Shown here one piece after another: positions 1 through 64,000 of a stretch of DNA of 64,000 nucleotides (positions are counted from its first letter, which is position 1; every line of letters begins with the position of its first letter). The notes beneath the pieces were generated by a model, which was not told the origin of the DNA, made no database searches, and saw only the letters and a program-made list of their open reading frames with translations. The DNA comes from Candidatus Aminicenantes bacterium. GTDB lineage: Bacteria; Acidobacteriota; Aminicenantia; Aminicenantales; JAFGAV01. A program made the position numbers and the translations under genes. Where the stretch lies: assembly GCA_963705895.1 (NCBI GenBank), contig OY970122.1, positions 1,270,075 through 1,334,074 on the forward strand, written 5' to 3'.

Positions 1-333
1 GGAAAGGTCGCCCTCCAAAAGCCAATCGACGCCTGCAAAGAGGCGTACTAAGTCGTTCTTGCGTATGCCCTTGCCCCTCGGTTGCTCATGAAGAATTGTT
101 TGGAGAACGACAATTCTTCCCCCCATCTCGGGGACAAAGACTGCATCGAGGCCTTTTTCCTGATTGCCGTCAACTATTGAATCAATAGCCTCGGGTTCCG
201 AAATATCAACTTCCGAAAGGTGAAGTAGGACCCACGCCGTGAACGCACGCTGCTTAGTGCGCAATTCTGGGTGGCTTTGCAGGAGCTCTGATAACTGCGT
301 GTCTATGAAGCTCATAAGATCGTCAGCTGGCAT
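1..333 (-). CDS. AIPR-like abortive-infection protein, N-terminal 111 codons (gene continues past left edge)
   Basis: Open frame from ATG at 333 (AGGAG 7 nt upstream) to the window edge: MPADDLMSFIDTQLSELLQSHPELRTKQRAFTAWVLLHLSEVDISEPEAIDSIVDGNQEKGLDAVFVPEMGGRIVVLQT... The AF-x-x-WVL ... DG-x4-G-x-D-x-x-F ... hydrophobic-Q layout resembles N-termini of AIPR-family Abi proteins as I remember them. Absent from the ORF track because it is truncated. Confidence 0.4.
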   Translation of the reverse strand, partial: MPADDLMSFIDTQLSELLQSHPELRTKQRAFTAWVLLHLSEVDISEPEAIDSIVDGNQEKGLDAVFVPEMGGRIVVLQTILHEQPRGKGIRKNDLVRLFAGVDWLLEGDLS

Positions 334-447
334 TAGATTCTCCTGATGATCAAGCCTCGAACCTGCACACAGCCGCAGCGGCCTTGGTACCCCGAAGCGG
401 TGCAGAGCAACTGTCGCGGGCGGCCGCCTGCACGAACAGGTTGCATA

Positions 448-792
448 TTAAGTTTGCTGAAGCTTAAAGCGATTGCCATCTATGAGTGTCAATTGGAACT
501 TTGGCGCTACTCTGGAAACCCAGGGTGCAAAACCGCGTCGAATAAGCCATCGCCCAAAATCACGGCTAATCAATTCACGACACGAATTGTCCCAAAACGA
601 ACGCTTCGCGATATTTACCCTGACATCTCCATCCGTTTCGGGCAGCAATATAACCACTGTAGACCAAGACTTCAGAAAATAACGATCCCGATCCGACGCG
701 CGTATTTTGAAGCCATAACCCCCGCCCGTCGGGAGGTGCCTGCCATTGTTCCAGGCAGTTATTTCAATTGTGCTTTGCATATAATAGAACAT
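448..792 (-). CDS. hypothetical small basic protein (114 aa), directly upstream of the AIPR-like gene
   Basis: Only long ORF on this strand. Non-repetitive Trp/Arg-rich sequence (YGFKIRASDRDRYF ... SFWDNSCRELISRDFGRWLIRRGFAPW). No family recognised. Start M1 or M5 unresolved and no clear SD. Confidence 0.45.
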   Translation of the reverse strand: MFYYMQSTIEITAWNNGRHLPTGGGYGFKIRASDRDRYFLKSWSTVVILLPETDGDVRVNIAKRSFWDNSCRELISRDFGRWLIRRGFAPWVSRVAPKFQLTLIDGNRFKLQQT

Positions 793-1137
793 TACTTTGC
801 GGTTCAGCTATCACGTTCCCACGCGTCAATTGATGCTCTCGTCAGAATGATTCAGTTTTCCCCTTGAAAACGAGAGCATAAGACTTGCCTACCCAAAAAA
901 GTGATCAAATAATAACCCGCCAATTTTCCCCTGATCATGATCGGATGCTAACTCCGACGGGGCGGAAATGTCAAGAAAAGCAAGAAAGGATACCGGAAGT
1001 GAGGTGCCGCCAAAGTCCTTCCCGGAATGCCTCGGGACTCGTTTTTGAATCGGGATCGCAAAAGCGTTTTATCGAAATAAGTGATTGCATACTAAAGTCT
1101 GTGGTCTTCCTCATCCGGTCAAGATATTCTTTCTGAT

Positions 1138-1338
1138 GTGCTGGGAGAAGAGATCCGCAAGGCCCGACTGAGACGTGGACTATCTCAAGAGGCACTCGCT
1201 GATAAGGCGAGGCTGCATCGAACTTATATAAGCCTGCTTGAACGGAACAAGAAATCCCCCACGATTGTGACTCTGATGAGAATCTGCAGGGCTCTTGGAG
1301 TATCGGCCTCTACCATTATCAAAAAAATCGAAGGATGA
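1138..1338 (+). CDS. XRE-family HTH controller (C) protein of the R-M system
   Basis: 66 aa with a GTG start. EIRKARLRRGLSQEALADKARLHRTYISLLERNKKSPTIVTLMRICRALG is a classic HTH_3 pattern. The stop lies 5 nt before the endonuclease ATG. Confidence 0.8.
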   Translation: MLGEEIRKARLRRGLSQEALADKARLHRTYISLLERNKKSPTIVTLMRICRALGVSASTIIKKIEG

Positions 1339-1342
1339 CGCT

Positions 1343-1969
1343 ATGAAAATTGTCGAACTTTGCGACATCCTTGCCAAAGGAAAATTTCCAGATTCAAAGG
1401 AATGGAAAAAGGCCTGCGCAAACGTCGAAGAGGCAATCATCGCGACCGACTGGCCCCATGGAACAGGAAAGTTCACCATCTATCCTGAAAGCGGGAAAAA
1501 AACGGGTGAAGGCAACGGTGTATTGCCCATCAAGGACCCATGCATTGCTAGGCTAAGAGATCTAGGGTGGGAAACCGAGAAGCTTCCCAAAATAGAAGAT
1601 GGAGTGCTTCGGACAGGGGACCTTGATGCCATCTACAGATCTAAGGCTGGATATATTGGATTCGAATGGGAGACTGGCAATATATCCTCTAGCCACAGAG
1701 CGATCAACAAGCTTCTTTTAACTTTGCTTCGGGGTGATATTAAGGGGGGAATCCTCGCGGTGCCCAGCGACAAGCTAAAGATTTACCTCACCGATAGAAT
1801 CGGAAATATTAGCGAACTACGTCCTTATTTCCCGCTCTGGACCGCGATAAATATAAGAGAGGGTGCGCTGAGAATAGTAGTCGTTGAATACGATGCGACT
1901 AGCCGTTCTGTGAAAAAGATTCCGAAGGGAACTGATGGATGGGCAAAAGGCAAGCCCTATTCCACATAA
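1343..1969 (+). CDS. type II restriction endonuclease, BamHI family
   Basis: 208 aa. The blocks NGVLPIKDPCIARL, GDLDAIY, GFEWETGNISSSHRAINKLLLTLL, YLTDRIGNISELRPYF and IPKGTDGW align by eye with R.BamHI (GVVPIKELCYTLL, GPIDVY, GMEFETGNISSAHRSMNKLLLGL, YLTDRVTNFEELEPYF, IPKGSDGM). This includes the catalytic D ... E-x-E. Confidence 0.85.
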   Translation: MKIVELCDILAKGKFPDSKEWKKACANVEEAIIATDWPHGTGKFTIYPESGKKTGEGNGVLPIKDPCIARLRDLGWETEKLPKIEDGVLRTGDLDAIYRSKAGYIGFEWETGNISSSHRAINKLLLTLLRGDIKGGILAVPSDKLKIYLTDRIGNISELRPYFPLWTAINIREGALRIVVVEYDATSRSVKKIPKGTDGWAKGKPYST

Positions 1970-2870
1970 TCATTATTCGGGTGATAGTGCAGATTTCCGC
2001 TTTCAATTCTCTCAGCAATAACGTCGAGCTTTCTAGTTCAATTCCAACCCAGTGTCTGCCTTCATTCTCGCAAACATCGAACGTCGTCCCACTTCCCCCA
2101 AAAGGGTCGAGGACGATATCTCCCGGAACAGTTGAAATTTGAACCACACGAGATAGCAGTTTTGTCGACAGTTGATTAGCCCGCCGTTTTTTATTCTTGA
2201 ATTTCCAGTGGCGGACTGGGGGGATATCGTTCCAAATGTCGGTAAGATTTACTCCCAATGGGTTCATAGCATCCCTGTGCCCGCCATAATCCTTAATCTC
2301 TCCCCCGCAGTGCCTGCAGACTTCAATGGGAGTGCGAATTCTCCGGAACGTTTTGGCCTTACCCTTGGCAAAATAAAGGAGGCTATAGTGGGCGGGATAA
2401 AGGCGTCCTTGTATGGGCAAGCCAGCCTTGATATTAATCGCAATCCAATGACGAAATGTCAGGCCTAGTTCTAGGAGATAGGCACCAAACAATATATTCC
2501 ATTTGGGAAGGTTATAGATGAAAAACGCTCCGCCTTCTTTTAAGATCCTTGTGCATTCCAAAATCCAACTTTTGCAGAACTTGACATATTTCCCATCTGG
2601 CAAGTTATCATTGACTTTGCCCCCGTACTCCTTGCCCAAGTTAAAAGGTGGATCGGCAAATACCATATCAACTGTCTGATCTTTTAGATTCGGCAAGATT
2701 TTTAGGCAATCCCCCTTGAATAGCGCCCCAAGAGGAGTGTTAAGAACTGGCCTGACTTCGGAGTGAAAAAGTGGACGATAATCCCAAGGCGGACCGAATA
2801 TAAGTTTTCTCGGGATCATCATCGACTCACTCCTAGCGGATACTCTCTCGGTCATGAGCTCTAATTCCAC
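1899..2870 (-). CDS. DNA amino-methyltransferase (N4-C or N6-A, beta class), cognate MTase
   Basis: DPPFNLGKEY (motif IV) precedes DPFGGSGTT (motif I). It converges on the REase gene and overlaps its 3' end by 71 nt. Start among M1/M6/M17 unresolved. Confidence 0.85.
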   Translation of the reverse strand: MELELMTERVSARSESMMIPRKLIFGPPWDYRPLFHSEVRPVLNTPLGALFKGDCLKILPNLKDQTVDMVFADPPFNLGKEYGGKVNDNLPDGKYVKFCKSWILECTRILKEGGAFFIYNLPKWNILFGAYLLELGLTFRHWIAINIKAGLPIQGRLYPAHYSLLYFAKGKAKTFRRIRTPIEVCRHCGGEIKDYGGHRDAMNPLGVNLTDIWNDIPPVRHWKFKNKKRRANQLSTKLLSRVVQISTVPGDIVLDPFGGSGTTFDVCENEGRHWVGIELESSTLLLRELKAEICTITRIMIMWNRACLLPIHQFPSESFSQNG

Positions 2871-3359
2871 TGAAAAACTCAGAATTGAGTATAAGTCCTA
2901 AACATATTCTAGGCAATATCAAGCTTTTCCCAGTCTGTAAGGCAGCCACAGTATCGGAATCGCCTCTATTGCAAAGACGCTTCCCTTTCCTAGTCTTGCT
3001 CACAGATTTGGCGTCAAAAAGTCCTTAGGCAAAAAACTCTATGATCGCTGGAGATGGCATCGCAGACTGTGACCAAATTGTGACCGTCACAGGCATACCT
3101 CGGTATACTTTCGCATACCTACAGATACCTCGGGCTAAATTGTAAGTCTCTGATAAATCAGGCTATTACTTCAGAATGTAGAGGTTACGGGAATCGGTTC
3201 GCTGCATCCGGAGTCCGTCGCCTTACGAGAAACAGACTCTTCCGCGTGTGCAAGCCGTGGGGATACCACGGGGACAAAGATCGCCAAAAATTGCTCAGTT
3301 CGGATAACTCAGACCAAAAAAAATCAGGACAAGTGATTGAAACCTCAGAAAGGAAGAAG

Positions 3360-3395
3360 TGACCCGTCCAGGACTCGAACCTGGAACCCGCGGAT
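3360..3395 (-). repeat. tRNA 3'-end-like fragment (T-arm plus acceptor 3' strand), copy 1
   Basis: The reverse complement reads ATCCGCGGGTTCCAGGTTCGAGTCCTGGACGGGTCA. That gives a CCAGG/TTCGAGT/CCTGG T-arm followed by a 7-nt acceptor strand and discriminator A. No 5' half is present. It matches copy 2 at 32/36 positions. Confidence 0.6.
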
Positions 3396-3617
3396 GAGGA
3401 TCTGCTGATTCGGGCCGGAATATTCTATTTTGCTCCCGTGTCTCAAACTGAACGAAAATAGGACGCTCGCGGCCGAAGCCCCCAGAGGATGGCCTTTAGC
3501 GCTTGGCCAGGAGCCAAACCTCTCCTCCCGACGTCCGGTCTGTCCTACAAAGAGTTCTCTTCAAGGATTCTCCTTTCTGCGGGTTATTGCTTCTTGAAGC
3601 TGAATATCGTTCCCTTT

Positions 3618-4745
3618 TTATAGGCTCCATAGGCTCCGCCCCCGCTTGTCACCCCATAAAACGTAGAGACTGAGGCTATGAGGGGTCCCGAACGGCTCTT
3701 GACCATCCATTCCGTCGTTGAGAAAAGAGTGAAGGAGCATGAATTGCGTTCCATTTGTATTTATTTTGAATATGGTGCCAAGGCCGCCGGTACCGCCCAC
3801 GATGGTCATCCCATACAACGTAGAGCCTATGGCTTTGAGTGACCCATATGGACCGCTTCCATCCGTTGTGCCTCCCGCAAACGAATGAAGGCGCACGTAC
3901 CCCGTACCATCCGTTTTTATCTTGAATACGGTGCCATAAATACCAGCGCCGCCATTCAAGGTCATGCCATACAACGTGGAGTTTATCAATATCAATGATC
4001 CTTCCGGATCAGTCCCGTCTGCTGCGTTCGCGCCAAATGAACAAAGCAACGTAAAACCCGTTCCGTTCGTCTGCATTTTGAATACAGTGCCCGAGCCGTA
4101 GGCGCCGGCACCGAACGTCATTCCATACAACGTCGAGCTCATGGCTTTCAGGGAGCCCATTGGTGTTGCCCCATCCGTGGCGCCTCCGGCAAACGAATGT
4201 AGCACTTCGAAGCCCGTGCCGTTCGTCTGAATCTTGAATATCGTGCCACGGTTGCTGACGCCGCCACCGGGGGTCATCCCATAAAGCGTGCTCCCTATTC
4301 GTATCAATGAACCGCTTGGATTTTGCCCATCGGCTGCGCCTCCCGCGAACGAATAAAGCACTTGGAAGCCGGTGCCGTTTGTCTGGATCTTGAATATCGT
4401 GCCATTGTTGTTGACGCCGCCATATTCGGTCATACCATAGAGCCAGGGGGACGTGGAACCGCCGGAGACTAATGACCCGTATGCCACTCTTCCATCAGTG
4501 GTGCCTCCGGCAAACGCATGGAGAATCTTAAATCCCGTGCCATTTGTTTTGATTTTGTAGATCGTACCATAGCTGGAGGCGCCTCCCCATCGGGTCATTC
4601 CGTACAGCGTGGAACCTTTGAGTATGGGTGACTCAAAGGGGGAAGAAGAATCAGCAAATGAGTAAAGCACCTTGACTTGCGCCTGGAGAGATGCCACCAA
4701 GAACAAAAAAAGAAGAAAGACTCCGATGCACGACTTTTTGAACAT
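3618..4745 (-). CDS. secreted choice-of-anchor GloVer tandem-repeat protein (C-terminus frame-broken)
   Basis: Signal peptide MFKKSCIGVFLLFLFLVASLQAQV. About seven ~47-aa repeats of GSTLYGMT..GG....GTIFKI.TNGTGF.VLHSFAGG..DG..P.GSL. The last repeat continues in the +1 frame (PLIASVSTFYGVTSGGGAYGAYKKGTIFSFKKQ*, stop at 3584) after a G/C run near 3682-3690. Confidence 0.75.
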   Translation of the reverse strand: MFKKSCIGVFLLFLFLVASLQAQVKVLYSFADSSSPFESPILKGSTLYGMTRWGGASSYGTIYKIKTNGTGFKILHAFAGGTTDGRVAYGSLVSGGSTSPWLYGMTEYGGVNNNGTIFKIQTNGTGFQVLYSFAGGAADGQNPSGSLIRIGSTLYGMTPGGGVSNRGTIFKIQTNGTGFEVLHSFAGGATDGATPMGSLKAMSSTLYGMTFGAGAYGSGTVFKMQTNGTGFTLLCSFGANAADGTDPEGSLILINSTLYGMTLNGGAGIYGTVFKIKTDGTGYVRLHSFAGGTTDGSGPYGSLKAIGSTLYGMTIVGGTGGLGTIFKINTNGTQFMLLHSFLNDGMDGQEPFGTPHSLSLYVLWGDKRGRSLWSL

Positions 4746-4947
4746 GTTTTCCCTCCTCTTTTTTATTTTAAAGCATAGGGCAACCCGCTCGGCAATGTCA
4801 AGATTGCTTCATATCATATTATTCCGTGCCATCGCTATGTTCATAATCTTGATTTCATCCTTTTCAGCGATTCGAGGGCATTAATTTTATGGACAGGTGG
4901 AGGTATCCTGCCCTTCTGCGATCCATGGGCTAAATTCAAGAATGAAT

Positions 4948-4983
4948 TGACCCGCGCAGGACCCGAACCCGGAACCCGCGGAT
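4948..4983 (-). repeat. tRNA 3'-end-like fragment, copy 2 (degenerate)
   Basis: TGACCCGCGCAGGACCCGAACCCGGAACCCGCGGAT matches 3360-3395 at 32/36 positions. The T-stem no longer pairs perfectly. The upstream sequence cannot be folded into a D-arm or acceptor. Confidence 0.55.
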
Positions 4984-5156
4984 TAGTAATCCATTGTTCT
5001 AAATGCATACCTCTCCCCGTGTGCCCGCCGTGTGACACGGGCGTGCCAAAATCGATTGAAAAGCGCTGAAACTATGCTATCAGAATTGAAAGACAAAAAG
5101 GGGCTAAAGGATAACTAAACCTTGTGGAGTTGCTGAAAATCAAAGGATATTGGGAT

Positions 5157-5215
5157 TGCCGGAGGAGGGAATCGAACCCACACCCGAGTTGCCTCAGACT
5201 GGATTTTGAGTCCAG
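5157..5215 (-). repeat. displaced 3' part of tRNA-Leu (att direct repeat, distal copy)
   Basis: 59 nt identical to 14779-14837 except at two positions. It covers the discriminator through the 3' anticodon-stem strand, and identity is lost right after CTGGATTTTGAGTCCAG. Confidence 0.9.
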
Positions 5216-5227
5216 TCGCCCTAGTCG

Positions 5228-6306
5228 CTAATTGTTTATTTTAGAGTTAGTTAGGGAGGGATAGGCCGGCAACCTTTCGCCTTGCCTTTCGTGTTGAGCG
5301 GGTTTTTCGATCATATTCTCAACCGCGGCGAGCATGGCGTCGTTGCTCTGATGGTAGTACCGATTGTAGGTGAGGCTGATCGTCGAGTGCCCCAGGATCT
5401 TGGAGAGCAAAGCGACGTTCCCGCCGGCCTCGATGAACCTCGTCGCGAAGGTGTGCCTCAGGTCATGGAAACGAAAATTCTTAACCCGGGCCCGCTCGCA
5501 CGCCGCCTTGAAACCTCCGGTTATGTTCTCATAGGGCTCCCCCGAGCTCTTGCGAAAGATGAATCCCGCGGCCGGGGCAAGTTTGTGGATGAGTTCGAGA
5601 GCGACCGCGTTCATCGGAACCATGCGCGTCTTTTTGCTCTTTGAATTTTCGGCGGGGACTGTAATGACCCTGGCCGGGGAAGTTGAGGTGCTCACGCCTA
5701 AGGTTTTTAACTTCGCCGCAGCTGCAGCCCCGTGTTAAGTGCCAGGGTAATCATCGGCCTTAGATGGGGAGCCGCAGCTTCCAGGAGCCTCGCTTCCTCG
5801 TTCGGGTCCAGAACCCTAGCCCTCGTGTTATTCTCTTTCGTAAGTTCGATCTTTTTCAATGGGAAAAAGGCGAGTTTGTTCCAGTCGATCGCAACCCTGA
5901 GGATCGTCTTTAAGCAGGCAAGCTCCCTGTTCAGCGTTGCGATGGAGACCTGGGTTTTCCTCTCGAGTTTGTACTTCTCAATGAGCAGAAGCGAGATCTG
6001 CGAGAGCCGCCGCCGGCCAAAGAACGCTTCCAGACGAGCGATGGAAAACTCGTCCCGCTTCCAGGACCGCTTTTTCGGCTTAGCGTAAAGCTCGATGAAT
6101 TCCCTGGCAAAGTCCGGGAAGAACGGGTCCTCAACTTCGATGGCATAGGACTCCGGCTTATTGAGGAGCTCGACCCGCAGCCGGACCATCGCCTCTTTCG
6201 CCGCCTGCTTCGTCTCTCCCCCAAGGCGGATATACCGCTTCCCACGGAAAGAGAAATCGAAGTACCATTTTCCATCGACCAATTTTAGGTTGCGTTCTTT
6301 TTTCAT
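5228..6306 (-). pseudogene. tyrosine recombinase/integrase, interrupted by two 1-nt frame breaks
   Basis: The N-terminal ORF (MKKERNLKLVDGKWYFDFSFRGKRY ... ITLALNTGL) stops at 5707. The conserved GEVKNLRREHLNF segment lies in a second frame. The catalytic part (RVITVPAENSKSKKTRMVPMN ... HDLRHTFATRF ... LGHSTISLTYNRYYH) lies in a third frame. Deleting one nt near 5720-5727 and one G/C from the run at 5676-5679 restores a continuous integrase. Confidence 0.8.
5273..5298 (+). repeat. phased CCTTTCG repeat pair (CCTTTCGCCTTGCCTTTCGTGTTGAG), left arm
   Basis: Two CCTTTCG units 12 nt apart, 58 nt inside the left att repeat. Near-identical pairs occur at 14638-14663 (same orientation) and 11478-11504 (opposite strand). 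Confidence 0.55.
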
Positions 6307-6470
6307 CGCTTCCCCCCTTTTTTGTGTGCATCCAGCCACTCGACGATGGCCCGCCGGAGAATGGCGCTGTACGGAAGCAATTCAGCCCGGGCGATCACCT
6401 TGGCCTGCCGGATCGTGTCCGGGGAAAGCCGTAAAGGAATAATCTTCGTTTGGGGTTTTTTGCTTTTCAT
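6303..6470 (-). CDS. ribbon-helix-helix (CopG/Arc-like) DNA-binding protein, 55 aa
   Basis: MKSKKPQTKIIPLRLSPDTIRQAKVIARAELLPYSAILRRAIVEWLDAHKKGGKR shows the beta-strand plus two-helix RHH pattern. It has ATGA overlaps with both the upstream 57-aa gene and the integrase start. Below the ORF-track length cutoff. Confidence 0.6.
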   Translation of the reverse strand: MKSKKPQTKIIPLRLSPDTIRQAKVIARAELLPYSAILRRAIVEWLDAHKKGGKR

Positions 6471-6640
6471 GCGCCCTTTTTCTTTTTGTCCATGAGTTCG
6501 ATCCCGGCCATGACCTCATTCCAAAAGGTTCGCTTTTTGTTTTCGCCCATGCCTCGCGTCGCAACGGGAATCATGGCCGCTAGAATCTTGGGAGCCGCCT
6601 TCATTACCAGTTCCAGCTTTTCCGCTTTTGCTTTTCTCAT
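6467..6640 (-). CDS. hypothetical 57-aa protein, first gene of the integrase operon
   Basis: MRKAKAEKLELVMKAAPKILAAMIPVATRGMGENKKRTFWNEVMAGIELMDKKKKGA, with AGAGGAGAA SD upstream. The longer 118-aa track ORF would run through the promoter. Confidence 0.5.
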   Translation of the reverse strand: MRKAKAEKLELVMKAAPKILAAMIPVATRGMGENKKRTFWNEVMAGIELMDKKKKGA

Positions 6641-6668
6641 GTTCTCCTCTTTAATAATGTATAGAATA

Positions 6669-6696
6669 ATTATACACGGAAACATGAGCTTGTCAA
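6669..6696 (-). promoter_or_regulatory. sigma70-type promoter of the small-gene/RHH/integrase operon
   Basis: The minus strand reads TTGACA, a 16-nt spacer, then TATAAT, about 30 nt upstream of the ATG at 6640. Confidence 0.6.
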
Positions 6697-6865
6697 GCTC
6701 TTTTTCCTTCCCAGGCTTCGCTGTGAGCCACAATCTCCGGCCGCCGGTCTTAGGCACTCCCCGGCAAGGCGTTAAACGCCTGTATTTGGCCCCAGGAGGA
6801 GGCCGGACCGGGAGCATGACCATCTCCTCCCCCGGCCCGGCTATGAATCTCTCAGAGTCTAGTTT

Positions 6866-7204
6866 TCAACGCGGAATCAGTTCATTCTTCCCGTTGCCGG
6901 TCGGTCCGAGATATTCCCGGATCGTGTCCTGGTCCACTTCGGAAAGCGTCGAAAGGTCCCGAACCGGCGCTCCGTCCTTGTACACAAGAAGCCCGATATC
7001 CCCGTAGTGCACGAGCTCGACGCCGCCGGCCAGCTTTTCCCCCTCCAGGGGGCTCCGGCTTAGCAGCAGATCAAGAGACGCGATGGGTTCCTTTAGGGGA
7101 ATGAGATTATTCCCGAGCTGGGCCTCAAGGGATTCATCATCATCCCGCTCAGGGCTTGGGATAAGTTCGTTGTTCTTGGGGTCCAAGAGATTTTTTTCGC
7201 TCAT
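6866..7204 (-). CDS. hypothetical acidic protein (112 aa) with three N-E/N-L-I-P motifs
   Basis: MSEKNLLDPKNNELIPSP ... LGNNLIPLKE ... GNGKNELIPR*. Starts 6 nt after the stop of the upstream gene. No family recognised. Confidence 0.5.
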   Translation of the reverse strand: MSEKNLLDPKNNELIPSPERDDDESLEAQLGNNLIPLKEPIASLDLLLSRSPLEGEKLAGGVELVHYGDIGLLVYKDGAPVRDLSTLSEVDQDTIREYLGPTGNGKNELIPR

Positions 7205-7209
7205 GGCGC

Positions 7210-8202
7210 TCACCACATCACGGCAACTGAGCATTTGCCGCCCCTGAGATCGAGCATAAGCCGGCAGCCGCCGCCATTGGTCCGGGCCTGGGCAATAATC
7301 CGCTCCAAGTCGGGGAGCCTGTCTTCCGGCCAACGGGGATCGAGGCGCAGCCGCTTCAATCCGGCCAGGTCATAATCCTGCCAGCCGTCGCTGTCCAACC
7401 GCTTGCCCTGGGCGTTTCGAAGGTCTCGCTGCTTGGCGTCCAGCCGGGCCTTCACGTCCGGCGTCGAATTGATCCCAATGGGAGACCGAAGACTCGCTTC
7501 GAGGGCAACTAACATTTGCACGAGCCTCTCTCTAAACGCCGAGGCCGGGGCCGTCCGCGCAAAGGCGATGTTGTACTCAGCCTCGAGCTCCACGGCTTCG
7601 GCTTCGAGTAGAGCACGATGTTTGGCCCGGATCGTCTGCCGGAGATCCGTGAGTTTCTCTTGAGCGGCGGCCTGAGCTTTGGCTATAGCGTCTTTCTCCG
7701 AGATTCCCTTTGCGAAATATTCCGCGGCGGTGGTCCGGCCTTCGTCGAGGGCTTTCTTTGTTACATCCTGGGCCTCAAGTCTCGCCGTTTCCTCGGCTTC
7801 GAGCTGGGCCTCGATTCGCTCGAAGTCCGCGGTCATGCCGGCCAGGACCTCCTGGCCCTTCTCGCGCCTGACCCGCGCCGCGTCCCGGACCTTTTCCTGC
7901 TCGGCAATGATCCGGTTGTAGTGCTTCTCGCTCGCCGCGACGTCCTCCCGGATTTTTTCTTCCTGGACGCGATAGACGTCGAGAGCCGTTTTTGGAGTTT
8001 TACTTTCCACTCTTCGCCGCCCCCTTCTCGGCTTCCCTTTTCTCGTCCGCAGCTTTTTCTCCGCCTCGCGCTGCCGCTGGACGGCCTCAATGTTGTGCGT
8101 GGTAATCAGAGGCTCCGAGTGGCCGGGACGCTTGGGTTTCGCCACCGGACTCTCGGTCGTGACCGCGACTTCCCGGCCGTCCTTGTCTTTGATGCTTCTC
8201 AC
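7210..8202 (-). CDS. hypothetical Ala/Glu/Lys/Arg-rich coiled-coil protein (scaffold-like), 330 aa
   Basis: GTG start overlapping the upstream small ORF stop (GTGA). A long low-complexity helical middle (EAEETARLEAQDVTKKALDEG ... LEAEAVELEAEYNIAF) sits in the operon position after TerL. Confidence 0.55.
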   Translation of the reverse strand: MRSIKDKDGREVAVTTESPVAKPKRPGHSEPLITTHNIEAVQRQREAEKKLRTRKGKPRRGRRRVESKTPKTALDVYRVQEEKIREDVAASEKHYNRIIAEQEKVRDAARVRREKGQEVLAGMTADFERIEAQLEAEETARLEAQDVTKKALDEGRTTAAEYFAKGISEKDAIAKAQAAAQEKLTDLRQTIRAKHRALLEAEAVELEAEYNIAFARTAPASAFRERLVQMLVALEASLRSPIGINSTPDVKARLDAKQRDLRNAQGKRLDSDGWQDYDLAGLKRLRLDPRWPEDRLPDLERIIAQARTNGGGCRLMLDLRGGKCSVAVMW

Positions 8203-8463
8203 CTTGATACCTCCTCATTCAAAAATTTCCAATCGTTCCTGAGCATCCCGGTCTCGGGGTCAATGCCTCCCCCCAGGTCCCGGATCTGGAAGATGCTCCG
8301 TCTGTGCCGTGGGCGCTTTGCCCATTTGCGTTCGGCAATGATCTGACCGCCCCACGGCTGCCCGCTCCGACTCCGGCCAGAGTTTCAGGTCCGAAAAGGT
8401 GTATTGAACCCTCCGGTTGTTCGTTGTTAGCATCATGCTAAAACCTCCTAAAAAAATTGATGT

Positions 8464-8712
8464 TCATTCCTTAATCCGCTTCCGGGCTGCTGCCGTCAAA
8501 TTTCCCTTGCCGTCAAAATCCATGGTTGTAACGAAATTTAATTTTTCCCCCAGCGGAGCGAATTTGGTCTCTGATTGAATCGCCTGGGCCGTCATCCGGG
8601 CCAGGGCTTCAATTTCGTCCGGCGAGTTTCGGCCGTCATGCAAAACGCTCATACCCCGGCCCTCGCTCCGCCGACTTATGAGCCGTTCGAGCATCCTGAT
8701 AAATTTGCTCAT
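8464..8712 (-). CDS. hypothetical protein, 82 aa
   Basis: ORF with an ATGA overlap to the TerL stop. No family recognised. Confidence 0.45.
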   Translation of the reverse strand: MSKFIRMLERLISRRSEGRGMSVLHDGRNSPDEIEALARMTAQAIQSETKFAPLGEKLNFVTTMDFDGKGNLTAAARKRIKE

Positions 8713-10196
8713 CGTTTCTCTCCCATTTTATTGACCAGCGCCGCAAAAAGTGATCCGCCGTTGACGTCCTCCGTGTCAGAGCCATAAACGGCTTCGTCGG
8801 AAAAGATAGCCAGGGCGAAACCCTTGGGCTTGCTGCAAGCCTCGACGCAGGCTCCGGCAACCGCGTTGCACAGGTCATCATGGCCGCCGGTGTAATGAGT
8901 GATGAGATCCTTGCCCCCTGCCCTGGCCCGCCGCTCGAGGCCAGCGAATTGCGCCGCCATGCGTTTATCGTCCAGTAGTTCAACCGAGCCGTTCATGAGC
9001 AGCGGGAGAAATTCCAGATAAAGCTCCGAGGCCGACTGCTCCGAGTTCTTAACCGCGATTCCCTGCTCCCTAAATGCTTCCGTCACCCACTCCCCGGCGT
9101 AGCGATCGGAGCCGGCCTCCGTGCAGCCATAGGCCCGCAGCACATCTGAGAATTCGGCCACTACACCCTTCGGCTGGAAAGGCGGACGGCGCTCCCGCAG
9201 CACGTCTAGAACGATCTTCCCGCTTTTCTCCAGGTGACAAATCGCAAGCGTAAAGCTGTCCTGCCGGCCCCCGCTCGGGTCGATGAAGGCATGATATTGA
9301 GCCTCCGTGATCCGTGGGAGTTCATGCCGGCCGGGGATGATGCACGTCTCGATGACTTCCGAGCTGATGAACGCCGAGATATCACTCCGCCATTCCGCAT
9401 CCCACTCACTCTTCGCGGCTAGGGGGTCCTCGGCAAATGCCCGCTCAATCTCGCCCCGGTCAATTGTCGGGTTCATCGTAAGCGTTGGGGCTTTCCAAAT
9501 AAGCGACTTCCCCGGCTGCCCGAAAGATGCTTTCCAGGCGTCATACAAAACACCCGTCCGGGAATAGGGCGAGCTGATGCCAATGAGCAGGGATTCGGGA
9601 ATCGTAGCAAGCGCCGGCCGCAGGGCTCCGAGAATTTCCTTGTCCGGGTTCGCGCTGTCCTCACTGCGATAAAAGGCCAGCTCTTCAAGAATCGCGCAAG
9701 CCACGGAGTAGCCCCGGACCGCCCGGAAAGAAGCCGTCTTGATCGAGATCGTCATCCGGTTTTTCAGGTGGATCTCTTCCTTCGTCTCCCGCTCGACCAT
9801 CGCCCGGAGCATCTTGCTCTCAGACAGGAATGCCGAGATATAGCGCTTGATGATCCCCGCCTGTGCCTTGTCCACAGCAATGATGAAAATATATCCCCGC
9901 TCCCCAGGGCTGAGATAGGGCGTCCAATTCTTGAACGAGGCCAGGAAGACCGCGATCATCGCGCTTATCCTGGACTTGCCACTTCTACGTCCGGCAACAA
10001 CGTAGCTTTCTCGAGCCGCCCTGCTGGGCGCTTCACTCAACCCCGTGCAATCGAACAGGAGCTGCCTGTCCGCCGCGCTCTCTTGTGCCAGGCCGAAGAG
10101 CGCCCGGAGATATACAAGCCAAGCCTGCCACGTCCCCAGGTCCTTGAAAAACGGCTTAAACAGCCGGGAGTCCTGAATCGCCTCGATGATGGTCAT
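8709..10196 (-). CDS. phage terminase large subunit (TerL)
   Basis: The start at MTIIEAIQDSRLFKPFF overlaps the upstream stop (ATGA). It has a Walker A VVAGRRSGKSRISAM and a C-terminal RNaseH-like nuclease block AFIDPSGGRQDSFTLAICH. About 495 aa. Confidence 0.75.
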   Translation of the reverse strand: MTIIEAIQDSRLFKPFFKDLGTWQAWLVYLRALFGLAQESAADRQLLFDCTGLSEAPSRAARESYVVAGRRSGKSRISAMIAVFLASFKNWTPYLSPGERGYIFIIAVDKAQAGIIKRYISAFLSESKMLRAMVERETKEEIHLKNRMTISIKTASFRAVRGYSVACAILEELAFYRSEDSANPDKEILGALRPALATIPESLLIGISSPYSRTGVLYDAWKASFGQPGKSLIWKAPTLTMNPTIDRGEIERAFAEDPLAAKSEWDAEWRSDISAFISSEVIETCIIPGRHELPRITEAQYHAFIDPSGGRQDSFTLAICHLEKSGKIVLDVLRERRPPFQPKGVVAEFSDVLRAYGCTEAGSDRYAGEWVTEAFREQGIAVKNSEQSASELYLEFLPLLMNGSVELLDDKRMAAQFAGLERRARAGGKDLITHYTGGHDDLCNAVAGACVEACSKPKGFALAIFSDEAVYGSDTEDVNGGSLFAALVNKMGEKR

Positions 10197-10459
10197 GAGT
10201 TTACCTCTTCCACCGTTCGCAACATTGCCCGGAGCCTGTCCCTGAGCCCCTTGGCCTTCCCCGCCTTCAGCGCAGCCGTTAACGCCTCTACACTCCAATT
10301 GAGAAGCCGGCAACGCGGAGAGCAGAAATCCCTTTTCCTGCCTGTCAATTCGGAGAGACAGACGCGGCAGGCCCGGGCCCCTTGCTGGCTGGGAGACGTC
10401 TGCCCGGTGTTCGGCCGTCTCAGGGGCGTTAACACTTTGCTAGGGCCATGCCTGCTCAT
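10193..10459 (-). CDS. small zinc-ribbon-like protein, 88 aa
   Basis: Carries CRVCLSELTGRKRDFCSPRCRL (C-x2-C ... C-x3-C). Translationally coupled to RusA upstream and TerL downstream. Confidence 0.45.
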   Translation of the reverse strand: MSRHGPSKVLTPLRRPNTGQTSPSQQGARACRVCLSELTGRKRDFCSPRCRLLNWSVEALTAALKAGKAKGLRDRLRAMLRTVEEVNS

Positions 10460-10899
10460 TGCTCGGACCTCATAAGGGATTCCAGCCTGACCCTCATGCC
10501 CTGGGTCCGGCTGTATCGCTTCTTGATCTGTGCATCCGCTATCTGTGAATCGTTCCTGAAGGCCAAGCCTTGAAGTGCATCCGCCGCGGTCTTCATGATG
10601 TTGTCCACGTCCGGCCGCTTCTCAGGCAGGATCTCGCCGGCTTCCATCGCCGCCTGTCTCTTGCCACTCACTGACTTTGGAATGAGCAGGCAGGCTTCGA
10701 TGACCAAGGACAACGGACCCTCAAGAGGGATGAACCCGGGATAGGCCACGGCGAAGAGCTGCTTAATCAGCGCCTCATAGTTGGCCGTCTTCTCGGGAGT
10801 GACCCCACGCCGGACGATGAACCCGGTCTTTGTTCGAACAGGAAAGACCCTGGCCCTCTGCTTCCCCACCGGCTCACCCGGGATGAAGAGTTCAATCAT
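10456..10899 (-). CDS. rusA: RusA-family Holliday-junction resolvase
   Basis: GEPVGKQRARV ... KRPDVDNIMKTAADALQGLAFRNDSQI matches the RusA D-x-D-N ... D-A-L ... D-D/S-Q-I core. Confidence 0.8.
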   Translation of the reverse strand: MIELFIPGEPVGKQRARVFPVRTKTGFIVRRGVTPEKTANYEALIKQLFAVAYPGFIPLEGPLSLVIEACLLIPKSVSGKRQAAMEAGEILPEKRPDVDNIMKTAADALQGLAFRNDSQIADAQIKKRYSRTQGMRVRLESLMRSEQ

Positions 10900-11423
10900 T
10901 GCCGTTCCCCTTCGCCCTGCCCTGATTCATCGCCCGAGGTTCGCTCAGGTTGCCCGATCTCCGCGCCGCCCTTGTCCTTGGCCGGGGGTTTCTCTGCATC
11001 CCGTTGCTCGATGTATCGGCCCAGGTCCAGAACCTCATCCGCCTTTTTCTTGTCCAATCCAAGGGCAACCAGAGCCCGGTCGATGCTGTTGACATAGGCC
11101 AAATAACTCTGACCAAGGGCAGGCACGAGCTCGGACACGGGCTTGCCCTTGTACTTCATGAAGGCGCCGTTCTTGGAGACGTGGATCTCGATGAGTCGGC
11201 AAATAGCAAGGCGAGAGATTATGCGGTCAATCATGACCCGCTGTTGCTCTGTGAGTCGGTCCTCGCCCCCGGCCACGTCCCGGACAAGGCCAGCCCTCAC
11301 GTCCTCGAGGTACTGCCGGACCCTGGGATGTTCACGCCTGAGCAGTTCATCCCGGGCAAAGGACAAGCAGTAACCGCCGTGTTTGTGAGGCCGGCCGGTC
11401 TTCCTTGGCTTCTTTTTCGTCAT
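10896..11423 (-). CDS. phage-related protein, possibly terminase small subunit-like
   Basis: The N-terminus KKKPRKTGRPHKHGGY resembles the GRP-x-K DNA-binding heads of small terminases. Its position upstream of the TerL block fits. This is weak, memory-based evidence. Confidence 0.35.
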   Translation of the reverse strand: MTKKKPRKTGRPHKHGGYCLSFARDELLRREHPRVRQYLEDVRAGLVRDVAGGEDRLTEQQRVMIDRIISRLAICRLIEIHVSKNGAFMKYKGKPVSELVPALGQSYLAYVNSIDRALVALGLDKKKADEVLDLGRYIEQRDAEKPPAKDKGGAEIGQPERTSGDESGQGEGERQ

Positions 11424-11477
11424 TTCATAACTCTTTTGTTTTCATTAACTTAGGTTTACGCCGCCTTTCCAAGGTGC

Positions 11478-11504
11478 ACAAAGGCGAAAGGCAAAGGCGA
11501 AAGG
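11478..11504 (-). repeat. CCTTTCG repeat cluster (CCTTTCGCCTTTGCCTTTCGCCTTTG), internal copy
   Basis: The minus strand matches the left-arm motif at 5273-5291 over ~20 nt with a single 1-nt indel. Confidence 0.5.
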
Positions 11505-11653
11505 TCTGTTTTTTGAGGTGCGAAAAGTGCGGTATTCATTGGACTTTTGGCACGGAACGAAGTGGATGTGATGTCCAGCGCATGGACGCCTGACCTGAAG
11601 AGCATCGAAGGGACAAGAAGGCGGATGTCTGCGGCGGGGTTTTGCCAGCATTT

Positions 11654-11851
11654 CTGCTGTTTCAACGGTGATGAAACAGCAGACCTCATTTTGAGCCTCG
11701 GAAAGGGTTGCTTTTTGGACTACCTGTTTCATAGGTGTTTCACGAAAACATTGAGGTGTTTCACCTGTTTCAAGCTGTTTCCGCAGTGATGAAACAGCAG
11801 CGAAGGGTGGTGTTTCATTTGCTGTTTCTCTATATGAAACAGCATGAAACC
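11654..11851. repeat. iteron/palindrome array, putative replication origin of the element
   Basis: Contains about 12 copies of TGTTTCA/TGAAACA. These include three palindromes GCTGTTTC(A/C/T)-N5-7-TGAAACAGC at 11656-11680, 11774-11798 and 11821-11843, and direct copies at 11725, 11736, 11757, 11766 and 11811. The array starts 6 nt downstream of the helicase stop. Confidence 0.65.
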
Positions 11852-11856
11852 CACGG

Positions 11857-13257
11857 TCAGATTGCTGGTTCATAAAACTTGGCTCCTTTGAGTCCGGTAC
11901 GTGCCCGCCAGCGACGTTCTCGAATTCCCCGCTTTAAGAGGGCGATGTATTTATCTTTCCGACCGCAGCCGGCGACGTTTTCTTTGGCCCAGTCGAAGAT
12001 CTCGCCCTGGTTTTGGTCCCGGCCAGCTCCGCGGATGTATTCGGCAAGGGAATTGATAGCGGCGGCATCGGGGTCTTCTTCTAGAGTAAACACGCCTGTA
12101 TCATAATTGGCTGTGACGTAGAGTTTGATCGGCGAATACCTGGTTTTCTTCCCGGTGCCGAGGTGATAGAGGGCGTCCGGGTCATACTCAGCGGATTCGA
12201 TTTCTTCCTTGATCTCTTTGAGTGTTCCCCGGCGGACTCGATGGAAGGCGATAGTCTGATCGGCCAAGTCTTCCCAGGCGGTGCTGCCTTTAGCAGAGCG
12301 TTCGTTGCTTCGGGGGGTGTGATGCAGGAGAACGATGTCGTTGTCGAGCTCGCGAAGTTCCTTGAGTCGGTTCATCACGAGCCCTACGTCCTGGGAGCTG
12401 TTCTCGTCGCCGTCATGACAGGATCGGGCGGTGTCGAAGAAGACGAGTCCGCCGGTCGGCAGTCCCTTATATAGAACCCATTCGGGTGCGTCGAGCTTTG
12501 GCGGTTGCGTCTTGAAGGACAGGTGCCAGAAGAGGACATCGCGGATGTCCATCGACCTCACGCGGTCGACGAGCAGCGGCCAGGGGTTCTCGCGGTCGAT
12601 ATAGAAGACAGGTTTCTTTTTGGTGGGAAGTCCGAGGAAGGATTCGCCAAGGGAAACTGCTTTGCCGAGGGCCAGGGCAAGCCACGTCTTTCCCACTCCG
12701 CCCGGACCATAGATTAGGGTGAGGGCTCGCTCGGGGATGAGCTTGTCCACAGTCCACTCAACATGGACATCCAGGGCCTGAAGTTGGGAGCCGGTCATCA
12801 AGACCTTGTCCGGGTCGAACGCGGCCTTCCTCTTTTTGGCGGGGTCGAGTGCCGCAACCTGCTCAAGGATCTCCTGGGCGGAAGTGAAGTCGGGCTCTTG
12901 GCCGTTCCCGGCTTCGTGGGCAATTCTCTGAGCTTCGACCGCGAGCTTCGGGGCCAGGCGCTGGAGCGATATCCTGTGCATGGATTCGCGGACGTTCTCG
13001 GCCGTCGTGCCCCGCGGGATCCCTTCAGTCAAGCTCATCAAAAAGGCATAGTCGATTCCCTGGCCCGAGACGATCTCGAAAATGTTCGCGTCATTAATTT
13101 CGCGGCCGTCCTCGCGGAGCCGGGCCATAGCAGAAAAAACGAGGCTGTTTTTTTCCTTGAGGAAGAATCCGGACGCGAGCTCATCCGCAAGCTCATCAAA
13201 GAGGTGAGGATTGAGGCAAACCGAACCCAGGGCGAACCGTTCATCGTTGTATATCAT
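11857..13257 (-). CDS. replicative helicase: DnaB-N-terminal-like domain fused to a RepA/AAA_25 RecA-type ATPase
   Basis: The N-terminus ERFALGSVCLNPHLFDEL ... VFSAMARLRE is DnaB_N-like. It also has a Walker A LIYGPGGVGKTWLALAL and a Walker B GLVFFDT. Confidence 0.7.
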   Translation of the reverse strand: MIYNDERFALGSVCLNPHLFDELADELASGFFLKEKNSLVFSAMARLREDGREINDANIFEIVSGQGIDYAFLMSLTEGIPRGTTAENVRESMHRISLQRLAPKLAVEAQRIAHEAGNGQEPDFTSAQEILEQVAALDPAKKRKAAFDPDKVLMTGSQLQALDVHVEWTVDKLIPERALTLIYGPGGVGKTWLALALGKAVSLGESFLGLPTKKKPVFYIDRENPWPLLVDRVRSMDIRDVLFWHLSFKTQPPKLDAPEWVLYKGLPTGGLVFFDTARSCHDGDENSSQDVGLVMNRLKELRELDNDIVLLHHTPRSNERSAKGSTAWEDLADQTIAFHRVRRGTLKEIKEEIESAEYDPDALYHLGTGKKTRYSPIKLYVTANYDTGVFTLEEDPDAAAINSLAEYIRGAGRDQNQGEIFDWAKENVAGCGRKDKYIALLKRGIRERRWRARTGLKGAKFYEPAI

Positions 13258-13302
13258 CGTTGTCCCTTGCCTGGTCCGGCCGGGGTCTTGACAGAGGGGG
13301 GA

Positions 13303-13620
13303 TTAAGATTTATGCTTCTCATGTTCATGAGTCGTGCGTCCTGTGCGATTCAATTTCCCCACCCCGGACCCCCCCGGGGTTCGCCTGCCCGTGCTCATTC
13401 TCGCCGTCTGCTCGTCCAGGACGATCTCTTGTCTCTCGAGTTGTTCGTCGTATCGCCGGCGGTCGATTCTGATCTGGCCGCGTCCGCCTGGACGGATGGA
13501 CGGAATCTTGACGAAGGGAATTTTTTTTTGCTTACAAAGAGAATACAGGGTTTGAACGTGCAGACCGTATGCCAGGCTCGCAGCAGGGATCGAAAGCCAG
13601 CGGGGTTCGACGGGGCTCAT
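13303..13620 (-). CDS. excisionase/MerR-type HTH (HTH_17-like) DNA-binding protein
   Basis: MSPVEPRWLSIPAASLAYGLHVQTLYSLCKQKKIPFVKIPS. ATGA overlap with the Cro-like gene. Confidence 0.6.
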   Translation of the reverse strand: MSPVEPRWLSIPAASLAYGLHVQTLYSLCKQKKIPFVKIPSIRPGGRGQIRIDRRRYDEQLERQEIVLDEQTARMSTGRRTPGGSGVGKLNRTGRTTHEHEKHKS

Positions 13621-13829
13621 TTCTTGCCCTCGAGTTCGGGGAAGATCCACTCAGGCCGAACGCGCAAGACCCGTGCCACTTCCACCTTGAGTCTGATTCC
13701 CGCCGGCGTGTTTCCGACCTGGCCAGTCTCAAGGCGCGAAAGTTGCGCAGGATCCTGGCCGATAGCGGTCGCAAGCTCACGTTGACTCATGCCCTGAATT
13801 TCTCGGGCGCGTTTCAGGTTGTTGCTCAT
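13617..13829 (-). CDS. Cro/XRE-like HTH regulator, 70 aa
   Basis: LKRAREIQGMSQRELATAIGQDPAQLSRLETGQ is an HTH_3 pattern. It is the first gene of the long minus-strand operon. Confidence 0.75.
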   Translation of the reverse strand: MSNNLKRAREIQGMSQRELATAIGQDPAQLSRLETGQVGNTPAGIRLKVEVARVLRVRPEWIFPELEGKK

Positions 13830-13861
13830 GGTTACCTCACCCTATGATGGCATTCCCCCCC

Positions 13862-13890
13862 TTGACATTTCAATTGAAACCTAGTACAGT
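13862..13890 (+). promoter_or_regulatory. sigma70-type promoter with embedded 12-bp palindrome, driving the 234-aa gene
   Basis: TTGACA (13862-13867), a 17-nt spacer, then TACAGT (13885-13890). The spacer contains the perfect palindrome TTTCAATTGAAA (13868-13879). The ATG at 13902 lies only 11 nt after the -10 element. Confidence 0.55.
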
Positions 13891-13901
13891 ACTACACACA
13901 A

Positions 13902-14606
13902 ATGAATCTAGGTGAAGCTCGGTCACTGTTATACGACATCCTCGCGGATCGCCAGCACACCGGATGCTGTTGCGCCGCCTGCTGCTACGCGGCCTATCAT
14001 CGAAGCAGATTGCCCAAGGGCCGAACGTATGCCAAGCGGGTTTTTTTCCTGTTCGACCTGTGGCGTAATTGTGCTTTTTATCTTAATTTCGATCGTGAAT
14101 TCCGACGTAGATATGAACCGAAAGGCCGGATAAAATCTTTTTGGATTAGTCCCGATTCAACGGAGTACCGTGCCATTGGAAAACTTCCAGATCCTAAACC
14201 GGGAGAACCTGGGTACTACGATGAATATGGATACATCCAGGTTCGTGGTTGGTCCCCCGATGTCGATGATAATGACCATGCCAAATTCGAGCACGTCAGG
14301 GCCACGATCAAAAATAAAGCGAAGCGCGACGCAGCGCTGGAGAAACTGGCCAAAAAATCAGAAGCGGCTTACCGCAGAAATTTGAGGGACAACGAAATCC
14401 GGATGGTTAAGGATTTTATGCGAGAGGTCAGGCATCGAACGCGCTCCATAATCGAGGACCTCATGGAAACCGAAACGTCCCGGGAAGGAAAAAGATTCCT
14501 GGCCGGCTATCTGAACAAAAATAATTTCTATGAGTATTATCGGCGGTCCCAGGATCCGAAATTCATGAAGCTCGCCTGGAAACTTCGGGGTCGAATTCAA
14601 AGTTGA
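13902..14606 (+). CDS. hypothetical Cys-rich/basic protein (234 aa), cargo gene next to the tRNA
   Basis: It is the only plus-strand gene of the element. It has an HTGCCCAACCYAAYH cluster and a Lys/Arg/Glu-rich helical C-terminal half. No family recognised. Confidence 0.55.
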   Translation: MNLGEARSLLYDILADRQHTGCCCAACCYAAYHRSRLPKGRTYAKRVFFLFDLWRNCAFYLNFDREFRRRYEPKGRIKSFWISPDSTEYRAIGKLPDPKPGEPGYYDEYGYIQVRGWSPDVDDNDHAKFEHVRATIKNKAKRDAALEKLAKKSEAAYRRNLRDNEIRMVKDFMREVRHRTRSIIEDLMETETSREGKRFLAGYLNKNNFYEYYRRSQDPKFMKLAWKLRGRIQS

Positions 14607-14637
14607 TGTCGATCGCCGCATCCCGGGCCAGTAAGTA

Positions 14638-14663
14638 CCTTTCGTGTCACCTTTCGTGTTGAG
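14638..14663 (+). repeat. phased CCTTTCG repeat pair (CCTTTCGTGTCACCTTTCGTGTTGAG), right arm
   Basis: Two CCTTTCG units 12 nt apart, 116 nt inside the tRNA-proximal att repeat. The second unit plus TGTTGAG is identical to the left-arm copy. Confidence 0.55.
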
Positions 14664-14778
14664 GGCTGAAACCAGCGTTTTTTGATGTATTTTTGCTCCA
14701 TTGACCTTGTGCAAAAAGGGAGCGGTGAGCCTGGTCCTAGGCTCTCTTATTTTCTGGATCTACACAGCAGATTTGGAA

Positions 14779-14864
14779 TGCCGGAGGAGGGAATCGAACC
14801 CACACCCGTGTTGCCACAGACTGGATTTTGAGTCCAGCGCGTCTGCCAGTTCCGCCACTCCGGC
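14779..14864 (-). tRNA. tRNA-Leu (anticodon CAA)
   Basis: 86 nt: GCCGGAGTGGCGGAACTGGCAGACGCGCTGGACTCAAAATCCAGTCTGTGGCAACACGGGTGTGGGTTCGATTCCCTCCTCCGGCA. It has a 7-bp acceptor, a CT-CAA-AA anticodon loop, a long variable arm, and no encoded CCA. Confidence 0.9.
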
Positions 14865-14950
14865 GCGGGAACATTATTAGCATTTTCGGCAGGAGGGGTC
14901 AAGGGAAGTGGATTTAAATGGCAACACCTATTTGATTTTTAAGACGATTT

Positions 14951-15979
14951 TTGGTACAAACTAAGACTACCCCCGTGGATAAAGAAACACAAAAGCTCCT
15001 GGACATCGTGGACCGCTTCCGCGGCAAGAAGATCGTGGTCTGGGGCGATTTCATCCTCGACGCCTATCTCCTCGGCACGACGCGCCGCGTCTCGCGCGAA
15101 GCCCCTGTCCTCATCCTGAGATACTCGAGCTCGGAGTTCTCCCTGGGCGGCGCCGGGAACGCCCTCCAAAACCTGTGGTCGCTCGGGGCCGCTCCCCTGC
15201 CCGTGGGCCTCGTCGGCGCCGACGAATCAGGCGATAATATCCTGAACTTTCTCAAAACCCGCCACATTCCCACATCCGGGCTGATAGTCCGCCGCGGCCA
15301 TCAGACGCCGGTCAAGACCCGCGTCCTGGCCGGGGAAGAAAACACGCGAAAACAGCAGATCCTCCGCATCGACCGCGAAAGCAACGCGCCCCAGACAACG
15401 GAATTCCAACGGGAGATAAGGTCCCGCCTCCTCAAGGCGCTCGCCCACGCCGACGCTCTTCTCATCTCGGACTACAATTACCTCGCCGCCCAGCCTGAGG
15501 TTTTTCACGTACTCGAGCCGGCTCTCCGCCGATTGAAGATCCCCGTTTCCCTTGATTCACGCTTTCGCCTCCTCGAGTTTCCCGGAGTGACCATCGCCAC
15601 GCCCAACGAGCCCGAGGTCGAGGCCGCGCTGGCCGTCGAGATCGGCGGGCGCCCTGAACCCCTTCTGGCCGCCGGACGGACCATCCTCGCCCGCCTCCAC
15701 TCCCCTGCCCTGCTCATCACCCGCGGCTCGCGCGGGATGGCCCTCTTCGAGCGCGGGGCCAAACCCCGGCTCATCCCGGTCCACGGCACGACCGACATCG
15801 TGGACGTGACCGGCGCCGGCGACACGGTCATCAGCGTTTTGACCCTGGCCCTGGCCTGCGGCGCGACCTACGAGCAGGCGACTCTTCTGGCCAACCATGC
15901 CGGCGGGATCGTGGTCATGAAAAAGGGCACCGCGGTCCTGACCGCCGACGAACTCAAAGCGTCCGTGATCGAATCGTGA
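14951..15979 (+). CDS. hldA: D-glycero-beta-D-manno-heptose-7-phosphate kinase (RfaE domain I, PfkB family)
   Basis: DRFRGKKIVVWGDFILDAYLLGTTRRVSREAPVLIL ... DIVDVTGAGDTVISVL are PfkB/HldE kinase motifs. TTG start is uncertain. Confidence 0.8.
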   Translation: MVQTKTTPVDKETQKLLDIVDRFRGKKIVVWGDFILDAYLLGTTRRVSREAPVLILRYSSSEFSLGGAGNALQNLWSLGAAPLPVGLVGADESGDNILNFLKTRHIPTSGLIVRRGHQTPVKTRVLAGEENTRKQQILRIDRESNAPQTTEFQREIRSRLLKALAHADALLISDYNYLAAQPEVFHVLEPALRRLKIPVSLDSRFRLLEFPGVTIATPNEPEVEAALAVEIGGRPEPLLAAGRTILARLHSPALLITRGSRGMALFERGAKPRLIPVHGTTDIVDVTGAGDTVISVLTLALACGATYEQATLLANHAGGIVVMKKGTAVLTADELKASVIES

Positions 15980-17469
15980 ACAAGCTTAAGACTCTGGCCG
16001 AGCTCAAGCCGATCCTCGCCCGCGAAAAGAGAGCCGGGAAGACGATCGTCCTGGCCAACGGCGGGTTCGACCTGATCCACGTCGGGCACGTCCGCTACCT
16101 GCGCGACGCCAAGGCCCGGGGCGATATCCTGGTCGCGGCCGTTAACAGCGATTCCTCCCTGCGCGCGCTCAAAGGTCCCGGCCGGCCCCTCCTCCCCCAA
16201 GATGAACGGGCGGAGATCCTGTCCGCCTTCTCTTTCGTTGACTACGTCACGGTCTTCAACGAGCTCAACGTCGAGCGCCTCCTCCTCGAGCTCCAGCCCG
16301 ACGTTCACGCCAAGGGCTCGGACTACACCAAGGACAGCGTGCCCGAAAAGGACACGGTCAAGCGCATCGGGGGCCGGGTGGCCATTGCCGGCGGGCCCAA
16401 GGTCCGGAACACTTCGGACATCATCCAGAAGATCTCATCGGCTTCGGCGTCCACCACTCGGTCGCGGCCGGCCCGCGACTTTCTCATCATCCGGCTCAGC
16501 TCCCTGGGGGATATCATTCACACCCTGCCGGCCTTTGCCGCCCTACGACGCTGCTTTCCCAAAGCCCGGATCGCCTGGGCCGTGGGCTCTCAGGGCAAGC
16601 CCATTCTCGACTGTGTTCCGGGCCTGGACGAGATCCTGGTCGTGAAGGGCGGCAAGCTTCTGTGGAATGTCCACGGTCTCCACAAGCGCGACCGGGTCGC
16701 TCTGGATTTTCAGGGGCTGATCAAGTCCGGCCTGCTGGCCGAGCTCTCGCGGGCCAGGACGCGCATCGGGTTTAACAAGAAGAATCTCCGAGAACAGCTG
16801 GCCTCGATCTTCTACACGGACCACATCGACGAGGTCTCCGAGGACATGTCCGTCATCCGCAAGAACCTCAAGCTCCTGGAGCCCCTCGGGATCAGGGAGG
16901 AAAAGTTCGAGTTTCCCCTGCGGCTCCCGGCTCGGGCTGTGTCCAAGGTCCATTCCGAGCTCAAGAAGCTCGGCCGCAAAAAAGGACAGAAGCTTGCCGT
17001 ATGCAACATGGGCGCCGCCTGGAAAACGAAGCGCTGGCCGATCGCCCGCTGGGTCTCCTTCCTCCAAATCATGAAAAAGAAAAGGCCCGCTTTGTTTTTC
17101 GTTCTCCTGTGGGGCAACACGGAGGAGGCCGAGGCCGCCCGGACCGTTCAGGCCAAGACCGGCGCTCCGGTCGTGCCGTTCCTGTCCATCGTCGAGGTTA
17201 TGGCCCTTCTGAAGCAGGCCTCGCTCCTCGTCAGCGGCGACACGTTCGCTCTCCAGGCGGCGTGCGCCCTGGCCGTGCCGGTCGTCGGGATTTTCGGCCC
17301 CACGAACCCCCGCCGCAACGGCCCCTTCGACGCGGCCGACCTGTGCGCTTATCATCGCAAAGATTGCGCGCCCTGCTACAAGCGCGACTGCCGTCAGGCC
17401 GACTGCCTGGAAGAGATCACCGCCGAGGAAGTCGCGGCCCTGGCCCTCGAACGGCTGAGAAGGGGCTGA
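15976..17469 (+). CDS. fusion protein: heptose-1-phosphate adenylyltransferase (RfaE domain II) plus GT9 heptosyltransferase
   Basis: Residues 1-150 carry cytidylyltransferase motifs (VLANGGFDLIHVGHVRYL, RVAIAGGP). A Ser/Thr linker follows. From about residue 167 the sequence is GT9-like (FLIIRLSSLGDIIHTLPAFAALRRCFPKARIAWAV ... GDTFALQAACALAVPVVGIFGPTNP). Confidence 0.75.
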   Translation: MNKLKTLAELKPILAREKRAGKTIVLANGGFDLIHVGHVRYLRDAKARGDILVAAVNSDSSLRALKGPGRPLLPQDERAEILSAFSFVDYVTVFNELNVERLLLELQPDVHAKGSDYTKDSVPEKDTVKRIGGRVAIAGGPKVRNTSDIIQKISSASASTTRSRPARDFLIIRLSSLGDIIHTLPAFAALRRCFPKARIAWAVGSQGKPILDCVPGLDEILVVKGGKLLWNVHGLHKRDRVALDFQGLIKSGLLAELSRARTRIGFNKKNLREQLASIFYTDHIDEVSEDMSVIRKNLKLLEPLGIREEKFEFPLRLPARAVSKVHSELKKLGRKKGQKLAVCNMGAAWKTKRWPIARWVSFLQIMKKKRPALFFVLLWGNTEEAEAARTVQAKTGAPVVPFLSIVEVMALLKQASLLVSGDTFALQAACALAVPVVGIFGPTNPRRNGPFDAADLCAYHRKDCAPCYKRDCRQADCLEEITAEEVAALALERLRRG

Positions 17470-17470
17470 G

Positions 17471-18025
17471 GTGTTCGAACGCCCGTTCTTCAAGGCGATC
17501 TATCGCTGTCGGGTGCGCGCCGCGCTCTTCGCTTTTTTAGCTTGTCTTGCACTGGCCAAGCCGACCTGGAAATCCATCATCCTGGGGACCGCCTTGAGCT
17601 TGGTCGGGCTTCTCGTTCGGGCCTGGGCCTCCGGTCATCTCAAGAAAGAAAAGGAACTGGCCGTGAGCGGCCCTTATCGGTTCTCGCGCAACCCGCTCTA
17701 CCTGGGTAACCTGATCCTGGGTTTGAGCCTGGCCGTCGGCGCGAATTCGCTCATCGTCTTCATCATCTTTGCCGTCTACTTCCTGGCCTTCTACCCCGTC
17801 ATCATCCTCGCCGAGCGCGAGCGCATGAAAAAGCTCTTCCCTGAAAAATATAAGGAATACATCAAGCACGTGCCCCTGTTCTTCCCCTGGCGCAAGCCCC
17901 TGGCCGCTGGGGACGACGTGAGGTTCGATTGGAGCCTGTATATAAGGAACCGGGAATACCGGGCGCTTCTGGGCGGCGCCGTATACTGGCTGATACTGTC
18001 CGCGCGGATCATCCTGAAGGTTTGA
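17471..18025 (+). CDS. isoprenylcysteine carboxyl/phospholipid methyltransferase-family membrane protein
   Basis: Multi-TM protein with SGPYRFSRNPLYLGNLILGLS, an ICMT/PEMT signature. Confidence 0.65.
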   Translation: MFERPFFKAIYRCRVRAALFAFLACLALAKPTWKSIILGTALSLVGLLVRAWASGHLKKEKELAVSGPYRFSRNPLYLGNLILGLSLAVGANSLIVFIIFAVYFLAFYPVIILAERERMKKLFPEKYKEYIKHVPLFFPWRKPLAAGDDVRFDWSLYIRNREYRALLGGAVYWLILSARIILKV

Positions 18026-18110
18026 ACAGGGACTGATCACTGGCCAGTAGTCACTGGTTACTGGTAACTCGTTACAGGTCACTAAGACAAACGCAATAAG
18101 TTTCGAAAAA

Positions 18111-18839
18111 TTGTCATGGCGAGCCATCGACGGGAGAGCGGCCAGCTTTTCAGAACAAGTGAGATCGCCACGTCGCTTCGCTCCTCGCGATGACAAAGGA
18201 ATTACGGCGCATGTATTTGTGGCAAGCGATTTATGCTATATTTCCCGCGTGCCGACCGAAGCCCGGATCAAGCGCGTCCATCAGGTGCTTTCCCTAAGAC
18301 AGCCCGACCTGCGTGTCGTGTTCGAGGAGCTGACCAATCCTCACAACGCCAGCGCTGTGCTCAGGACATGCGACGCGGCTGGCGTGCTGCACGTGCACTT
18401 CGTCTCAGCCGGCGGCGACGACTTCCCCATCAATAAGGCCATCTCCACGCGAGCGGATAAGTGGCTGGAACTCCATCGCCACGAAACCATCGGAGATTGT
18501 GTTTCCACTCTTAAAAAAAAGAACTTCCAGGTCGCCGCAACATGTTTGAGAGAGGACGCAGTCCCCTATGATGCGGTGAACTACGCGAAACCCACGGCGA
18601 TCATCTTCGGCAACGAATCCGAGGGGGTTACGTCCGAGGCTCTCGACCTGGCTGACCTCACAATCAAGATCCCGATGCTGGGCATGGTCCAGAGCCTGAA
18701 CCTGTCCGTGTCCGTGGGCATCATCCTTTATGAGGCCCTTCGTCAGAGGCAGGCCCTAGGCTTTTTCAAGCGGCCGCGGCTTTCATCGGAAGACTGCGCC
18801 GCCTTTGCTAAAAAGTGGGTGTCAGCGGAACACGACTAA
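18111..18839 (+). CDS. trmH: SpoU/TrmH-family RNA 2'-O-methyltransferase
   Basis: LTNPHNASAVLRTCDAAGV ... IIFGNESEGVTSEAL ... IPMLGMVQSLNLSVSVGIILYE. The true start may be the GTG at 18249. Confidence 0.75.
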   Translation: MSWRAIDGRAASFSEQVRSPRRFAPRDDKGITAHVFVASDLCYISRVPTEARIKRVHQVLSLRQPDLRVVFEELTNPHNASAVLRTCDAAGVLHVHFVSAGGDDFPINKAISTRADKWLELHRHETIGDCVSTLKKKNFQVAATCLREDAVPYDAVNYAKPTAIIFGNESEGVTSEALDLADLTIKIPMLGMVQSLNLSVSVGIILYEALRQRQALGFFKRPRLSSEDCAAFAKKWVSAEHD

Positions 18840-18885
18840 CTCTTCGATTACGGCTTTGCCGCGCGCCCTAGGGATTTTGACGCGG

Positions 18886-18933
18886 CAAAAAAAGAGGGAA
18901 AGGGAGAGAAGCGCCGAAGCGCCTCTCTCCCCT
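18886..18933 (-). terminator. rho-independent terminator after the HtrA-like gene
   Basis: The minus strand forms the hairpin GGGAGAGA-G-GCGC/TTCG/GCGC-T-TCTCTCCC, followed by TTTCCCTCTTTTTTT. Confidence 0.7.
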
Positions 18934-18976
18934 TCACCAAGGCTTGGGGGTAAATAGGGAGGGGGAAAACGCAAAG

Positions 18977-20665
18977 CTAGATTCGGTAGATATCTCCGGA
19001 ATAGTAGTAGCGCAGAGCCCTGGGGGCTTTGGATCGGCTCCTGGCCAGGTCCATCTGCTTCTTGACATCCTCGGTCATCCTCTTGAATTCGAATTGGTAA
19101 TCCGAGAGAGCTTTCGGCATGGGTTTCATCCGATCATCGCCCGTGGCGCCCGGCGCCCTCGAAAAGAATTCATCCGGAATTCCATAGAATCCCTGGCTCT
19201 CTTCCTCTCCGACTTCCACATCGGCGCTCATGGGCTTTTTGTCCCGCAGGAATTCGACCTTGATCTTGTCGCCCTTCTTCTTTTCCCGAAGAATGGCGCC
19301 CAATTCGCTCACGGACTGGATCCGCTTGCCGTCGGCCTTGAAGATCACGTCGCCGACCTTGAGTCCGGCTTTCTGGGCGGGGCTGTCCTCGGTGAATTGG
19401 TTGACGAGCAGGCCGACTCCATCCTTCAAGCCGAAGAACTCGCCCAATTCTCTGGTCGTCTGGGAGATGTAGAGCCCGACGAATTTTCGCTTTTCCCAAA
19501 CCATGTCGGGCGGCATCGGGCGGGGCATGGGAGCGATTTTGGGCTGATCGCCCCTGGGCGGTCGCGGAGTCGCGGGCGGCAGGGGACCTTTATCGGGGAG
19601 CGGCGCTGGAGCGTTAAAAAGCTGGGGGAAAGAGCGTTCGATCTCAAGCCGGGCGTCCTCCCCCGAGTAATTCCCGAGCTTGACCTTGACGTCCATGGTT
19701 TTTCCGCCGCGCAGGATCTGCAGGGTGATGTCCTTGCCGGGCTTTCGCATACGGATCTCCGAGGACAAGATGCCCGGACCGGTGATGGCCTTGCCGTCGA
19801 GCTTGAGGATGATATCCCCTTCCTGAAGCTTGGCCAGGGAAGCCGGGCTATCGTCCTCGACGTCCGAGATCACGGCTTGACCCTGGTCGCTCTCTTGAAC
19901 GCTCACGCCGAGCCAGCCGCGTTCGACCTTGCCCTTGTCCCTGATCTGGGTATAGACATCCTTGACGATATCGATGGGAACGGCCTGGGCCATGCCCGAG
20001 GCGGGAGCTTCGGCCCGGTTGAAGGCGTAGCCGGAGCCGACCACCTGCTGTTCGTGGAACTCAAAGACCACGGGGTTGTCCTCGAAATAGGCCCCCCGCA
20101 GAAGGCCGATCATCTGACCGTCCTTGTTGACCACCGGGCTGCCGCTCGACCCGCGCACGACCCAGACGTTGAGCCGCAGCCAATCGGAAGCCAGGGAGCT
20201 GATGATGCCTTGGGTCACGGCCGGCGTGTTTTCGGGCGAGAGGCCGACGACGCCGACCCAGGTGCCCGGGGCCAGGCCTTCGACCTTGCCCATGACGACG
20301 GCCGCGGGCAATTTTTCCTTGGCCTTGAGCACGGCCACGCGCGTCTGGCCGTCCAGACCTACGAAATCGGCCTTGATCCGCTTGCCGTCCATGGTGATGA
20401 CCGTGATCTCTTCGTCCCTGGGCGAGATGAGGGCCGTGGTGATGATGTAACCGTCCTTGTCCACGACGACGCCCGTGGCGATCTTTCGCATGACGTTGCG
20501 GGCCTCAACCCTGACCACGGCCGGATAGACGAGCTTGGCCACCGCATCGATGCCCTTATCATCCAGCGGGGCGCCGGGGTCATAGGCCGGACGGGCGGCC
20601 AGGCTCACGAACAACAGCGGCACGAGGGCCGCCATCATGAGGGTTCGACTGATTGTGTTGCGCAT
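18977..20665 (-). CDS. HtrA/DegP-like protein with two PDZ domains; catalytic His and Asp apparently missing
   Basis: Has a signal peptide and a trypsin-like fold with GSSGSPVV (Ser motif). Where HtrA has TN-x-HV and D-x-AVLK, this protein reads ITTALI and TRVAVLK. Two PDZ domains are present (DSPASLAKLQEGDIILKLDG, DSPAQKAGLKVGDVIFKADG). Confidence 0.75.
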   Translation of the reverse strand: MRNTISRTLMMAALVPLLFVSLAARPAYDPGAPLDDKGIDAVAKLVYPAVVRVEARNVMRKIATGVVVDKDGYIITTALISPRDEEITVITMDGKRIKADFVGLDGQTRVAVLKAKEKLPAAVVMGKVEGLAPGTWVGVVGLSPENTPAVTQGIISSLASDWLRLNVWVVRGSSGSPVVNKDGQMIGLLRGAYFEDNPVVFEFHEQQVVGSGYAFNRAEAPASGMAQAVPIDIVKDVYTQIRDKGKVERGWLGVSVQESDQGQAVISDVEDDSPASLAKLQEGDIILKLDGKAITGPGILSSEIRMRKPGKDITLQILRGGKTMDVKVKLGNYSGEDARLEIERSFPQLFNAPAPLPDKGPLPPATPRPPRGDQPKIAPMPRPMPPDMVWEKRKFVGLYISQTTRELGEFFGLKDGVGLLVNQFTEDSPAQKAGLKVGDVIFKADGKRIQSVSELGAILREKKKGDKIKVEFLRDKKPMSADVEVGEEESQGFYGIPDEFFSRAPGATGDDRMKPMPKALSDYQFEFKRMTEDVKKQMDLARSRSKAPRALRYYYSGDIYRI

Positions 20666-20680
20666 TTGGGGATGTGCCTC

Positions 20681-21079
20681 CTAATACCTGATATTGCCGT
20701 ATGTTCCGCTGTCGGAAACTTGTTCCAAGATATAAACGGTGGACGTATCGCCGGAGATGTTCCGGACTTCGCGCCCGTAATCGACGGAGTCCATGACGGG
20801 GACCACCCTGCCTTGAGCCGGACCCGACTCGAAGCCCGCCGGGGACGTTGATGTCACGCGCCCGGGCCTCAAAAGGAAGACCACGTTGACCAGGACCAGA
20901 CAAACAAGGAGCGCCGCCAGGCCACCGGCCCAGTAGAGTCTCGGACGAACGGGGCGGACCTTGATGGACCGGGCCCCGGACTTGACGTCATGGAGACGGG
21001 CCAGGACCATCCCCTCGAAACCGGGAGGGGCTTTGACCTTGTTCAGGGTGTGCCTCAAATCAAGCTCTTCCATTTTCAA
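20681..21079 (-). CDS. putative single-pass anti-sigma factor
   Basis: 132 aa with one TM (YWAGGLAALLVCLVLVNVVFLL). It overlaps the 3' end of the ECF sigma gene by 20 nt. Confidence 0.5.
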   Translation of the reverse strand: MKMEELDLRHTLNKVKAPPGFEGMVLARLHDVKSGARSIKVRPVRPRLYWAGGLAALLVCLVLVNVVFLLRPGRVTSTSPAGFESGPAQGRVVPVMDSVDYGREVRNISGDTSTVYILEQVSDSGTYGNIRY

Positions 21080-21659
21080 ACTCCTTGCCGAGGACGCATG
21101 CCTCCTGGCCGTTGGCCGCTTTCTCCAGGGCCTTCTTGAGAAGGTTCCGGCCGCGGCTGATCCGCGCCTTGACCGTGCCGACCGGCGCCTTGATGATGTT
21201 CGCGATCTCTTCCTGGGAGTATCCTTCGATATCCTTCAGCAGGACCGGGATCCGATAGCGCGGGCTGAGGGCGTCCAAGGCCTGGCGCAGGTTCCTGGCC
21301 AGGCCGCTGTCTTTCTTCGAAAGGGTGAAGGTTCCCGCGGCCAGGTCGTTCTTGACCTCTTCGAGGGGGACGGTCAGTAGCCTTCGGTTTCGCCGCATGT
21401 CGGTTTTGGCCAGGTTCGAAGCGATGGCGTAGATCCAGGAACCCAGGGGCGCGATCGGACGGTACTTATCGGCCTTGAAAAAGACCCGGATGAAGGTCTC
21501 CTGGCTGATCTCCACGGCCTTTTCATAATCGCCGACCAGCTGAAACACGTAGTTCACGATCCGATCCTTGAACTGCCCCACGATCCGGGTGAAGGCGGCT
21601 TCGTCACCAGCCTGGACCTTGACCATGAGTTCCTGGAGTTCCCGTTCTTCCATGTTCAA
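21060..21659 (-). CDS. ECF-type RNA polymerase sigma factor
   Basis: Sigma-70 region 2 (ISQETFIRVF ... GSWIYAIASNLAKTDMRR) and region 4 (YSQEEIANIIKAPVGTVKARISRGR). Confidence 0.85.
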   Translation of the reverse strand: MNMEERELQELMVKVQAGDEAAFTRIVGQFKDRIVNYVFQLVGDYEKAVEISQETFIRVFFKADKYRPIAPLGSWIYAIASNLAKTDMRRNRRLLTVPLEEVKNDLAAGTFTLSKKDSGLARNLRQALDALSPRYRIPVLLKDIEGYSQEEIANIIKAPVGTVKARISRGRNLLKKALEKAANGQEACVLGKEFENGRA

Positions 21660-21836
21660 ACCCTAAAACCCGCGGACATCGCTAAACGTTGCATTTCAAG
21701 CCTAATTTTACCCCGGACTTGACCTGACCTCAAGGAAATGACAATATTTGGCACAACAGCTCCCCTCCTGGGATTTCAGCAAGGACTGCATGCCCAAACC
21801 AGCCCTTTGTGAGGCTTGGAAAGCCGCAGGCCTCAC

Positions 21837-21863
21837 GGAACTTTTTCCATGAGAATCTCGTCT
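21837..21863 (+). promoter_or_regulatory. ECF-type promoter (GGAAC-N17-CGTCT)
   Basis: GGAAC at 21837-21841, a 17-nt spacer, then CGTCT at 21859-21863, 16 nt upstream of the GTG start of the second ECF sigma gene. Confidence 0.55.
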
Positions 21864-21878
21864 ATCGGGGTGTAGTGA

Positions 21879-22430
21879 GTGGAATTGAAAGACGTTATTC
21901 AAGGGTGCCTGGAAGGCAACCAAGGAGCTTGGGAAACGCTTGTGAATTCGTATTCCCAGAAGATCCTCAACATGGCCTTTCAATTCACCGGAAGCCGCCC
22001 GGAGGCCGAAGACCTCACCCAGGAGATTTTCTTGAAAGTCTATAGCTCTCTCGGCAAGTTCGACCCGGAGAAGAACTTCACGGCCTGGCTCCTGACCCTG
22101 GCCAAGAACCACTTGATCGATGAATACCGCAGGACCAAGTGGGAGAAAAAGAACAGGGATGATTTCGACGACGTCCTGGTCAAGGGCACGACGCGGACGG
22201 CCGGTCCCGAGGAGGACGCGGTCCGGACGGATAACCGCCGGATCCTTTGGCAGGGCCTGAGCCGACTGCCGTCCGACGTGCGCCTGGCCATCGTCCTCAA
22301 GGAGCTCCAGGGTCAATCCTACGAGGAAGTGGCCCAGGTCCTTCGCCTGCCTCTGGGCACGGTCAAATCACGGATCAATCGCGGCAAGCTGCTGCTGGCG
22401 AAAATTCTCAAGGAACAGAAGGAGGCTTGA
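21879..22430 (+). CDS. ECF-type RNA polymerase sigma factor
   Basis: AEDLTQEIFLKVY ... FTAWLLTLAKNHLIDEYRR ... QSYEEVAQVLRLPLGTVKSRINRGK. Confidence 0.85.
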   Translation: MELKDVIQGCLEGNQGAWETLVNSYSQKILNMAFQFTGSRPEAEDLTQEIFLKVYSSLGKFDPEKNFTAWLLTLAKNHLIDEYRRTKWEKKNRDDFDDVLVKGTTRTAGPEEDAVRTDNRRILWQGLSRLPSDVRLAIVLKELQGQSYEEVAQVLRLPLGTVKSRINRGKLLLAKILKEQKEA

Positions 22431-22431
22431 C

Positions 22432-22944
22432 ATGAGCTGTGAACGCATCGAAAACCTCCTTCCTGCCTACAGCGACGGCTCGCTCGGCGGCCGGGATCGC
22501 AAGCTCGTGGAACATCATCTGGCCCAGTGCCCTGAGTGCCGGCGCCTCCTGGCCCTGCTCCGCGAGACCGACCGGGCCCTGGCCGGTTTTCCCGAGCTCA
22601 AGGTGAGCCCCGGCCTTCGCCGTAAGCTTTACGCCGTGCCCGAGCGCAAGACGGAAAAGTCCGAATCCTGGCTGAGCTTTTTCCCGCGACTCGTTCGTCA
22701 GCCGGTGTTCGTCCCGGCCGCGGTCGTGCTCCTGGCCGTCACGATCTTCATGACCAACCCCAACCGGGACTCGATCCTCAGGTCGCTCAACCGGCAGGTC
22801 CATCTGGGCCTCAACGCCGCGGAGAAGGTCTATGACCGGGCCGGGTCGTTTCTCGATACGCTGAACGCTTACAAGGAAGACACCCTCTCTTCGCTCAAGA
22901 GCATCAACCCCCTGAGCAAGGACGGGGACAAGAATAAAAAATAG
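22432..22944 (+). CDS. zf-HC2 (ZAS) anti-sigma factor, membrane anchored
   Basis: LVEHHLAQCPECRRLL is the H-x3-C-x2-C motif. One TM is present (PVFVPAAVVLLAVTIFM). It starts 2 nt after the sigma gene stop. Confidence 0.75.
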   Translation: MSCERIENLLPAYSDGSLGGRDRKLVEHHLAQCPECRRLLALLRETDRALAGFPELKVSPGLRRKLYAVPERKTEKSESWLSFFPRLVRQPVFVPAAVVLLAVTIFMTNPNRDSILRSLNRQVHLGLNAAEKVYDRAGSFLDTLNAYKEDTLSSLKSINPLSKDGDKNKK

Positions 22945-22961
22945 ATCAACGGAGGTTTAAC

Positions 22962-23441
22962 ATGGTTGACAAAGTCGTTTACACAAGGCCGCCCAAATCG
23001 CCGGTCCTGGCTGGAATCCTGTCCTTCTTCTTCCCCGGCACGGGATCCCTCTACAACCGCGAATACATGAAGGGCATCCTGTACATGCTGATCTTCGCCG
23101 GGCTGGTGACTCTCCAGGCCCAGGGCGAGGCGGGACAGCCCTTCAAGGGGATCATCCTGGCCGGCTTCTACATCTTCCAGATCATCGACGCCATCCAGGT
23201 GGCCAAGGGCATCAACCAGCGGGCCCTGCAAGGCGAGGCGGCCAAGAACGGCGAGGATTTCTCCTTGTCGGTCAAGACCGGCTCCATCTTCTGGGGCGCG
23301 CTCCTCATCATCCTGGGCGCCGTATTCCTGCTGGCCAACTTCGACGTGATCTCCTACGAGAAGATGTGGCGCTTCTGGCCGCTTCTCGTCATCGGCTTCG
23401 GCGGGAAGTTCATTTACGACTACTACCGCAAGAGCAAGTAA
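22962..23441 (+). CDS. membrane protein (TM2-like N-terminus plus LiaF/DUF5668-like C-terminal TM pair)
   Basis: SPVLAGILSFFFPGTGSLYN ... WGALLIILGAVFLLANFDV ... WRFWPLLVIGFGG. Confidence 0.55.
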   Translation: MVDKVVYTRPPKSPVLAGILSFFFPGTGSLYNREYMKGILYMLIFAGLVTLQAQGEAGQPFKGIILAGFYIFQIIDAIQVAKGINQRALQGEAAKNGEDFSLSVKTGSIFWGALLIILGAVFLLANFDVISYEKMWRFWPLLVIGFGGKFIYDYYRKSK

Positions 23442-23460
23442 GGACGAAAGGAGGCAATCC

Positions 23461-23688
23461 ATGGCCAACACCAAACACAGGGATTCGCTGATCTGGGGTC
23501 TGGTCCTCGTCGTCCTGGGGCTCCTCTTCCTGCTGGATAACCTCGACATCCGCTTCGACGTCTGGCATCACCTGGCCAACCTCTGGCCGGTCATCCTGAT
23601 CGTCTGGGGCGGGTGGAAGCTCTTTTTCGGCATCAAGGAAGCCAGGCAGGCCGCGGACTCGGAGACGCCGGTCAAGGAGAAAAAATGA
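23461..23688 (+). CDS. DUF5668/LiaI-LiaF-like small membrane protein
   Basis: LIWGLVLVVLGLLFLLDNLDI ... LWPVILIVWGGWKLF. Confidence 0.55.
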   Translation: MANTKHRDSLIWGLVLVVLGLLFLLDNLDIRFDVWHHLANLWPVILIVWGGWKLFFGIKEARQAADSETPVKEKK

Positions 23689-25010
23689 AAGGCCGCGAAG
23701 TCGTCCTTCTGGTCTTTATCATCGCCGCCGGCGTCCTGCTGACCCAGACCTACCGGGGCAACATCAACTGGGACTGGAACTGGGGCGATTGGGACGGCCC
23801 TCTGTTCGGCTTATCGCATGAGGCCGCGGCCCAGGAAGCACGAACGATCGAACAGCCCCTGCCCCAGGAGCTCCGCGTGGTCAACAACCACGGCGATGTG
23901 GTGGTCGAGCCCTCGGCCGACGGCCTAATGACCGTCTCGCTCGAAAAGAAAGCCTACGCGCGGACCGAAGAGGAGGCCCGCCAGGCGGCCGAAGCTCTGC
24001 ATCTGACCGTGAGCCGCGAGGGTTCGAAGCTCGTCTTGTCCACGAACCGCGACGATTTCCGGCGGCGTCGTTTCCAGACGAACTTCCGCATCACGGCGCC
24101 CGAGGGCTTGACGGTCGATATCGAGAACAGCTACGGCCTGGTTAAAACGGTCAAGACCGGCCCGACGACCGTGGCCAATTCCCACGGCGCGGTCACGGCC
24201 GAAAGCGTCCGGGGGGCCTATGTTTGCCGGACGAGCTATGAGGACGTCAACGTCTCGGACGCGGCGGCCGACTGCCGCGTCGAGTCCCACCACGGCTCGG
24301 TCACGATCCTAAGGGTCAAAGGCCCGGCTCGCGTCACGGACAGCTACGGCGAGGTTCGCCTCGAAGACGCGGCCGGCGATGTCACGGTGAACGGCTCTCA
24401 CGCTGAGGTGACGGGCCGCAGGCTGGCCGGCACGGTCAGGGTCGAAACAACCTACAGGGATATCTCCTTGGCCGAGGTCGGGCCGGCCACGGTCATCGGC
24501 CATCATTCGGGAATTGAGGTCAGCGAGGCTAAGGGCTCCGTGGACATTACGGACAATTACGGCCGGGTCGGCCTTAAAGGAATTCAGGGCAGCCTGACCG
24601 TCAGCGGCCGAAGCCTGGAGATCTCGGGCCGGGCCTGCGCCGGACCGCTTATCTCGATCACGACATCCTATGAAAACATCGACTTGGCTGATTTCTCCGG
24701 CAAGGCGGATATCACCGCCTCGCATGCCAACGTTTCCCTCGCCCCCGCTCGCATCGGCGGAGATATCCTGGTCAAAGGTGACTACGGAGAGATCCGCCTC
24801 ATTTGGCCGGCGGGCAGTCGAAACCCGTTCGAAGCGCGGACCCGCTACGGGAAGGTCTGTTGGAACCTTTCCGAAAAGCCGGACTTGGACGAGACGAACG
24901 GATTGTCCCTGGTCAAGGCCTTCGGAGCGGAAACGGGCCAACCCCGCGTCTCGTTGAGCACGAGCTACGCCGATATCGTCATCGAGGCGGCCGGCCCGGG
25001 CAAGACCTAA
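23685..25010 (+). CDS. DUF4097 (LiaG-like toast-rack beta-repeat) membrane-anchored protein
   Basis: The ATGA-overlapped start reads MKGREVVLLVFIIAAGVLL. It has repeated S-x-G-x-V/I-x-L/V strands (SYGEVRLEDAAGDVTV, NYGRVGLKGIQGSLTV, DYGEIRLIW). Confidence 0.65.
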   Translation: MKGREVVLLVFIIAAGVLLTQTYRGNINWDWNWGDWDGPLFGLSHEAAAQEARTIEQPLPQELRVVNNHGDVVVEPSADGLMTVSLEKKAYARTEEEARQAAEALHLTVSREGSKLVLSTNRDDFRRRRFQTNFRITAPEGLTVDIENSYGLVKTVKTGPTTVANSHGAVTAESVRGAYVCRTSYEDVNVSDAAADCRVESHHGSVTILRVKGPARVTDSYGEVRLEDAAGDVTVNGSHAEVTGRRLAGTVRVETTYRDISLAEVGPATVIGHHSGIEVSEAKGSVDITDNYGRVGLKGIQGSLTVSGRSLEISGRACAGPLISITTSYENIDLADFSGKADITASHANVSLAPARIGGDILVKGDYGEIRLIWPAGSRNPFEARTRYGKVCWNLSEKPDLDETNGLSLVKAFGAETGQPRVSLSTSYADIVIEAAGPGKT

Positions 25011-25033
25011 GCACGGTCGGAGTACACGAGGAG

Positions 25034-25064
25034 GGCGCTCTCCGGGCGGAGGGCGTCTTTTTTT
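25034..25064 (+). terminator. rho-independent terminator
   Basis: A GC-rich hairpin (GGCGCTCTCC/GGGC/GGAGGGCGTC, with G-U wobbles) is followed by seven T residues. Confidence 0.55.
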
Positions 25065-25075
25065 ATGGGCCGATC

Positions 25076-26032
25076 TTAGGCGTGATGGTGATTCCGGTAG
25101 CGGCGGATCTTGTCGGTCAAAAGGCCGTTGATCTTGATGTTGAAATAGGAGATCAGGTTAGTGATGTCCTTCTTGTACTTGGTCACGTAGCGCACGAAGT
25201 CGTTCTCCAGCTTGAACCGCAGGATGTTCTCGAACTCCTCCACCTCGTCGTGGAGCTCGATGAGGTAGTGGTTGATGGCCCGGTACTGGGCGTTGAACTC
25301 GATGAGCTCCTTGCCCCCGACCTTGTCCAGGTCGACGTGCGGCGGCAGGGACTGGAGAATGAGGTCGCTCTCGGAGCTAAGCTCATTGCACAGCTCCTGG
25401 ATCTCCTGGAAGAACGACTTGTAGTCGAGCGGGGCGGCCAGCTTTTCCTCGGCCCGGTCGATGAGCACCCCGCACTGGTCACGGAGGGAGCTGATGAACT
25501 CGTCCACCCCGAAATACTTCCGTGGAAAATGGAACAGGTCGACGAAATCCCGGCCGATGTAGATCTTGTCCTCGTAATGGCTCAGGACCTCCAGGGGCGA
25601 GTGGGTGTAATACTTGACCTCAAAGCGGCGGCCGGCCGAATCACGGTCCCGCATCCGGGCCAGGACAAGGTAGCTGTTCTGCTCGACGAAGTAGCTGTTG
25701 ATGTCCAGGAGGACAGAGTAAACGGCCAGGTTCTGGATGAGCATCTCCTTGAGGTAGTTGAGAAGGTTCCCGTTCCGGGTGATGAAGTCGTTGACCGTGC
25801 CGCTCGGCCGCGGGTTCAAGATCGAGTAGGAGGGGGAGAGAAGATAGAGGGCGGCACCCGACCCCAGCTCGAGGTGAAGGTTCTTCAGCGTCTTCTGATG
25901 AAGATCGTCCAGGAGGGCAAGGGGCAGGGACGGCAGCTTCTTAGCGTCGAGCTTGGCCAGTTCTTCGATCTCGTTCATGGTCGGTTCCATTGGGCCGAAA
26001 TGAAGCATATCACCGGAAATTTCAAAAATCAA
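25076..26032 (-). CDS. hypothetical soluble protein (~300 aa)
   Basis: Long ORF with non-shadow-like composition (Tyr/Phe/Asn/Leu-rich, HHHA tail). No family recognised. Start (M1, M15 or M19) unresolved. Confidence 0.55.
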   Translation of the reverse strand: MIFEISGDMLHFGPMEPTMNEIEELAKLDAKKLPSLPLALLDDLHQKTLKNLHLELGSGAALYLLSPSYSILNPRPSGTVNDFITRNGNLLNYLKEMLIQNLAVYSVLLDINSYFVEQNSYLVLARMRDRDSAGRRFEVKYYTHSPLEVLSHYEDKIYIGRDFVDLFHFPRKYFGVDEFISSLRDQCGVLIDRAEEKLAAPLDYKSFFQEIQELCNELSSESDLILQSLPPHVDLDKVGGKELIEFNAQYRAINHYLIELHDEVEEFENILRFKLENDFVRYVTKYKKDITNLISYFNIKINGLLTDKIRRYRNHHHA

Positions 26033-26835
26033 TCAAGCCCGTCCGCCTTCCGGCGCTCGGTCCAATCACGGTTCGCGTAGCGGGACTCCTGGATTCGGCG
26101 TATCGCGGTTCGGTCCTCGTCCATGAAGGCCAGGGGGGCGAACTCGACCCCGAAGAAGTCCTCCAGGCCGGCCACGAAGTGTTTCACCGTCCCAGCAAAG
26201 TCCGCCGGACGGCCCAGGGCCTCGGACAAGGACGTTATGCGCAGGCCGACGGCCTTCCGGTCAAGGAACGACACCGCCCGAAGCAGAGCCTCATCCTTCT
26301 CGAGGGGGATCGATCCGTGCTGAAGGAACTTGGCCCCCACCCGCTTCTGGGCGCTGCCGATGATCTTTTTTCCGTTCCATTCGACCTCATCCAGGCCCGG
26401 GTGGGAAAAACACGGCAGGGTCCCCCGCACGTAGGCCGGGGGCGGCGGACCGGCTAGCAAAGCTTCAACACCCATCAGGGACAGACCGCTCATGAGGCCC
26501 CGGGAGATCAGCCGGTAGGAATCACTCAGGTTCGAAGTGAAGGTCCCCGCGTCCGAAGAGCTGATGGAATAAGTGACTTCCTGATGGTGAAGAACAAGCT
26601 TGCCGCCCGTGATCCGTCGGACAATGTTGATGCCGTTCTGCCGGCAAAAGCCCGCGTCCACGACGCGCGACATCTCCTGGGAGTAGCCCAGGGAAGCCGT
26701 GGGCCGCGTCCATTGGTAGAACCGGACCGTGGTTTCCGGCGCATCGGGCAGGGACCGGAAGAGAAACTCATCGACGGCCATGTTCCACGACCCCTCGGCC
26801 GGGGCCGCGTCAATGATGAGATTCCAGCGTTTCAG
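26029..26835 (-). CDS. lipoate-protein ligase / octanoyltransferase (LplA/LipM family)
   Basis: WNLIIDAAPAEGSWNMAVDEFLF ... RFYQWTRPTASLGYSQ ... RRITGGKLVLHHQEVTYS ... GKKIIGSAQKRVGAKFLQHGSI parallels LipM. No ATG/GTG/TTG precedes WNLIID in frame, and an out-of-frame ATG lies at 26857. The start is therefore uncertain, and a 5' indel is possible. Confidence 0.7.
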   Translation of the reverse strand: MKRWNLIIDAAPAEGSWNMAVDEFLFRSLPDAPETTVRFYQWTRPTASLGYSQEMSRVVDAGFCRQNGINIVRRITGGKLVLHHQEVTYSISSSDAGTFTSNLSDSYRLISRGLMSGLSLMGVEALLAGPPPPAYVRGTLPCFSHPGLDEVEWNGKKIIGSAQKRVGAKFLQHGSIPLEKDEALLRAVSFLDRKAVGLRITSLSEALGRPADFAGTVKHFVAGLEDFFGVEFAPLAFMDEDRTAIRRIQESRYANRDWTERRKADGLD

Positions 26836-26872
26836 GTCTCGCCTCCGGCTCGGGCATGAAAATAAAAAAAAG

Positions 26873-26944
26873 AGCGGGCAACGGGATTCGAACCCGCGAC
26901 TCCGAGCTTGGGAAGCTCGCACTCTACCGCTGAGTTATGCCCGC
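26873..26944 (-). tRNA. tRNA-Gly (anticodon CCC)
   Basis: 72 nt: GCGGGCATAACTCAGCGGTAGAGTGCGAGCTTCCCAAGCTCGGAGTCGCGGGTTCGAATCCCGTTGCCCGCT. All four stems pair, and no CCA is encoded. Confidence 0.9.
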
Positions 26945-27070
26945 CCAGCCTGTCCAGCAAGTGATTTCTTTGCTCTTTAAAAACTCGCAACTTCGGCTCC
27001 CCTTTCGGAGCAAAGCTATCTTAGCGATTTTCCGCGGTGATTTCAACTGGAATGGCGCGGCTCGGGCCGT

Positions 27071-27898
27071 CTATTTCTTGATGATCTCGACCCGGCGATT
27101 CTTAGCCCGGCCCTCCTCGGAGCGGTTGTCGGCCACGGGCTTTTCCTGACCCCAGCCCACGGCGGTCAGGCGGCCCATCTCGATCCCTTTGGCCGCGACG
27201 GCCGCCGCAACCGCTTTGGCCCTCTGCTCCGAAAGGACTTTGTTGCTTTTCGCATCGCCGATGTTGTCGGTATGGCCCTCGATACTGAGCTTCAGTTCAG
27301 GATTTTCCCTGAGAAGAACGGCGATCTGTTCCACGATGGGCTCGGACTCGGGCTTGATGACCGCCTGACCCGTGTCAAAATGGATATCAAGGGCCATGAA
27401 GCCGTCCTTGTCCAGCGCGGCGAGCATATCGCCGGCCGTGACCTCCTGGGCCATCTCGCCCAATTCCAGGATGGTCAGGGAATAAACCGTCCCGCTGTTG
27501 TAGATCGAGACGTCGATCCAGATCTCCTTGCCGTTCTTGACCAGCTGCAACGTGCAGGAACCCTCGGATTGAGAGACGACCGAACCGCCCATGGATTTAA
27601 CTGCGTTCGCATAGTTCTTCCGGATCTGGAATTCCGAAGGGGCGGCGGCGTTTTCGTTCAGGCTGTAATTGATCTTGGTCTTCTGACCTTCCAGCGTCTT
27701 CGTCCCGTCATCGAGGCGGAATTCGACCTGGTCATAGTTGCTTTCACAGCTGGAGATGGTGAAGCCTTTTAGCCGGGACAGCAAAGGAGAATCCTTGCAG
27801 CCTTCGGCGTCCTCCTCCTGGGCGATACAAACGCCGGACGTCACGAACAGCATGACGGAGATCATAAGCACAATGAGAACTGATTTGCCAAATTTCAT
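27071..27898 (-). CDS. OmpA-family protein (signal peptide, N-terminal domain, C-terminal OmpA-like peptidoglycan-binding domain)
   Basis: LSIEGHTDNIGDAKSNKVLSEQRAKAV ... GWGQEKPVADNRSEEGRAKNRRVEI. Confidence 0.8.
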   Translation of the reverse strand: MKFGKSVLIVLMISVMLFVTSGVCIAQEEDAEGCKDSPLLSRLKGFTISSCESNYDQVEFRLDDGTKTLEGQKTKINYSLNENAAAPSEFQIRKNYANAVKSMGGSVVSQSEGSCTLQLVKNGKEIWIDVSIYNSGTVYSLTILELGEMAQEVTAGDMLAALDKDGFMALDIHFDTGQAVIKPESEPIVEQIAVLLRENPELKLSIEGHTDNIGDAKSNKVLSEQRAKAVAAAVAAKGIEMGRLTAVGWGQEKPVADNRSEEGRAKNRRVEIIKK

Positions 27899-28093
27899 GT
27901 TATCCTCCCTCCGTAAGTATAAAGAATCCCCCCGCTCATGACAAGCACGGAGCGGAGGATTCCCGGCGCACCCTTCTTTGCCGACGGCTTCGTCGGGGTA
28001 TACTCGCGAAAATGACCGGCGTGGTGGAATTTTCGGAATGCGAACAGCACATGAGCTCCGGCCGCGAAAGGACGGCCATCCCCTCCCCCGGCC

Positions 28094-29455
28094 TCAGAAG
28101 AATTCCCGGTGAAGAGCCTGGATGGCTTTGTCCCCATCCGACTGCTTGACGATGAAGTACGTCGCCACCTCCGAGGCTCCGGACGAGATCATCTCCACAT
28201 TGACCCCGGCCCGCGAGACCGAGGAAAAGATCCTGGCCGCCAGCCCTTTCCTATGACGGAGGCCCTCGCCCACGGCCGCGATCAGGACGACGTCATCCCC
28301 CAGGTCGACGCGCTCGATGACCCCTCCCCGCTCCGCTTTCAGCGATTCATAGCTCCGGCCGGCGTCCTTCCGGTCAACGAGAAGGTTTATGCAGGTCTGC
28401 GCGGTGATGATCGAGTAGATGTTGATCCCCAGGGCGGACAGCCTCTGACCGATCTCGCCGATGATGCCGGGCTTGTACCCGACCCCCGGCCCGTGGACCC
28501 TCAGCAGGGCGACGTTCGGGTTCGAGGTCACGCTCTTGATGACGTCCTTCCGCACCGCGCCGTTGGGCAGGATCCTCGTCCCCGGGCTGTCGGGTTTCCA
28601 GAGATTCTTGATGACGACCGTGGTCGGCCGGCCGCGAAGAGGCTCGAGGGTCCGGGGATGCAGGATCCTGGCCCCAAAGTAGGACAACTCAGCCGCTTCA
28701 TAATAAGACAGGCGATCGATCCTGCGCGCCCCGGGAACCAGCTTGGGGTCGGCACTCATGAAGCCATCAACGTCCTTCCATATCTCCAGGCAGGAGGCTT
28801 CGAGGCCGAAGGCCACCACGGCCGCGCTGTAGTCCGAACCGTTGCGGCCGAAGGTCGCCACTCTGCCGCGGGGCGTGACTCCGAAAAAGCCGGTGATGAC
28901 CGGAACCGAACGGCCGCGGCCGATTCGCAGGGCGCGTTTGACGTTCATCTTGAAGGCCGCCAGGTCGACGGTGGCGTTCTCCACGGCGTCGTCGGTGACC
29001 ATGCCGATCCTGTCGCTTTCCCATCGTTGCGCGGGCACGCCCCGGTCTCTGAGGACCGAGGCCAGGAGGAGCGCGGCCAGCCGCTCTCCATAGCTCACGA
29101 GGTGGGAGCGCGTCGAGGCCGTCACTTCTGATGTATAAGAGATCCCGTAGAGAAGCCGCTCCACCTTCTTCAACCCGGCCTCGAGACCCTGCCGGGTCTC
29201 GCGTTGAAGCGATCCGTCACGGATGAGGGAGTCGGCTAACGACTGATGGACGTGCCTGATCTTCCCCAGGCTTCGCTCGACGCTCTCTTCGCTTTTCTCC
29301 GCCCGGCGCCCGGCTTCAAGCAAAAGGTCCGTAACGCCTGAAACCGCGGAGACGACGACCGCGCGTCTCTCGGACTCGCGACCGATGACGTCCGCCGCCC
29401 GGGCGAAGCTCGCCGCGTCTTTCAGGCACCCTCCTCCGAATTTCATGATTTTCAT
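28094..29455 (-). CDS. lysC: aspartate kinase
   Basis: MKIMKFGGGCL ... VVVSAVSGVTDLL ... GRNGSDYSAAV, with C-terminal ACT repeats. Confidence 0.85.
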   Translation of the reverse strand: MKIMKFGGGCLKDAASFARAADVIGRESERRAVVVSAVSGVTDLLLEAGRRAEKSEESVERSLGKIRHVHQSLADSLIRDGSLQRETRQGLEAGLKKVERLLYGISYTSEVTASTRSHLVSYGERLAALLLASVLRDRGVPAQRWESDRIGMVTDDAVENATVDLAAFKMNVKRALRIGRGRSVPVITGFFGVTPRGRVATFGRNGSDYSAAVVAFGLEASCLEIWKDVDGFMSADPKLVPGARRIDRLSYYEAAELSYFGARILHPRTLEPLRGRPTTVVIKNLWKPDSPGTRILPNGAVRKDVIKSVTSNPNVALLRVHGPGVGYKPGIIGEIGQRLSALGINIYSIITAQTCINLLVDRKDAGRSYESLKAERGGVIERVDLGDDVVLIAAVGEGLRHRKGLAARIFSSVSRAGVNVEMISSGASEVATYFIVKQSDGDKAIQALHREFF

Positions 29456-29482
29456 GGATCGTCCTCCGGCATGACTCGGGGC

Positions 29483-30616
29483 TCAGCCGAAAAGTCCCTG
29501 GCGGAACGCCAGCTCGGCGTTGAGAAGGCACGCTCCGGCCGCTCCCCGGATGATGTTATGCACCAGGGCAAAGCCGTTGAGGGAGCTCCCCTTCCCTCTG
29601 AGCCGGCCCACGGTCACGGCCATTCCCCGGGCCCGCTCGGGAGTGCCGGCCAGCGCGTCCAGCACGGGTTGAGGCCTGTCCTCTTCGGTTCTCACGAGAA
29701 CCGGACGCTCGGGAGCCGTGGGCAAGCACAGGTCCTGAGCGAGACCGCGGAAATCGGCCAGGGCTTGCCCGGCTTCACGGGCGTCGACCGGGCGATCGAA
29801 ATCCAGCCGCAGACTCAGGAGATGTCCGTCGCGTACGGGAACCCGGCAGCAGCTGGCGTTGACTTGAAGCTCCGCGGCCCGAATCCCGCCGCCCTCCATC
29901 TGACCCAGGATCTTGCGGGATTCGCGGGCCATTTTGAGCTCCTCGTCCCGGATGAAAGGAATGATGTTGGCCGCGATATCCATGGCTGCGACTCCGCGTC
30001 GGCCCGCGCCCGAGATCGCCTGGAAGGTCGTGACCGTCACCGCAGCGAGGCCCAATCGCTCCAGGGGTTTGAGGACCAGGACCAGGCCCGCGGTCGAGCA
30101 GTTGGAATTGGTGACGATCGCCCCGCCGCAGGCCGAGGCCTGACGCCGAGCCAGGTCGAGATGGCCGGGGTTGATCTCCGGGATGAGAATCGGGACATCC
30201 GGGTCGAGACGACGGCTCGAAGCGTTGGAAAAGACAAAAAGGCCCCGGCGCCTCAGCTCGGGTTCGAGCCCCTCGGCTGCGGCGCCGGGCAAAGCGCAGA
30301 ACGCGACCCGGGCGCCGCCGGAGCAAAGGGCATCGCCCGAGCTGTCGAGAATAGTGAGGTCGGCGGCGGCGGGGGGAACTTCCCCGCCGATCATCCAGGA
30401 CACGGCCGAACCGTACCTCTTCCCGGCCGAGCGGGGCGATGACGCCAGGCCGACCATCTCGAAATAGGGATGGTCCTCGAGCATCCGGACAAAGTGCTGA
30501 CCGACGAGCCCCGTGGCGCCGAGCACGACGGTCTTGACCTTATTTTTCGGTGAGTTCAAGGTTGAGCCCTCCCTGCCGTGCGTCCGGCCGATCCTGTTCG
30601 GCGCGGAGTCCCCCAT
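29483..30616 (-). CDS. asd: aspartate-semialdehyde dehydrogenase
   Basis: VVLGATGLVGQHFVRML ... SNCSTAGLVLVLKPL ... SGAG. The start is uncertain. The ATG at 30616 overlaps metA by 77 nt, and a TTG at 30556 is an alternative. Confidence 0.8.
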   Translation of the reverse strand: MGDSAPNRIGRTHGREGSTLNSPKNKVKTVVLGATGLVGQHFVRMLEDHPYFEMVGLASSPRSAGKRYGSAVSWMIGGEVPPAAADLTILDSSGDALCSGGARVAFCALPGAAAEGLEPELRRRGLFVFSNASSRRLDPDVPILIPEINPGHLDLARRQASACGGAIVTNSNCSTAGLVLVLKPLERLGLAAVTVTTFQAISGAGRRGVAAMDIAANIIPFIRDEELKMARESRKILGQMEGGGIRAAELQVNASCCRVPVRDGHLLSLRLDFDRPVDAREAGQALADFRGLAQDLCLPTAPERPVLVRTEEDRPQPVLDALAGTPERARGMAVTVGRLRGKGSSLNGFALVHNIIRGAAGACLLNAELAFRQGLFG

Positions 30617-31562
30617 TCCGGCGCCCGCTCGCCGCCTCCGCCCCCCGGCCGTTCGCCTCCCGCTCGCGATCGAACGAGACGCTGTCGTGAATGAACTTGA
30701 TCCATTGGGAAAAAAATTCAGAGCCCTGGCCTTTCCAGCGATTGACCGGATGTTCGATGTCCAGGTTCTTGGGCGGCTCTACGCCCGGCTTGCCGGCTTG
30801 TAGGTCCCGCAGGTATTCCTCGACGAGCCGCCGGGCATTGTATTCCGGATGCCCCAGGTGCATTAGGTAGCGATGCTCCGCGCTTTCAAATATCGTGTAG
30901 CCCGCCTCGGCTGAGTGGGCCAGCAGGTTGATTCTTCCTTTGTCCCTTTCCTGGATCATGACCTTATCTGGAATTCCCGAGAAGCGGCTTTGCGGGCACC
31001 AGAAGACATCGTCCATCTCGCCGGTTATTCGATGCTGCGGGTCGAGGTTGCGCGTCTCGAACACGCCGAAGAGTTTTTTAGGGAAGATGACGTTGTCGAT
31101 GCCCAATTGCTTAGCCAGAGCCAGGCCCCCCCAGCATATGCCCAGAGTCGTAGGGATGTTTTCGCGGGCGTAGTCGAGAATGTGCTGGACCTCGTTCCAG
31201 TAGGTTACGGTTTCGAAGGGAATGTCTTCGACCGGAGCGCCGGTCAGGATGAGTCCGTCCAGCGGAGCCTGGGCAATCGCCTCGTCAAAATACACATAGA
31301 GGTTCTTCAGGTGCTCCCAATCGCTGCTGGTGTACTTGTGCGTTTTGAGCCGAATCCAGACGGGGTCGATTTGGAGGACCGACCTTCCCAGCGGATGCAG
31401 CAGGCTGAACTCGTAGGCCTCGGCTTTGGGCATGATGTTGAGAATGCCGATGCGCAGGGCCCGGATGTCTTCGCGCAGGGCATCTTCGGGCTCGATGCAG
31501 AGGATTCGGCGCTCCTGCAGAGCCTGACAAAGATGGTAGTTTTTCGGAACGACGATGGTCAT
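30540..31562 (-). CDS. metA: homoserine O-acyltransferase (MetA family)
   Basis: IRALRIGILNIMPKAEAYEFSLLHPLG ... LGICWGGLALA ... YLMHLGHPEY. It has a ~35-aa Arg/Gly-rich C-terminal tail. Confidence 0.85.
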   Translation of the reverse strand: MTIVVPKNYHLCQALQERRILCIEPEDALREDIRALRIGILNIMPKAEAYEFSLLHPLGRSVLQIDPVWIRLKTHKYTSSDWEHLKNLYVYFDEAIAQAPLDGLILTGAPVEDIPFETVTYWNEVQHILDYARENIPTTLGICWGGLALAKQLGIDNVIFPKKLFGVFETRNLDPQHRITGEMDDVFWCPQSRFSGIPDKVMIQERDKGRINLLAHSAEAGYTIFESAEHRYLMHLGHPEYNARRLVEEYLRDLQAGKPGVEPPKNLDIEHPVNRWKGQGSEFFSQWIKFIHDSVSFDREREANGRGAEAASGRRNGGLRAEQDRPDARQGGLNLELTEK

Positions 31563-31678
31563 GGTCTTGTTATCCTCCTCAAGCTGCGGCCGCGCGGCCG
31601 GTCGAGCCGCGGGTCGCCAAGCAAGTTTTCAAAGAATTCATTTGGCTTTTCCTCATCACGCCCCGGGCGCGGTCCGGT

Positions 31679-33055
31679 TTAGGCTTCGGCGCCGCGGCCA
31701 GCAGACCCGGGGATGAGAGACAGGGCTTCGTCCAGGCTTTCAATGAGGTCGTCCGGATGTTCGAGCCCGATCGACAGCCGAACCAGGTCGGGCGTGACTC
31801 CACCCGACCTCTGCTGGGCTTCCGAGAGCTGGGAATGGGTCGTGCTGGCCGGGTGAAGGATCAGACTCTTGGCGTCCCCGACATTGGCCAGATGGGAAAA
31901 CAACCTGATATTGTCGATGAGCGTGACCGCGGCGTCGTGCCCGCCCTTGAGTCCGAAGACCACCATACCCCCGAACCCCTTTGTAAGAAACTTTTTAGCG
32001 GTCGCATAGGAAGGATCGCCCGGCAGGCCGGGATAGCGGACCCAGGCCACCGCGGGATGATTCTGGAGATAGCGGGCCACGCTCAACGCATTTTCGCAGT
32101 GGCGGGCCATCCGCACCGGGAGCGTTTCGAGGCCCTGGAGGAACACCCAGGCGTTGTCCGGCGAGAGGCAGGCGCCCAGGTTGCGCAGGGCCACGTTTCT
32201 GAGCCTCACGGCAAAGGGCGTGCGGGCCAGCGGCTCGGGCAGGTCGAACGCCCACCGCAGTCCATGTGCGTTGTCGTCGGGCTCGGTCAGGAGCGGATGG
32301 CGTCCCCCCTTTCCGTCGAACGTCCCGGCGTCGGTCACGGCTCCGCCGATGGCCGTCCCGTGCCCGCCCAGCCACTTGGTCAGGGAATTGATGACGATGT
32401 CCGCGCCATGGTCGATGGCCCTCAGGAGGTAGGGCGTCGTGAACGTGCCGTCCACGATGAGGGGCAGCCCGTGACGGTGGGCCGTTTCGGCCGCGGCCCG
32501 GATATCCGCAACATCGAGCGAAGGGTTGCCGATCGTTTCCACGAACAGGGCCCGGGTCGTGTCCGTCACCGCGTCCGCCAGTCGTTCCGGGTCCTTCACA
32601 TCCGCGAACTTGACCGTGATGCCCAACTTGGGCAGGATGGCGTCGAACTGGGTATAGGTCCCGCCGTAGAGGTTGCCGGCCGAAACGATATCATCGCCCG
32701 CCTGGGCGAGAGTGATGACGGCAGAGAACACGGCCGCGGTCCCGGACGCCAGGGCAATGGATGCCGCGCCGCCCTCGAGCTGAGTCAGGCGCTCCTCGAG
32801 AACCTCGGTCGTGGGGTTCGAGATCCGGGTATAAATATGACCCGGCGCTTTTAAAGCGAAAAGGTCGGCCGCATGCGCGGCGCTCTTAAAAACGTAGGAG
32901 CTGGTTCGGTAGACCGGCACGCCTCGCGACAGGGCGGCGTCGAGGGTTTGCCCGGCATGCAGGGCCAGGGTCTCAAAACGGTATCTCCCGGGAGCGGCTT
33001 TATGGCCCGCGCCGTTATCGCTGACGATGTGAGTTTTCGGGTCGGATTGCGACAC
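31679..33055 (-). CDS. metY: O-acetylhomoserine aminocarboxypropyltransferase/sulfhydrylase
   Basis: [11 protein letters not shown] ... [10 protein letters not shown] ... [16 protein letters not shown] ... [15 protein letters not shown] (PLP Lys). GTG start at 33055 with an AAGAGGAGG SD 6 nt upstream. Confidence 0.85.
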
Positions 33056-33288
33056 AATAGACCTCCTCTTAAGGTGCAGAACAAGGATAATAAGATAGGC
33101 CGCGAGATTGTTCCGGCTTGGGGTCATCCCGAATACCCGCCTCCGGCCTGGAGTGCGGCGTATTCGGGCTTCACATTATCATGCAGCCGAGCGGCTGAAG
33201 GCGGGAAAGAAAAAAACGGACGGAGGCGGACGACGACCTTTCGACCGTGTTCGTCCTCAGTTCAAAATGCGTGTCCATTTGCCGCGGA

Positions 33289-33317
33289 TTTATACCATAG
33301 AATCCGCGGGCTGTCAA
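33289..33317 (-). promoter_or_regulatory. sigma70-type promoter of the met operon leader, overlapped by a palindrome
   Basis: The minus strand reads TTGACA (33317-33312), a 17-nt spacer, then TATAAA (33294-33289). CCGCGGATT-N10-AATCCGCGG (33282-33309) straddles the -10 element. Confidence 0.6.
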
Positions 33318-33444
33318 ATGCAGTGAAAAAAAGATGTTGCGCGCCGAGCGTTTGAGCCTTCCCCTTCGGGAGCGGAGTCCGCGCCGCGGGGCAAGCGGGG
33401 GGACGCAGCTGTTTCTTTATCAATGCCGCCGTCCTCATGTATCA

Positions 33445-33452
33445 TGTATAAT
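33445..33452 (+). promoter_or_regulatory. extended -10 element (TGTATAAT) upstream of the HprK-like gene
   Basis: TG-n-TATAAT lies 27 nt upstream of the ATG at 33479. AAGAGGAGA SD is present. No good -35 element. Confidence 0.4.
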
Positions 33453-33478
33453 GAATACGGCAAGAGGAGAGTTCATCA

Positions 33479-34417
33479 ATGACGGGCGTTCGCTCACTGA
33501 GGGTCACCCTCGGCCCGCTGAAATATCTTTTAAAAGCTCACGATGGCTGGGGGCAAAGAACGATCGACGACCTCCGGCGACACGTGGCTTTTCTGACCTT
33601 TCGAGGCAAGCCGGACCGAACGTTCCACCTTCTCCGTGAACCCGCGGACGAGAGTCCGGAGGAATCCTCACAAGGAATGATCCCGCCGGAGCTCCTGGCC
33701 CTTTTGCCCGGCGGCAGTCCCCGTCTTCAATGGTCTTGCGACCTCGATACCGCGCACTCGATCACCCGGCGGCATTCGGACTTCCCCGAGTGTTTTTGGA
33801 CGTCTCGGGCCGACGCCGCGAGCGACTCCATAAGGTTTCGCCTCCCCTGGCCGCTTATTATCGAAGACATGGTCAGCCGCGGCGGAGGAGTCGTTCACGC
33901 GGGTCTGGCCGTGCGAAGAGAAGCGGCCGTCCTGTTCTCCGCCCCTTCGGGCGGAGGGAAATCCACGGCCCTGGCCAGGATCCCGGCCCCATGGAGGGTC
34001 GAGGCGGACGATGCAGCTCTTGTCTGGCCGTCCGGCCGCGGAACCGTCAAAGCCAGCCCGCTTCCGACATGGAGCGTCATGGCAGGAAGAAGCCGGATGC
34101 CGAAGGGTTTGGGCCGATGGAAGCCGGGCGATTCCTGGAGAGTTGGCGCGATCGTGGTCCTGGAAAAATCCCCGTTCTTGGAGTATTCCCCGTTTGCCCC
34201 GGCAGAGGCCGCAGCCGTTCTTTATCGGGCCCTGTCGGATCACCCGGAAAGCAGCCGGAGCCGTCACTTATTCAGGAAAGAATTCTTTGGAACAGCTTGT
34301 TCTCTCGCCAGGTCTCTGCCCGCATTCATCCTCAGATTGGGTTTGACCGACGCCTATTGGAAGCTTTTGGAAAGAGATATCAAGCAGCCCAGGGAAACCG
34401 GAAAGATCCTCGGTTGA
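33479..34417 (+). CDS. HPr-kinase C-domain-like P-loop protein (HprK-related, RiPP-cassette type)
   Basis: 312 aa. GGGVVHAGLAVRREAAVLFSAPSGGGKSTALARIPAPWRVEADDAALVWP parallels the HprK core hGvl..v.g.GvLi.G.SG.GKSe.Al.L...G..LvaDD. The N-terminal ~130 aa are unassigned. Confidence 0.65.
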   Translation: MTGVRSLRVTLGPLKYLLKAHDGWGQRTIDDLRRHVAFLTFRGKPDRTFHLLREPADESPEESSQGMIPPELLALLPGGSPRLQWSCDLDTAHSITRRHSDFPECFWTSRADAASDSIRFRLPWPLIIEDMVSRGGGVVHAGLAVRREAAVLFSAPSGGGKSTALARIPAPWRVEADDAALVWPSGRGTVKASPLPTWSVMAGRSRMPKGLGRWKPGDSWRVGAIVVLEKSPFLEYSPFAPAEAAAVLYRALSDHPESSRSRHLFRKEFFGTACSLARSLPAFILRLGLTDAYWKLLERDIKQPRETGKILG

Positions 34418-34425
34418 GATCGCGT

Positions 34426-34442
34426 CCCGGAGAGTATCCGGG
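34426..34442. terminator. hairpin between the convergent HprK-like and peptide genes
   Basis: CCCGGA-GAGTA-TCCGGG lies 9 nt after the HprK-like stop and 13 nt after the peptide stop. No U-tract on either strand. Confidence 0.35.
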
Positions 34443-34455
34443 AAATGGAGAAACC

Positions 34456-34734
34456 TTATTGGTGGACGGTCCCTCCCCCCTGACATCCGCCTCCAGCTTG
34501 AAAATGGCCGGCGTCGGTGCCGTTGGAACAGCCGGCATGCGCCAAGCCGCCAGACTGGCAACAGTGCGACGGGTCGGGACCAGTATAATCACCATAATGG
34601 CAGATGTGTCCCTCGGACCCATATCCAGATGCCCGGGGACATCCTGTCGTGCCCGCCATGCAATGCCCCAACGTCTCCGGAAGCCGACTTAGGTTGACAA
34701 TTCGAGGCTTCGACCAAGTCTTAGGATTTTTCAT
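34456..34734 (-). CDS. 92-aa Cys/His/Gly-rich peptide, candidate RiPP precursor
   Basis: ATG at 34734 with a GAGGTG SD 7 nt upstream. Sequence: MKNPKTWSKPRIVNLSRLPETL-GHCMAGTTGCPRASGYGSEGHICHYGDYTGPDPSHCCQSGGLAHAGCSNGTDAGHFQAGGGCQGGGTVHQ. It has a dedicated promoter upstream and a hairpin downstream. Confidence 0.55.
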   Translation of the reverse strand: MKNPKTWSKPRIVNLSRLPETLGHCMAGTTGCPRASGYGSEGHICHYGDYTGPDPSHCCQSGGLAHAGCSNGTDAGHFQAGGGCQGGGTVHQ

Positions 34735-34764
34735 ATGATCCCACCTCACAGCCGGAATTAAATA

Positions 34765-34793
34765 AATTTAGGCTGCGCGGGTTTGTTTGTCAA
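34765..34793 (-). promoter_or_regulatory. sigma70-type promoter dedicated to the peptide gene
   Basis: The minus strand reads TTGACA (34793-34788), a 17-nt spacer, then TAAATT (34770-34765), about 30 nt upstream of the ATG. Confidence 0.6.
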
Positions 34794-34812
34794 GTTTTTT
34801 TCATTAGTTTCG

Positions 34813-34850
34813 ATAAAAAAAATAATTGTGCTGTCCGCGTTCGGCGCGGA
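34813..34850 (-). terminator. possible terminator after the PqqD-like gene
   Basis: The minus strand forms the hairpin TCCGCG-CCGAA-CGCGGA. After 11 nt it is followed by a run of eight T residues. This spacing is non-canonical. Confidence 0.35.
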
Positions 34851-34904
34851 TTTTGCCTGCACGCTCCCAGGTAAGGCCACGCGGCCGCAAAACCGACAGC
34901 CCGA

Positions 34905-35204
34905 TCAGATCTTCTTTAACAGCTGATATTTTGAACAGGACTTTATGATCAGCGAAGCTTCCTTATTGGCTTTCGCCTCGGTCAGACGATAGTTTTTATA
35001 GATCAAGGCGCCCAACTCAGCCTCGGAAAAAACCGACGCCGAAAACCAGTCCTTCAGCAATTCCAAGAGAGCCGCAGCCGAGTTGTTGACAGTGAGAATC
35101 AGGTCCTCGGACGGCAGATAGATCAAAGTCTTCTCGCCAAAACGTTCACAGACGAAATCTGCCGCCAAACGATATCTCGGCCGCCGCTTGTTGGGAATAC
35201 CCAT
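34905..35204 (-). CDS. PqqD-family peptide chaperone (RiPP recognition element)
   Basis: 99 aa with a GAGGAGG SD. RYRLAADFVCERFGEKTLIYLPSEDLILTVNNSAAALLELLKDWFS ... SEAELGALIYKNYRLTEAKANKEASLIIKSCSKYQLL fits the PqqD beta3-alpha3 pattern. It is visibly more AT-rich than the flanks. Confidence 0.65.
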   Translation of the reverse strand: MGIPNKRRPRYRLAADFVCERFGEKTLIYLPSEDLILTVNNSAAALLELLKDWFSASVFSEAELGALIYKNYRLTEAKANKEASLIIKSCSKYQLLKKI

Positions 35205-35377
35205 GCCTCCTCATCTCCCCCATTGAGCATAGCAGAGCTCTAGCCGACAATCAAATCAGGGGCCGTCATCAGATGCGGCGTCACCGGCCTTCATCGGAAT
35301 CCTGGACACGTCCGGTGGATTCAGGTATATTAAGTCTTCTTTATTTTTCATATTTCTTTCATCAAAAAGGAGTGGAG

Positions 35378-35938
35378 ATGAGCAAAACACAGGAGAATCT
35401 GCTCAAGGCTTTTGCGGGAGAATCCATGGCCCGCAACAAATATACCTACTTCGCCGAGCGCGCTCGGAAAGAGGGCTACGAGTGGATCGCCCAGGTCTTC
35501 GAGGAAACCGCCGGCAACGAGAGGGCTCACGCCCAGCGCGAGTTCGAGCTGATGAAGGACCGGGTCGAGATGACCAACACATACGATATCCATTCCATGG
35601 GCTCCACTTTGGAGAATCTGAAACAGGCCGCCGCGGGCGAGAACTACGAGTGGAAGAGCATGTACCCGGATTTCGAAAAGGCCGCCCGCCAGGAGGGCGA
35701 AAAGCTCATCGCCGAGGTGTTCAAGCAGACCGGGGAAGTCGAAGAAAAGCACGAAGAACGCTATCTGAAGCTGGCCAAGAAGCTGGAATCCGGCCACATG
35801 TTCAAATCCGAGAGCGCGGAAACCGAATGGAAATGCCTGAACTGCGGATATGTCCATAAGGGCAAGGAAGCACCCAAGGTCTGCCCCTCGTGCGCCAAAC
35901 CCCAGGGCTTCTACATGCAGCTCGGCTTCGTCCGCTGA
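35378..35938 (+). CDS. rbr: rubrerythrin
   Basis: Diiron four-helix motifs (ENLLKAFAGESMARNKY, ETAGNERAHAQ, AAAGENYEW, EVEEKHEERY) plus a C-terminal rubredoxin knuckle pair CLNCG ... CPSC. Confidence 0.9.
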   Translation: MSKTQENLLKAFAGESMARNKYTYFAERARKEGYEWIAQVFEETAGNERAHAQREFELMKDRVEMTNTYDIHSMGSTLENLKQAAAGENYEWKSMYPDFEKAARQEGEKLIAEVFKQTGEVEEKHEERYLKLAKKLESGHMFKSESAETEWKCLNCGYVHKGKEAPKVCPSCAKPQGFYMQLGFVR

Positions 35939-36228
35939 TCGCCCGGCGAATCAACTCGACTTCGTTCTAAGCTTTTTGATCTTAAGGGTGCAGTCTGTCC
36001 CGTCAAAACTCACCCGAAAGCCTAAACCGCGGACTTTGGCTTGTTCCTTCATGATGTCCTTAGTGAAACCCCTGTTTTCTTTCATTTGTCTTCCGGTCCT
36101 GGTCCATCATGACACTTATCAACCATCCCCAAATATGCTATATATTCTTATCATCAGAAGGAAGGAGAAGACAATGAGACGAAACCCCTTGAAGACGGCA
36201 CTCTTTGGCTTGATTCTTATCTCTCGGT

Positions 36229-37365
36229 TTGCTCCTCAGCTCTCAGGCGATTCGGGCCCTGGACAACGGGCTGGCCCCGACCCCGCCCATGGGCTGGAAC
36301 AGCTGGAACAAGTTCGGCTGCAAGATCAACGAGAAGATCGTGAAGGAGATGGCCGAGGCCATGGTTTCAAGCGGGATGAAGGACGCCGGCTACGAGTACA
36401 TCGTCATCGACGACTGCTGGCAGGTCGACCGCGACGCCCAGGGCAATATCATCGTCGACGCCAAGGCCTTTCCCTCCGGGATGAAAGCCCTGGCCGACGA
36501 CATCCACTCCAAGGGGCTGAAGTTCGGGATCTATTCCGACGCCGGGACAAAGACCTGCCAGGGACGGCCCGGCAGCTGGGGCTATGAGTTCCAGGACGCC
36601 CGTCAATACGCCGCGTGGGGCGTGGATTACCTGAAATACGACTGGTGCAACAACGGCGAGCAGAATTCCGCGGCGGCCTATTCCCGGATGCGGGACGCCC
36701 TCAAGATCTGCGGCCGGCCCATCGTCTTCAGCATCTGCGAGTGGGGCAGCACCAAACCCTGGACCTGGGCCCCGGAGATCGGCAATCTCTGGCGCACGAC
36801 CGGCGACATCCAAGACATATGGGAAAATAAAAAAGCAGACGGCGGTCTGGGCGTCGTCCAGATCCTCGACCTCCAGGTCGGTCTGGAGAGCGCGGCCGGA
36901 CCGGGCCACTGGAACGACCCCGACATGCTCGAAGTCGGGAACGGGGGCATGACCACCGCCGAGTGCCAGGCGCATTTCAGCCTATGGTGCATCCTGGCCG
37001 CGCCGCTCATGGCCGGCAACGACCTGCGGTCCATGAAACCCGCGATCCGCGATATCCTGACGAATAAGGAAGTCATCGCCGTCGATCAGGATCCCTTGGG
37101 CTGCCAAGGCCGCAAGGTCCGGGATGACGGCGACACGGAGGTCTGGTCCAGGATGCTGGCCGACGGGAACCGGGCCGTCATCCTTCTCAACAGGGGCAAG
37201 TCCGGGACCAAGGTCACGGTCAATTGGACCGAGATCGGTTATCCGGCCAAGATGGCGGCCGAAGTCCGCGACCTCTGGCTTAAAAAGGACCTGGGAAATT
37301 TCACCGGCAGCTTCTCGTCCTCGGTCCCCTCCCGCGGCGTGGTGATGGTGCTCATTAAGCCCTAG
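36229..37365 (+). CDS. alpha-galactosidase, GH27 family (signal peptide apparently frame-broken)
   Basis: LDNGLAPTPPMGWNSWNKFGCKINE ... YEYIVIDDCWQ ... DYLKYDWC. A good ATG/SD at 36174 opens MRRNPLKTALFGLILI in another frame. That frame would join SLGLLLSSQAIRA-LDNG after a 1-nt shift near 36205-36225. Confidence 0.8.
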   Translation: MLLSSQAIRALDNGLAPTPPMGWNSWNKFGCKINEKIVKEMAEAMVSSGMKDAGYEYIVIDDCWQVDRDAQGNIIVDAKAFPSGMKALADDIHSKGLKFGIYSDAGTKTCQGRPGSWGYEFQDARQYAAWGVDYLKYDWCNNGEQNSAAAYSRMRDALKICGRPIVFSICEWGSTKPWTWAPEIGNLWRTTGDIQDIWENKKADGGLGVVQILDLQVGLESAAGPGHWNDPDMLEVGNGGMTTAECQAHFSLWCILAAPLMAGNDLRSMKPAIRDILTNKEVIAVDQDPLGCQGRKVRDDGDTEVWSRMLADGNRAVILLNRGKSGTKVTVNWTEIGYPAKMAAEVRDLWLKKDLGNFTGSFSSSVPSRGVVMVLIKP

Positions 37366-37410
37366 ATGTTGATCGCTGATAATTAGTGGCTAGTAGCTCG
37401 TGGCCGGCGG

Positions 37411-38664
37411 CTAGTGACCGCGAGGCTTAAACGCGGCTTCGACCTGGGCCAGGCTTACGCCCAGTATCGCCCGGCACATCGCGTCGAGCTTCCCCTCTTC
37501 GCCCCGGAAATGAATTGTTGTATGAGTATGGCCATAGGTTTCGCCCGGCTTGAGGGCCAGGGCCGGAGAGCTGGACTCGAGCTCATAGAAGGGTCCGAGC
37601 GGCTTGGCTCCCGCCGAAGCCGGCCCGTCATTGTAGCTGTTGGCCACGTCCCCGCCGTACGGATTATCCTGGATCTCCCACATCGAGTTCACATAGTCCG
37701 TAGTGTTACCCGGAAACGTAAAATGGACGATGGTAAGGACTTTGTTAGCCGCGTCGTAGCTCCCAAGATAGGGTATAACCCAGAGAGGCAGTATGCCGAT
37801 CTTGCTGCGGTACTTGCCATCACCCTTGAAAAAGAGGTGTCCACGAATACGCGCTATGCTCTCCTTATAGACCAGCCGATCGGCAGGGACCTTGCCGAAA
37901 TAGGCGTCATTGACCACCTTGCCAAGGTCGTCCTCGGAGCCCGGCATGAAGGGGATGACGATCGTCGTCTCCGGGGAGGGGTTGAACATGCCCAGGATCC
38001 AGATCGAAAGGAGTCCGGCCTGCTTTACCCAGGGCTTGGAGCCGGTGTTCGTCACCCGGTTCTCTGATTCGAAAGCTACAGCCGACAGACCCGCCCAGTC
38101 CAACGAAATTCCGAGCGCCGCGACCTGCGCCTTATCCAAAAGGCGGACCGTCCGCTCGACCTCGAGGTCGAATACGGTCCCCGAGTAGTTCACAAGATGC
38201 ATCCCCTTTCTGAAATGGACGCTCCCCGCGTCCCGGGAGACGACGTCGAAGGCGCCCTCGTTGAGAGGAGGCGGGGTGAACCAATTGTCCAGGGTGAAGG
38301 CCGCGCCAGCCTGAAAAAAGATCGAGAACTGGCCGCCCTCCGGCCCCAGCCAGAAGCGGTCCTCTCCCCCGAAGGCGTTCATATGAAGGTTGTTCTGACC
38401 CGAGGCCAGGAGCTCGCGATTGATCCAGCCGAAGCTCAAGCCGTCGGGCCCTTCGGCCGTGCTGGTCATGACCCGGCCTTGAAGGTCGGGGTTAACCGCC
38501 AGGCGCGCGGCGCCGCCCTCGTCCCCGAGAATGATCACCCCGGTGTGCTGTTTGAGGAAAGCGGCGTCATCCTTGAATAAGCGGGCCTGGGGCGATTTCG
38601 TGGACCTGGCGCATCCCGCAGCCAGGATAAGCATCGCCAGCGTCATCCAACCGAAAGATCTCAT
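37411..38664 (-). CDS. lipoprotein of unknown function (417 aa)
   Basis: Lipobox MTLAMLILAAGC with a GAGGAGG SD. The mature part is conserved-looking (FGWINRELLASGQNNLHMNAFGGEDRFWLGPEGGQFSIFF). No family confidently recalled. Confidence 0.6.
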   Translation of the reverse strand: MRSFGWMTLAMLILAAGCARSTKSPQARLFKDDAAFLKQHTGVIILGDEGGAARLAVNPDLQGRVMTSTAEGPDGLSFGWINRELLASGQNNLHMNAFGGEDRFWLGPEGGQFSIFFQAGAAFTLDNWFTPPPLNEGAFDVVSRDAGSVHFRKGMHLVNYSGTVFDLEVERTVRLLDKAQVAALGISLDWAGLSAVAFESENRVTNTGSKPWVKQAGLLSIWILGMFNPSPETTIVIPFMPGSEDDLGKVVNDAYFGKVPADRLVYKESIARIRGHLFFKGDGKYRSKIGILPLWVIPYLGSYDAANKVLTIVHFTFPGNTTDYVNSMWEIQDNPYGGDVANSYNDGPASAGAKPLGPFYELESSSPALALKPGETYGHTHTTIHFRGEEGKLDAMCRAILGVSLAQVEAAFKPRGH

Positions 38665-38738
38665 GGGTCCTCCTCTTCGGGGGAACAGGTCGTCCGGCCC
38701 CTCGGCCTTGATTTTCGAACCTGACCCATCCCCATCTT

Positions 38739-39455
38739 TTAGTACACGATCCCGTAGAACAGCAGGCCGAGGTACTCGTTCATCGCCAGGGAGGAACTGA
38801 AAAGGTTCTCGGCCAGGGGCAGGGCGTCCCGCCACGTGTAGCGGATAGCGCGCCCGACGACGGTGAAACTGACGGGCACGAGCGTCGCCGCAAAATCCTG
38901 CTTGCGGCACGTGAGCCGGACCCGGCGGCCATGGAAAGCGGAGGTGACGACTAGGGGGCTGCAGAAACCCCGATCCCGGCAGATGAGCTTGACCGCGCGG
39001 ATGTTCTCCAGCGTATCGCGGCTCCGGGTTTCGATGATGACCTCGCTTCGCGGAACCCCGTTCTCCTCGAGACCCGCCAGGAGGCGCTCCCGGTCCCCGG
39101 GATTGTTCTGGAGATAATTGAACCCGCACAGCACCAGGGGAACTTTCAGCTTGAGCTGGAGCGAGACTGCCGGCCCGAGCCGCTGGCCCGTCCCGTAGAG
39201 AACGATGACAACGTCACCCTTGGGATCTCGCGGCGCGGGGATCGCCTTCTCCAGGCTGCGGGTCATGAGATCCGACACCGGGGCCGTCGACAGGGCCCAG
39301 ATCAAGCATGCCACGGCGGAGAGATAGATCGCCAGTTTTTTGCCGGCTTTCTTCTTGAGCAGGATATAGACCGCGGCTCCCACGAGGAGAGTGACGAACA
39401 ACCCTGGGGGGATGAAAAAAGCCGCCAAAATCTTTTTCAGGACGAAAACAACCAT
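38739..39455 (-). CDS. YdcF/SanA-like DUF218 membrane-anchored protein
   Basis: N-terminal TM helices (ILAAFFIPPGLFVTLLVGAAVYIL), then GDVVIVLYGTGQR ... VVTSAFHGRRV. Confidence 0.6.
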   Translation of the reverse strand: MVVFVLKKILAAFFIPPGLFVTLLVGAAVYILLKKKAGKKLAIYLSAVACLIWALSTAPVSDLMTRSLEKAIPAPRDPKGDVVIVLYGTGQRLGPAVSLQLKLKVPLVLCGFNYLQNNPGDRERLLAGLEENGVPRSEVIIETRSRDTLENIRAVKLICRDRGFCSPLVVTSAFHGRRVRLTCRKQDFAATLVPVSFTVVGRAIRYTWRDALPLAENLFSSSLAMNEYLGLLFYGIVY

Positions 39456-39493
39456 TCCGGCCCCTCCCCGCTTTCTTGGTCGGCCGCGCCGGC

Positions 39494-42400
39494 TCAGCGG
39501 ACGTCCGGGAAGTCCGGGTCGGGAAGGACGCGCAGCTCTTTGGTTTCGATATCCTTGCCGTCGACCGACAGGGTGACCTTGTACCGACCTGATTCCACCC
39601 GGGTCATCCGCGCCCGCTCCTCCGGCCGCATGTCGCGCAGTTTCTCCTCGTCGACCTTCTTGTTCAGACCCCAAAAAGCCTTCTCCAGCCCGGCCTCGGT
39701 CTTGCCGTTGACCTCCTGGATGAGCTCGCCGCCGAGGTCCCGAATCGTCACCAGGACCTTGTCGGCCTTGCTTTTAAGATAATAATAGATCGCGCTGCCG
39801 ACCGGCGGATTTTGGGCCTGGGCGAACTCGCCCAGGGTTTGGCCCCGCCGCTCGTTCCGGTTCCACTGGACGACATCCTTCAGGTCGAAGAGATGGATCG
39901 GCTTCTTGAAGGTCTCGTCCTTGAATTCCTTGAAGGGAAAGATATCGGCGATGTAGATGCCGCGGCCGTAGGTCCCGATGGCCAGCTCCCGCTCCCGGGC
40001 CTGAACGGCCAGATCCTTGATGATGACCCGGGGCGCCGATGAGGACATGTTCAGCCAGTTCTGTCCCTTATCCAGGGTGATGAACAGCCCGTAATCCGTG
40101 GCCAGGTAGAGCACGCTGGCGTTGTCCGGGTCCTCCTCGATGTCGCTCACCGGGTTCATCATGTTCCGGCTGATATCCTCCCAGGTGTCGCCTTGGTCAT
40201 GGGTCACGAACAGGTAGGTCTTGTCCTCGTTGTGTGTCCGGTAGCCGGAGAACGCGACATAGCACGTCTTCTCCTCGAAACGCGAGGGCAGGACCCGCGT
40301 CACCCAGCGGTCCCAGGGAATCCGGGCGCCCTTGATGTCCTTTTTTGGACGGCCCTTGGCGTCGAAGGACTTGGCTGTGATGTTGACCCAGGACCGGCCG
40401 AAATCAGGGCTCATCTGGAGGTTGCCGTCGTCCGTCCCGGCCCAGTAGAGCCCCGGCTTCTTGGGAGATTCGGCGAAGGTGAAGATCGTGGCGTACTGGA
40501 GGTTGGTCTTCTTGGACAGGTCAATCCGTTCCTTGTTGTTCTTGCTCAAGTCCGGACTTATGGTTTCCCAGGTGTCCTTCAGCCCGCGGCTCAGGGAGCG
40601 GTGCACGGACTGGGAGCAAACGAAGACGATGCCCGGGTTGTGCGGGGAGAGGACGATGGGCGAATTCCACTGGTAGCGCTGAGCGGGATTGCCGGCCGCG
40701 TTCTCCTCATCGGTGTTGCGCGGGGCCAGCCTGAACGACTGCCGGTCCCTGAGGTCCATCCCGCTCGACATTCCGAACTGACTCTCCCAGTAGATGTAAT
40801 TGGGATCCCACCAATTCCTCACCACGTAAAATCCGTCTCCGGATGGAAGATAGGTCCAGTCCGCGGGAAAAACGCCGTAAGCGTTGCGGTTCTGGGACGG
40901 ACCCAACCAGGACCCATTGTCCTGCGTGCCGCCCATGACGTTGTAGGGCTGTTCGTCATCCACGGAGATGTCATAGAACTGCTGGGCGCTGACCGTCTCC
41001 TTCTGCGACCAGTGCTGGCCCCCGTCCCACGTCTCCGCCAGGCCGCCGTCATTCGCGTTGAGGATGTGCAGGGAATTGAGTGGGTCGATCCATACCGCGC
41101 GCGAATCGACGTGGGCTTTATGGTTGCCCTCCCAAGTCGTGAACTTGAATGTTTTGCCGCCGTCCCGGGAGATCGTTATCTGGGTTTCGTCGCACAGGAG
41201 CACCTGGTCGTTGTTGGGGTCGACCTCCAGCCGGCCATAGTACCCGGCCTCGACCTGATTGACCTCGTCGCTGCCGTCCGATATCTTGTATTCGGTCATC
41301 CGCTTCCAAGTTTCGCCCTGGTCCTCGGAACGGTAGATAACCCCCGCCTTCTTGACGGGAGGGTTGATGGCCAGGGCTCCCCCGTAAAGGATCTCCAGAG
41401 CGTACCGGTTCAGGGTTTCGGGCCGGCCGGCATGATCCGGGTATTCCTTGGCCAGGTCGTCTCCGGGTTTGAGCTTCTCCAGGAGGTCCTTGTTGTCCTT
41501 GTTGACCTCGCGGGCCTTGACCAGGACCTTGGCCGGGTCGACCTTGAGCCTGGCCAGCAGATCCGGGTCGGCCACCAGGATGTCGAGCCGGGCCAGAAGG
41601 TCTTTTTCGTCCTTGACCGATTTAGGGTCAAAAGTCAGAAGATCCTTGAAAGCCGGGTTGATCCGGGCCTTGTCCAGAGCCGTGACCTTGACCGCGTCCT
41701 TGATCTCGACGCCGGGCGAATCCGCTAGGAGGGCGATGGCCACGAGGTTGTTGAGCTTTCGCGCGCTCTCCAGGTAGGCCGCCTCGCCCTTGATAGTCTT
41801 GTCCGCCTCGCCGATGCCGGCCAGGACGTCCTTGTCGTTCTTGTAGGCCTTGCGGGCCGCGGCGTTGAAGCTGGTCCAATCCGACAGCCCGATGGCCTTC
41901 CGAAAATCGCGGTCATTGATGAGGTCATTGAGCTTCTTGACCAGGTCCTTTTCCGAATCCGCCTGGAGCGGCGTGAACTTGACCAGCCGAGCGATCCCGG
42001 TGTCAATCTTATAGCTCTTGAGCTTATTGAAGTAGAACCCGTCGCGAAAAACGTTGCCCTGCCGGAAGGCGGCCGCATTGTCCCGTTCGCTCAACCCGAG
42101 GTTGACCTGTTCGTCCATGCGGACGTAGACGATCTTGGGATTCTTGGCATAGAGGGCCAGACCGTTCCGGCCGGTCTCGATATCTGGAGGAAGTCCGGCC
42201 GTCAGCCGTCTCCAGGTCTTGCCCCCGTCCGCGGTCTTGTAAAGGAAATTCCCCTTGTTGCGGTCGATGAACGTCCATGTCGTGCGAAAGATCTTGTAGC
42301 CCGAAGCGATCAGGATGTCGGGGTTGACCAGGTCGATGACAAAATCCACGACGACGCGATCCTTGAGGTCGAGGACGCGGTCCCAGGTCTTGCCCCCATC

Positions 42401-42946
42401 GATCGTTTTATAGAGACCGTATTGGCCGCCGGGCTGACCGCCGTAAAGAATCCCCTCGGCCGCCGCATAGACCACGTCGGGATTCCGAGGGTCCACGGCC
42501 ATCTTGGGAATGAACTGACTCTGCTCCAAGCCGGCGTGCGTCCAGGTCTTCCCGGCGTCCGTGGACTTCCAGACGCCGTCGCCATGATAGGCCGACCGGG
42601 CGTGGAAGGACTCCCCTGTCCCGACGTAGAGGATGTTCGGGTTGGAGGGGGCGATGGCCATGTAGCCTATGGTCATGGCCCCGAACTTGTCGAAGATGGG
42701 CTCGAAGTGGATGCCGCCGTCAACGGTCTTCCAGATCCCGCCCGACGCGGTGAGGACGTAATAGGCCTGGCTCTGCCCGGGCGGCACGGCGACGTTGGTG
42801 ATGCGTCCCGAGAAATTCCAGGGCCCGATGTGGCGCCAAGTGAATTGGTCGAGGTCCTTGGTCGTCAGAGGAATTTCGGCCAACCCGATGGACAGGATGG
42901 CAAAAAACAAGATCAGGAAAGCGGCAATCTTGGTGGACGTGGTCAT
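39494..42946 (-). CDS. sortilin/VPS10-like BNR (Asp-box) repeat protein, ~1150 aa, secreted
   Basis: Has a signal peptide and many S/T-x-D-x-G-x-T/S-W/F Asp-boxes (STDAGKTWTH, TIDGGKTWDR, TADGGKTWRR, SEDQGETWKR, SRDGGKTFKF, THDQGDTWED). Confidence 0.75.
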   Translation of the reverse strand: MTTSTKIAAFLILFFAILSIGLAEIPLTTKDLDQFTWRHIGPWNFSGRITNVAVPPGQSQAYYVLTASGGIWKTVDGGIHFEPIFDKFGAMTIGYMAIAPSNPNILYVGTGESFHARSAYHGDGVWKSTDAGKTWTHAGLEQSQFIPKMAVDPRNPDVVYAAAEGILYGGQPGGQYGLYKTIDGGKTWDRVLDLKDRVVVDFVIDLVNPDILIASGYKIFRTTWTFIDRNKGNFLYKTADGGKTWRRLTAGLPPDIETGRNGLALYAKNPKIVYVRMDEQVNLGLSERDNAAAFRQGNVFRDGFYFNKLKSYKIDTGIARLVKFTPLQADSEKDLVKKLNDLINDRDFRKAIGLSDWTSFNAAARKAYKNDKDVLAGIGEADKTIKGEAAYLESARKLNNLVAIALLADSPGVEIKDAVKVTALDKARINPAFKDLLTFDPKSVKDEKDLLARLDILVADPDLLARLKVDPAKVLVKAREVNKDNKDLLEKLKPGDDLAKEYPDHAGRPETLNRYALEILYGGALAINPPVKKAGVIYRSEDQGETWKRMTEYKISDGSDEVNQVEAGYYGRLEVDPNNDQVLLCDETQITISRDGGKTFKFTTWEGNHKAHVDSRAVWIDPLNSLHILNANDGGLAETWDGGQHWSQKETVSAQQFYDISVDDEQPYNVMGGTQDNGSWLGPSQNRNAYGVFPADWTYLPSGDGFYVVRNWWDPNYIYWESQFGMSSGMDLRDRQSFRLAPRNTDEENAAGNPAQRYQWNSPIVLSPHNPGIVFVCSQSVHRSLSRGLKDTWETISPDLSKNNKERIDLSKKTNLQYATIFTFAESPKKPGLYWAGTDDGNLQMSPDFGRSWVNITAKSFDAKGRPKKDIKGARIPWDRWVTRVLPSRFEEKTCYVAFSGYRTHNEDKTYLFVTHDQGDTWEDISRNMMNPVSDIEEDPDNASVLYLATDYGLFITLDKGQNWLNMSSSAPRVIIKDLAVQARERELAIGTYGRGIYIADIFPFKEFKDETFKKPIHLFDLKDVVQWNRNERRGQTLGEFAQAQNPPVGSAIYYYLKSKADKVLVTIRDLGGELIQEVNGKTEAGLEKAFWGLNKKVDEEKLRDMRPEERARMTRVESGRYKVTLSVDGKDIETKELRVLPDPDFPDVR

Positions 42947-43141
42947 CGGTCCTCCTTGAGATGAGGGCGGATATGGGGAAGCCATGAAATATTAGAATAT
43001 CGAAAGTCAGGGGTGATTACCAGATTTTTCTCGAAAGATAGGATTCCGCGAGCCCTGGGCAACCCGTCGCTTCAGCATCATCCCTTCCTCGTGTCGGAAA
43101 GGAGCGGTTCTCGAAAGCCTGGCGGCACCGGCCGGCCCCGG

Positions 43142-45124
43142 TCAGATCTGAACGCGGATGGGGAGGATCACGGCCGGGATGCCGCTCCAGTGGAGGTTCC
43201 GCTGAATGGCGAAGGCCGTCTCGTTATGGAGAATCCGGTGATAGAACTTTTCGTGCTGGAAGAGTATCTTCCCGGCGAAAACCGTGGACCGGGGGAACTC
43301 CTTGGCCGTATCGGCGCACAACTGCGTTCCGGTTTCGACGACGTCCGTTCCCACGGCCAGGCGATAGTCGGCCCGGAGCCCCAGGTTGCGGGCGAGCTGG
43401 ACGTATCTCTTGAGCGTCGATTGGACGGCCTCCTCGAGGCAGCTCACGCCTTCCGTGCCCTTAAAGACCCCCGAATCAGCCACGGCCACGCAGACAAAAA
43501 TGAAATTCTTATACATGTGGGGGAAGTTGCGGTTGATGGACAGCAGAGTATGAATGCCGAAGCCGTCGAAATTCCGGACCAGGAGGATGGCGGTCATGTC
43601 CTTGGGGCTTACCGGTTCTTTGTTGGGCTTGCCGCTGGTGGGGATGGACATGAGAATCTCATCCAGCTGTTCCTTGGCTTTTTTCACGGTCTCGTAATGA
43701 CCGCGGATGGCGTAGCAGAGGCCGATAACGAGCGAGGTGATGACAAGAGTCAGCCAGCCGCCGTACCGGAATTTCTCGATCGAGGTGATGACCAGGATGG
43801 TCGAGCAGAGCGTCAGGCCCGTCATGTGAACGGGCAGGTGCTTCTTCCACAGCTTCTCCCGCTTGCGGTTCTTGATGAAGAAACGGCTCATGCCCAGCTC
43901 GGAGAGGGAGAAGGTCAGGAAGACGTTGATGGAATACATAACGACCAGCATTCTGATATTGCCCCGGGTGTAGGTCAGAAGCAGAAGCGAAGATACACCC
44001 ATTAGCAGAACGCCGTTTCGCATGGTCAGGCGCTCGCACAGGGCGGCGAACCGGTGGGGAAACCAGGAGTCGATGGCCATGTTGGCCATGACCCGCGGAC
44101 CATCTACAAATCCGGTTTGGGCGGCCACGAACAGCAGGGCGCCCTCCGAGAGGATTGTGATAAAGGCCAGGGTCGGACCAATTCCCCAATGGCCGAACAG
44201 GCTGCCGGCCAGGAGAGAGTTCAGGGTCCGGCCAGTGGTCGGAACGACCTTCACCAGAAGATAGCAAAGGAAAAGCCCCCCGGCGGTGAAAGCAAGGGAA
44301 GTGGACATGTAGAGCATGGTCCGCTTGCCCGACTGGACCCTCGGTTCGCGCATGACCTGAAGACCGTTGGACACGGCCTCGATGCCCGTGTACGTGCCAC
44401 CGCCCATGGAATAGGCCTTTAAAAACAGTCCCAGCATGCCCAGACCGCCCAGAGTCGTCAACCCCATTTTGAAATCCCGCTGGACTCCCGCGGCCACCGG
44501 ACCGATCTCTGGGAGATGGGAGATGATGCCATACCCGATCAGAAAAATGTGCGTCAGGACAAAGACGATAAAGATGGGCGCCAGGACCTGAATGGATTCC
44601 TTGATCCCCCGGATGTTGAGGACGATCAGGACCAGGACCAGGAACATCTCAACGGGCAGTTTGTAGGCCTGATAGCTTAGGGGCAGGAAGCTGAAGAGGG
44701 CATCGCCGCAGGAGGCGATGGACACGGTGATGGTCAGGATGTAGTCCACGAGCAGGGCGCAGCCTGAGACGACGCCCGCCCGGTTGCCGAGAGTGTGGCT
44801 GGCCACGATGTATCCGCCGCCCCCGCTCGGAAAATGCTCGATGATGCGGGAATAGGCATAGGAGATGATGAAGACGGTCATGGCCGTGGCCAGGGCCAGG
44901 AACACCGCGAGGTAGGTATGGCCGCCGAGGGTGCGGAACGCTTCTTCCGGGCCATAGGAGGACGAGGAGAGGCCATCAGAGCCCAACCCGATCCAAGCCA
45001 AGAGGGGGACGAGGGCGAGCTTGTGGAAGATCGACGGGTCCTTGACGTTCCTGGCTGGGCCGAATAATTTATGGCCTATTCGCTTACCCAGGCTCTGCCC
45101 GTTTCCGGGAGTCTCCGTGTTCAT
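43142..45124 (-). CDS. KimA-like K+ transporter (APC-superfamily permease with cytoplasmic C-domain)
   Basis: LGSDGLSSSSYGPEEAF, PSGGGGYIVASHTLG, LLVDYILTITVSIASCGDA and YTGIEAVSNG, plus a ~200-aa C-domain ending FQHEKFYHRILHNETAFAIQRNL. This mirrors B. subtilis KimA as I recall it. Confidence 0.6.
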   Translation of the reverse strand: MNTETPGNGQSLGKRIGHKLFGPARNVKDPSIFHKLALVPLLAWIGLGSDGLSSSSYGPEEAFRTLGGHTYLAVFLALATAMTVFIISYAYSRIIEHFPSGGGGYIVASHTLGNRAGVVSGCALLVDYILTITVSIASCGDALFSFLPLSYQAYKLPVEMFLVLVLIVLNIRGIKESIQVLAPIFIVFVLTHIFLIGYGIISHLPEIGPVAAGVQRDFKMGLTTLGGLGMLGLFLKAYSMGGGTYTGIEAVSNGLQVMREPRVQSGKRTMLYMSTSLAFTAGGLFLCYLLVKVVPTTGRTLNSLLAGSLFGHWGIGPTLAFITILSEGALLFVAAQTGFVDGPRVMANMAIDSWFPHRFAALCERLTMRNGVLLMGVSSLLLLTYTRGNIRMLVVMYSINVFLTFSLSELGMSRFFIKNRKREKLWKKHLPVHMTGLTLCSTILVITSIEKFRYGGWLTLVITSLVIGLCYAIRGHYETVKKAKEQLDEILMSIPTSGKPNKEPVSPKDMTAILLVRNFDGFGIHTLLSINRNFPHMYKNFIFVCVAVADSGVFKGTEGVSCLEEAVQSTLKRYVQLARNLGLRADYRLAVGTDVVETGTQLCADTAKEFPRSTVFAGKILFQHEKFYHRILHNETAFAIQRNLHWSGIPAVILPIRVQI

Positions 45125-45214
45125 TTCTCCTAAGCCTTTGAATGAAAAACGGGGCTTATTTTACAACTTTTAGGGGAAATTTGAAATGCCGGCCAAGGTC
45201 GCGCGGCCTCAGGG

Positions 45215-46375
45215 TTAGCTGGAAACGACCTCGGTCCCCGGGCTCAATCGGCTGATATAGACTTGGGGTGCAGCTTTCATCTTGGATTCGTAGCTCCGCG
45301 TGACGGCCTCTACGAGAGACTCCACCGCAGAATCCTCGACCAGGTTAATGGTGCATCCCCCGAATCCGGCTCCCATCATCCGGCTTCCGAGAACGCCCTT
45401 CACCGACTGGGCCGCGTCCGCGAGGACGTCGAGCTCGGCGCTGCTGACTTCATAATCATCCCTCAGGCCGGCGTGCGAAGCGTTCATCCTCTTCCCGAAT
45501 GAAACGAAATCGGCCTTCTCTAGATCCCGGCAAGCTTCCTCGACCCGGGCGTTTTCCATGACGACATAGACACATCGCTTATAGATGATGGGGTCGAATT
45601 CGCCCCTATGGCTTGAAAGCAGGTCCGGAGTCACATCGCGCAAGCTCCTGATCCCGGGACGGTGCTTGGTCAGAAGGCTCACTCCGGTCTCGCATTGCCG
45701 GCGCCTCACGTTATATTCCGAGGAGGCCAATTCCCTCTTGACCTTCGTGTCACAGAGCACGATGCGCAGGTCTTTTCGGTCGAAGGGATAGTAGGTGTAT
45801 TCGAGGCTCCGGCAGTCGAGCTTGAGGACCTTGCCCGCACGGCCGAAGATGTTGATGAACTGGTCCATGATCCCGCACCGGACGCCGACGAACTCGTTCT
45901 CCGCTCTCTGGGCCAGCTTGACGAGCTCGAGAGGGGGAATACGCAGATCAAACACCGTGTTCAGGGCGAAGGCCAGTCCGCCCTCGATGGCCGCCGAAGA
46001 CGACATCCCTGAGCCGATAGGAATGTCTCCCCCAAAAACACAGTTGAAACCCGGGACCCGATGTCCCGTTCTTTGGAGTTGGTCCGCAACGCCCAGGAGA
46101 TAATCCGGCCATCGCTTCCCGGACTTCCCCGGTGCGTCGAGCCCGGTCCGAAACGAATCCTTGAGGTCCAGGGCGTAAAGATCGCATCGGCCGTCCGTCC
46201 TGCCCGAAACGGCAAAGTATAAAGCCTTGTCCACGGCGGCGGGGAGGACGAAACCCTCGTTATAATCCGTGTGCTCGCCGATCAGGTTGACCCGGCCGGG
46301 AGAGCGGACGAGAAGGGGGGATTCACCGAAACGCTTCCGGAATTCCTCAAGGACGGCCGCGGCCCGGTCAGGCAT
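45215..46375 (-). CDS. galK: galactokinase
   Basis: GRVNLIGEHTDYNEGFVLPAAV signature and the GHMP motif PIGSGMSSSAA. Confidence 0.9.
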   Translation of the reverse strand: MPDRAAAVLEEFRKRFGESPLLVRSPGRVNLIGEHTDYNEGFVLPAAVDKALYFAVSGRTDGRCDLYALDLKDSFRTGLDAPGKSGKRWPDYLLGVADQLQRTGHRVPGFNCVFGGDIPIGSGMSSSAAIEGGLAFALNTVFDLRIPPLELVKLAQRAENEFVGVRCGIMDQFINIFGRAGKVLKLDCRSLEYTYYPFDRKDLRIVLCDTKVKRELASSEYNVRRRQCETGVSLLTKHRPGIRSLRDVTPDLLSSHRGEFDPIIYKRCVYVVMENARVEEACRDLEKADFVSFGKRMNASHAGLRDDYEVSSAELDVLADAAQSVKGVLGSRMMGAGFGGCTINLVEDSAVESLVEAVTRSYESKMKAAPQVYISRLSPGTEVVSS

Positions 46376-46643
46376 GACGCTTCCGATTTCCTTTGGCCCG
46401 GGTCCCTTCGGCGCTCGCCACCCTTGTCTTTCGGTTGAAGATAACGAACAGGGCGCCCACGACGACCATGAGCTCGCCCCACCAGATATTGGTGTGGAGA
46501 TAACCGAGGACTTTCTCTTGGCCCGCGTTCCGGAACAGGTCATAGAGGCCGCTCAGGTTGATGATGGCTCCCATGGAGACGAGGATCAAGCCGACGAAGT
46601 ACCAGATCGGCTTCATCCGCTGATAATCGACCTTCTTGGGCAT
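46368..46643 (-). CDS. small two-TM membrane protein coupled to the SSS transporter
   Basis: MPKKVDYQRMKPIWYFVGLILVSMGAI ... WWGELMVVVGALFVIF. GGAGGAG SD. Overlaps the galK start by 8 nt. Confidence 0.5.
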   Translation of the reverse strand: MPKKVDYQRMKPIWYFVGLILVSMGAIINLSGLYDLFRNAGQEKVLGYLHTNIWWGELMVVVGALFVIFNRKTRVASAEGTRAKGNRKRHA

Positions 46644-46657
46644 GGTCTCCTCCCCTC

Positions 46658-48319
46658 TCACCAGAAGAGAATGTTGAGAGCGATGAGCAAGATCAGGGAC
46701 AGGACGGCATAAAAAACCGGCTTCCTATGCCAGGGAATTCCCTCCTCGGGCACGGCTTTGGTCAGGCCCTTGACCAGGCCGACCAGCTCCTGCTCGGGCT
46801 TCTTGGCCGTGAACAGACTGACCACGATCGTGACCACGAAACAGATGAGCCAGGCCCACCAGGCCCGCCAGAAATTAGCGGCCATGTCCGAGGAGACATG
46901 GGACAGCGTGATCAACCGCGTCGAGATGAAATGAAACTTCACCCCGAGGTACATGGTGATGGACGAGCCCATGCCGGCGATAAGCCCCCAGAATGCTCCG
47001 TTGGGCGTGATCCATTTGACGAACATCCCCAGCAGCATGGTCGCGAACAGCGGAGCGTTGACCCAGGAGAAGATGGCCTGCATGTAATCCATGATGGTCG
47101 GCATGCTCTTGGCCCAGTAGGCGGTCAGGACGCTGAGCCCGATCCCCACTACCGTCGCCGACCTGCCCATCCACAGCAGGTGCTTGGGCGAGGCCTTGCG
47201 GTTGATGACGGACTTGTAGATGTCGTACGTCCAGACCGTGTTGAAGGCGCTGATGTTGCCCGCCTGACCGGCCATGAAACCCGCCAGGAGGGCGGTGACG
47301 CCCAGGCCGACCAGGCCGCGGGGAAAGTAGCGGGCGATGAGCAGCGGCAAGGCCGAATCATAGTTGACCTTGCCCCCGTCGGCCATGAGATGAAAGCCGC
47401 TCTTCGGGTCCCGGGACAAGGCCAGGGCGATGAGCCCGGCGACAATGACCAGGAACGGCACGGCCATCTTGAAGAATGAGGCTAGGATGGGCGTCATCCG
47501 GGCCGAGCGGAGGTTCTTGGCGGAAAAGGCCCTCTGGACGACCAGGAAGTCGGTGGTCCAGTAGCCGAAGGACAGGACGAAGCCGAGCCCCATGACGATC
47601 CCGGCCCATGTGATGGCCATGCCGTTGAGCGAGGGGTCGCCCGAAGTGGACCACAGCTTGGAGAAGGCCTCGGGGATGCGGGCCATGATCTGCTTCATGC
47701 CCCCGATCTCGACGATGCCCAGGACCGAAACCAGGAACAGTCCGAACCAGATCAGGAAGAACTGGACAATCTCGGTGAAGATCGCCGACAGCAACCCGCT
47801 CAGAGTGACGTAGACGCCCACCGTCACGGCCGAGGCCCATAGGCTCAGGTCCCAGTTCCAGCCGACGAAAGTATGGAGGACGAGGGCCATGGCGTAAAGG
47901 TTGATGCCCGAGACAAGGAGAGTCATGGCCGCGAAGGAGATGCCGTTGAGGACGCGCGTCTTCTCGTCGAAACGCAATTTCAGGTATCCCGGGACGGACT
48001 TGATCCGGCTGCTGTAGTAAAAAGGCATCATGTAGATACCCAGAAAAAGCATGGCCGGGATGGCGCCGATCCAGTAGAAGTGGGCCACGAACATCCCGTA
48101 CTTGAAGGTGTTGCCGGTCATGCCCAGGAGCTCCAGGGCGCCCAGGTTGGCCGAGAGAAAAGCCAGGCCAGCCACCCAGGCGCTGTTCCGGCGCCCGGCT
48201 AGAAAAAAGTCCTCTTCGTTCCGGGTGTAGCGCTTGAGATAGAAACCGATGCCCACGATGAAGCCGAAGTAAAGGGCGATGATGAGCCAATCGGAAAGGC
48301 CGAGTCCTATCGACGGCAT
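46658..48319 (-). CDS. sodium:solute symporter (SGLT-like sugar transporter)
   Basis: Start at MPSIGLGLSDW with an AAGGAGGG SD. FLAGRRNSAWVAGLAFLSANLGALELLGMTG. About 14 TM helices. Confidence 0.8.
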   Translation of the reverse strand: MPSIGLGLSDWLIIALYFGFIVGIGFYLKRYTRNEEDFFLAGRRNSAWVAGLAFLSANLGALELLGMTGNTFKYGMFVAHFYWIGAIPAMLFLGIYMMPFYYSSRIKSVPGYLKLRFDEKTRVLNGISFAAMTLLVSGINLYAMALVLHTFVGWNWDLSLWASAVTVGVYVTLSGLLSAIFTEIVQFFLIWFGLFLVSVLGIVEIGGMKQIMARIPEAFSKLWSTSGDPSLNGMAITWAGIVMGLGFVLSFGYWTTDFLVVQRAFSAKNLRSARMTPILASFFKMAVPFLVIVAGLIALALSRDPKSGFHLMADGGKVNYDSALPLLIARYFPRGLVGLGVTALLAGFMAGQAGNISAFNTVWTYDIYKSVINRKASPKHLLWMGRSATVVGIGLSVLTAYWAKSMPTIMDYMQAIFSWVNAPLFATMLLGMFVKWITPNGAFWGLIAGMGSSITMYLGVKFHFISTRLITLSHVSSDMAANFWRAWWAWLICFVVTIVVSLFTAKKPEQELVGLVKGLTKAVPEEGIPWHRKPVFYAVLSLILLIALNILFW

Positions 48320-48433
48320 GCGTCCCTCCTTGAGGTTGAGGATCGGGAACACGCGAGCGTTCACCGCGGCTTGCGGGCCGCGTCGCTCATAAGAATCGAT
48401 GGATATCTACCACAGGGCTGGGGCGAAGTCAAT

Positions 48434-48937
48434 TTACATCGGCCGGCGGGTCAGGATGTCCACGAGCTTCTCGGCCAGGAAGGCCACGGCCCGTTTGACG
48501 GGGTCGGAAACCGGCTCCCCCGGATCCACGGATTCGGGCTCGATGCCGACGCAGATGACCTTGCATTCCAGGCTCGCCTCGAAATACCGCACCAGGAGCG
48601 AGAGCGGCATGTGATGCGTGGACATGTCGTCCGGGCTGATGGCCTGAGGGTCCAGGATGAAGGTCGTGCCCGGCTTGTGGCCGCTCAAGGCGGCGTCGAT
48701 GATCACGATGTGGGTCGGCTGAAACTGGCGGACCCGCCCCGTCTCGTTCTCCGGCGTCGTCCCGCCCTGGAGAACGAGCAGGTCCGGCCGGACCCCGTGG
48801 AAGTTGGTGCGAATCAGAGCCACGCACAGACTCCCGGCCGCGTCGTCGGCCTTCTGCATGTTGCCCACTCCGAGGATGGCCAGGCGGCCGGGCCGCATCA
48901 GTTCTTCCTCGAGACGTGTTTCCCAGGGCTCACTCAT
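48434..48937 (-). CDS. hycI: [NiFe]-hydrogenase maturation endopeptidase
   Basis: LAILGVGNMQKADDAAG ... HIVIIDAA ... STHHMPL. Confidence 0.8.
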   Translation of the reverse strand: MSEPWETRLEEELMRPGRLAILGVGNMQKADDAAGSLCVALIRTNFHGVRPDLLVLQGGTTPENETGRVRQFQPTHIVIIDAALSGHKPGTTFILDPQAISPDDMSTHHMPLSLLVRYFEASLECKVICVGIEPESVDPGEPVSDPVKRAVAFLAEKLVDILTRRPM

Positions 48938-49067
48938 CAGGATACCTTCAGCTTCCCACCCTTATTATAACGCATCCGCCCTCGTCTGTCCCTCCCCGAA
49001 CGGCTGGAGGAAGACTCCCCCGCCCTGCGGGGCGTTCCGCGAAAACGGGCCCGCTTCGGCCCGAAAA

Positions 49068-49517
49068 TCAGGTGTTGCCCGGAGTAGCCTCGGGAGTCGA
49101 CCCTGAGGACGGCGCGCCCGCTTCGGGCTTGGCCTTGGGCTTGATCACGGCTTTGACGAAGTCCCACTCCTTCTTTAGGTCCCAGCGGCTGAAGACCGAG
49201 ATCTCGAAGAGCTGGTCGATGTCCATGGCCTTGGGGGTCGTGGGGCAGGAATCAACGCATTGGGCACAATGGATGCAGCGGTCGTTATGGATGATCATCC
49301 GGAACTTCTTGTCGGCGTCGCTCAAGGTCGATATCTCGATGGCTTCGGCCGGGCAATCCCGCTCGCAGGCCCGGCAGACGATGCACAGCTCAGGGCGGAG
49401 GAAGGGCGTCCCGCGAAAGTCCTTGGGCACCTCCAGCTTTTTGAACGGATAATCCACCGTGGCCGGTTTCTTGAAGAGATGCCGGAGCAGCTCCGGAAGG
49501 AAGGGCGCGATTTTCAT
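49068..49517 (-). CDS. hydrogenase 2x[4Fe-4S] subunit (NuoI/HycF/MbhN-like)
   Basis: CIVCRACERDCP and CIHCAQCVDSCP. ATGA overlap with the upstream gene. Confidence 0.8.
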   Translation of the reverse strand: MKIAPFLPELLRHLFKKPATVDYPFKKLEVPKDFRGTPFLRPELCIVCRACERDCPAEAIEISTLSDADKKFRMIIHNDRCIHCAQCVDSCPTTPKAMDIDQLFEISVFSRWDLKKEWDFVKAVIKPKAKPEAGAPSSGSTPEATPGNT

Positions 49518-50485
49518 AGGACGAATCCCTTGAGTAAGATGACGACGAGAAGCTGGAGGACGGCCAGAGGGGCCAGGTACTTCCAGGCGAAGCTGACCAC
49601 CTGGTCGATCCGGATGCGCGAGGTCAGGGCCCGGATCAAGGACAGGAGGAAGATCACGAACAGGGTCTTGATCACGAACCAGACCAGGCCCAGGAGGACT
49701 CCTCCGGGGAAGCCGCCCAGGAAGACCGCGGCCAGCAATCCGCTGCCGGCAACCATTTCCACGTCGATCATCAGCCGGAAGAGGGCCAGCTTCTTGCCCG
49801 AGTATTCGGTCAGAGTCCCGCCCACGATCTCGGTCTCGGCGTGGGGGATGTCGAAGGGCGTCCGCTCGAGCTTGGCCTGCAGACAGATGACGGCGATCAC
49901 GAACCCGAGAAGATTCGGCAGGAGCAGGAGGGGCTTGTGCTGGAAGAATCGGGCGATCTCCGCCATGCGCCAGCTGCCGGCCATGACGGCCGGGCTGAGG
50001 ACCGCCAGGAACAGCGGAACTTCGTAGCCGAAGAGCATGGTCAGGACCCTGGCTCCGCCGATGGTCGAGAAGAAGCTGGTCGAGGACCAGGCGGCCAGGA
50101 ACAGAACGAGAGTCGGCAGGCTGAGGATGTAAAGAAGGACGATGATGTCGCCCGAGAACGAGGTGAAGCTGGGTACGACCGGGTCGAAGTGCCAGACCGG
50201 CAGGAGGAGCATGGCCGTCGAGGCGATGGCCAGGCCGAAGATGGGCAGGGCGTTGAACAAGCCCTTGTCCGCAAGTTCCGGAACGATGTCCTCTTTGGCC
50301 AGCAGCTTGACGATGTCCGCCACGGGCTGGAGCAGGCCGAACCGTCCGGTATGGGTCGGTCCCATCCGGTTCTGGAGACGGGCGAAGACCTTGCGGTCGA
50401 ACCATTCGGCGAAGGTGGAATAGACGAAGAGGAAGATGAAGCCGGGATAGACGAGCAGGTAGAGGATCGTTTTCAGAATGGCCAT
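49514..50485 (-). CDS. membrane subunit NuoH/HycD/MbhM-like
   Basis: RKVFARLQNRMGPTHTGRFGLLQPVADIVKLLAKED. 8 TM helices. Confidence 0.85.
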   Translation of the reverse strand: MAILKTILYLLVYPGFIFLFVYSTFAEWFDRKVFARLQNRMGPTHTGRFGLLQPVADIVKLLAKEDIVPELADKGLFNALPIFGLAIASTAMLLLPVWHFDPVVPSFTSFSGDIIVLLYILSLPTLVLFLAAWSSTSFFSTIGGARVLTMLFGYEVPLFLAVLSPAVMAGSWRMAEIARFFQHKPLLLLPNLLGFVIAVICLQAKLERTPFDIPHAETEIVGGTLTEYSGKKLALFRLMIDVEMVAGSGLLAAVFLGGFPGGVLLGLVWFVIKTLFVIFLLSLIRALTSRIRIDQVVSFAWKYLAPLAVLQLLVVILLKGFVL

Positions 50486-51675
50486 ACCGCATCCTTTTTC
50501 AATGGGGCTTTTCGGGCGCGCTCCTGGGCCATGGCCCGCAGCTGGCTCATCGTCACGACGCTCTCTTCCCCGCTTCGGGCGCTGACCAGAGTGACCGTCC
50601 GCTCGGCGCAGCAGATACAGGGGTCGATGGCGGCGAAGATCAGGGGGATGTCGGCTATGAACCCGGACTTGAGCATCTCGATGGTGGCCGCGTAGTTGCC
50701 CAGGGTCGGGGCCCGAACCTTAAGACGCTCGGGTTTGTCCGTTCCGTTGGCCTTGAGGTAATGAATGTTCTCCCCGCGGGGGGCCTCGTAGCGGCCGATG
50801 GCCTCGCCCGGCTTGGCCCGCCGGGGCGAACGGACCGCGACCGGTCCCGAGGGAAGGTTCTTCAGCAGGTACTCGATGATGTTGTAGGACTGGAGCAGTT
50901 CCTTGACCCGGACGACCGTCCGCCCCAGGACATCGCACGATTGGGCCGTGCACACTTCGAAGGGCACCTCGGCGTACATCCCGTAGGGGTCATCTTTGCG
51001 CACGTCGCGGGCGACGTCCGAAGCGCGGGCCGTGGGACCGACCGCGCACAGGGCCACGGCCTGCTCCTTGGACAGATAGCCCACGCCGGCCAGTCGGCCG
51101 ACAAAGGTCGGCTCGTTGGCCCCGATGTGCAGGTAATACTCGGTCCGCCGGCGGAGCAGGTCCAAAGAATCAAGGATATGCTGGCGCTGCGCCTCGTCGA
51201 TGTCCCGCCGGACACCGCCCAGAGTGTTGATCGCGTAATGGACCCGGTTCCCGGATAGGACCTCGAGGATGTCCATAACCACTTCCCGGTCGCGCCAGGT
51301 GTACATGAAGAAAGAGTCGAATCCCGCCTCGTGGCCCGCGACACCCAGCCACAGGAGGTGGCTGTGGACGCGCTCCAGCTCCGCAGTCAGGTAGCGGAGA
51401 AACACGCCTCGCCGAGGCGGTTCGACCTCCAGGAGCTTTTCCGCGGCCTGGACGAAACAGCTGCTGTGCGAGTGGGAGCAGATGCCGCAGATGCGCTCGG
51501 TGAGGTAGATGTTCTGAAGGTAGGTCCTGGATTCGGCCAGCTTCTCCAGCCCGCGATGGTTATAGCCCAGGCGGATGTCGGCGTCCCGGATGACCTCCCC
51601 CTCCAGGGTCATGCGCAGGCTGATCGGCTCCTTGAGGGCCGGGTGCTGGGGTCCGATGGGGACGGTGAATTTCAT
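50473..51675 (-). CDS. group-4 [NiFe]-hydrogenase large subunit (NuoD-like, Ni-Fe ligands intact)
   Basis: L1 motif RICGICSHSH and L2 motif DPCICCAER are both present, followed by a 41-aa C-terminal extension. Confidence 0.85.
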   Translation of the reverse strand: MKFTVPIGPQHPALKEPISLRMTLEGEVIRDADIRLGYNHRGLEKLAESRTYLQNIYLTERICGICSHSHSSCFVQAAEKLLEVEPPRRGVFLRYLTAELERVHSHLLWLGVAGHEAGFDSFFMYTWRDREVVMDILEVLSGNRVHYAINTLGGVRRDIDEAQRQHILDSLDLLRRRTEYYLHIGANEPTFVGRLAGVGYLSKEQAVALCAVGPTARASDVARDVRKDDPYGMYAEVPFEVCTAQSCDVLGRTVVRVKELLQSYNIIEYLLKNLPSGPVAVRSPRRAKPGEAIGRYEAPRGENIHYLKANGTDKPERLKVRAPTLGNYAATIEMLKSGFIADIPLIFAAIDPCICCAERTVTLVSARSGEESVVTMSQLRAMAQERARKAPLKKDAVWPF

Positions 51676-52148
51676 GATGTCTTCCCTCCGGGAATCTTCT
51701 CCTCGGGCCGGACGAACGTCCAATCCTTGCGGAGGGGATATTGACCCTCCGGCCAGTCATCGGGCAGGACCAGGCGTCTCGGGTCGGGGATGTTGTCGAC
51801 CACAATCCCGAACATGTCCTGGAGTTCGCGTTCGTAGAGGATGGCGCCGGGGATGACCCCGCAGATCGACTCGACGTGCGGGCTGGCCCTGGGAATCCGG
51901 GTTCGCACGTTGAGGTTTGTGTATTCGTTGGCCAGATGATAGATGATCTCAAAATTCTCGCCCAGGTCCACCCCGCTGATGGTGGCCAGGTAGGTGAATC
52001 CCAGGGAATTTTTGAGCACGGCCAGGGACGCCGTCAAGTTCCCGGGCTCGACCCGGCAGAAGATGCGGCGGAGGGAAAGGTTGGTGACGTCCCCGACCTC
52101 CTCGCCCAGGAGGGCCGTGATGCGTTCCATTATCTGCGCGTCATTCAT
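51672..52148 (-). CDS. NuoC/MbhK-like subunit
   Basis: ERELQDMFGIVVDNIPDPRRLVLPDDWPEGQYPLRKDW. Confidence 0.75.
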   Translation of the reverse strand: MNDAQIMERITALLGEEVGDVTNLSLRRIFCRVEPGNLTASLAVLKNSLGFTYLATISGVDLGENFEIIYHLANEYTNLNVRTRIPRASPHVESICGVIPGAILYERELQDMFGIVVDNIPDPRRLVLPDDWPEGQYPLRKDWTFVRPEEKIPGGKTS

Positions 52149-52161
52149 GGCAACCTCGATC

Positions 52162-52581
52162 CTAAAGCTTCCCCAGGAGCTTGACCACGCCCTCCAGGAT
52201 GGCGTCGGGCCGGGCCGGGCATCCGGGCACATAAACGTCCACGGGCAGGACCTGGTCGATCCCGCCCATGACATTATAGGCCCCCCGGTAAACACAGCCC
52301 GACATGGCACAGGCCCCGACGGCGATGACGAACTTGGGGTCGGGCGTCTGCTCATAGATGCGAATGAGCCGGTCCTTGATCTGCCGGGTGGCCGGGCCGG
52401 TGGCGATGATGACGTCAGCGTGACGGGGCGTGGCCTTGAGCAGAACCCCGAAGCGCTCCACGTCGAAGCGCGGGGTCAGGGCGGCCACGATCTCGATATC
52501 GCAGGCGTTGCAGGCCCCTGAGTTCAGATGAAGGATCCAGGGGGATTTCTTGCGGGACCAGCGGACGATCTTTTCAAGCAT
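52162..52581 (-). CDS. hydrogenase small subunit (NuoB/MbhJ-like)
   Basis: SGACNAC ... VGACAMSG ... VPGCPARP are the 4Fe-4S cluster ligands. Confidence 0.8.
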   Translation of the reverse strand: MLEKIVRWSRKKSPWILHLNSGACNACDIEIVAALTPRFDVERFGVLLKATPRHADVIIATGPATRQIKDRLIRIYEQTPDPKFVIAVGACAMSGCVYRGAYNVMGGIDQVLPVDVYVPGCPARPDAILEGVVKLLGKL

Positions 52582-52586
52582 CGCAA

Positions 52587-52919
52587 CTAGCTCCTTGTGA
52601 TCAGGGCCACGACGGACAGGAAGATCATGACCAGGTAGATGAGGCTGAAGAAGACGATCTTGCCCGCCGGAACCGTGGCCATGACCAGGGCGGCTACGTG
52701 CATGATGGTAAAGAAGAGGGCGATGAAGAAGAATAGGCGGTAGCCCCACTGGAGCTTGACTCCGGGGATATCCTCACCGCAGGCGTACGTCTTGAGCTTG
52801 CCGCCGACCCCTTTGAGCTTGGGAGCCAGAGCGCCGCCCAGGCCGTAGATGGCAAAGGCCAGGCCGAGGAAAACGAGGAAGCCGACCGGCGGCGACAGCA
52901 GAAAATCGATCTTGCTCAT
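52587..52919 (-). CDS. NuoA-like membrane subunit
   Basis: 110 aa, 3 TM helices. YACGEDIP ... YRLFFFIALFFTIMHVAALV parallels NuoA Y-E-C-G ... F-Y-L-V-A-x-L-F. Confidence 0.55.
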   Translation of the reverse strand: MSKIDFLLSPPVGFLVFLGLAFAIYGLGGALAPKLKGVGGKLKTYACGEDIPGVKLQWGYRLFFFIALFFTIMHVAALVMATVPAGKIVFFSLIYLVMIFLSVVALITRS

Positions 52920-52922
52920 GGC

Positions 52923-53231
52923 TCACCCTTTCAGCTTGGCCAGTTTCCGGATGTCCAGGCTCTTCGTGTGGCGGTGGATGTTGATGATGATGGCCAGGGC
53001 CGTGGCCACGACGCAGACCTCGACGACGATGAACGTCACGGCCAAGGCCTGGGCGGTAAGGATGGTCTTCTTGACGAAGCCGGTGGCCACCAGGGCCAGG
53101 CTGACGCCTTTGCCGATGACTTCGATTCCGATGAAAAGCTTGATCAGGTTGCGCTGGGTCAGCAGACAATAGATCCCCACGAACAGCAGGACCGCGGCGA
53201 AGGCCATATAGATCAGCCAGGTGTTACTCAT
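52923..53231 (-). CDS. NuoK/MnhC-like membrane subunit
   Basis: RNLIKLFIGIEVIGKGVSLALVA ... VVEVCVVATALAII. Confidence 0.7.
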   Translation of the reverse strand: MSNTWLIYMAFAAVLLFVGIYCLLTQRNLIKLFIGIEVIGKGVSLALVATGFVKKTILTAQALAVTFIVVEVCVVATALAIIINIHRHTKSLDIRKLAKLKG

Positions 53232-53706
53232 CCTTACTCCTCTTGCGGAACAACGCCAGGACCGAAAATACTCCGGCGAAGATGATCCCGATCTGGGCCA
53301 CCAGGTCGAAGGTCCGGCCCTTCCAGAGGGCCTCGCTGAACGTGCCCCCCTCGCCGCCCGAAGCCATGGTCGGGATCCGGCCGATGAGGCCCTTCATCAC
53401 GAGCAGATCGATGGCCAGGAAGACGATGAAGAACAGGGGGAAGCCCCAGGATGCCAGCTTGGATTCGCGCACTTCGGCGTCGGTCCGGGTCAGGGCGATG
53501 GTCACCACGAACAGGACCGTGATCAACCCGGCCACGACCGATATCTCAAAGGCGCCGATATAGGGGGCGTTCATGGTGAAGAAAAGGATACCGAGCAGGA
53601 GGCTGGCCACGGCCAGGCAGATGGCCGCCTTCAGGATATCGCGCACCAGAATGGCCGCCACGGAAAGAGCCGTCAACCCGCACAGCAGTCCGATTTGTAG
53701 TGTCAT
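53224..53706 (-). CDS. NuoJ/MnhB-like membrane subunit
   Basis: LKAAICLAVASLLLGILFFTMNAPYIGAFEISVVAGLITVLFVV parallels the NuoJ core. Confidence 0.6.
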   Translation of the reverse strand: MTLQIGLLCGLTALSVAAILVRDILKAAICLAVASLLLGILFFTMNAPYIGAFEISVVAGLITVLFVVTIALTRTDAEVRESKLASWGFPLFFIVFLAIDLLVMKGLIGRIPTMASGGEGGTFSEALWKGRTFDLVAQIGIIFAGVFSVLALFRKRSKDE

Positions 53707-53709
53707 CGT

Positions 53710-55191
53710 TCACATTCCCCTGGAACCCGACAGCATCTGGACGCCGGCTGTCAAGGCGTCGCGGGCCGGCTCGATCCAGGATTTGATCACCAGGCTGAAG
53801 AAGATTCCGATAGCGATGCACAGCAGTCCGAGGATGACGGTCGAGAGCGTCATTCCCAAGGGCGCCTCCCTGACCTCGCGCCACCGCTCGTTCAGAAGCC
53901 CGAAGAAGGCCCGGCGCTGAATGAGCAAATAGTACCACAGAGTCAGAACGCTGACCAAAATGGCGATCAGGGCGAAGCCCCATTGATGGGCTTCGATAAG
54001 GGCCACGACGATGATGAGCTTGCTCCAGAACCCGTTGAGGGGCGGGACTCCGGCGATGGACAGCGACCCCACCAGGTTCGTCGCCGCGGTCCAGGGCATG
54101 CGCTTGGCCAGGCCTCCCATCTCATCCAGGTTGCGCGTCCCGGTCGACATCTGGATCGACCCCGAGTTCAAGAACAAGAGGCTCTTGGCCAGGGCGTGGT
54201 TCAAGAGATGGAACAGCCCGCCCAGGATCCCGAGCGGCGTCCCCAGGCCGATGCCCAGGACGATGTAGCCGACCTGGCTGATCGAGGAGTAGGCCAGCAT
54301 GCGCTTGATATCCCTCTGGCCGAGGGCCAGGAAGGCGGCCACGACCATGGAGATGACGCCCAAGTACATCAGGACCGTGGACAAGGCCGGGGTCAAGCCG
54401 ATGACCGTCAGAAGGATCCGGGTCAGGGCGTAGACCCCTGAAACCTTGATGAGTAGTCCGGACAGGACCGCGGAGATCGGGGCCGGGGCCGAGGGGTGGG
54501 CGTCGGGCAGCCAGGCGTGGAAAGGAACCAAAGCCGCCTTGAGGCCGAAACCGAAGATAAAAAAAGCGGTGCAGATGCCGACGACATAACGGGCGTCCAG
54601 GGCCCGGAGCCCGGCCGCTACGGATTCAAAGCTCAGGCTTCCGGTCAGGCCGTAGATGATGGCGATGCCGGCCACGACGAAGGCCGAGGCCACGGCAGAA
54701 AGCATGAGGTACTTGAACGAGGCCTCGAGCTCATCGTGCCCCAGGCCGTAGGCGACCAGGGCATAGGAAGCGATGGCCGCCATTTCCAGGAACAGGTACA
54801 CCTGGAAGAGGTCGGTGACCAGGACCAAACCGTTCATCCCGGCCAGCATGATCAACAGCAGGGCGTAGTAAGCGGCCTTGTCTCCGTAGTGCTCCATATA
54901 ATTAATGGAATAGATCCCGACGCAAAGACCGACCAGGGAAATGGTAAAGAGCATGAGCAAGCTGAATCCATCCAGGGCCATATGGATGTTGACCGGCTCG
55001 CCCAGCCAGATGAGCTGTTGGAGGATCGGCCCCCGGCTGATGAGCGATTTTCCGACGAAAACGGCGTAGACGAGGAGGACGAGGAAGACGCCGTTGGCCA
55101 GGACATCAGGCAGAATCCTTTTTGAGACCTTGCCGATGAGCGGCAGAAGCCCCGCGACGATGAGTGGCAGCGCGATAAACAGGAAGATCAA
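53710..55191 (-). CDS. antiporter-like subunit (NuoM/N, MnhD, MbhH family)
   Basis: 493 aa, ~14 TM helices. FHAWLPDAHPSAPAPISAVLSGLLIK ... MLAYSSISQVGYI. Confidence 0.8.
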   Translation of the reverse strand: MIFLFIALPLIVAGLLPLIGKVSKRILPDVLANGVFLVLLVYAVFVGKSLISRGPILQQLIWLGEPVNIHMALDGFSLLMLFTISLVGLCVGIYSINYMEHYGDKAAYYALLLIMLAGMNGLVLVTDLFQVYLFLEMAAIASYALVAYGLGHDELEASFKYLMLSAVASAFVVAGIAIIYGLTGSLSFESVAAGLRALDARYVVGICTAFFIFGFGLKAALVPFHAWLPDAHPSAPAPISAVLSGLLIKVSGVYALTRILLTVIGLTPALSTVLMYLGVISMVVAAFLALGQRDIKRMLAYSSISQVGYIVLGIGLGTPLGILGGLFHLLNHALAKSLLFLNSGSIQMSTGTRNLDEMGGLAKRMPWTAATNLVGSLSIAGVPPLNGFWSKLIIVVALIEAHQWGFALIAILVSVLTLWYYLLIQRRAFFGLLNERWREVREAPLGMTLSTVILGLLCIAIGIFFSLVIKSWIEPARDALTAGVQMLSGSRGM

Positions 55192-55208
55192 CTCTTCTCT
55201 CCTCTATC

Positions 55209-57092
55209 CTAGATCCCGATGAGCCAGCTGATGATCCCGGCCACGGCCAGGAGGCCGCCCAGGCACCAGGCCAGATAGTTGGCGTAGTGGCCGTTGTGGG
55301 CGGCCTGGAGGAGGCCGGTGAAACGGCCGCCGACCGCCGTGACGCCTTTTTCGTAGATCGCATCGATCGGCCGGTCGATGCCCCTGAAGAGAGCCGCGGA
55401 CAGGGCCTTCAGGAAGGTGATGCCTTGCTCATAAATATCAAAGACCCTCTTTTCCGCCAGGTCATAGACCTGCTTGAGCCCGGGGAACTTGTGAACTGGC
55501 TCGGAGGCCAAGTAGGCCTTCTTCCCGCCCCGGCGCCAGCCGTAATAATGAAGAAGGAAGGCCAGGACCAGGCAGGCGATCGAGACCAGGGCGATCGGGT
55601 TGGCCACGGCCAGGGCATGGCTGGTGAAGTCCAGGTGCTCGCCGGCCCCGATATGTCCGTCCAAGATGGGCGCGATGAACGTGTTCAAGGGCAGCTTGTT
55701 GAAGACGCCGAAGACGATGCACAGAACGGCCAGGATGACAATGGGCAGGAGGATCGGGCTTTCGCTTTCCTTGACTTTGGGCACTTCCTCTCCCCGAGGC
55801 CCCAGGAACACTGAGTGACCGGCCTTGAGGAACGAGGCAAAGGTCAGGATGGCCCCGGCCCAGGCGGCGATGGCGAAAACGATGTAGCCCGTCTCGACCG
55901 CGCCGTGGAAGACCATCTCCTTGGAAACAAAGCCGTTGAGCGGCCAGACCCCGGAAATGGCCAGGGCGCAGACGGCGAACCCAGCCGCGGTGACGGGCAT
56001 TTCCTTGCGCAGGCCGCCCAGCTTCTTGAGCTCGGTCGTGCCGCAGCGGTGCTCGACCGAACCGGCGCTCAAGAACAGGCCGCATTTATACATGGCATGG
56101 TTGATCATATGGAAGATGCCGCCGGCGATGCCGATGGGCACGGCCGTGCCGATGCCCAGGATCATGTAGCCGACCTGGCTGACGGCGTGGTAGGACAGGA
56201 GCCTCTTGAAATCCTTCTGGATGAGGGCCATGAACACGGCCAGGACGATGGTGGCCGCGCCGATGATCATCAGGGTCAGGGCCATGGCCCCGTTCTTTTC
56301 CAGCTTGAAGAAATCAAGGCTGATCCGAGCCAGGAAATAGATGCCCAGCAGCTTTTCCAGGGCGGCGGGGATGAAGGCCATGACCGACACGGGAGCGTCC
56401 ACGGCGGCGTCGGGGATCCAGGTGTGGAAGGGCATGGCCCCGGCCTTGCCGATGGCGCCGATCATCATCAGGATGAAGGCCGCCGCGGCCGGGCCCACGG
56501 GCTTGACCGAGATGTCGCTCATGGTCAAGGTCCCGGTCTGGGCCCAGAGCAGGCCGACGCCCAGGATCATGCAAAAATCGCAGAACCCGCCCAGGATGAA
56601 GCTCTTGACCGCGGTGCGGTTGGAGTCTTTTTTTGCGCCCAGAGTGATCAGGCCGTACAGCGTCACCAGCAGCCCTTCCCAGAAAAAGATGAACGGCACG
56701 AAATTGTTGGCCAGGACCGCGCCGTTGGCCAGGGCGGCAGTCAGGAAGACATAGCCATAGTATTCGCGGATCCGGGGAAGGTTCCTCATCTTGATCGTGG
56801 AATAGAGCACGATGAGGAACAAGAAACCCGCCAGACCGAGGAGGATGAACGCGCTGAAATGGTACAGCCTCAGGTCGAAGTCGATGCCCTTGCCCAGCCA
56901 GGCGACCTTCCAGGACAGGTTCTTGACGGCGAACATGACCAGCCCGAGAAAAAACAATCCGGCCGAGCCCAGAACGGCCAGGATCTCGCGAACGAGCTTG
57001 ACCCGGCTCGGGATGAGGAAGAAGACGGCGGCCAGAACCGCGGGCAGGAGGATGGGAATTAGAAGCATTTCGGGCGTCATTTGAGCCACCAC
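55209..57092 (-). CDS. antiporter-like subunit (NuoL/MnhA family)
   Basis: 627 aa. FHTWIPDAAVDAPVSVMAFIPAALEK ... LLSYHAVSQVGYM, with a C-terminal extension as in NuoL. Confidence 0.8.
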   Translation of the reverse strand: MVAQMTPEMLLIPILLPAVLAAVFFLIPSRVKLVREILAVLGSAGLFFLGLVMFAVKNLSWKVAWLGKGIDFDLRLYHFSAFILLGLAGFLFLIVLYSTIKMRNLPRIREYYGYVFLTAALANGAVLANNFVPFIFFWEGLLVTLYGLITLGAKKDSNRTAVKSFILGGFCDFCMILGVGLLWAQTGTLTMSDISVKPVGPAAAAFILMMIGAIGKAGAMPFHTWIPDAAVDAPVSVMAFIPAALEKLLGIYFLARISLDFFKLEKNGAMALTLMIIGAATIVLAVFMALIQKDFKRLLSYHAVSQVGYMILGIGTAVPIGIAGGIFHMINHAMYKCGLFLSAGSVEHRCGTTELKKLGGLRKEMPVTAAGFAVCALAISGVWPLNGFVSKEMVFHGAVETGYIVFAIAAWAGAILTFASFLKAGHSVFLGPRGEEVPKVKESESPILLPIVILAVLCIVFGVFNKLPLNTFIAPILDGHIGAGEHLDFTSHALAVANPIALVSIACLVLAFLLHYYGWRRGGKKAYLASEPVHKFPGLKQVYDLAEKRVFDIYEQGITFLKALSAALFRGIDRPIDAIYEKGVTAVGGRFTGLLQAAHNGHYANYLAWCLGGLLAVAGIISWLIGI

Positions 57093-58507
57093 ATGATGGA
57101 AGTCGTCGCCACGTTGACCAGTTTCATCGGATAGGCGACCAGGATCCCGCCCGCCAGGGACAGGACGGCCAGGAGGGCCACGACGAAGACCATGGACCGC
57201 GTGCCTTCCGGAACGGCCTCTTTGGGCTCGCCCAGGAAAACCTGGCTGAAGACCTTGAACAAGTAGAACATGGTCAGGACGGCCGTGAACAAGGCCACCG
57301 CCGCCACTCCGACCTTTCCGGCCTGGACCGTGCCCATGATGACCATGAACTTGGAGAAGAAGCCGCCGAAGGGCGGGATGCCGATGACGGACATGGCGCA
57401 GACGAGAAAGGCCACGGCAGTGACGGGCATGGTCTTGATGAGGCCGCCCATGTCCCGGATGTCGCGCTTATGAGTGGCGTGGATGACGATCCCGGCGCAG
57501 AGGAACAACCCGGCCTTGGCCAGGCCGTGCATGAGGATGAACAGCAGCGATCCGGAGACGCCGGTTGGGTTAAATACGCTGAACCCCAGGAAGATGTAGC
57601 CGATCTGGCTGACCGTGGAATAGGCCAGGATGCGCTTGAAGTCGTTCTCCACGGCGGCCGCCCCGGCGGCGATCAGGGCCGAGATGATGACGACCCAGGG
57701 AAGCGCTTCCTTCCAGCCCGCGGGGATCTGGAACGTCGCCACGAAGATCCGGGCGAAGGCGTAGACGCCGATCTTGACCAGGACCGCGGCGTGGAGCAGG
57801 GCCGTGACCGTGGTCGGGGCCACGCCGGCGTCCGGCAGCCAGGTGTGGAGGGGCACGGTGGCCGACTTGCTGAACATGCCGGCCAGGATGAGAAGCACGG
57901 CCGTGCCGGGGATCGCCACCCCGCGCATCGCCGTCAGGTCGAACGTTTTGGTCTGTCCATAGATCAGGATGAAACCCAGGAGCATGACCACGGCCCCGAA
58001 GAACGTGACGAGGAACGCTTTATCGGCCTTGACGATGAATTCCTTCTGCCGGTAGAACCCGATGAGTCTCCAGCAGCAGATGGCGATGATCTCCCAGAAA
58101 AGATACATGAAAATCAGACTGCCGGAGAAGACCAAGCCCATCATCGACCCGATGAAGAGCACGACCATCAGGTAGTACTCGTTCTGGTTCTCCTCGTGGG
58201 CGATGTATCCCAGGGAATAGACGATGATGAGGAAGCCGACGAACGAGCTCACCGCGGCCATGAACACCGACAGCGGGTCCACGATCAGGATGAAATCGAG
58301 GCCCAGGGCGAACGGCTGCCGATAGACCGCCTGTCCGCCTCCCATGACAGAGGGGATCATGAGCCAGGGCAGAAACGCGGTCACCGCTCCCAGAAGCACG
58401 GACCACGCGGAGCGCACGGATCGGGAGATGCGGCCGGCGATGGGAATGGTCAAGGAGCCGATGACGGGGACAAAGACCGTTAGGAGGACGATGGTGGCTG
58501 TGTTCAT
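57077..58507 (-). CDS. antiporter-like subunit (NuoN/M, MnhD family)
   Basis: 476 aa. LHTWLPDAGVAPTTVTALLHAAVLVK ... ILAYSTVSQIGYI. Confidence 0.8.
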   Translation of the reverse strand: MNTATIVLLTVFVPVIGSLTIPIAGRISRSVRSAWSVLLGAVTAFLPWLMIPSVMGGGQAVYRQPFALGLDFILIVDPLSVFMAAVSSFVGFLIIVYSLGYIAHEENQNEYYLMVVLFIGSMMGLVFSGSLIFMYLFWEIIAICCWRLIGFYRQKEFIVKADKAFLVTFFGAVVMLLGFILIYGQTKTFDLTAMRGVAIPGTAVLLILAGMFSKSATVPLHTWLPDAGVAPTTVTALLHAAVLVKIGVYAFARIFVATFQIPAGWKEALPWVVIISALIAAGAAAVENDFKRILAYSTVSQIGYIFLGFSVFNPTGVSGSLLFILMHGLAKAGLFLCAGIVIHATHKRDIRDMGGLIKTMPVTAVAFLVCAMSVIGIPPFGGFFSKFMVIMGTVQAGKVGVAAVALFTAVLTMFYLFKVFSQVFLGEPKEAVPEGTRSMVFVVALLAVLSLAGGILVAYPMKLVNVATTSIMWWLK

Positions 58508-58537
58508 GAATGATTTAGCTCATTAAAATGAAGGCTA

Positions 58538-58566
58538 AATATATAAAGTTGAACCCCACTTGTCAA
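58538..58566 (-). promoter_or_regulatory. sigma70-type promoter of the hydrogenase operon
   Basis: The minus strand reads TTGACA (58566-58561), a 17-nt spacer, then TATATT (58543-58538), 30 nt upstream of the first ATG. Confidence 0.6.
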
Positions 58567-58717
58567 GGTTTCCGCGCCTTCGGAAGAGTCAGATCGGATA
58601 AAGACTTTTCCGCGTTTCGATGGGCAACGATTGCCTCCGCGGGAAGCGGGCCTCGCCGCACTCCTTTTCCCGGAGCGCCCGCGGCATCGAGTCAAGCAGG
58701 GCGCAGAACCCGCTATT

Positions 58718-60175
58718 TCAGGACGTCCGAGCGGCCCTCTTCCGGTTCCGCCTCTGCCAATAGGCATAGGCCGGGATGCCCAGGACGATGACGAACAGGG
58801 CCGTCACCGGGTTGGTCAGGAACGATTTGAGCATTTGGCCGAACGAGCCGCCCGCAGAGATCGCCTGACCATAGCCCTGGATATCCTTGGCCATGTCCTT
58901 GATGCCCAGGCTGAGAATGAAGAGCGAGCCGACGATGAAAATGATGGGCGTGACCGGGTAGCCGAACGTCTTATAGGGACGCTTGAGATCCGGCCTCTTC
59001 TTCCGCAGGACGATGACAGCGGCCGCCGTCATGCCGAAAAAGACCCATTCCCCCAGGACGACGTAGGTGAAGAGCTTCTCAAACGATCCCCACAGGCTGA
59101 GGACGATGCTCCAGATCCCCATGGCGATGATGGCCTGATGGGGGGTGTGATACTTTTTATGTACTCCGGCCAGGCTCTTGAAGAACAGTCCATCCCGGGC
59201 CATGGAATAATAGACCCGCGGCGAACAGAGCAAGTTCTGGTTGGCGGCGCCCATGATGGAGAAAAGGATGACCACCGCCGTCAGGGCCGCGGCCAGCGGG
59301 CCCACGACCGTCCGGATGGCCTCGCTGGCTACGTAGGTCGTCTGGGCGATCTTGGAGATCGGCATGACGTAAAGGTAAGCCAGGTTGGCGACGATGTAGA
59401 TCAGCACGCAGGCCAGGGTCCCGATGAACAGGCCCAGGGGGAGGTTGCGCTCGGGCCGCTTGGCTTCGGCGCCGCTGTACGTGGCCGCTTCCCAGCCCTT
59501 GTAAGCCCACAGCGTAGCGACCAGCGCCGCTCCGAAGGCGCCGATCATGCCCATATTGAAGTGGCCCGGCCGAGGAGCGAAGAAGTTGGCCGTGCTGCCC
59601 TTGGCGAAGATGAAGATCACGCCGCAGATGATGATCAAGGACCCGAACTTGATGACCGTCAGGAGGTTTTGAAGGTTGGCGCCCCACCTGGCCCCGATGT
59701 AGTTGGCCGCCATCAGGAAGATGATCATCCCGGCCGCAACAAGCTGGATGGCCAAGCCGGACATGTTGGGGATGAGCCGGGGAAGATATTCCTTGGAGAA
59801 GGCCACAGCCAGAGTGGCCACCGCTCCGGAATCGATCACCAGGAACAGCGTCCAGCCGAACAAGAACGAGACCAGGTGTCCGTAGGCCTCTCTCAGGTAA
59901 ACGTAGATCCCGCCGGCCTCCGGATATGCCGCGCCCAGCTCGGCGAAGGACAGCGACCCGAAAAGACTGAGCAAGCCGCCGACCACCCAGACGAGGAGCA
60001 TCAGCATCGGCGAGCCGACCTGGCCGGCGATGGCCGCCGGCACGAGAAAGATACCGGAGCCGATGACGCCGCCGATCACGATGCTGATCATGTCCCAGAG
60101 TCCCAGAACTCGAACCAAGCCCGGCTTCTGTTCGACCGAGGACGAAGGCGAGGGGTTGATGTTTTCTTTGGCCAT
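58718..60175 (-). CDS. APC-family amino acid/polyamine permease
   Basis: LGLWDMISIVIGGVIGSGIFLVPAAIA ... 12 TM helices. Confidence 0.8.
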   Translation of the reverse strand: MAKENINPSPSSSVEQKPGLVRVLGLWDMISIVIGGVIGSGIFLVPAAIAGQVGSPMLMLLVWVVGGLLSLFGSLSFAELGAAYPEAGGIYVYLREAYGHLVSFLFGWTLFLVIDSGAVATLAVAFSKEYLPRLIPNMSGLAIQLVAAGMIIFLMAANYIGARWGANLQNLLTVIKFGSLIIICGVIFIFAKGSTANFFAPRPGHFNMGMIGAFGAALVATLWAYKGWEAATYSGAEAKRPERNLPLGLFIGTLACVLIYIVANLAYLYVMPISKIAQTTYVASEAIRTVVGPLAAALTAVVILFSIMGAANQNLLCSPRVYYSMARDGLFFKSLAGVHKKYHTPHQAIIAMGIWSIVLSLWGSFEKLFTYVVLGEWVFFGMTAAAVIVLRKKRPDLKRPYKTFGYPVTPIIFIVGSLFILSLGIKDMAKDIQGYGQAISAGGSFGQMLKSFLTNPVTALFVIVLGIPAYAYWQRRNRKRAARTS

Positions 60176-60254
60176 GGCCCATACATTATCGTAAAGCTAA
60201 ACGAGAATCAATGTCGAAACGGCGATTCCTTTCGTGCCGATCGCTCAGAGGCGA

Positions 60255-60283
60255 TTGACAAGGCGCCGAGCCGCTCCTATAAT
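60255..60283 (+). promoter_or_regulatory. consensus sigma70 promoter upstream of bactofilin-uvrB-uvrC
   Basis: TTGACA (60255-60260), a 17-nt spacer, then TATAAT (60278-60283). Confidence 0.65.
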
Positions 60284-60322
60284 TTATGCGGCAATCGGAG
60301 GAAGGTGGGGAAAAGAGGCAAG

Positions 60323-60763
60323 ATGTCGATTTTCGACCCGAAGGACAAGAAAGCAGAGGCCGAACTTGTCCCAACGGCCGGCGCGGCCTCGATCGGTCCC
60401 ACCCACTTCGTCAACGGGCAGGTCACCGGCGAAGAAGACCTGGTTGTCAAGGGGTACATCAAAGGCCGTGTCGACCTGAAGGATCACAACCTCTTCATCG
60501 AGAAGGGCGGCCGCGTGGACGGCGACATCATCGTCAAGGACCTCATCCTGCGGGGCCTCGTCAACGGCAACATCTTCGCCGCCGGCAAGGTGTATGTCGC
60601 GCCCCAAGCGCACGTGCGCGGGGACATCGCCGCGGCGCGAATCTCCATCTCCGAGGGCGCCATTTTCAAGGGGAGCATCAAGATGGAAGAGGACATGGAA
60701 ATGGTGTCCGCCCCCAGAGAAAAGTCCGAACCGGCCGGAGACAAGGACTCCAAGAGGAAATAA
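60323..60763 (+). CDS. bactofilin (DUF583) cytoskeletal protein
   Basis: 146 aa. Repetitive beta-helical core (VNGQVTGEEDLVVKGYIKGRVDL ... GRVDGDIIVKDLILRGLVNGNIFAAGKVYVAPQAHVRGDIAAARISISEGAIFKGSI). The track fuses it to an antisense ORF. Confidence 0.75.
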   Translation: MSIFDPKDKKAEAELVPTAGAASIGPTHFVNGQVTGEEDLVVKGYIKGRVDLKDHNLFIEKGGRVDGDIIVKDLILRGLVNGNIFAAGKVYVAPQAHVRGDIAAARISISEGAIFKGSIKMEEDMEMVSAPREKSEPAGDKDSKRK

Positions 60764-60856
60764 CCGGCAGCTTTGCGGGCAGGCCACCGGACCGAGCAAC
60801 GTTCTGCGCTCGATGTCCGCCTTCCGTCCCCTGTGCTTCGGGACTCTTCTGCTATA

Positions 60857-62860
60857 ATGAGGTCGATGAAGGCCTTCAAACTCCGTTCGGAATTCGAGCC
60901 CCGGGGCGATCAGGTCCAGGCCATCGAAGCCTTGTCCCAGGGCCTGGCCCAGGGCGCCGCTCACCAGACCCTCATGGGCGTGACGGGCTCGGGCAAGACC
61001 TTCACCATGGCCAACGTCATCAGCCGGCTCAACAAGCCGGTCCTGGTCGTCTCCCACAACAAGACCCTGGCCGCCCAACTCTACCAGGAATTCCGCCGCT
61101 TCTTCCCTGAGAACGCGGTCGGTTACTTCGTGAGCTACTACGACTACTACCAGCCCGAAGCCTACATCCCCGCCACCAACACCTATATCGCCAAGGAGGC
61201 CACCATCAACGACGAGATCGACCGGCTCCGGCTGAGCGCCACCAACGCCCTCTTCCAGCGCCAGGACGTCATCATCGTCGCTTCCGTATCGTGCATCTAC
61301 GGCATCGGCGCTCCCGAGACCTACCGAGCCATGAGCTTCTCCCTCAGGCAGGGACAGGAGGTCACGCGGCGGCGCATCCTCCAGGACCTGGTCGGCGTCC
61401 AGTATGAGCGCCAGGACGCCGATTTCAAGCGGGGCGGCTTTCGCGTCCGGGGGGACGTCGTCGAGGTCTTTCCCTCCTACGAGGATCATGCCTATCGGGT
61501 CGAGCTCGAGGGAGGACGCATCCTCAGGCTCTCGTCCATCGACCCCCTTCTGGGAAAGGTCCTCGACACGTTCGAGGAGCTGGTCATCCATCCCCGCACG
61601 TTCTTCTCCACGCCGCGCGACATCCTGGACGAGTCGGCCTCGGCCATCGAGCGCGAGCTCGAAGAACGCGTGGCCTCTTTCCGCGGCCAGGGCAAGGTCA
61701 TCGAAGCCGATCGCATCGAGGAGCGGACGCGCTACGACCTGGAGATGCTCCGCGAGTTCGGGTTCTGCCCGGGCATCGAAAACTACTCGCTCTACCTCAG
61801 CCGCCGCCGGCCGGGTCAGCCGCCCTACACCCTCCTCGATTATTTCCCCGAGGATTTTCTGACGATCATCGACGAATCGCACCAGACCGTGCCCCAGGTT
61901 GGAGGGATGTATCACGGCGACCGCTCGCGCAAGCTGACCCTGATCGAGCACGGCTTCCGGCTTCCGTCCGCCCTGGACAACCGGCCGCTCAACTTCGCCG
62001 AGTTCGAGGAGCGGGTGGGGCCCGTCCTCTATGTTTCGGCCACTCCCGCCTTGTATGAGCTCAAGAAAAGCAAGGGTCACGTGGTCGAACAGGTCATACG
62101 TCCCACGGGCTTGACCGACCCGGAGGTCGAGGTGCGTCCCATCAAGGGTCAGGTGGACGACCTGCGGACCGAGGTCGAGAAACGCGCCGCCTTGAGAGAG
62201 CGGACGCTGGTGACGACCTTGACCAAGCGCATGGCCGAGGACCTGACCCAGTACTACCACGAGCTGGGGCTTCGGGTTCGCTACCTGCATTCCGAGATCG
62301 ACACCCTGGAGCGGGTCAAGATCCTGCGCGACCTGAGGAAGGGCGTCTTCGATACCCTGGTGGGGATCAACCTCCTGCGCGAGGGCCTGGACCTGCCCGA
62401 AGTCTCCCTGGTGGCCATCCTGGACGCCGACAAGGAGGGTTTCCTCCGCTCCGCGAGCTCGCTCATCCAGACCTTCGGCCGGGCGGCGCGCAACGTCTCG
62501 GGCCGGGTCATCCTCTACGCCGACGTCATGACCGATTCGATGCGGCAGGCCATGGCCGAGACCGACCGCAGGCGGGCCATCCAGCAGCAGTACAACGCCG
62601 CCAACGGCATCACCCCTCAATCCATCCGGAAGAGGATCGACGAGGTCCTGTCGAGCGTTTACGAGCGCGATTACCTGGATTACACGCGGGTGGCCGAGGA
62701 CAAGGACGTTTTCCTCTCGCCCCAAAAGCGCCATGAGCTCCTGGAGAAGCTCGACCAGGAGATGAAGGCGGCGGCCAAGAACCTCGAGTTTGAGAAGGCG
62801 GCCCGCATCCGGGACGAGATCGCCAAGCTCAAGCGGGGAGAGGTTGAATGGGGCCTGTGA
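60857..62860 (+). CDS. uvrB: excinuclease ABC subunit B
   Basis: [42 protein letters not shown], and a C-terminal UVR motif [12 protein letters not shown]. Start M29 or M32 of the track ORF. Confidence 0.95.
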
Positions 62861-64000
62861 AGACGGCGGCCCTCAAGCGCAAGGCCGGGCTCTTCCCGGA
62901 AAAGCCCGGCATCTATTTTTTCAAGGATGGCCGCGGCCTGGTCGTCTACATCGGCAAGGCCCGTTCCCTTCGCGACAGGGTGAGATCCTATTTTCAGCCG
63001 AGCGATGACCCCAAGGTCCGCAACATCCTGGCCGAGACCGCCGACATCGAATACATCCTCACCGGATCGGAACGGGAAGCCGCGTTCCTTGAGAACAATT
63101 TCGTCCGCCAGCACCAGCCCAAGTTCAACCTCAGGCTCAAGGACGACAAGAATTTTCCCTTCATCAAGATCACGGTTCAGGAAGAGTACCCGGGCGTGTA
63201 CCTGTCGCGCCGGGTCGAGCCCGACGGGGCCCGCTACTTCGGACCCTTCTCCCCCGCTCACCAGGCCCGCCAGACCATCAGGCTCACGAGCAAGTTCTTC
63301 GGACTGAGGGCCTGCGAGGAAACCGTTTTCCGCAGCCGCAAGCGTCCCTGTCTCGAGTATGAACTGAAATGCTGCGCCGCCCCCTGCGTCGGCCTGGTCA
63401 GCCCATCCGCATACCGGGAGGACGTGGCCAACGCCCTGCTCCTTCTCGAAGGAAAAACCAAGGAGTTGGCCGAGGCCATGAGAGCCAAAATGGATCAGGC
63501 CGCTGGCCGCCAGGAATTCGAACAGGCCGCCCACTGGCGCGATACGCTGGTGACGATCGAGCGCCTCAGGGATAGACCGCGGCTGATCTCCGTGGGCCGG
63601 GAAGACAAGGACATTTGGGGCCGCAGCCGGGCGGGAGACAAGGACGGATTCCTCATCTTTCTGATGAGAAAGGGCCGGGTCAGCGAGACGAGGGAGCTCA
63701 TCCTCGACGTCGGGACCGGGGCCGATCCGGCCCGGGCTATGGCCGAGGCCCTGGAAAGATTCTATCAGGGCCCGGCGGACATCCCGGATCAGATTCTCGT
63801 GCCCGTTAGGCCCCGAGACGACGAGGTCATAGCCGCAAGGTTATCCGCCGCCAGGAGTAAGAAGGCTCGCCTTTTCGTCCCGGCCAAAGGCAAGAACAAG
63901 GACTTGCTCGACCTCACCATGCGCAACGCCGAGATCATGATGGGCCGGCGGCAGGGCGAGACGGCCGCGCTCGAGGAGGTCCGGAAGATCCTGAGCCTGG
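62848..64000 (+). CDS. uvrC: excinuclease ABC subunit C (5' part; continues past right edge)
   Basis: GIY-YIG domain [26 protein letters not shown] ... [27 protein letters not shown], and UVR domain [13 protein letters not shown]. Overlaps the uvrB stop. Absent from the track because it is truncated. Confidence 0.9.

Follow-up and report, generated by a model that had tools for sequence, protein, structure and literature searches.

A probable reduced SynChlorMet-type cassette encoding ScmC, a stand-alone RRE and a Cys-rich precursor peptide in Candidatus Aminicenantes

Background

The SynChlorMet (SCM) cassette, which reportedly originates with Haft and Basu in 2011, is known from comparative genomics only. 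It was defined in silico by three families of the TIGRFAMs/NCBIfam collection, namely ScmC (TIGR04249) and the two radical SAM/SPASM enzymes ScmE (TIGR04250) and ScmF (TIGR04251). Literature searches on HPr kinase combined with PqqD and radical SAM, on ScmE/ScmF and on SynChlorMet returned nothing relevant; no paper on ScmC was found and the literature searched holds no description of the SCM product or of the role of ScmC.

Other systems share some of these components. HprK homologues phosphorylate a Ser of lasso precursors (PMC8498205), and such lasso kinases, of which PadeK of paeninodin is the type, show as a precedent that a linear precursor can be phosphorylated on Ser in an ATP-dependent manner. 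The HPr-rel-A system, in which HprK-related kinase A (TIGR04352) is associated with a PqqD family peptide chaperone (TIGR04353), is likewise an HprK-related/PqqD pairing recognised in silico. Finally, discrete RREs such as PqqD, TfuB1, TbiB1 and the StsC-type sactipeptide RREs (PMC12710340) are winged-helix proteins of ca. 100 aa whose gene lies beside that of the precursor; kinases are not mentioned in the RRE literature searched.

Results

Organisation of the locus

In the 64-kb stretch of Candidatus Aminicenantes DNA analysed here (hereafter the window), verification of the ORF coordinates confirmed a trio of genes at positions 33479-35204 that encode a ScmC-family protein, a Cys/His/Gly-rich peptide and a protein with a PqqD/RRE fold (Table 1). 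The identities proposed for them in the original prediction, respectively an HprK-like P-loop protein, a Cys-rich precursor and a stand-alone RRE, are borne out by profiles, fold matches and conservation. The precursor gene is convergent with the ScmC gene, from which it is separated by 38 bp, while the spacer between the RRE and precursor genes occupies the place taken by ScmE and ScmF in the full SCM cassettes of loci L030, L034, L036 and L126. Apart from the missing genes, order and orientation are the same as in these SCM relatives. PADLOC gave no defence-system match for the locus, and no RNA family was found by Rfam at E<=1 in the region 33000-35450.

Table 1. Features of the three-gene locus (positions in the window)
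Feature	Position	Strand	Description	Basis
Candidate sigma-70-like promoter of the ScmC-like gene (weak)	33417..33445	+	TTATCA-17-TATCAT	9/12 consensus matches
ScmC-family gene	33479..34417	+	312 aa	TIGR04249; PF27840 on homologues; motifs; Foldseek; dN/dS 0.19-0.34
Precursor gene	34456..34734	-	92 aa + stop	ORF; orthologues; dN/dS 0.09-0.23
Core region of precursor	34459..34665	-	Residues 24-92	Alignments
Leader region of precursor	34666..34734	-	Residues 1-23 (MKNPKTWSKPRIVNLSRLPETLG)	Family motif
Spacer, RRE gene to precursor gene	34735..34904	-	170 bp	Gene order comparison
Ribosome-binding site of precursor	34740..34746	-	AGGTGGG, 5 nt upstream of ATG	Sequence read
Precursor's own promoter	34765..34793	-	TTGACA-17 nt-TAAATT	Scan, 10/12 matches
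Stand-alone RRE gene	34905..35204	-	99 aa, divergent PqqD-family winged-helix protein	AF2; Foldseek; profile; dN/dS 0.15-0.42

The ScmC-like protein

The 312-aa protein matches TIGR04249 with E=1.3e-26 and 93.7 bits, which lies below the equivalog cutoff of 125 bits and places it in ScmC at the family level only, and PF27840 ('ScmC') is precomputed on every one of its database homologues, so that the link to ScmC-type cassettes suggested earlier is upheld. None of the three window proteins was matched at E<=1 by the Pfam release used, which apparently predates PF27840. Of the other profiles proposed as checks, TIGR04352 (HprK_rel_A) was matched weakly (E=0.0016, 17.6 bits vs a cutoff of 200), PF07475 (Hpr_kinase_C) was not matched by the 312-aa protein at E<=1, and PF05402 (PqqD) was reached by homologues of the 99-aa protein but not by the window protein itself. 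Judged from sequence, the tie of ScmC to the C-terminal domain of HPr kinase/phosphorylase is at the superfamily level only.

The HprK/P-like P-loop domain makes up the C-terminal half of the protein, the N-terminal half having no known match. In the homologue alignment, the motif residues H140, G158-G-G-K-S-T163 (including K161 and S162) and D177-D178 are invariant, and the ScmC family profile aligns, weakly (E=1.2), with HprK/P 1jb1 over the His-Gly, P-loop and Ala-Asp-Asp segments. Foldseek searches of the PDB with the low-confidence AF2 model (pLDDT 54) returned HprK/P chains as best matches (E~1e-4, prob 1.0), followed by PEPCK. At E<=1e-10, the wider ScmC family amounts to ~880 protein clusters, counted as 50%-identity representatives. 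A GAGGAG ribosome-binding site was read upstream of the gene at ~33464-33471.

The stand-alone RRE

No Pfam or NCBIfam model, including PF05402 and TIGR04353, is matched by the 99-aa protein at E<=1, and in being too divergent for PF05402 it differs from the known discrete RREs. Its homologues nonetheless include the PqqD-like genes of L011, L030, L034, L036 and L126 (E=4e-38 to 1e-8; tblastn 7e-7), which in part reach PF05402 (L036, 23.7 bits for a cutoff of 23.4; L011, E=2e-4; L030, 0.016) and of which those of L011 and L036 match TIGR04353 weakly (E about 1e-3, 18-20 bits vs a cutoff of 35). These scores, like that of the 312-aa protein with TIGR04352, are far under the cutoffs and make the trio a distant kin, not a member, of the HPr-rel-A system. 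The word-indexed homologue search yielded 2-3 sequences each for the peptide and the RRE, further homologues being taken from the loci.

The AF2 model of the 99-aa protein (pLDDT 77.5, computed from a 3-sequence alignment) shows a run of three or four strands and then three helices. When it was compared with the PDB using Foldseek, ranks 1-13 were all RRE/PqqD domains, with TM values of 0.55-0.65 for the discrete ones, and the best matches were TfuB1 (6jx3_B, E=1e-3), TbiB1, PqqD (5sxy) and the CteB RRE; the best match of the RRE family profile among PDB sequences was also TfuB1 (E=0.063). In size, fold and position beside a precursor gene the protein thus resembles known discrete RREs, from which it differs in that its likely client is the HprK-like protein and not a protease, a cyclase or a radical SAM enzyme. 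Indeed, 6 nt separate a window-type RRE gene from the ScmC gene downstream of it in L011, where the radical SAM enzyme has a fused PqqD domain of its own, and L126 has an additional PqqD of the classical kind (PF05402, E=9e-13) that overlaps ScmE, leaving the window-type RRE as an extra gene; because of these arrangements, the window-type RRE appears to belong with ScmC.

As had been noticed before, the RRE gene is more AT-rich than its surroundings (GC 48.7% vs 59.3% for the window). A recent horizontal transfer is not favoured since the gene is GC-poor in 5/5 lineages examined, that is in four others besides the window.

The precursor peptide and its expression signals

The precursor measures 92 aa from the ATG or 97 aa from an upstream GTG, its orthologues in five other lineages being 90-91 aa long; the small ORF is thus both present and conserved in homologous loci. 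Homologues also occur in SCM loci that carry radical SAM genes (hmmsearch E=6e-7 to 4e-5), and the window peptide shares with them the leader motif and the C-x-x-G repeats. This motif, W-x-x-P-x-[ILM]-x-x-[LIV]-x-x-L-P-x-x-[LFM]-G, is common to most of the clade-B precursors examined (see below), with deviations at some positions in L010, L011 and L126, and is the presumed recognition sequence of the RRE. The core contains five C-x-x-G units (CMAG, CHYG, CQSG, CSNG and CQGG) that hold the five Cys invariant in the lineage, together with four likewise invariant His; a Thr-Thr pair, invariant too, comes immediately behind the first of these units. The 15 precursors compared all have x-x-G behind their first Cys and then at least one Ser/Thr within the next two positions.

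Core sequences of SCM precursors are variable, whereas that of the trio is strongly conserved and His-rich. Among the window lineages it is 60-85% identical without indels, while ScmC is 51-84% identical; in cassettes with radical SAM genes the cores are only 32-47% identical and vary in length. The number of His is 5-7 in the window lineage vs 0-3 in these relatives, and the motifs GH-C, CH-GD, SH-C and VVH are invariant.

The proposal that the precursor has a promoter of its own holds: in 6/6 lineages the spacer retains CTTGACAA (-35 box) and a TAnAnT -10 box, the remaining spacer not being conserved, and orthologous spacers also hold ribosome-binding sites similar to that of the window (GGAGG/GGATGGGG). 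The 170-bp spacer further contains a GC hairpin (~34833-34849) that is a weak terminator candidate, and no radical SAM remnant was found in it by tblastn.

Maturases, peptidase and exporter

Relatives that share the three genes and their order and carry further genes besides were found in Deltaproteobacteria, Chloroflexi and other phyla. L030, L034, L036 and L126 all have ScmE and ScmF between the RRE and precursor genes; in L030 these score 429 and 391.7 bits, respectively, for a cutoff of 400 in both cases, and the order is exporter, RRE, ScmE, ScmF, precursor and convergent ScmC, while in at least one full cluster, that of L126, an S24/S26-like peptidase and an ABC exporter are encoded as well. 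The original prediction had implied an unknown type of three-gene system, which does not stand, its relatives indicating that the trio is a reduced form of such cassettes.

The predicted lack of any lasso or radical SAM maturase in the window, on the other hand, was confirmed. A tblastn search with SCM radical SAM proteins revealed no homologue in the 64 kb (best E only 0.11), no ORF of at least 150 aa contains CX3CX2C, and Pfam indicated no maturase among the large ORFs, the search having covered the 64-kb window out of a contig that measures 3.3 Mb or more. Neither ScmE nor ScmF was found by tblastn, HMM search or CX3CX2C scan in the window or within ±10 kb of the orthologous locus in 6/6 Aminicenantes lineages, and the same applies to the S24/S26-like peptidase and the ABC exporter. 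A lasso cyclase (Asn-synthase-like) or a B2 protease was detected neither among the large window ORFs nor in the syntenic loci. Homologous genes sit next to standard maturases in the four loci cited above but not, within the same ±10 kb, in the six Aminicenantes lineages, so that the situation named in the original prediction as speaking against it applies in part.

Conservation of the trio and position in the ScmC tree

These six species-level lineages, window included, carry the trio with all three ORFs intact, ScmC having the identity range given above and the housekeeping Asd being 62-85% identical. The dN/dS values of the three genes (Table 1) compare with 0.17-0.28 for the Asd control, with dS from 0.5 to >2 in the comparison of the trio, and purifying selection acts on all three genes in five lineages. 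Because six lineages are devoid of maturases within ±10 kb and the trio is under such selection, the maturase-less state is real and conserved and not a contig artefact.

In a neighbour-joining tree the window ScmC is nested among ScmC proteins, its lineage (100% bootstrap) being placed within a clade in which radical SAM genes are carried by the other members that have a visible flank; the outgroup clade (96%) carries them too, internal branches being poorly supported. The window lineage is part of clade B, a sister subfamily of the canonical SCM subfamily, and in every clade-B locus with a visible flank the radical SAM genes adjoin the precursor. The ScmC tree and the common gene order suggest that the maturases were lost once. 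In a survey of ScmE, the radical SAM genes were clustered in 80/80 loci, and in about 50 of these a homologue of ScmC lies no more than 6 kb away. Complete SCM cassettes also exist in other Aminicenantes genomes, ScmE/ScmF being present in L136, L138, L173 and L195, and on the complete chromosome OY970261.1, also from Aminicenantes, there is a cassette of clade A and no trio.

Discussion

Taken together, the trio is likely a reduced SCM-type RiPP cassette in which ScmC and the RRE still act on the peptide. Its likeness to SCM lies in the combination of a ScmC-family protein, a small PqqD-like protein and a Cys-rich precursor, and in an order and convergent orientation shared with clade-B loci; it differs by the absence of both defining maturases and of the peptidase and exporter of L126. 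In this subfamily, a full cassette comprises a divergent PqqD-like RRE, ScmE, ScmF, a Cys-rich precursor and the HprK-like ScmC, joined in at least one full cluster (L126) by the peptidase and the exporter, the latter being present in L030 too. According to this scenario, an ancestor of the Aminicenantes lineage would have lost ScmE and ScmF, the peptidase and exporter genes being absent as well, while RRE, precursor and ScmC would have been retained in their original order and orientation and the precursor would have gained, or retained, its own promoter. The RRE may then bind the conserved leader (W-x-x-P-x-I-V-x-L-x-x-L-P-E-T-L-G) and hand the peptide to ScmC which, having an intact HprK-type set (His, P-loop Lys/Ser and Asp-Asp), may phosphorylate a Ser/Thr of the core, the best candidate site being the Thr-Thr that directly follows the first C-x-x-G. 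The modification would thus probably be an ATP-dependent phosphorylation without radical SAM cross-linking. Because no leader peptidase or exporter was found, the product is probably an intracellular small protein, modified but of full length and rich in Cys/His, and not a secreted natural product.

Several observations count against this explanation, namely the low confidence of the ScmC model, the marginal sequence similarity to HprK, the complete SCM cassettes of other Aminicenantes genomes and the poor support of internal branches in the ScmC tree. In addition, the invariant Cys of the C-x-x-G units, presumed targets of radical SAM enzymes, are what would be expected if such enzymes still acted in trans. 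In that case, the cluster would be split, SPASM enzymes of the ScmE/ScmF type encoded elsewhere would cross-link these Cys under the guidance of the RRE, and ScmC would only tailor the product. The retention of the RRE under selection, the ScmE/ScmF cassettes of other Aminicenantes genomes and the share of the contig covered by the search agree with such an arrangement, which we nevertheless consider rather unlikely. The maturases are clustered throughout the ScmE survey and adjoin the precursor wherever a clade-B flank is visible, and the peptidase and exporter genes of the L126 type are absent too, which suggests a change of lifestyle more than the relocation of two genes. Moreover, the core has shifted to high conservation and His enrichment, and the two cassette types were not seen together, since OY970261.1 has the clade-A cassette without the trio.

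A second alternative, which seems improbable, is that the peptide has been repurposed as a metal- or redox-binding intracellular protein of a Cys5/His4 type, for which ScmC and the RRE would serve as chaperone or regulator, for instance in NTP-dependent loading or phospho-control, and not as natural-product enzymes. The core, better conserved than ScmC and free of indels, its His content and invariant His motifs, the lack of an exporter or leader peptidase, and the strong conserved promoter of the precursor's own are all in line with this. The leader motif, however, shows the same degree of conservation as that of true precursors, as would suit an enzymatic modification guided by the RRE, and the repurposing overlaps with the reduced-cassette explanation without excluding it.

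It is highly improbable that the three genes are decaying, non-functional leftovers of a maturase deletion: four components of the ancestral cassette have been lost, but the three ORFs are intact in six lineages that are not near-identical strains, the promoter and ribosome-binding site are conserved, and dN/dS values of 0.09-0.42, comparable to those of Asd, led us to reject a pseudogene or relic. Finally, the probability of a lasso-type cluster with a precursor kinase, as for paeninodin, whose cyclase and protease would lie outside the window, is practically negligible. Phosphorylated lasso clusters do combine an HprK-like P-loop enzyme with a discrete PqqD-like RRE and a ribosomal precursor (PMC8498205), and in structure the RRE comes closest to lasso B1 proteins. 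ScmC, however, belongs to a subfamily other than the lasso kinases, all more complete relatives carry SPASM enzymes and not lasso cyclases, the core predicted by the Thr(-2) rule would start with GHCMAGTTG and lack an Asp/Glu in positions 7-9, the precursor does not end in Ser, and none of the large window ORFs is Asn-synthase-like. Gene context and core features lead to the rejection of a lasso cluster, and lasso-type Ser phosphorylation serves only as an analogy for the trio.

Coming back to the reduced cassette, a more specific version of it can be put forward tentatively, in which the trio would be a self-sufficient RRE-guided system with the HprK-family ScmC as its sole enzyme, phosphorylating Ser/Thr beside the C-x-x-G Cys of a conserved small protein that is not exported from the cell. 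By analogy with the chemistry of class III/IV lanthipeptides, ScmC might even drive phosphate elimination and Cys addition, and the Cys/His-rich product would possibly be metal-binding in Aminicenantes.

The lineage amounts to a natural deletion experiment in which the two radical SAM enzymes have been removed while ScmC, one RRE and the precursor have been retained. From the comparison of these loci, ScmC appears to make up a functional module with the divergent RRE, one that acts on the precursor independently of radical SAM chemistry, and the three-gene system is small enough for a direct reconstitution of the role of ScmC. For genome mining, it calls for caution, as an RRE and a precursor without known maturase can be the derived state of a known cassette. 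The locus may also represent a case of a RiPP precursor becoming a conserved intracellular Cys/His-rich small protein. If the self-sufficient system is real, it would reveal what the ScmC family as a whole does and would illustrate how a RiPP pathway turned into a housekeeping system for small-protein maturation.

Relationship of the trio to the SynChlorMet cassette

The locus encodes a 312-aa ScmC-family HprK-like protein, a 92-aa Cys-rich precursor peptide and a 99-aa PqqD-like RiPP recognition element (RRE). The 312-aa gene and the peptide gene are convergent with a gap of 38 bp, and the two minus-strand genes are parted by a 170-bp spacer containing a TTGACA-17-TAAATT promoter (10/12 consensus matches) and a GC hairpin.

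Positions of features in the window and in homologous loci (L handles)
Sequence	Feature	Position (nt)	Strand	Remark
Window	312-aa ScmC-family gene	33479-34417	+	ORF
Window	92-aa peptide gene, from ATG	34734-34456	-	ORF
Window	AGGTGGG ribosome-binding site	5 nt upstream of peptide-gene ATG	-	
Window	99-aa RRE gene	35204-34905	-	ORF
Window	metY/HTS, one side of trio	31679-33127 and 30540-31562	-	
Window	rubrerythrin, other side of trio	about 35378-35938	+	
Window	phage- or mobile-element-like region	1-14900		5' end; features e.g. 1899-2870, 11857-13257
Window	tRNA gene	14779-14864		possible integration site
Window	complex-I / Mrp-Mbh-like cluster	49068-58507	-	
Window	816-aa ORF	60284-62734	-	
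Window	635-aa ORF	18944-20851	+	
Window	534-aa ORF	8709-10313	-	
L002	gene divergent from ScmC	8251-9624		
L005	S24/S26-like protein	3342-3704	+	TIGR02228, 53 bits
L011	ScmC gene	9980-10914		split over three frames
L011	precursor gene	11426-11096		likewise split
L011	nucleotidyltransferase	14069-15211	-	PF14907 NTP_transf_5, E=3e-63
L036	two tandem precursors	1285-1683 and about 1727-1950	-	
L126	S24/S26-like protein	8438-9139	-	Peptidase_S24, weak

Searches of genome and metagenome contigs with the ScmC alignment, followed by HMM scans of every ORF in the homologous loci, placed ScmC relatives at 33-47% identity in complete SynChlorMet (SCM) cassettes, which carry the two radical SAM/SPASM (rSAM) maturases ScmE and ScmF. 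L030 has, one after another, an ABC exporter, a PqqD-like gene, ScmE (TIGR04250, 429 bits, cutoff 400), ScmF (TIGR04251, 391.7 bits, cutoff 400), a Cys-rich precursor and a convergent ScmC, and the layout is the same in L034 and L036. The fullest example, L126 from a deltaproteobacterial MAG, has two PqqD-like genes, one a window-type RRE and the other a classical PqqD (PF05402, E=9e-13) overlapping ScmE. Besides ScmE and ScmF it encodes a 68-aa precursor, an S24/S26-like peptidase, ScmC and an ABC exporter. The window matches these cassettes in order and orientation, with the RRE followed by the precursor and ScmC convergent, but has the 170-bp spacer in place of ScmE and ScmF. Rather than a new kind of system, the trio is a conserved form derived from the SCM cassette, without its radical-SAM enzymes. 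The original prediction, which implied a system of unknown type, is supported in part: it was right about the trio and about the lack of a maturase within 64 kb, but the implied novelty does not hold given the homologous cassettes with ScmE and ScmF.

Identity of the ScmC-like and RRE proteins

The 312-aa protein matches TIGR04249 (SynChlorMet cassette protein ScmC) with E=1.3e-26, its 93.7 bits falling short of the 125-bit equivalog cutoff, and HprK_rel_A weakly (E=0.0016). A search against a local copy of Pfam gave no match; the precomputed family PF27840 (ScmC) is assigned to all 8 of its 8 database homologues. The invariant residues H140, G158-G-G-K-S-T163 and D177-D178 line up with three motifs of HprK/P from L. 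casei (His-Gly, Walker-A and Ala-Asp-Asp), with a weak sequence match (E=1.2). The AF2 model is of low confidence (pLDDT 54), and its top PDB matches are HprK/P chains (E about 1e-4), then PEPCK. Among 1.84 billion representative proteins, the ScmC profile retrieved 47 clusters at an E-value limit of 1e-30 and 882 when the limit was 1e-10, indicating that clade B, the ScmC subfamily of the window (see below), is a small group within a superfamily of moderate size.

Pfam and NCBIfam searches of the 99-aa protein itself gave no match. Its AF2 model (pLDDT 77.5) consists of strands followed by three helices, and only RRE/PqqD domains (TfuB1, TbiB1, PqqD, CteB RRE) head its PDB ranking; TfuB1 is also the first match of the family profile (E=0.063). 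Homologues match PF05402 (23.7 bits against a cutoff of 23.4 in L036; E=2e-4 in L011) and, weakly, TIGR04353. The three gene identities first proposed, an HprK-like P-loop protein, a PqqD-type RRE and a Cys-rich precursor, are thus correct according to TIGR04249/PF27840, the HprK motifs, the RRE fold and the conserved peptide, the HprK and PqqD relationships being at the level of superfamily or fold only. The RRE gene has a GC content of 48.7% versus 59.3% for the window and lies 7-12 points below the ScmC gene in 5/5 lineages examined, so that low GC is a stable property of this gene rather than a mark of recent transfer.

The precursor peptide

Five further Aminicenantes lineages (L044, L002, L001, L007 and L205) have peptide orthologues of 90-91 aa and together with the window form the rSAM-less lineage. 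In five lineages, all but L205, dN/dS is 0.09-0.23 for the peptide and 0.17-0.28 for the housekeeping control Asd; values as low as or lower than those of Asd mark the peptide gene as real and conserved. The whole trio is conserved, with conserved expression signals, and under purifying selection. The leader reads M-K-x-x-x-x-W-[ST]-K-P-R-I-V-x-L-S-x-L-P-E-T-L-G, and the core has five C-x-x-G units (CMAG, CHYG, CQSG, CSNG, CQGG), with five Cys, four His and the Thr-Thr after the first unit invariant. Among the homologous cassettes examined, the C-x-x-G repeats are common to all precursors and the leader motif to most, L010, L011 and L126 differing at some positions.

Core identity is 60-85% without indels in the rSAM-less lineage versus 32-47% with variable length in rSAM-bearing cassettes, ScmC identity for the same pairs being 51-84% and 30-53%, respectively. 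The peptides of the rSAM-less lineage have 5-7 His versus 0-3 in rSAM-bearing cassettes, an enrichment that may reflect a gain of metal binding. The four invariant His adjoin Cys (GH-C, CH-GD, SH-C, VVH).

Local absence of maturases and direction of change

Neither tblastn with five ScmE/ScmF proteins, the S24/S26-like peptidase, the exporter and classical PqqD nor the rSAM HMM gave a match in the 64-kb window or in ±10 kb of the orthologous loci. The CX3CX2C motif is absent from all window ORFs of at least 150 aa, and Pfam assigned only housekeeping or phage-like functions to 20 large window ORFs. Since the six orthologous loci lie on contigs of up to 258 kb and are syntenic in their flanks, with asd and aspartokinase to one side of the trio and rubrerythrin, melibiase, DUF6786 and DUF218 to the other, the local absence of maturases is not an assembly artefact.

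A NuoD-like protein encoded in the window shares 71-82% identity with proteins of many Candidatus Aminicenantes / Saccharicenans MAGs. In the best 80 ScmE loci, from taxa including Deltaproteobacteria, Chlorobi, methanogens, Anaerolineae and some Aminicenantes, the rSAM pair always occurs together, with a ScmC homologue within 6 kb in roughly 50. A neighbour-joining ScmC tree has two clades: the canonical clade A (96% bootstrap), with rSAMs in all members, and clade B, in which the lineage of the window forms a monophyletic group (100%) and internal branches are weakly supported. As rSAMs are present both in this outgroup and in the other clade-B members with visible flank, a single loss is the parsimonious reading. 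The main doubt is whether the cluster is instead split: the five C-x-x-G Cys stay invariant, in keeping with SPASM enzymes that still act on the peptide in trans. From the 64 kb analysed, part of a 3.3-Mb contig, such a split seems the less likely reading.

Variation among related loci and remainder of the window

The two tandem precursors of L036, upstream of the same cassette, have the same leader and different cores. In clade-B clusters, an S24/S26 (signal-peptidase-I-like, 'GKSMWP') protein, a candidate leader peptidase, overlaps the end of ScmC. The splits of the L011 ScmC gene, from a nanopore-derived MAG, are probably sequencing frameshifts rather than signs of a pseudogene. The nucleotidyltransferase gene adjoining the SCM-type cassette of L011 gives the same combination as the kinase and nucleotidyltransferase pair that modifies the lasso peptide pseudomycoidin (PMC8498205). 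HprK-like P-loop proteins only distantly related to ScmC (24-31% identity) occur in L012-L028 and L038 (Clostridia, Izemoplasmatales and others), often directly followed by a radical SAM/SPASM gene (e.g. L013, L018, L027, L038), so that this pairing recurs well beyond the SCM family.

The gene divergent from ScmC always relates to homocysteine/methionine synthesis but belongs to different families, namely MetY and HTS in the window, L001, L007, L044 and L205, and HcyBio and AbpE in L002-L004 and L040-L043. Searches of the 350-bp intergenic region beside the ScmC gene revealed no riboswitch. Elsewhere in the window, the 5' region resembles an integrated phage or mobile element, with an N6/N4 DNA methylase, a DnaB-like/AAA_25 helicase, several large ORFs without Pfam match and a tRNA gene near its end. 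The complex-I-like cluster (49-kDa/NiFe-hydrogenase-like and 30-kDa subunits, three Proton_antipo_M and a ferredoxin-domain protein) belongs to ordinary energy metabolism and has no relation to the trio. The 816-, 635- and 534-aa ORFs have no Pfam match at E<=1e-4.

Proposed action of the trio

The RRE would bind the leader and recruit ScmC, which would phosphorylate a core Ser/Thr by its HprK-type site. In L011, the window-type RRE gene lies 6 nt upstream of ScmC and the rSAM has its own fused PqqD; together with the PqqD overlapping ScmE in L126, this suggests that the window-type RRE is a partner of ScmC rather than of the rSAMs. A Ser/Thr at most two residues after the first C-x-x-G is kept in 15/15 precursors examined, making it a candidate phosphorylation site. 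Lasso precursors, which are phosphorylated on Ser (PMC8498205), are the one case in which experiments have shown HprK homologues to act on ribosomal peptides. The changed regime of the peptide, with neither exporter nor leader peptidase, suggests a product that has become a conserved small protein, rich in Cys and His, which remains inside the cell and may bind metal. In the trio the ScmC and RRE module stands isolated, and its function can be approached with three genes.
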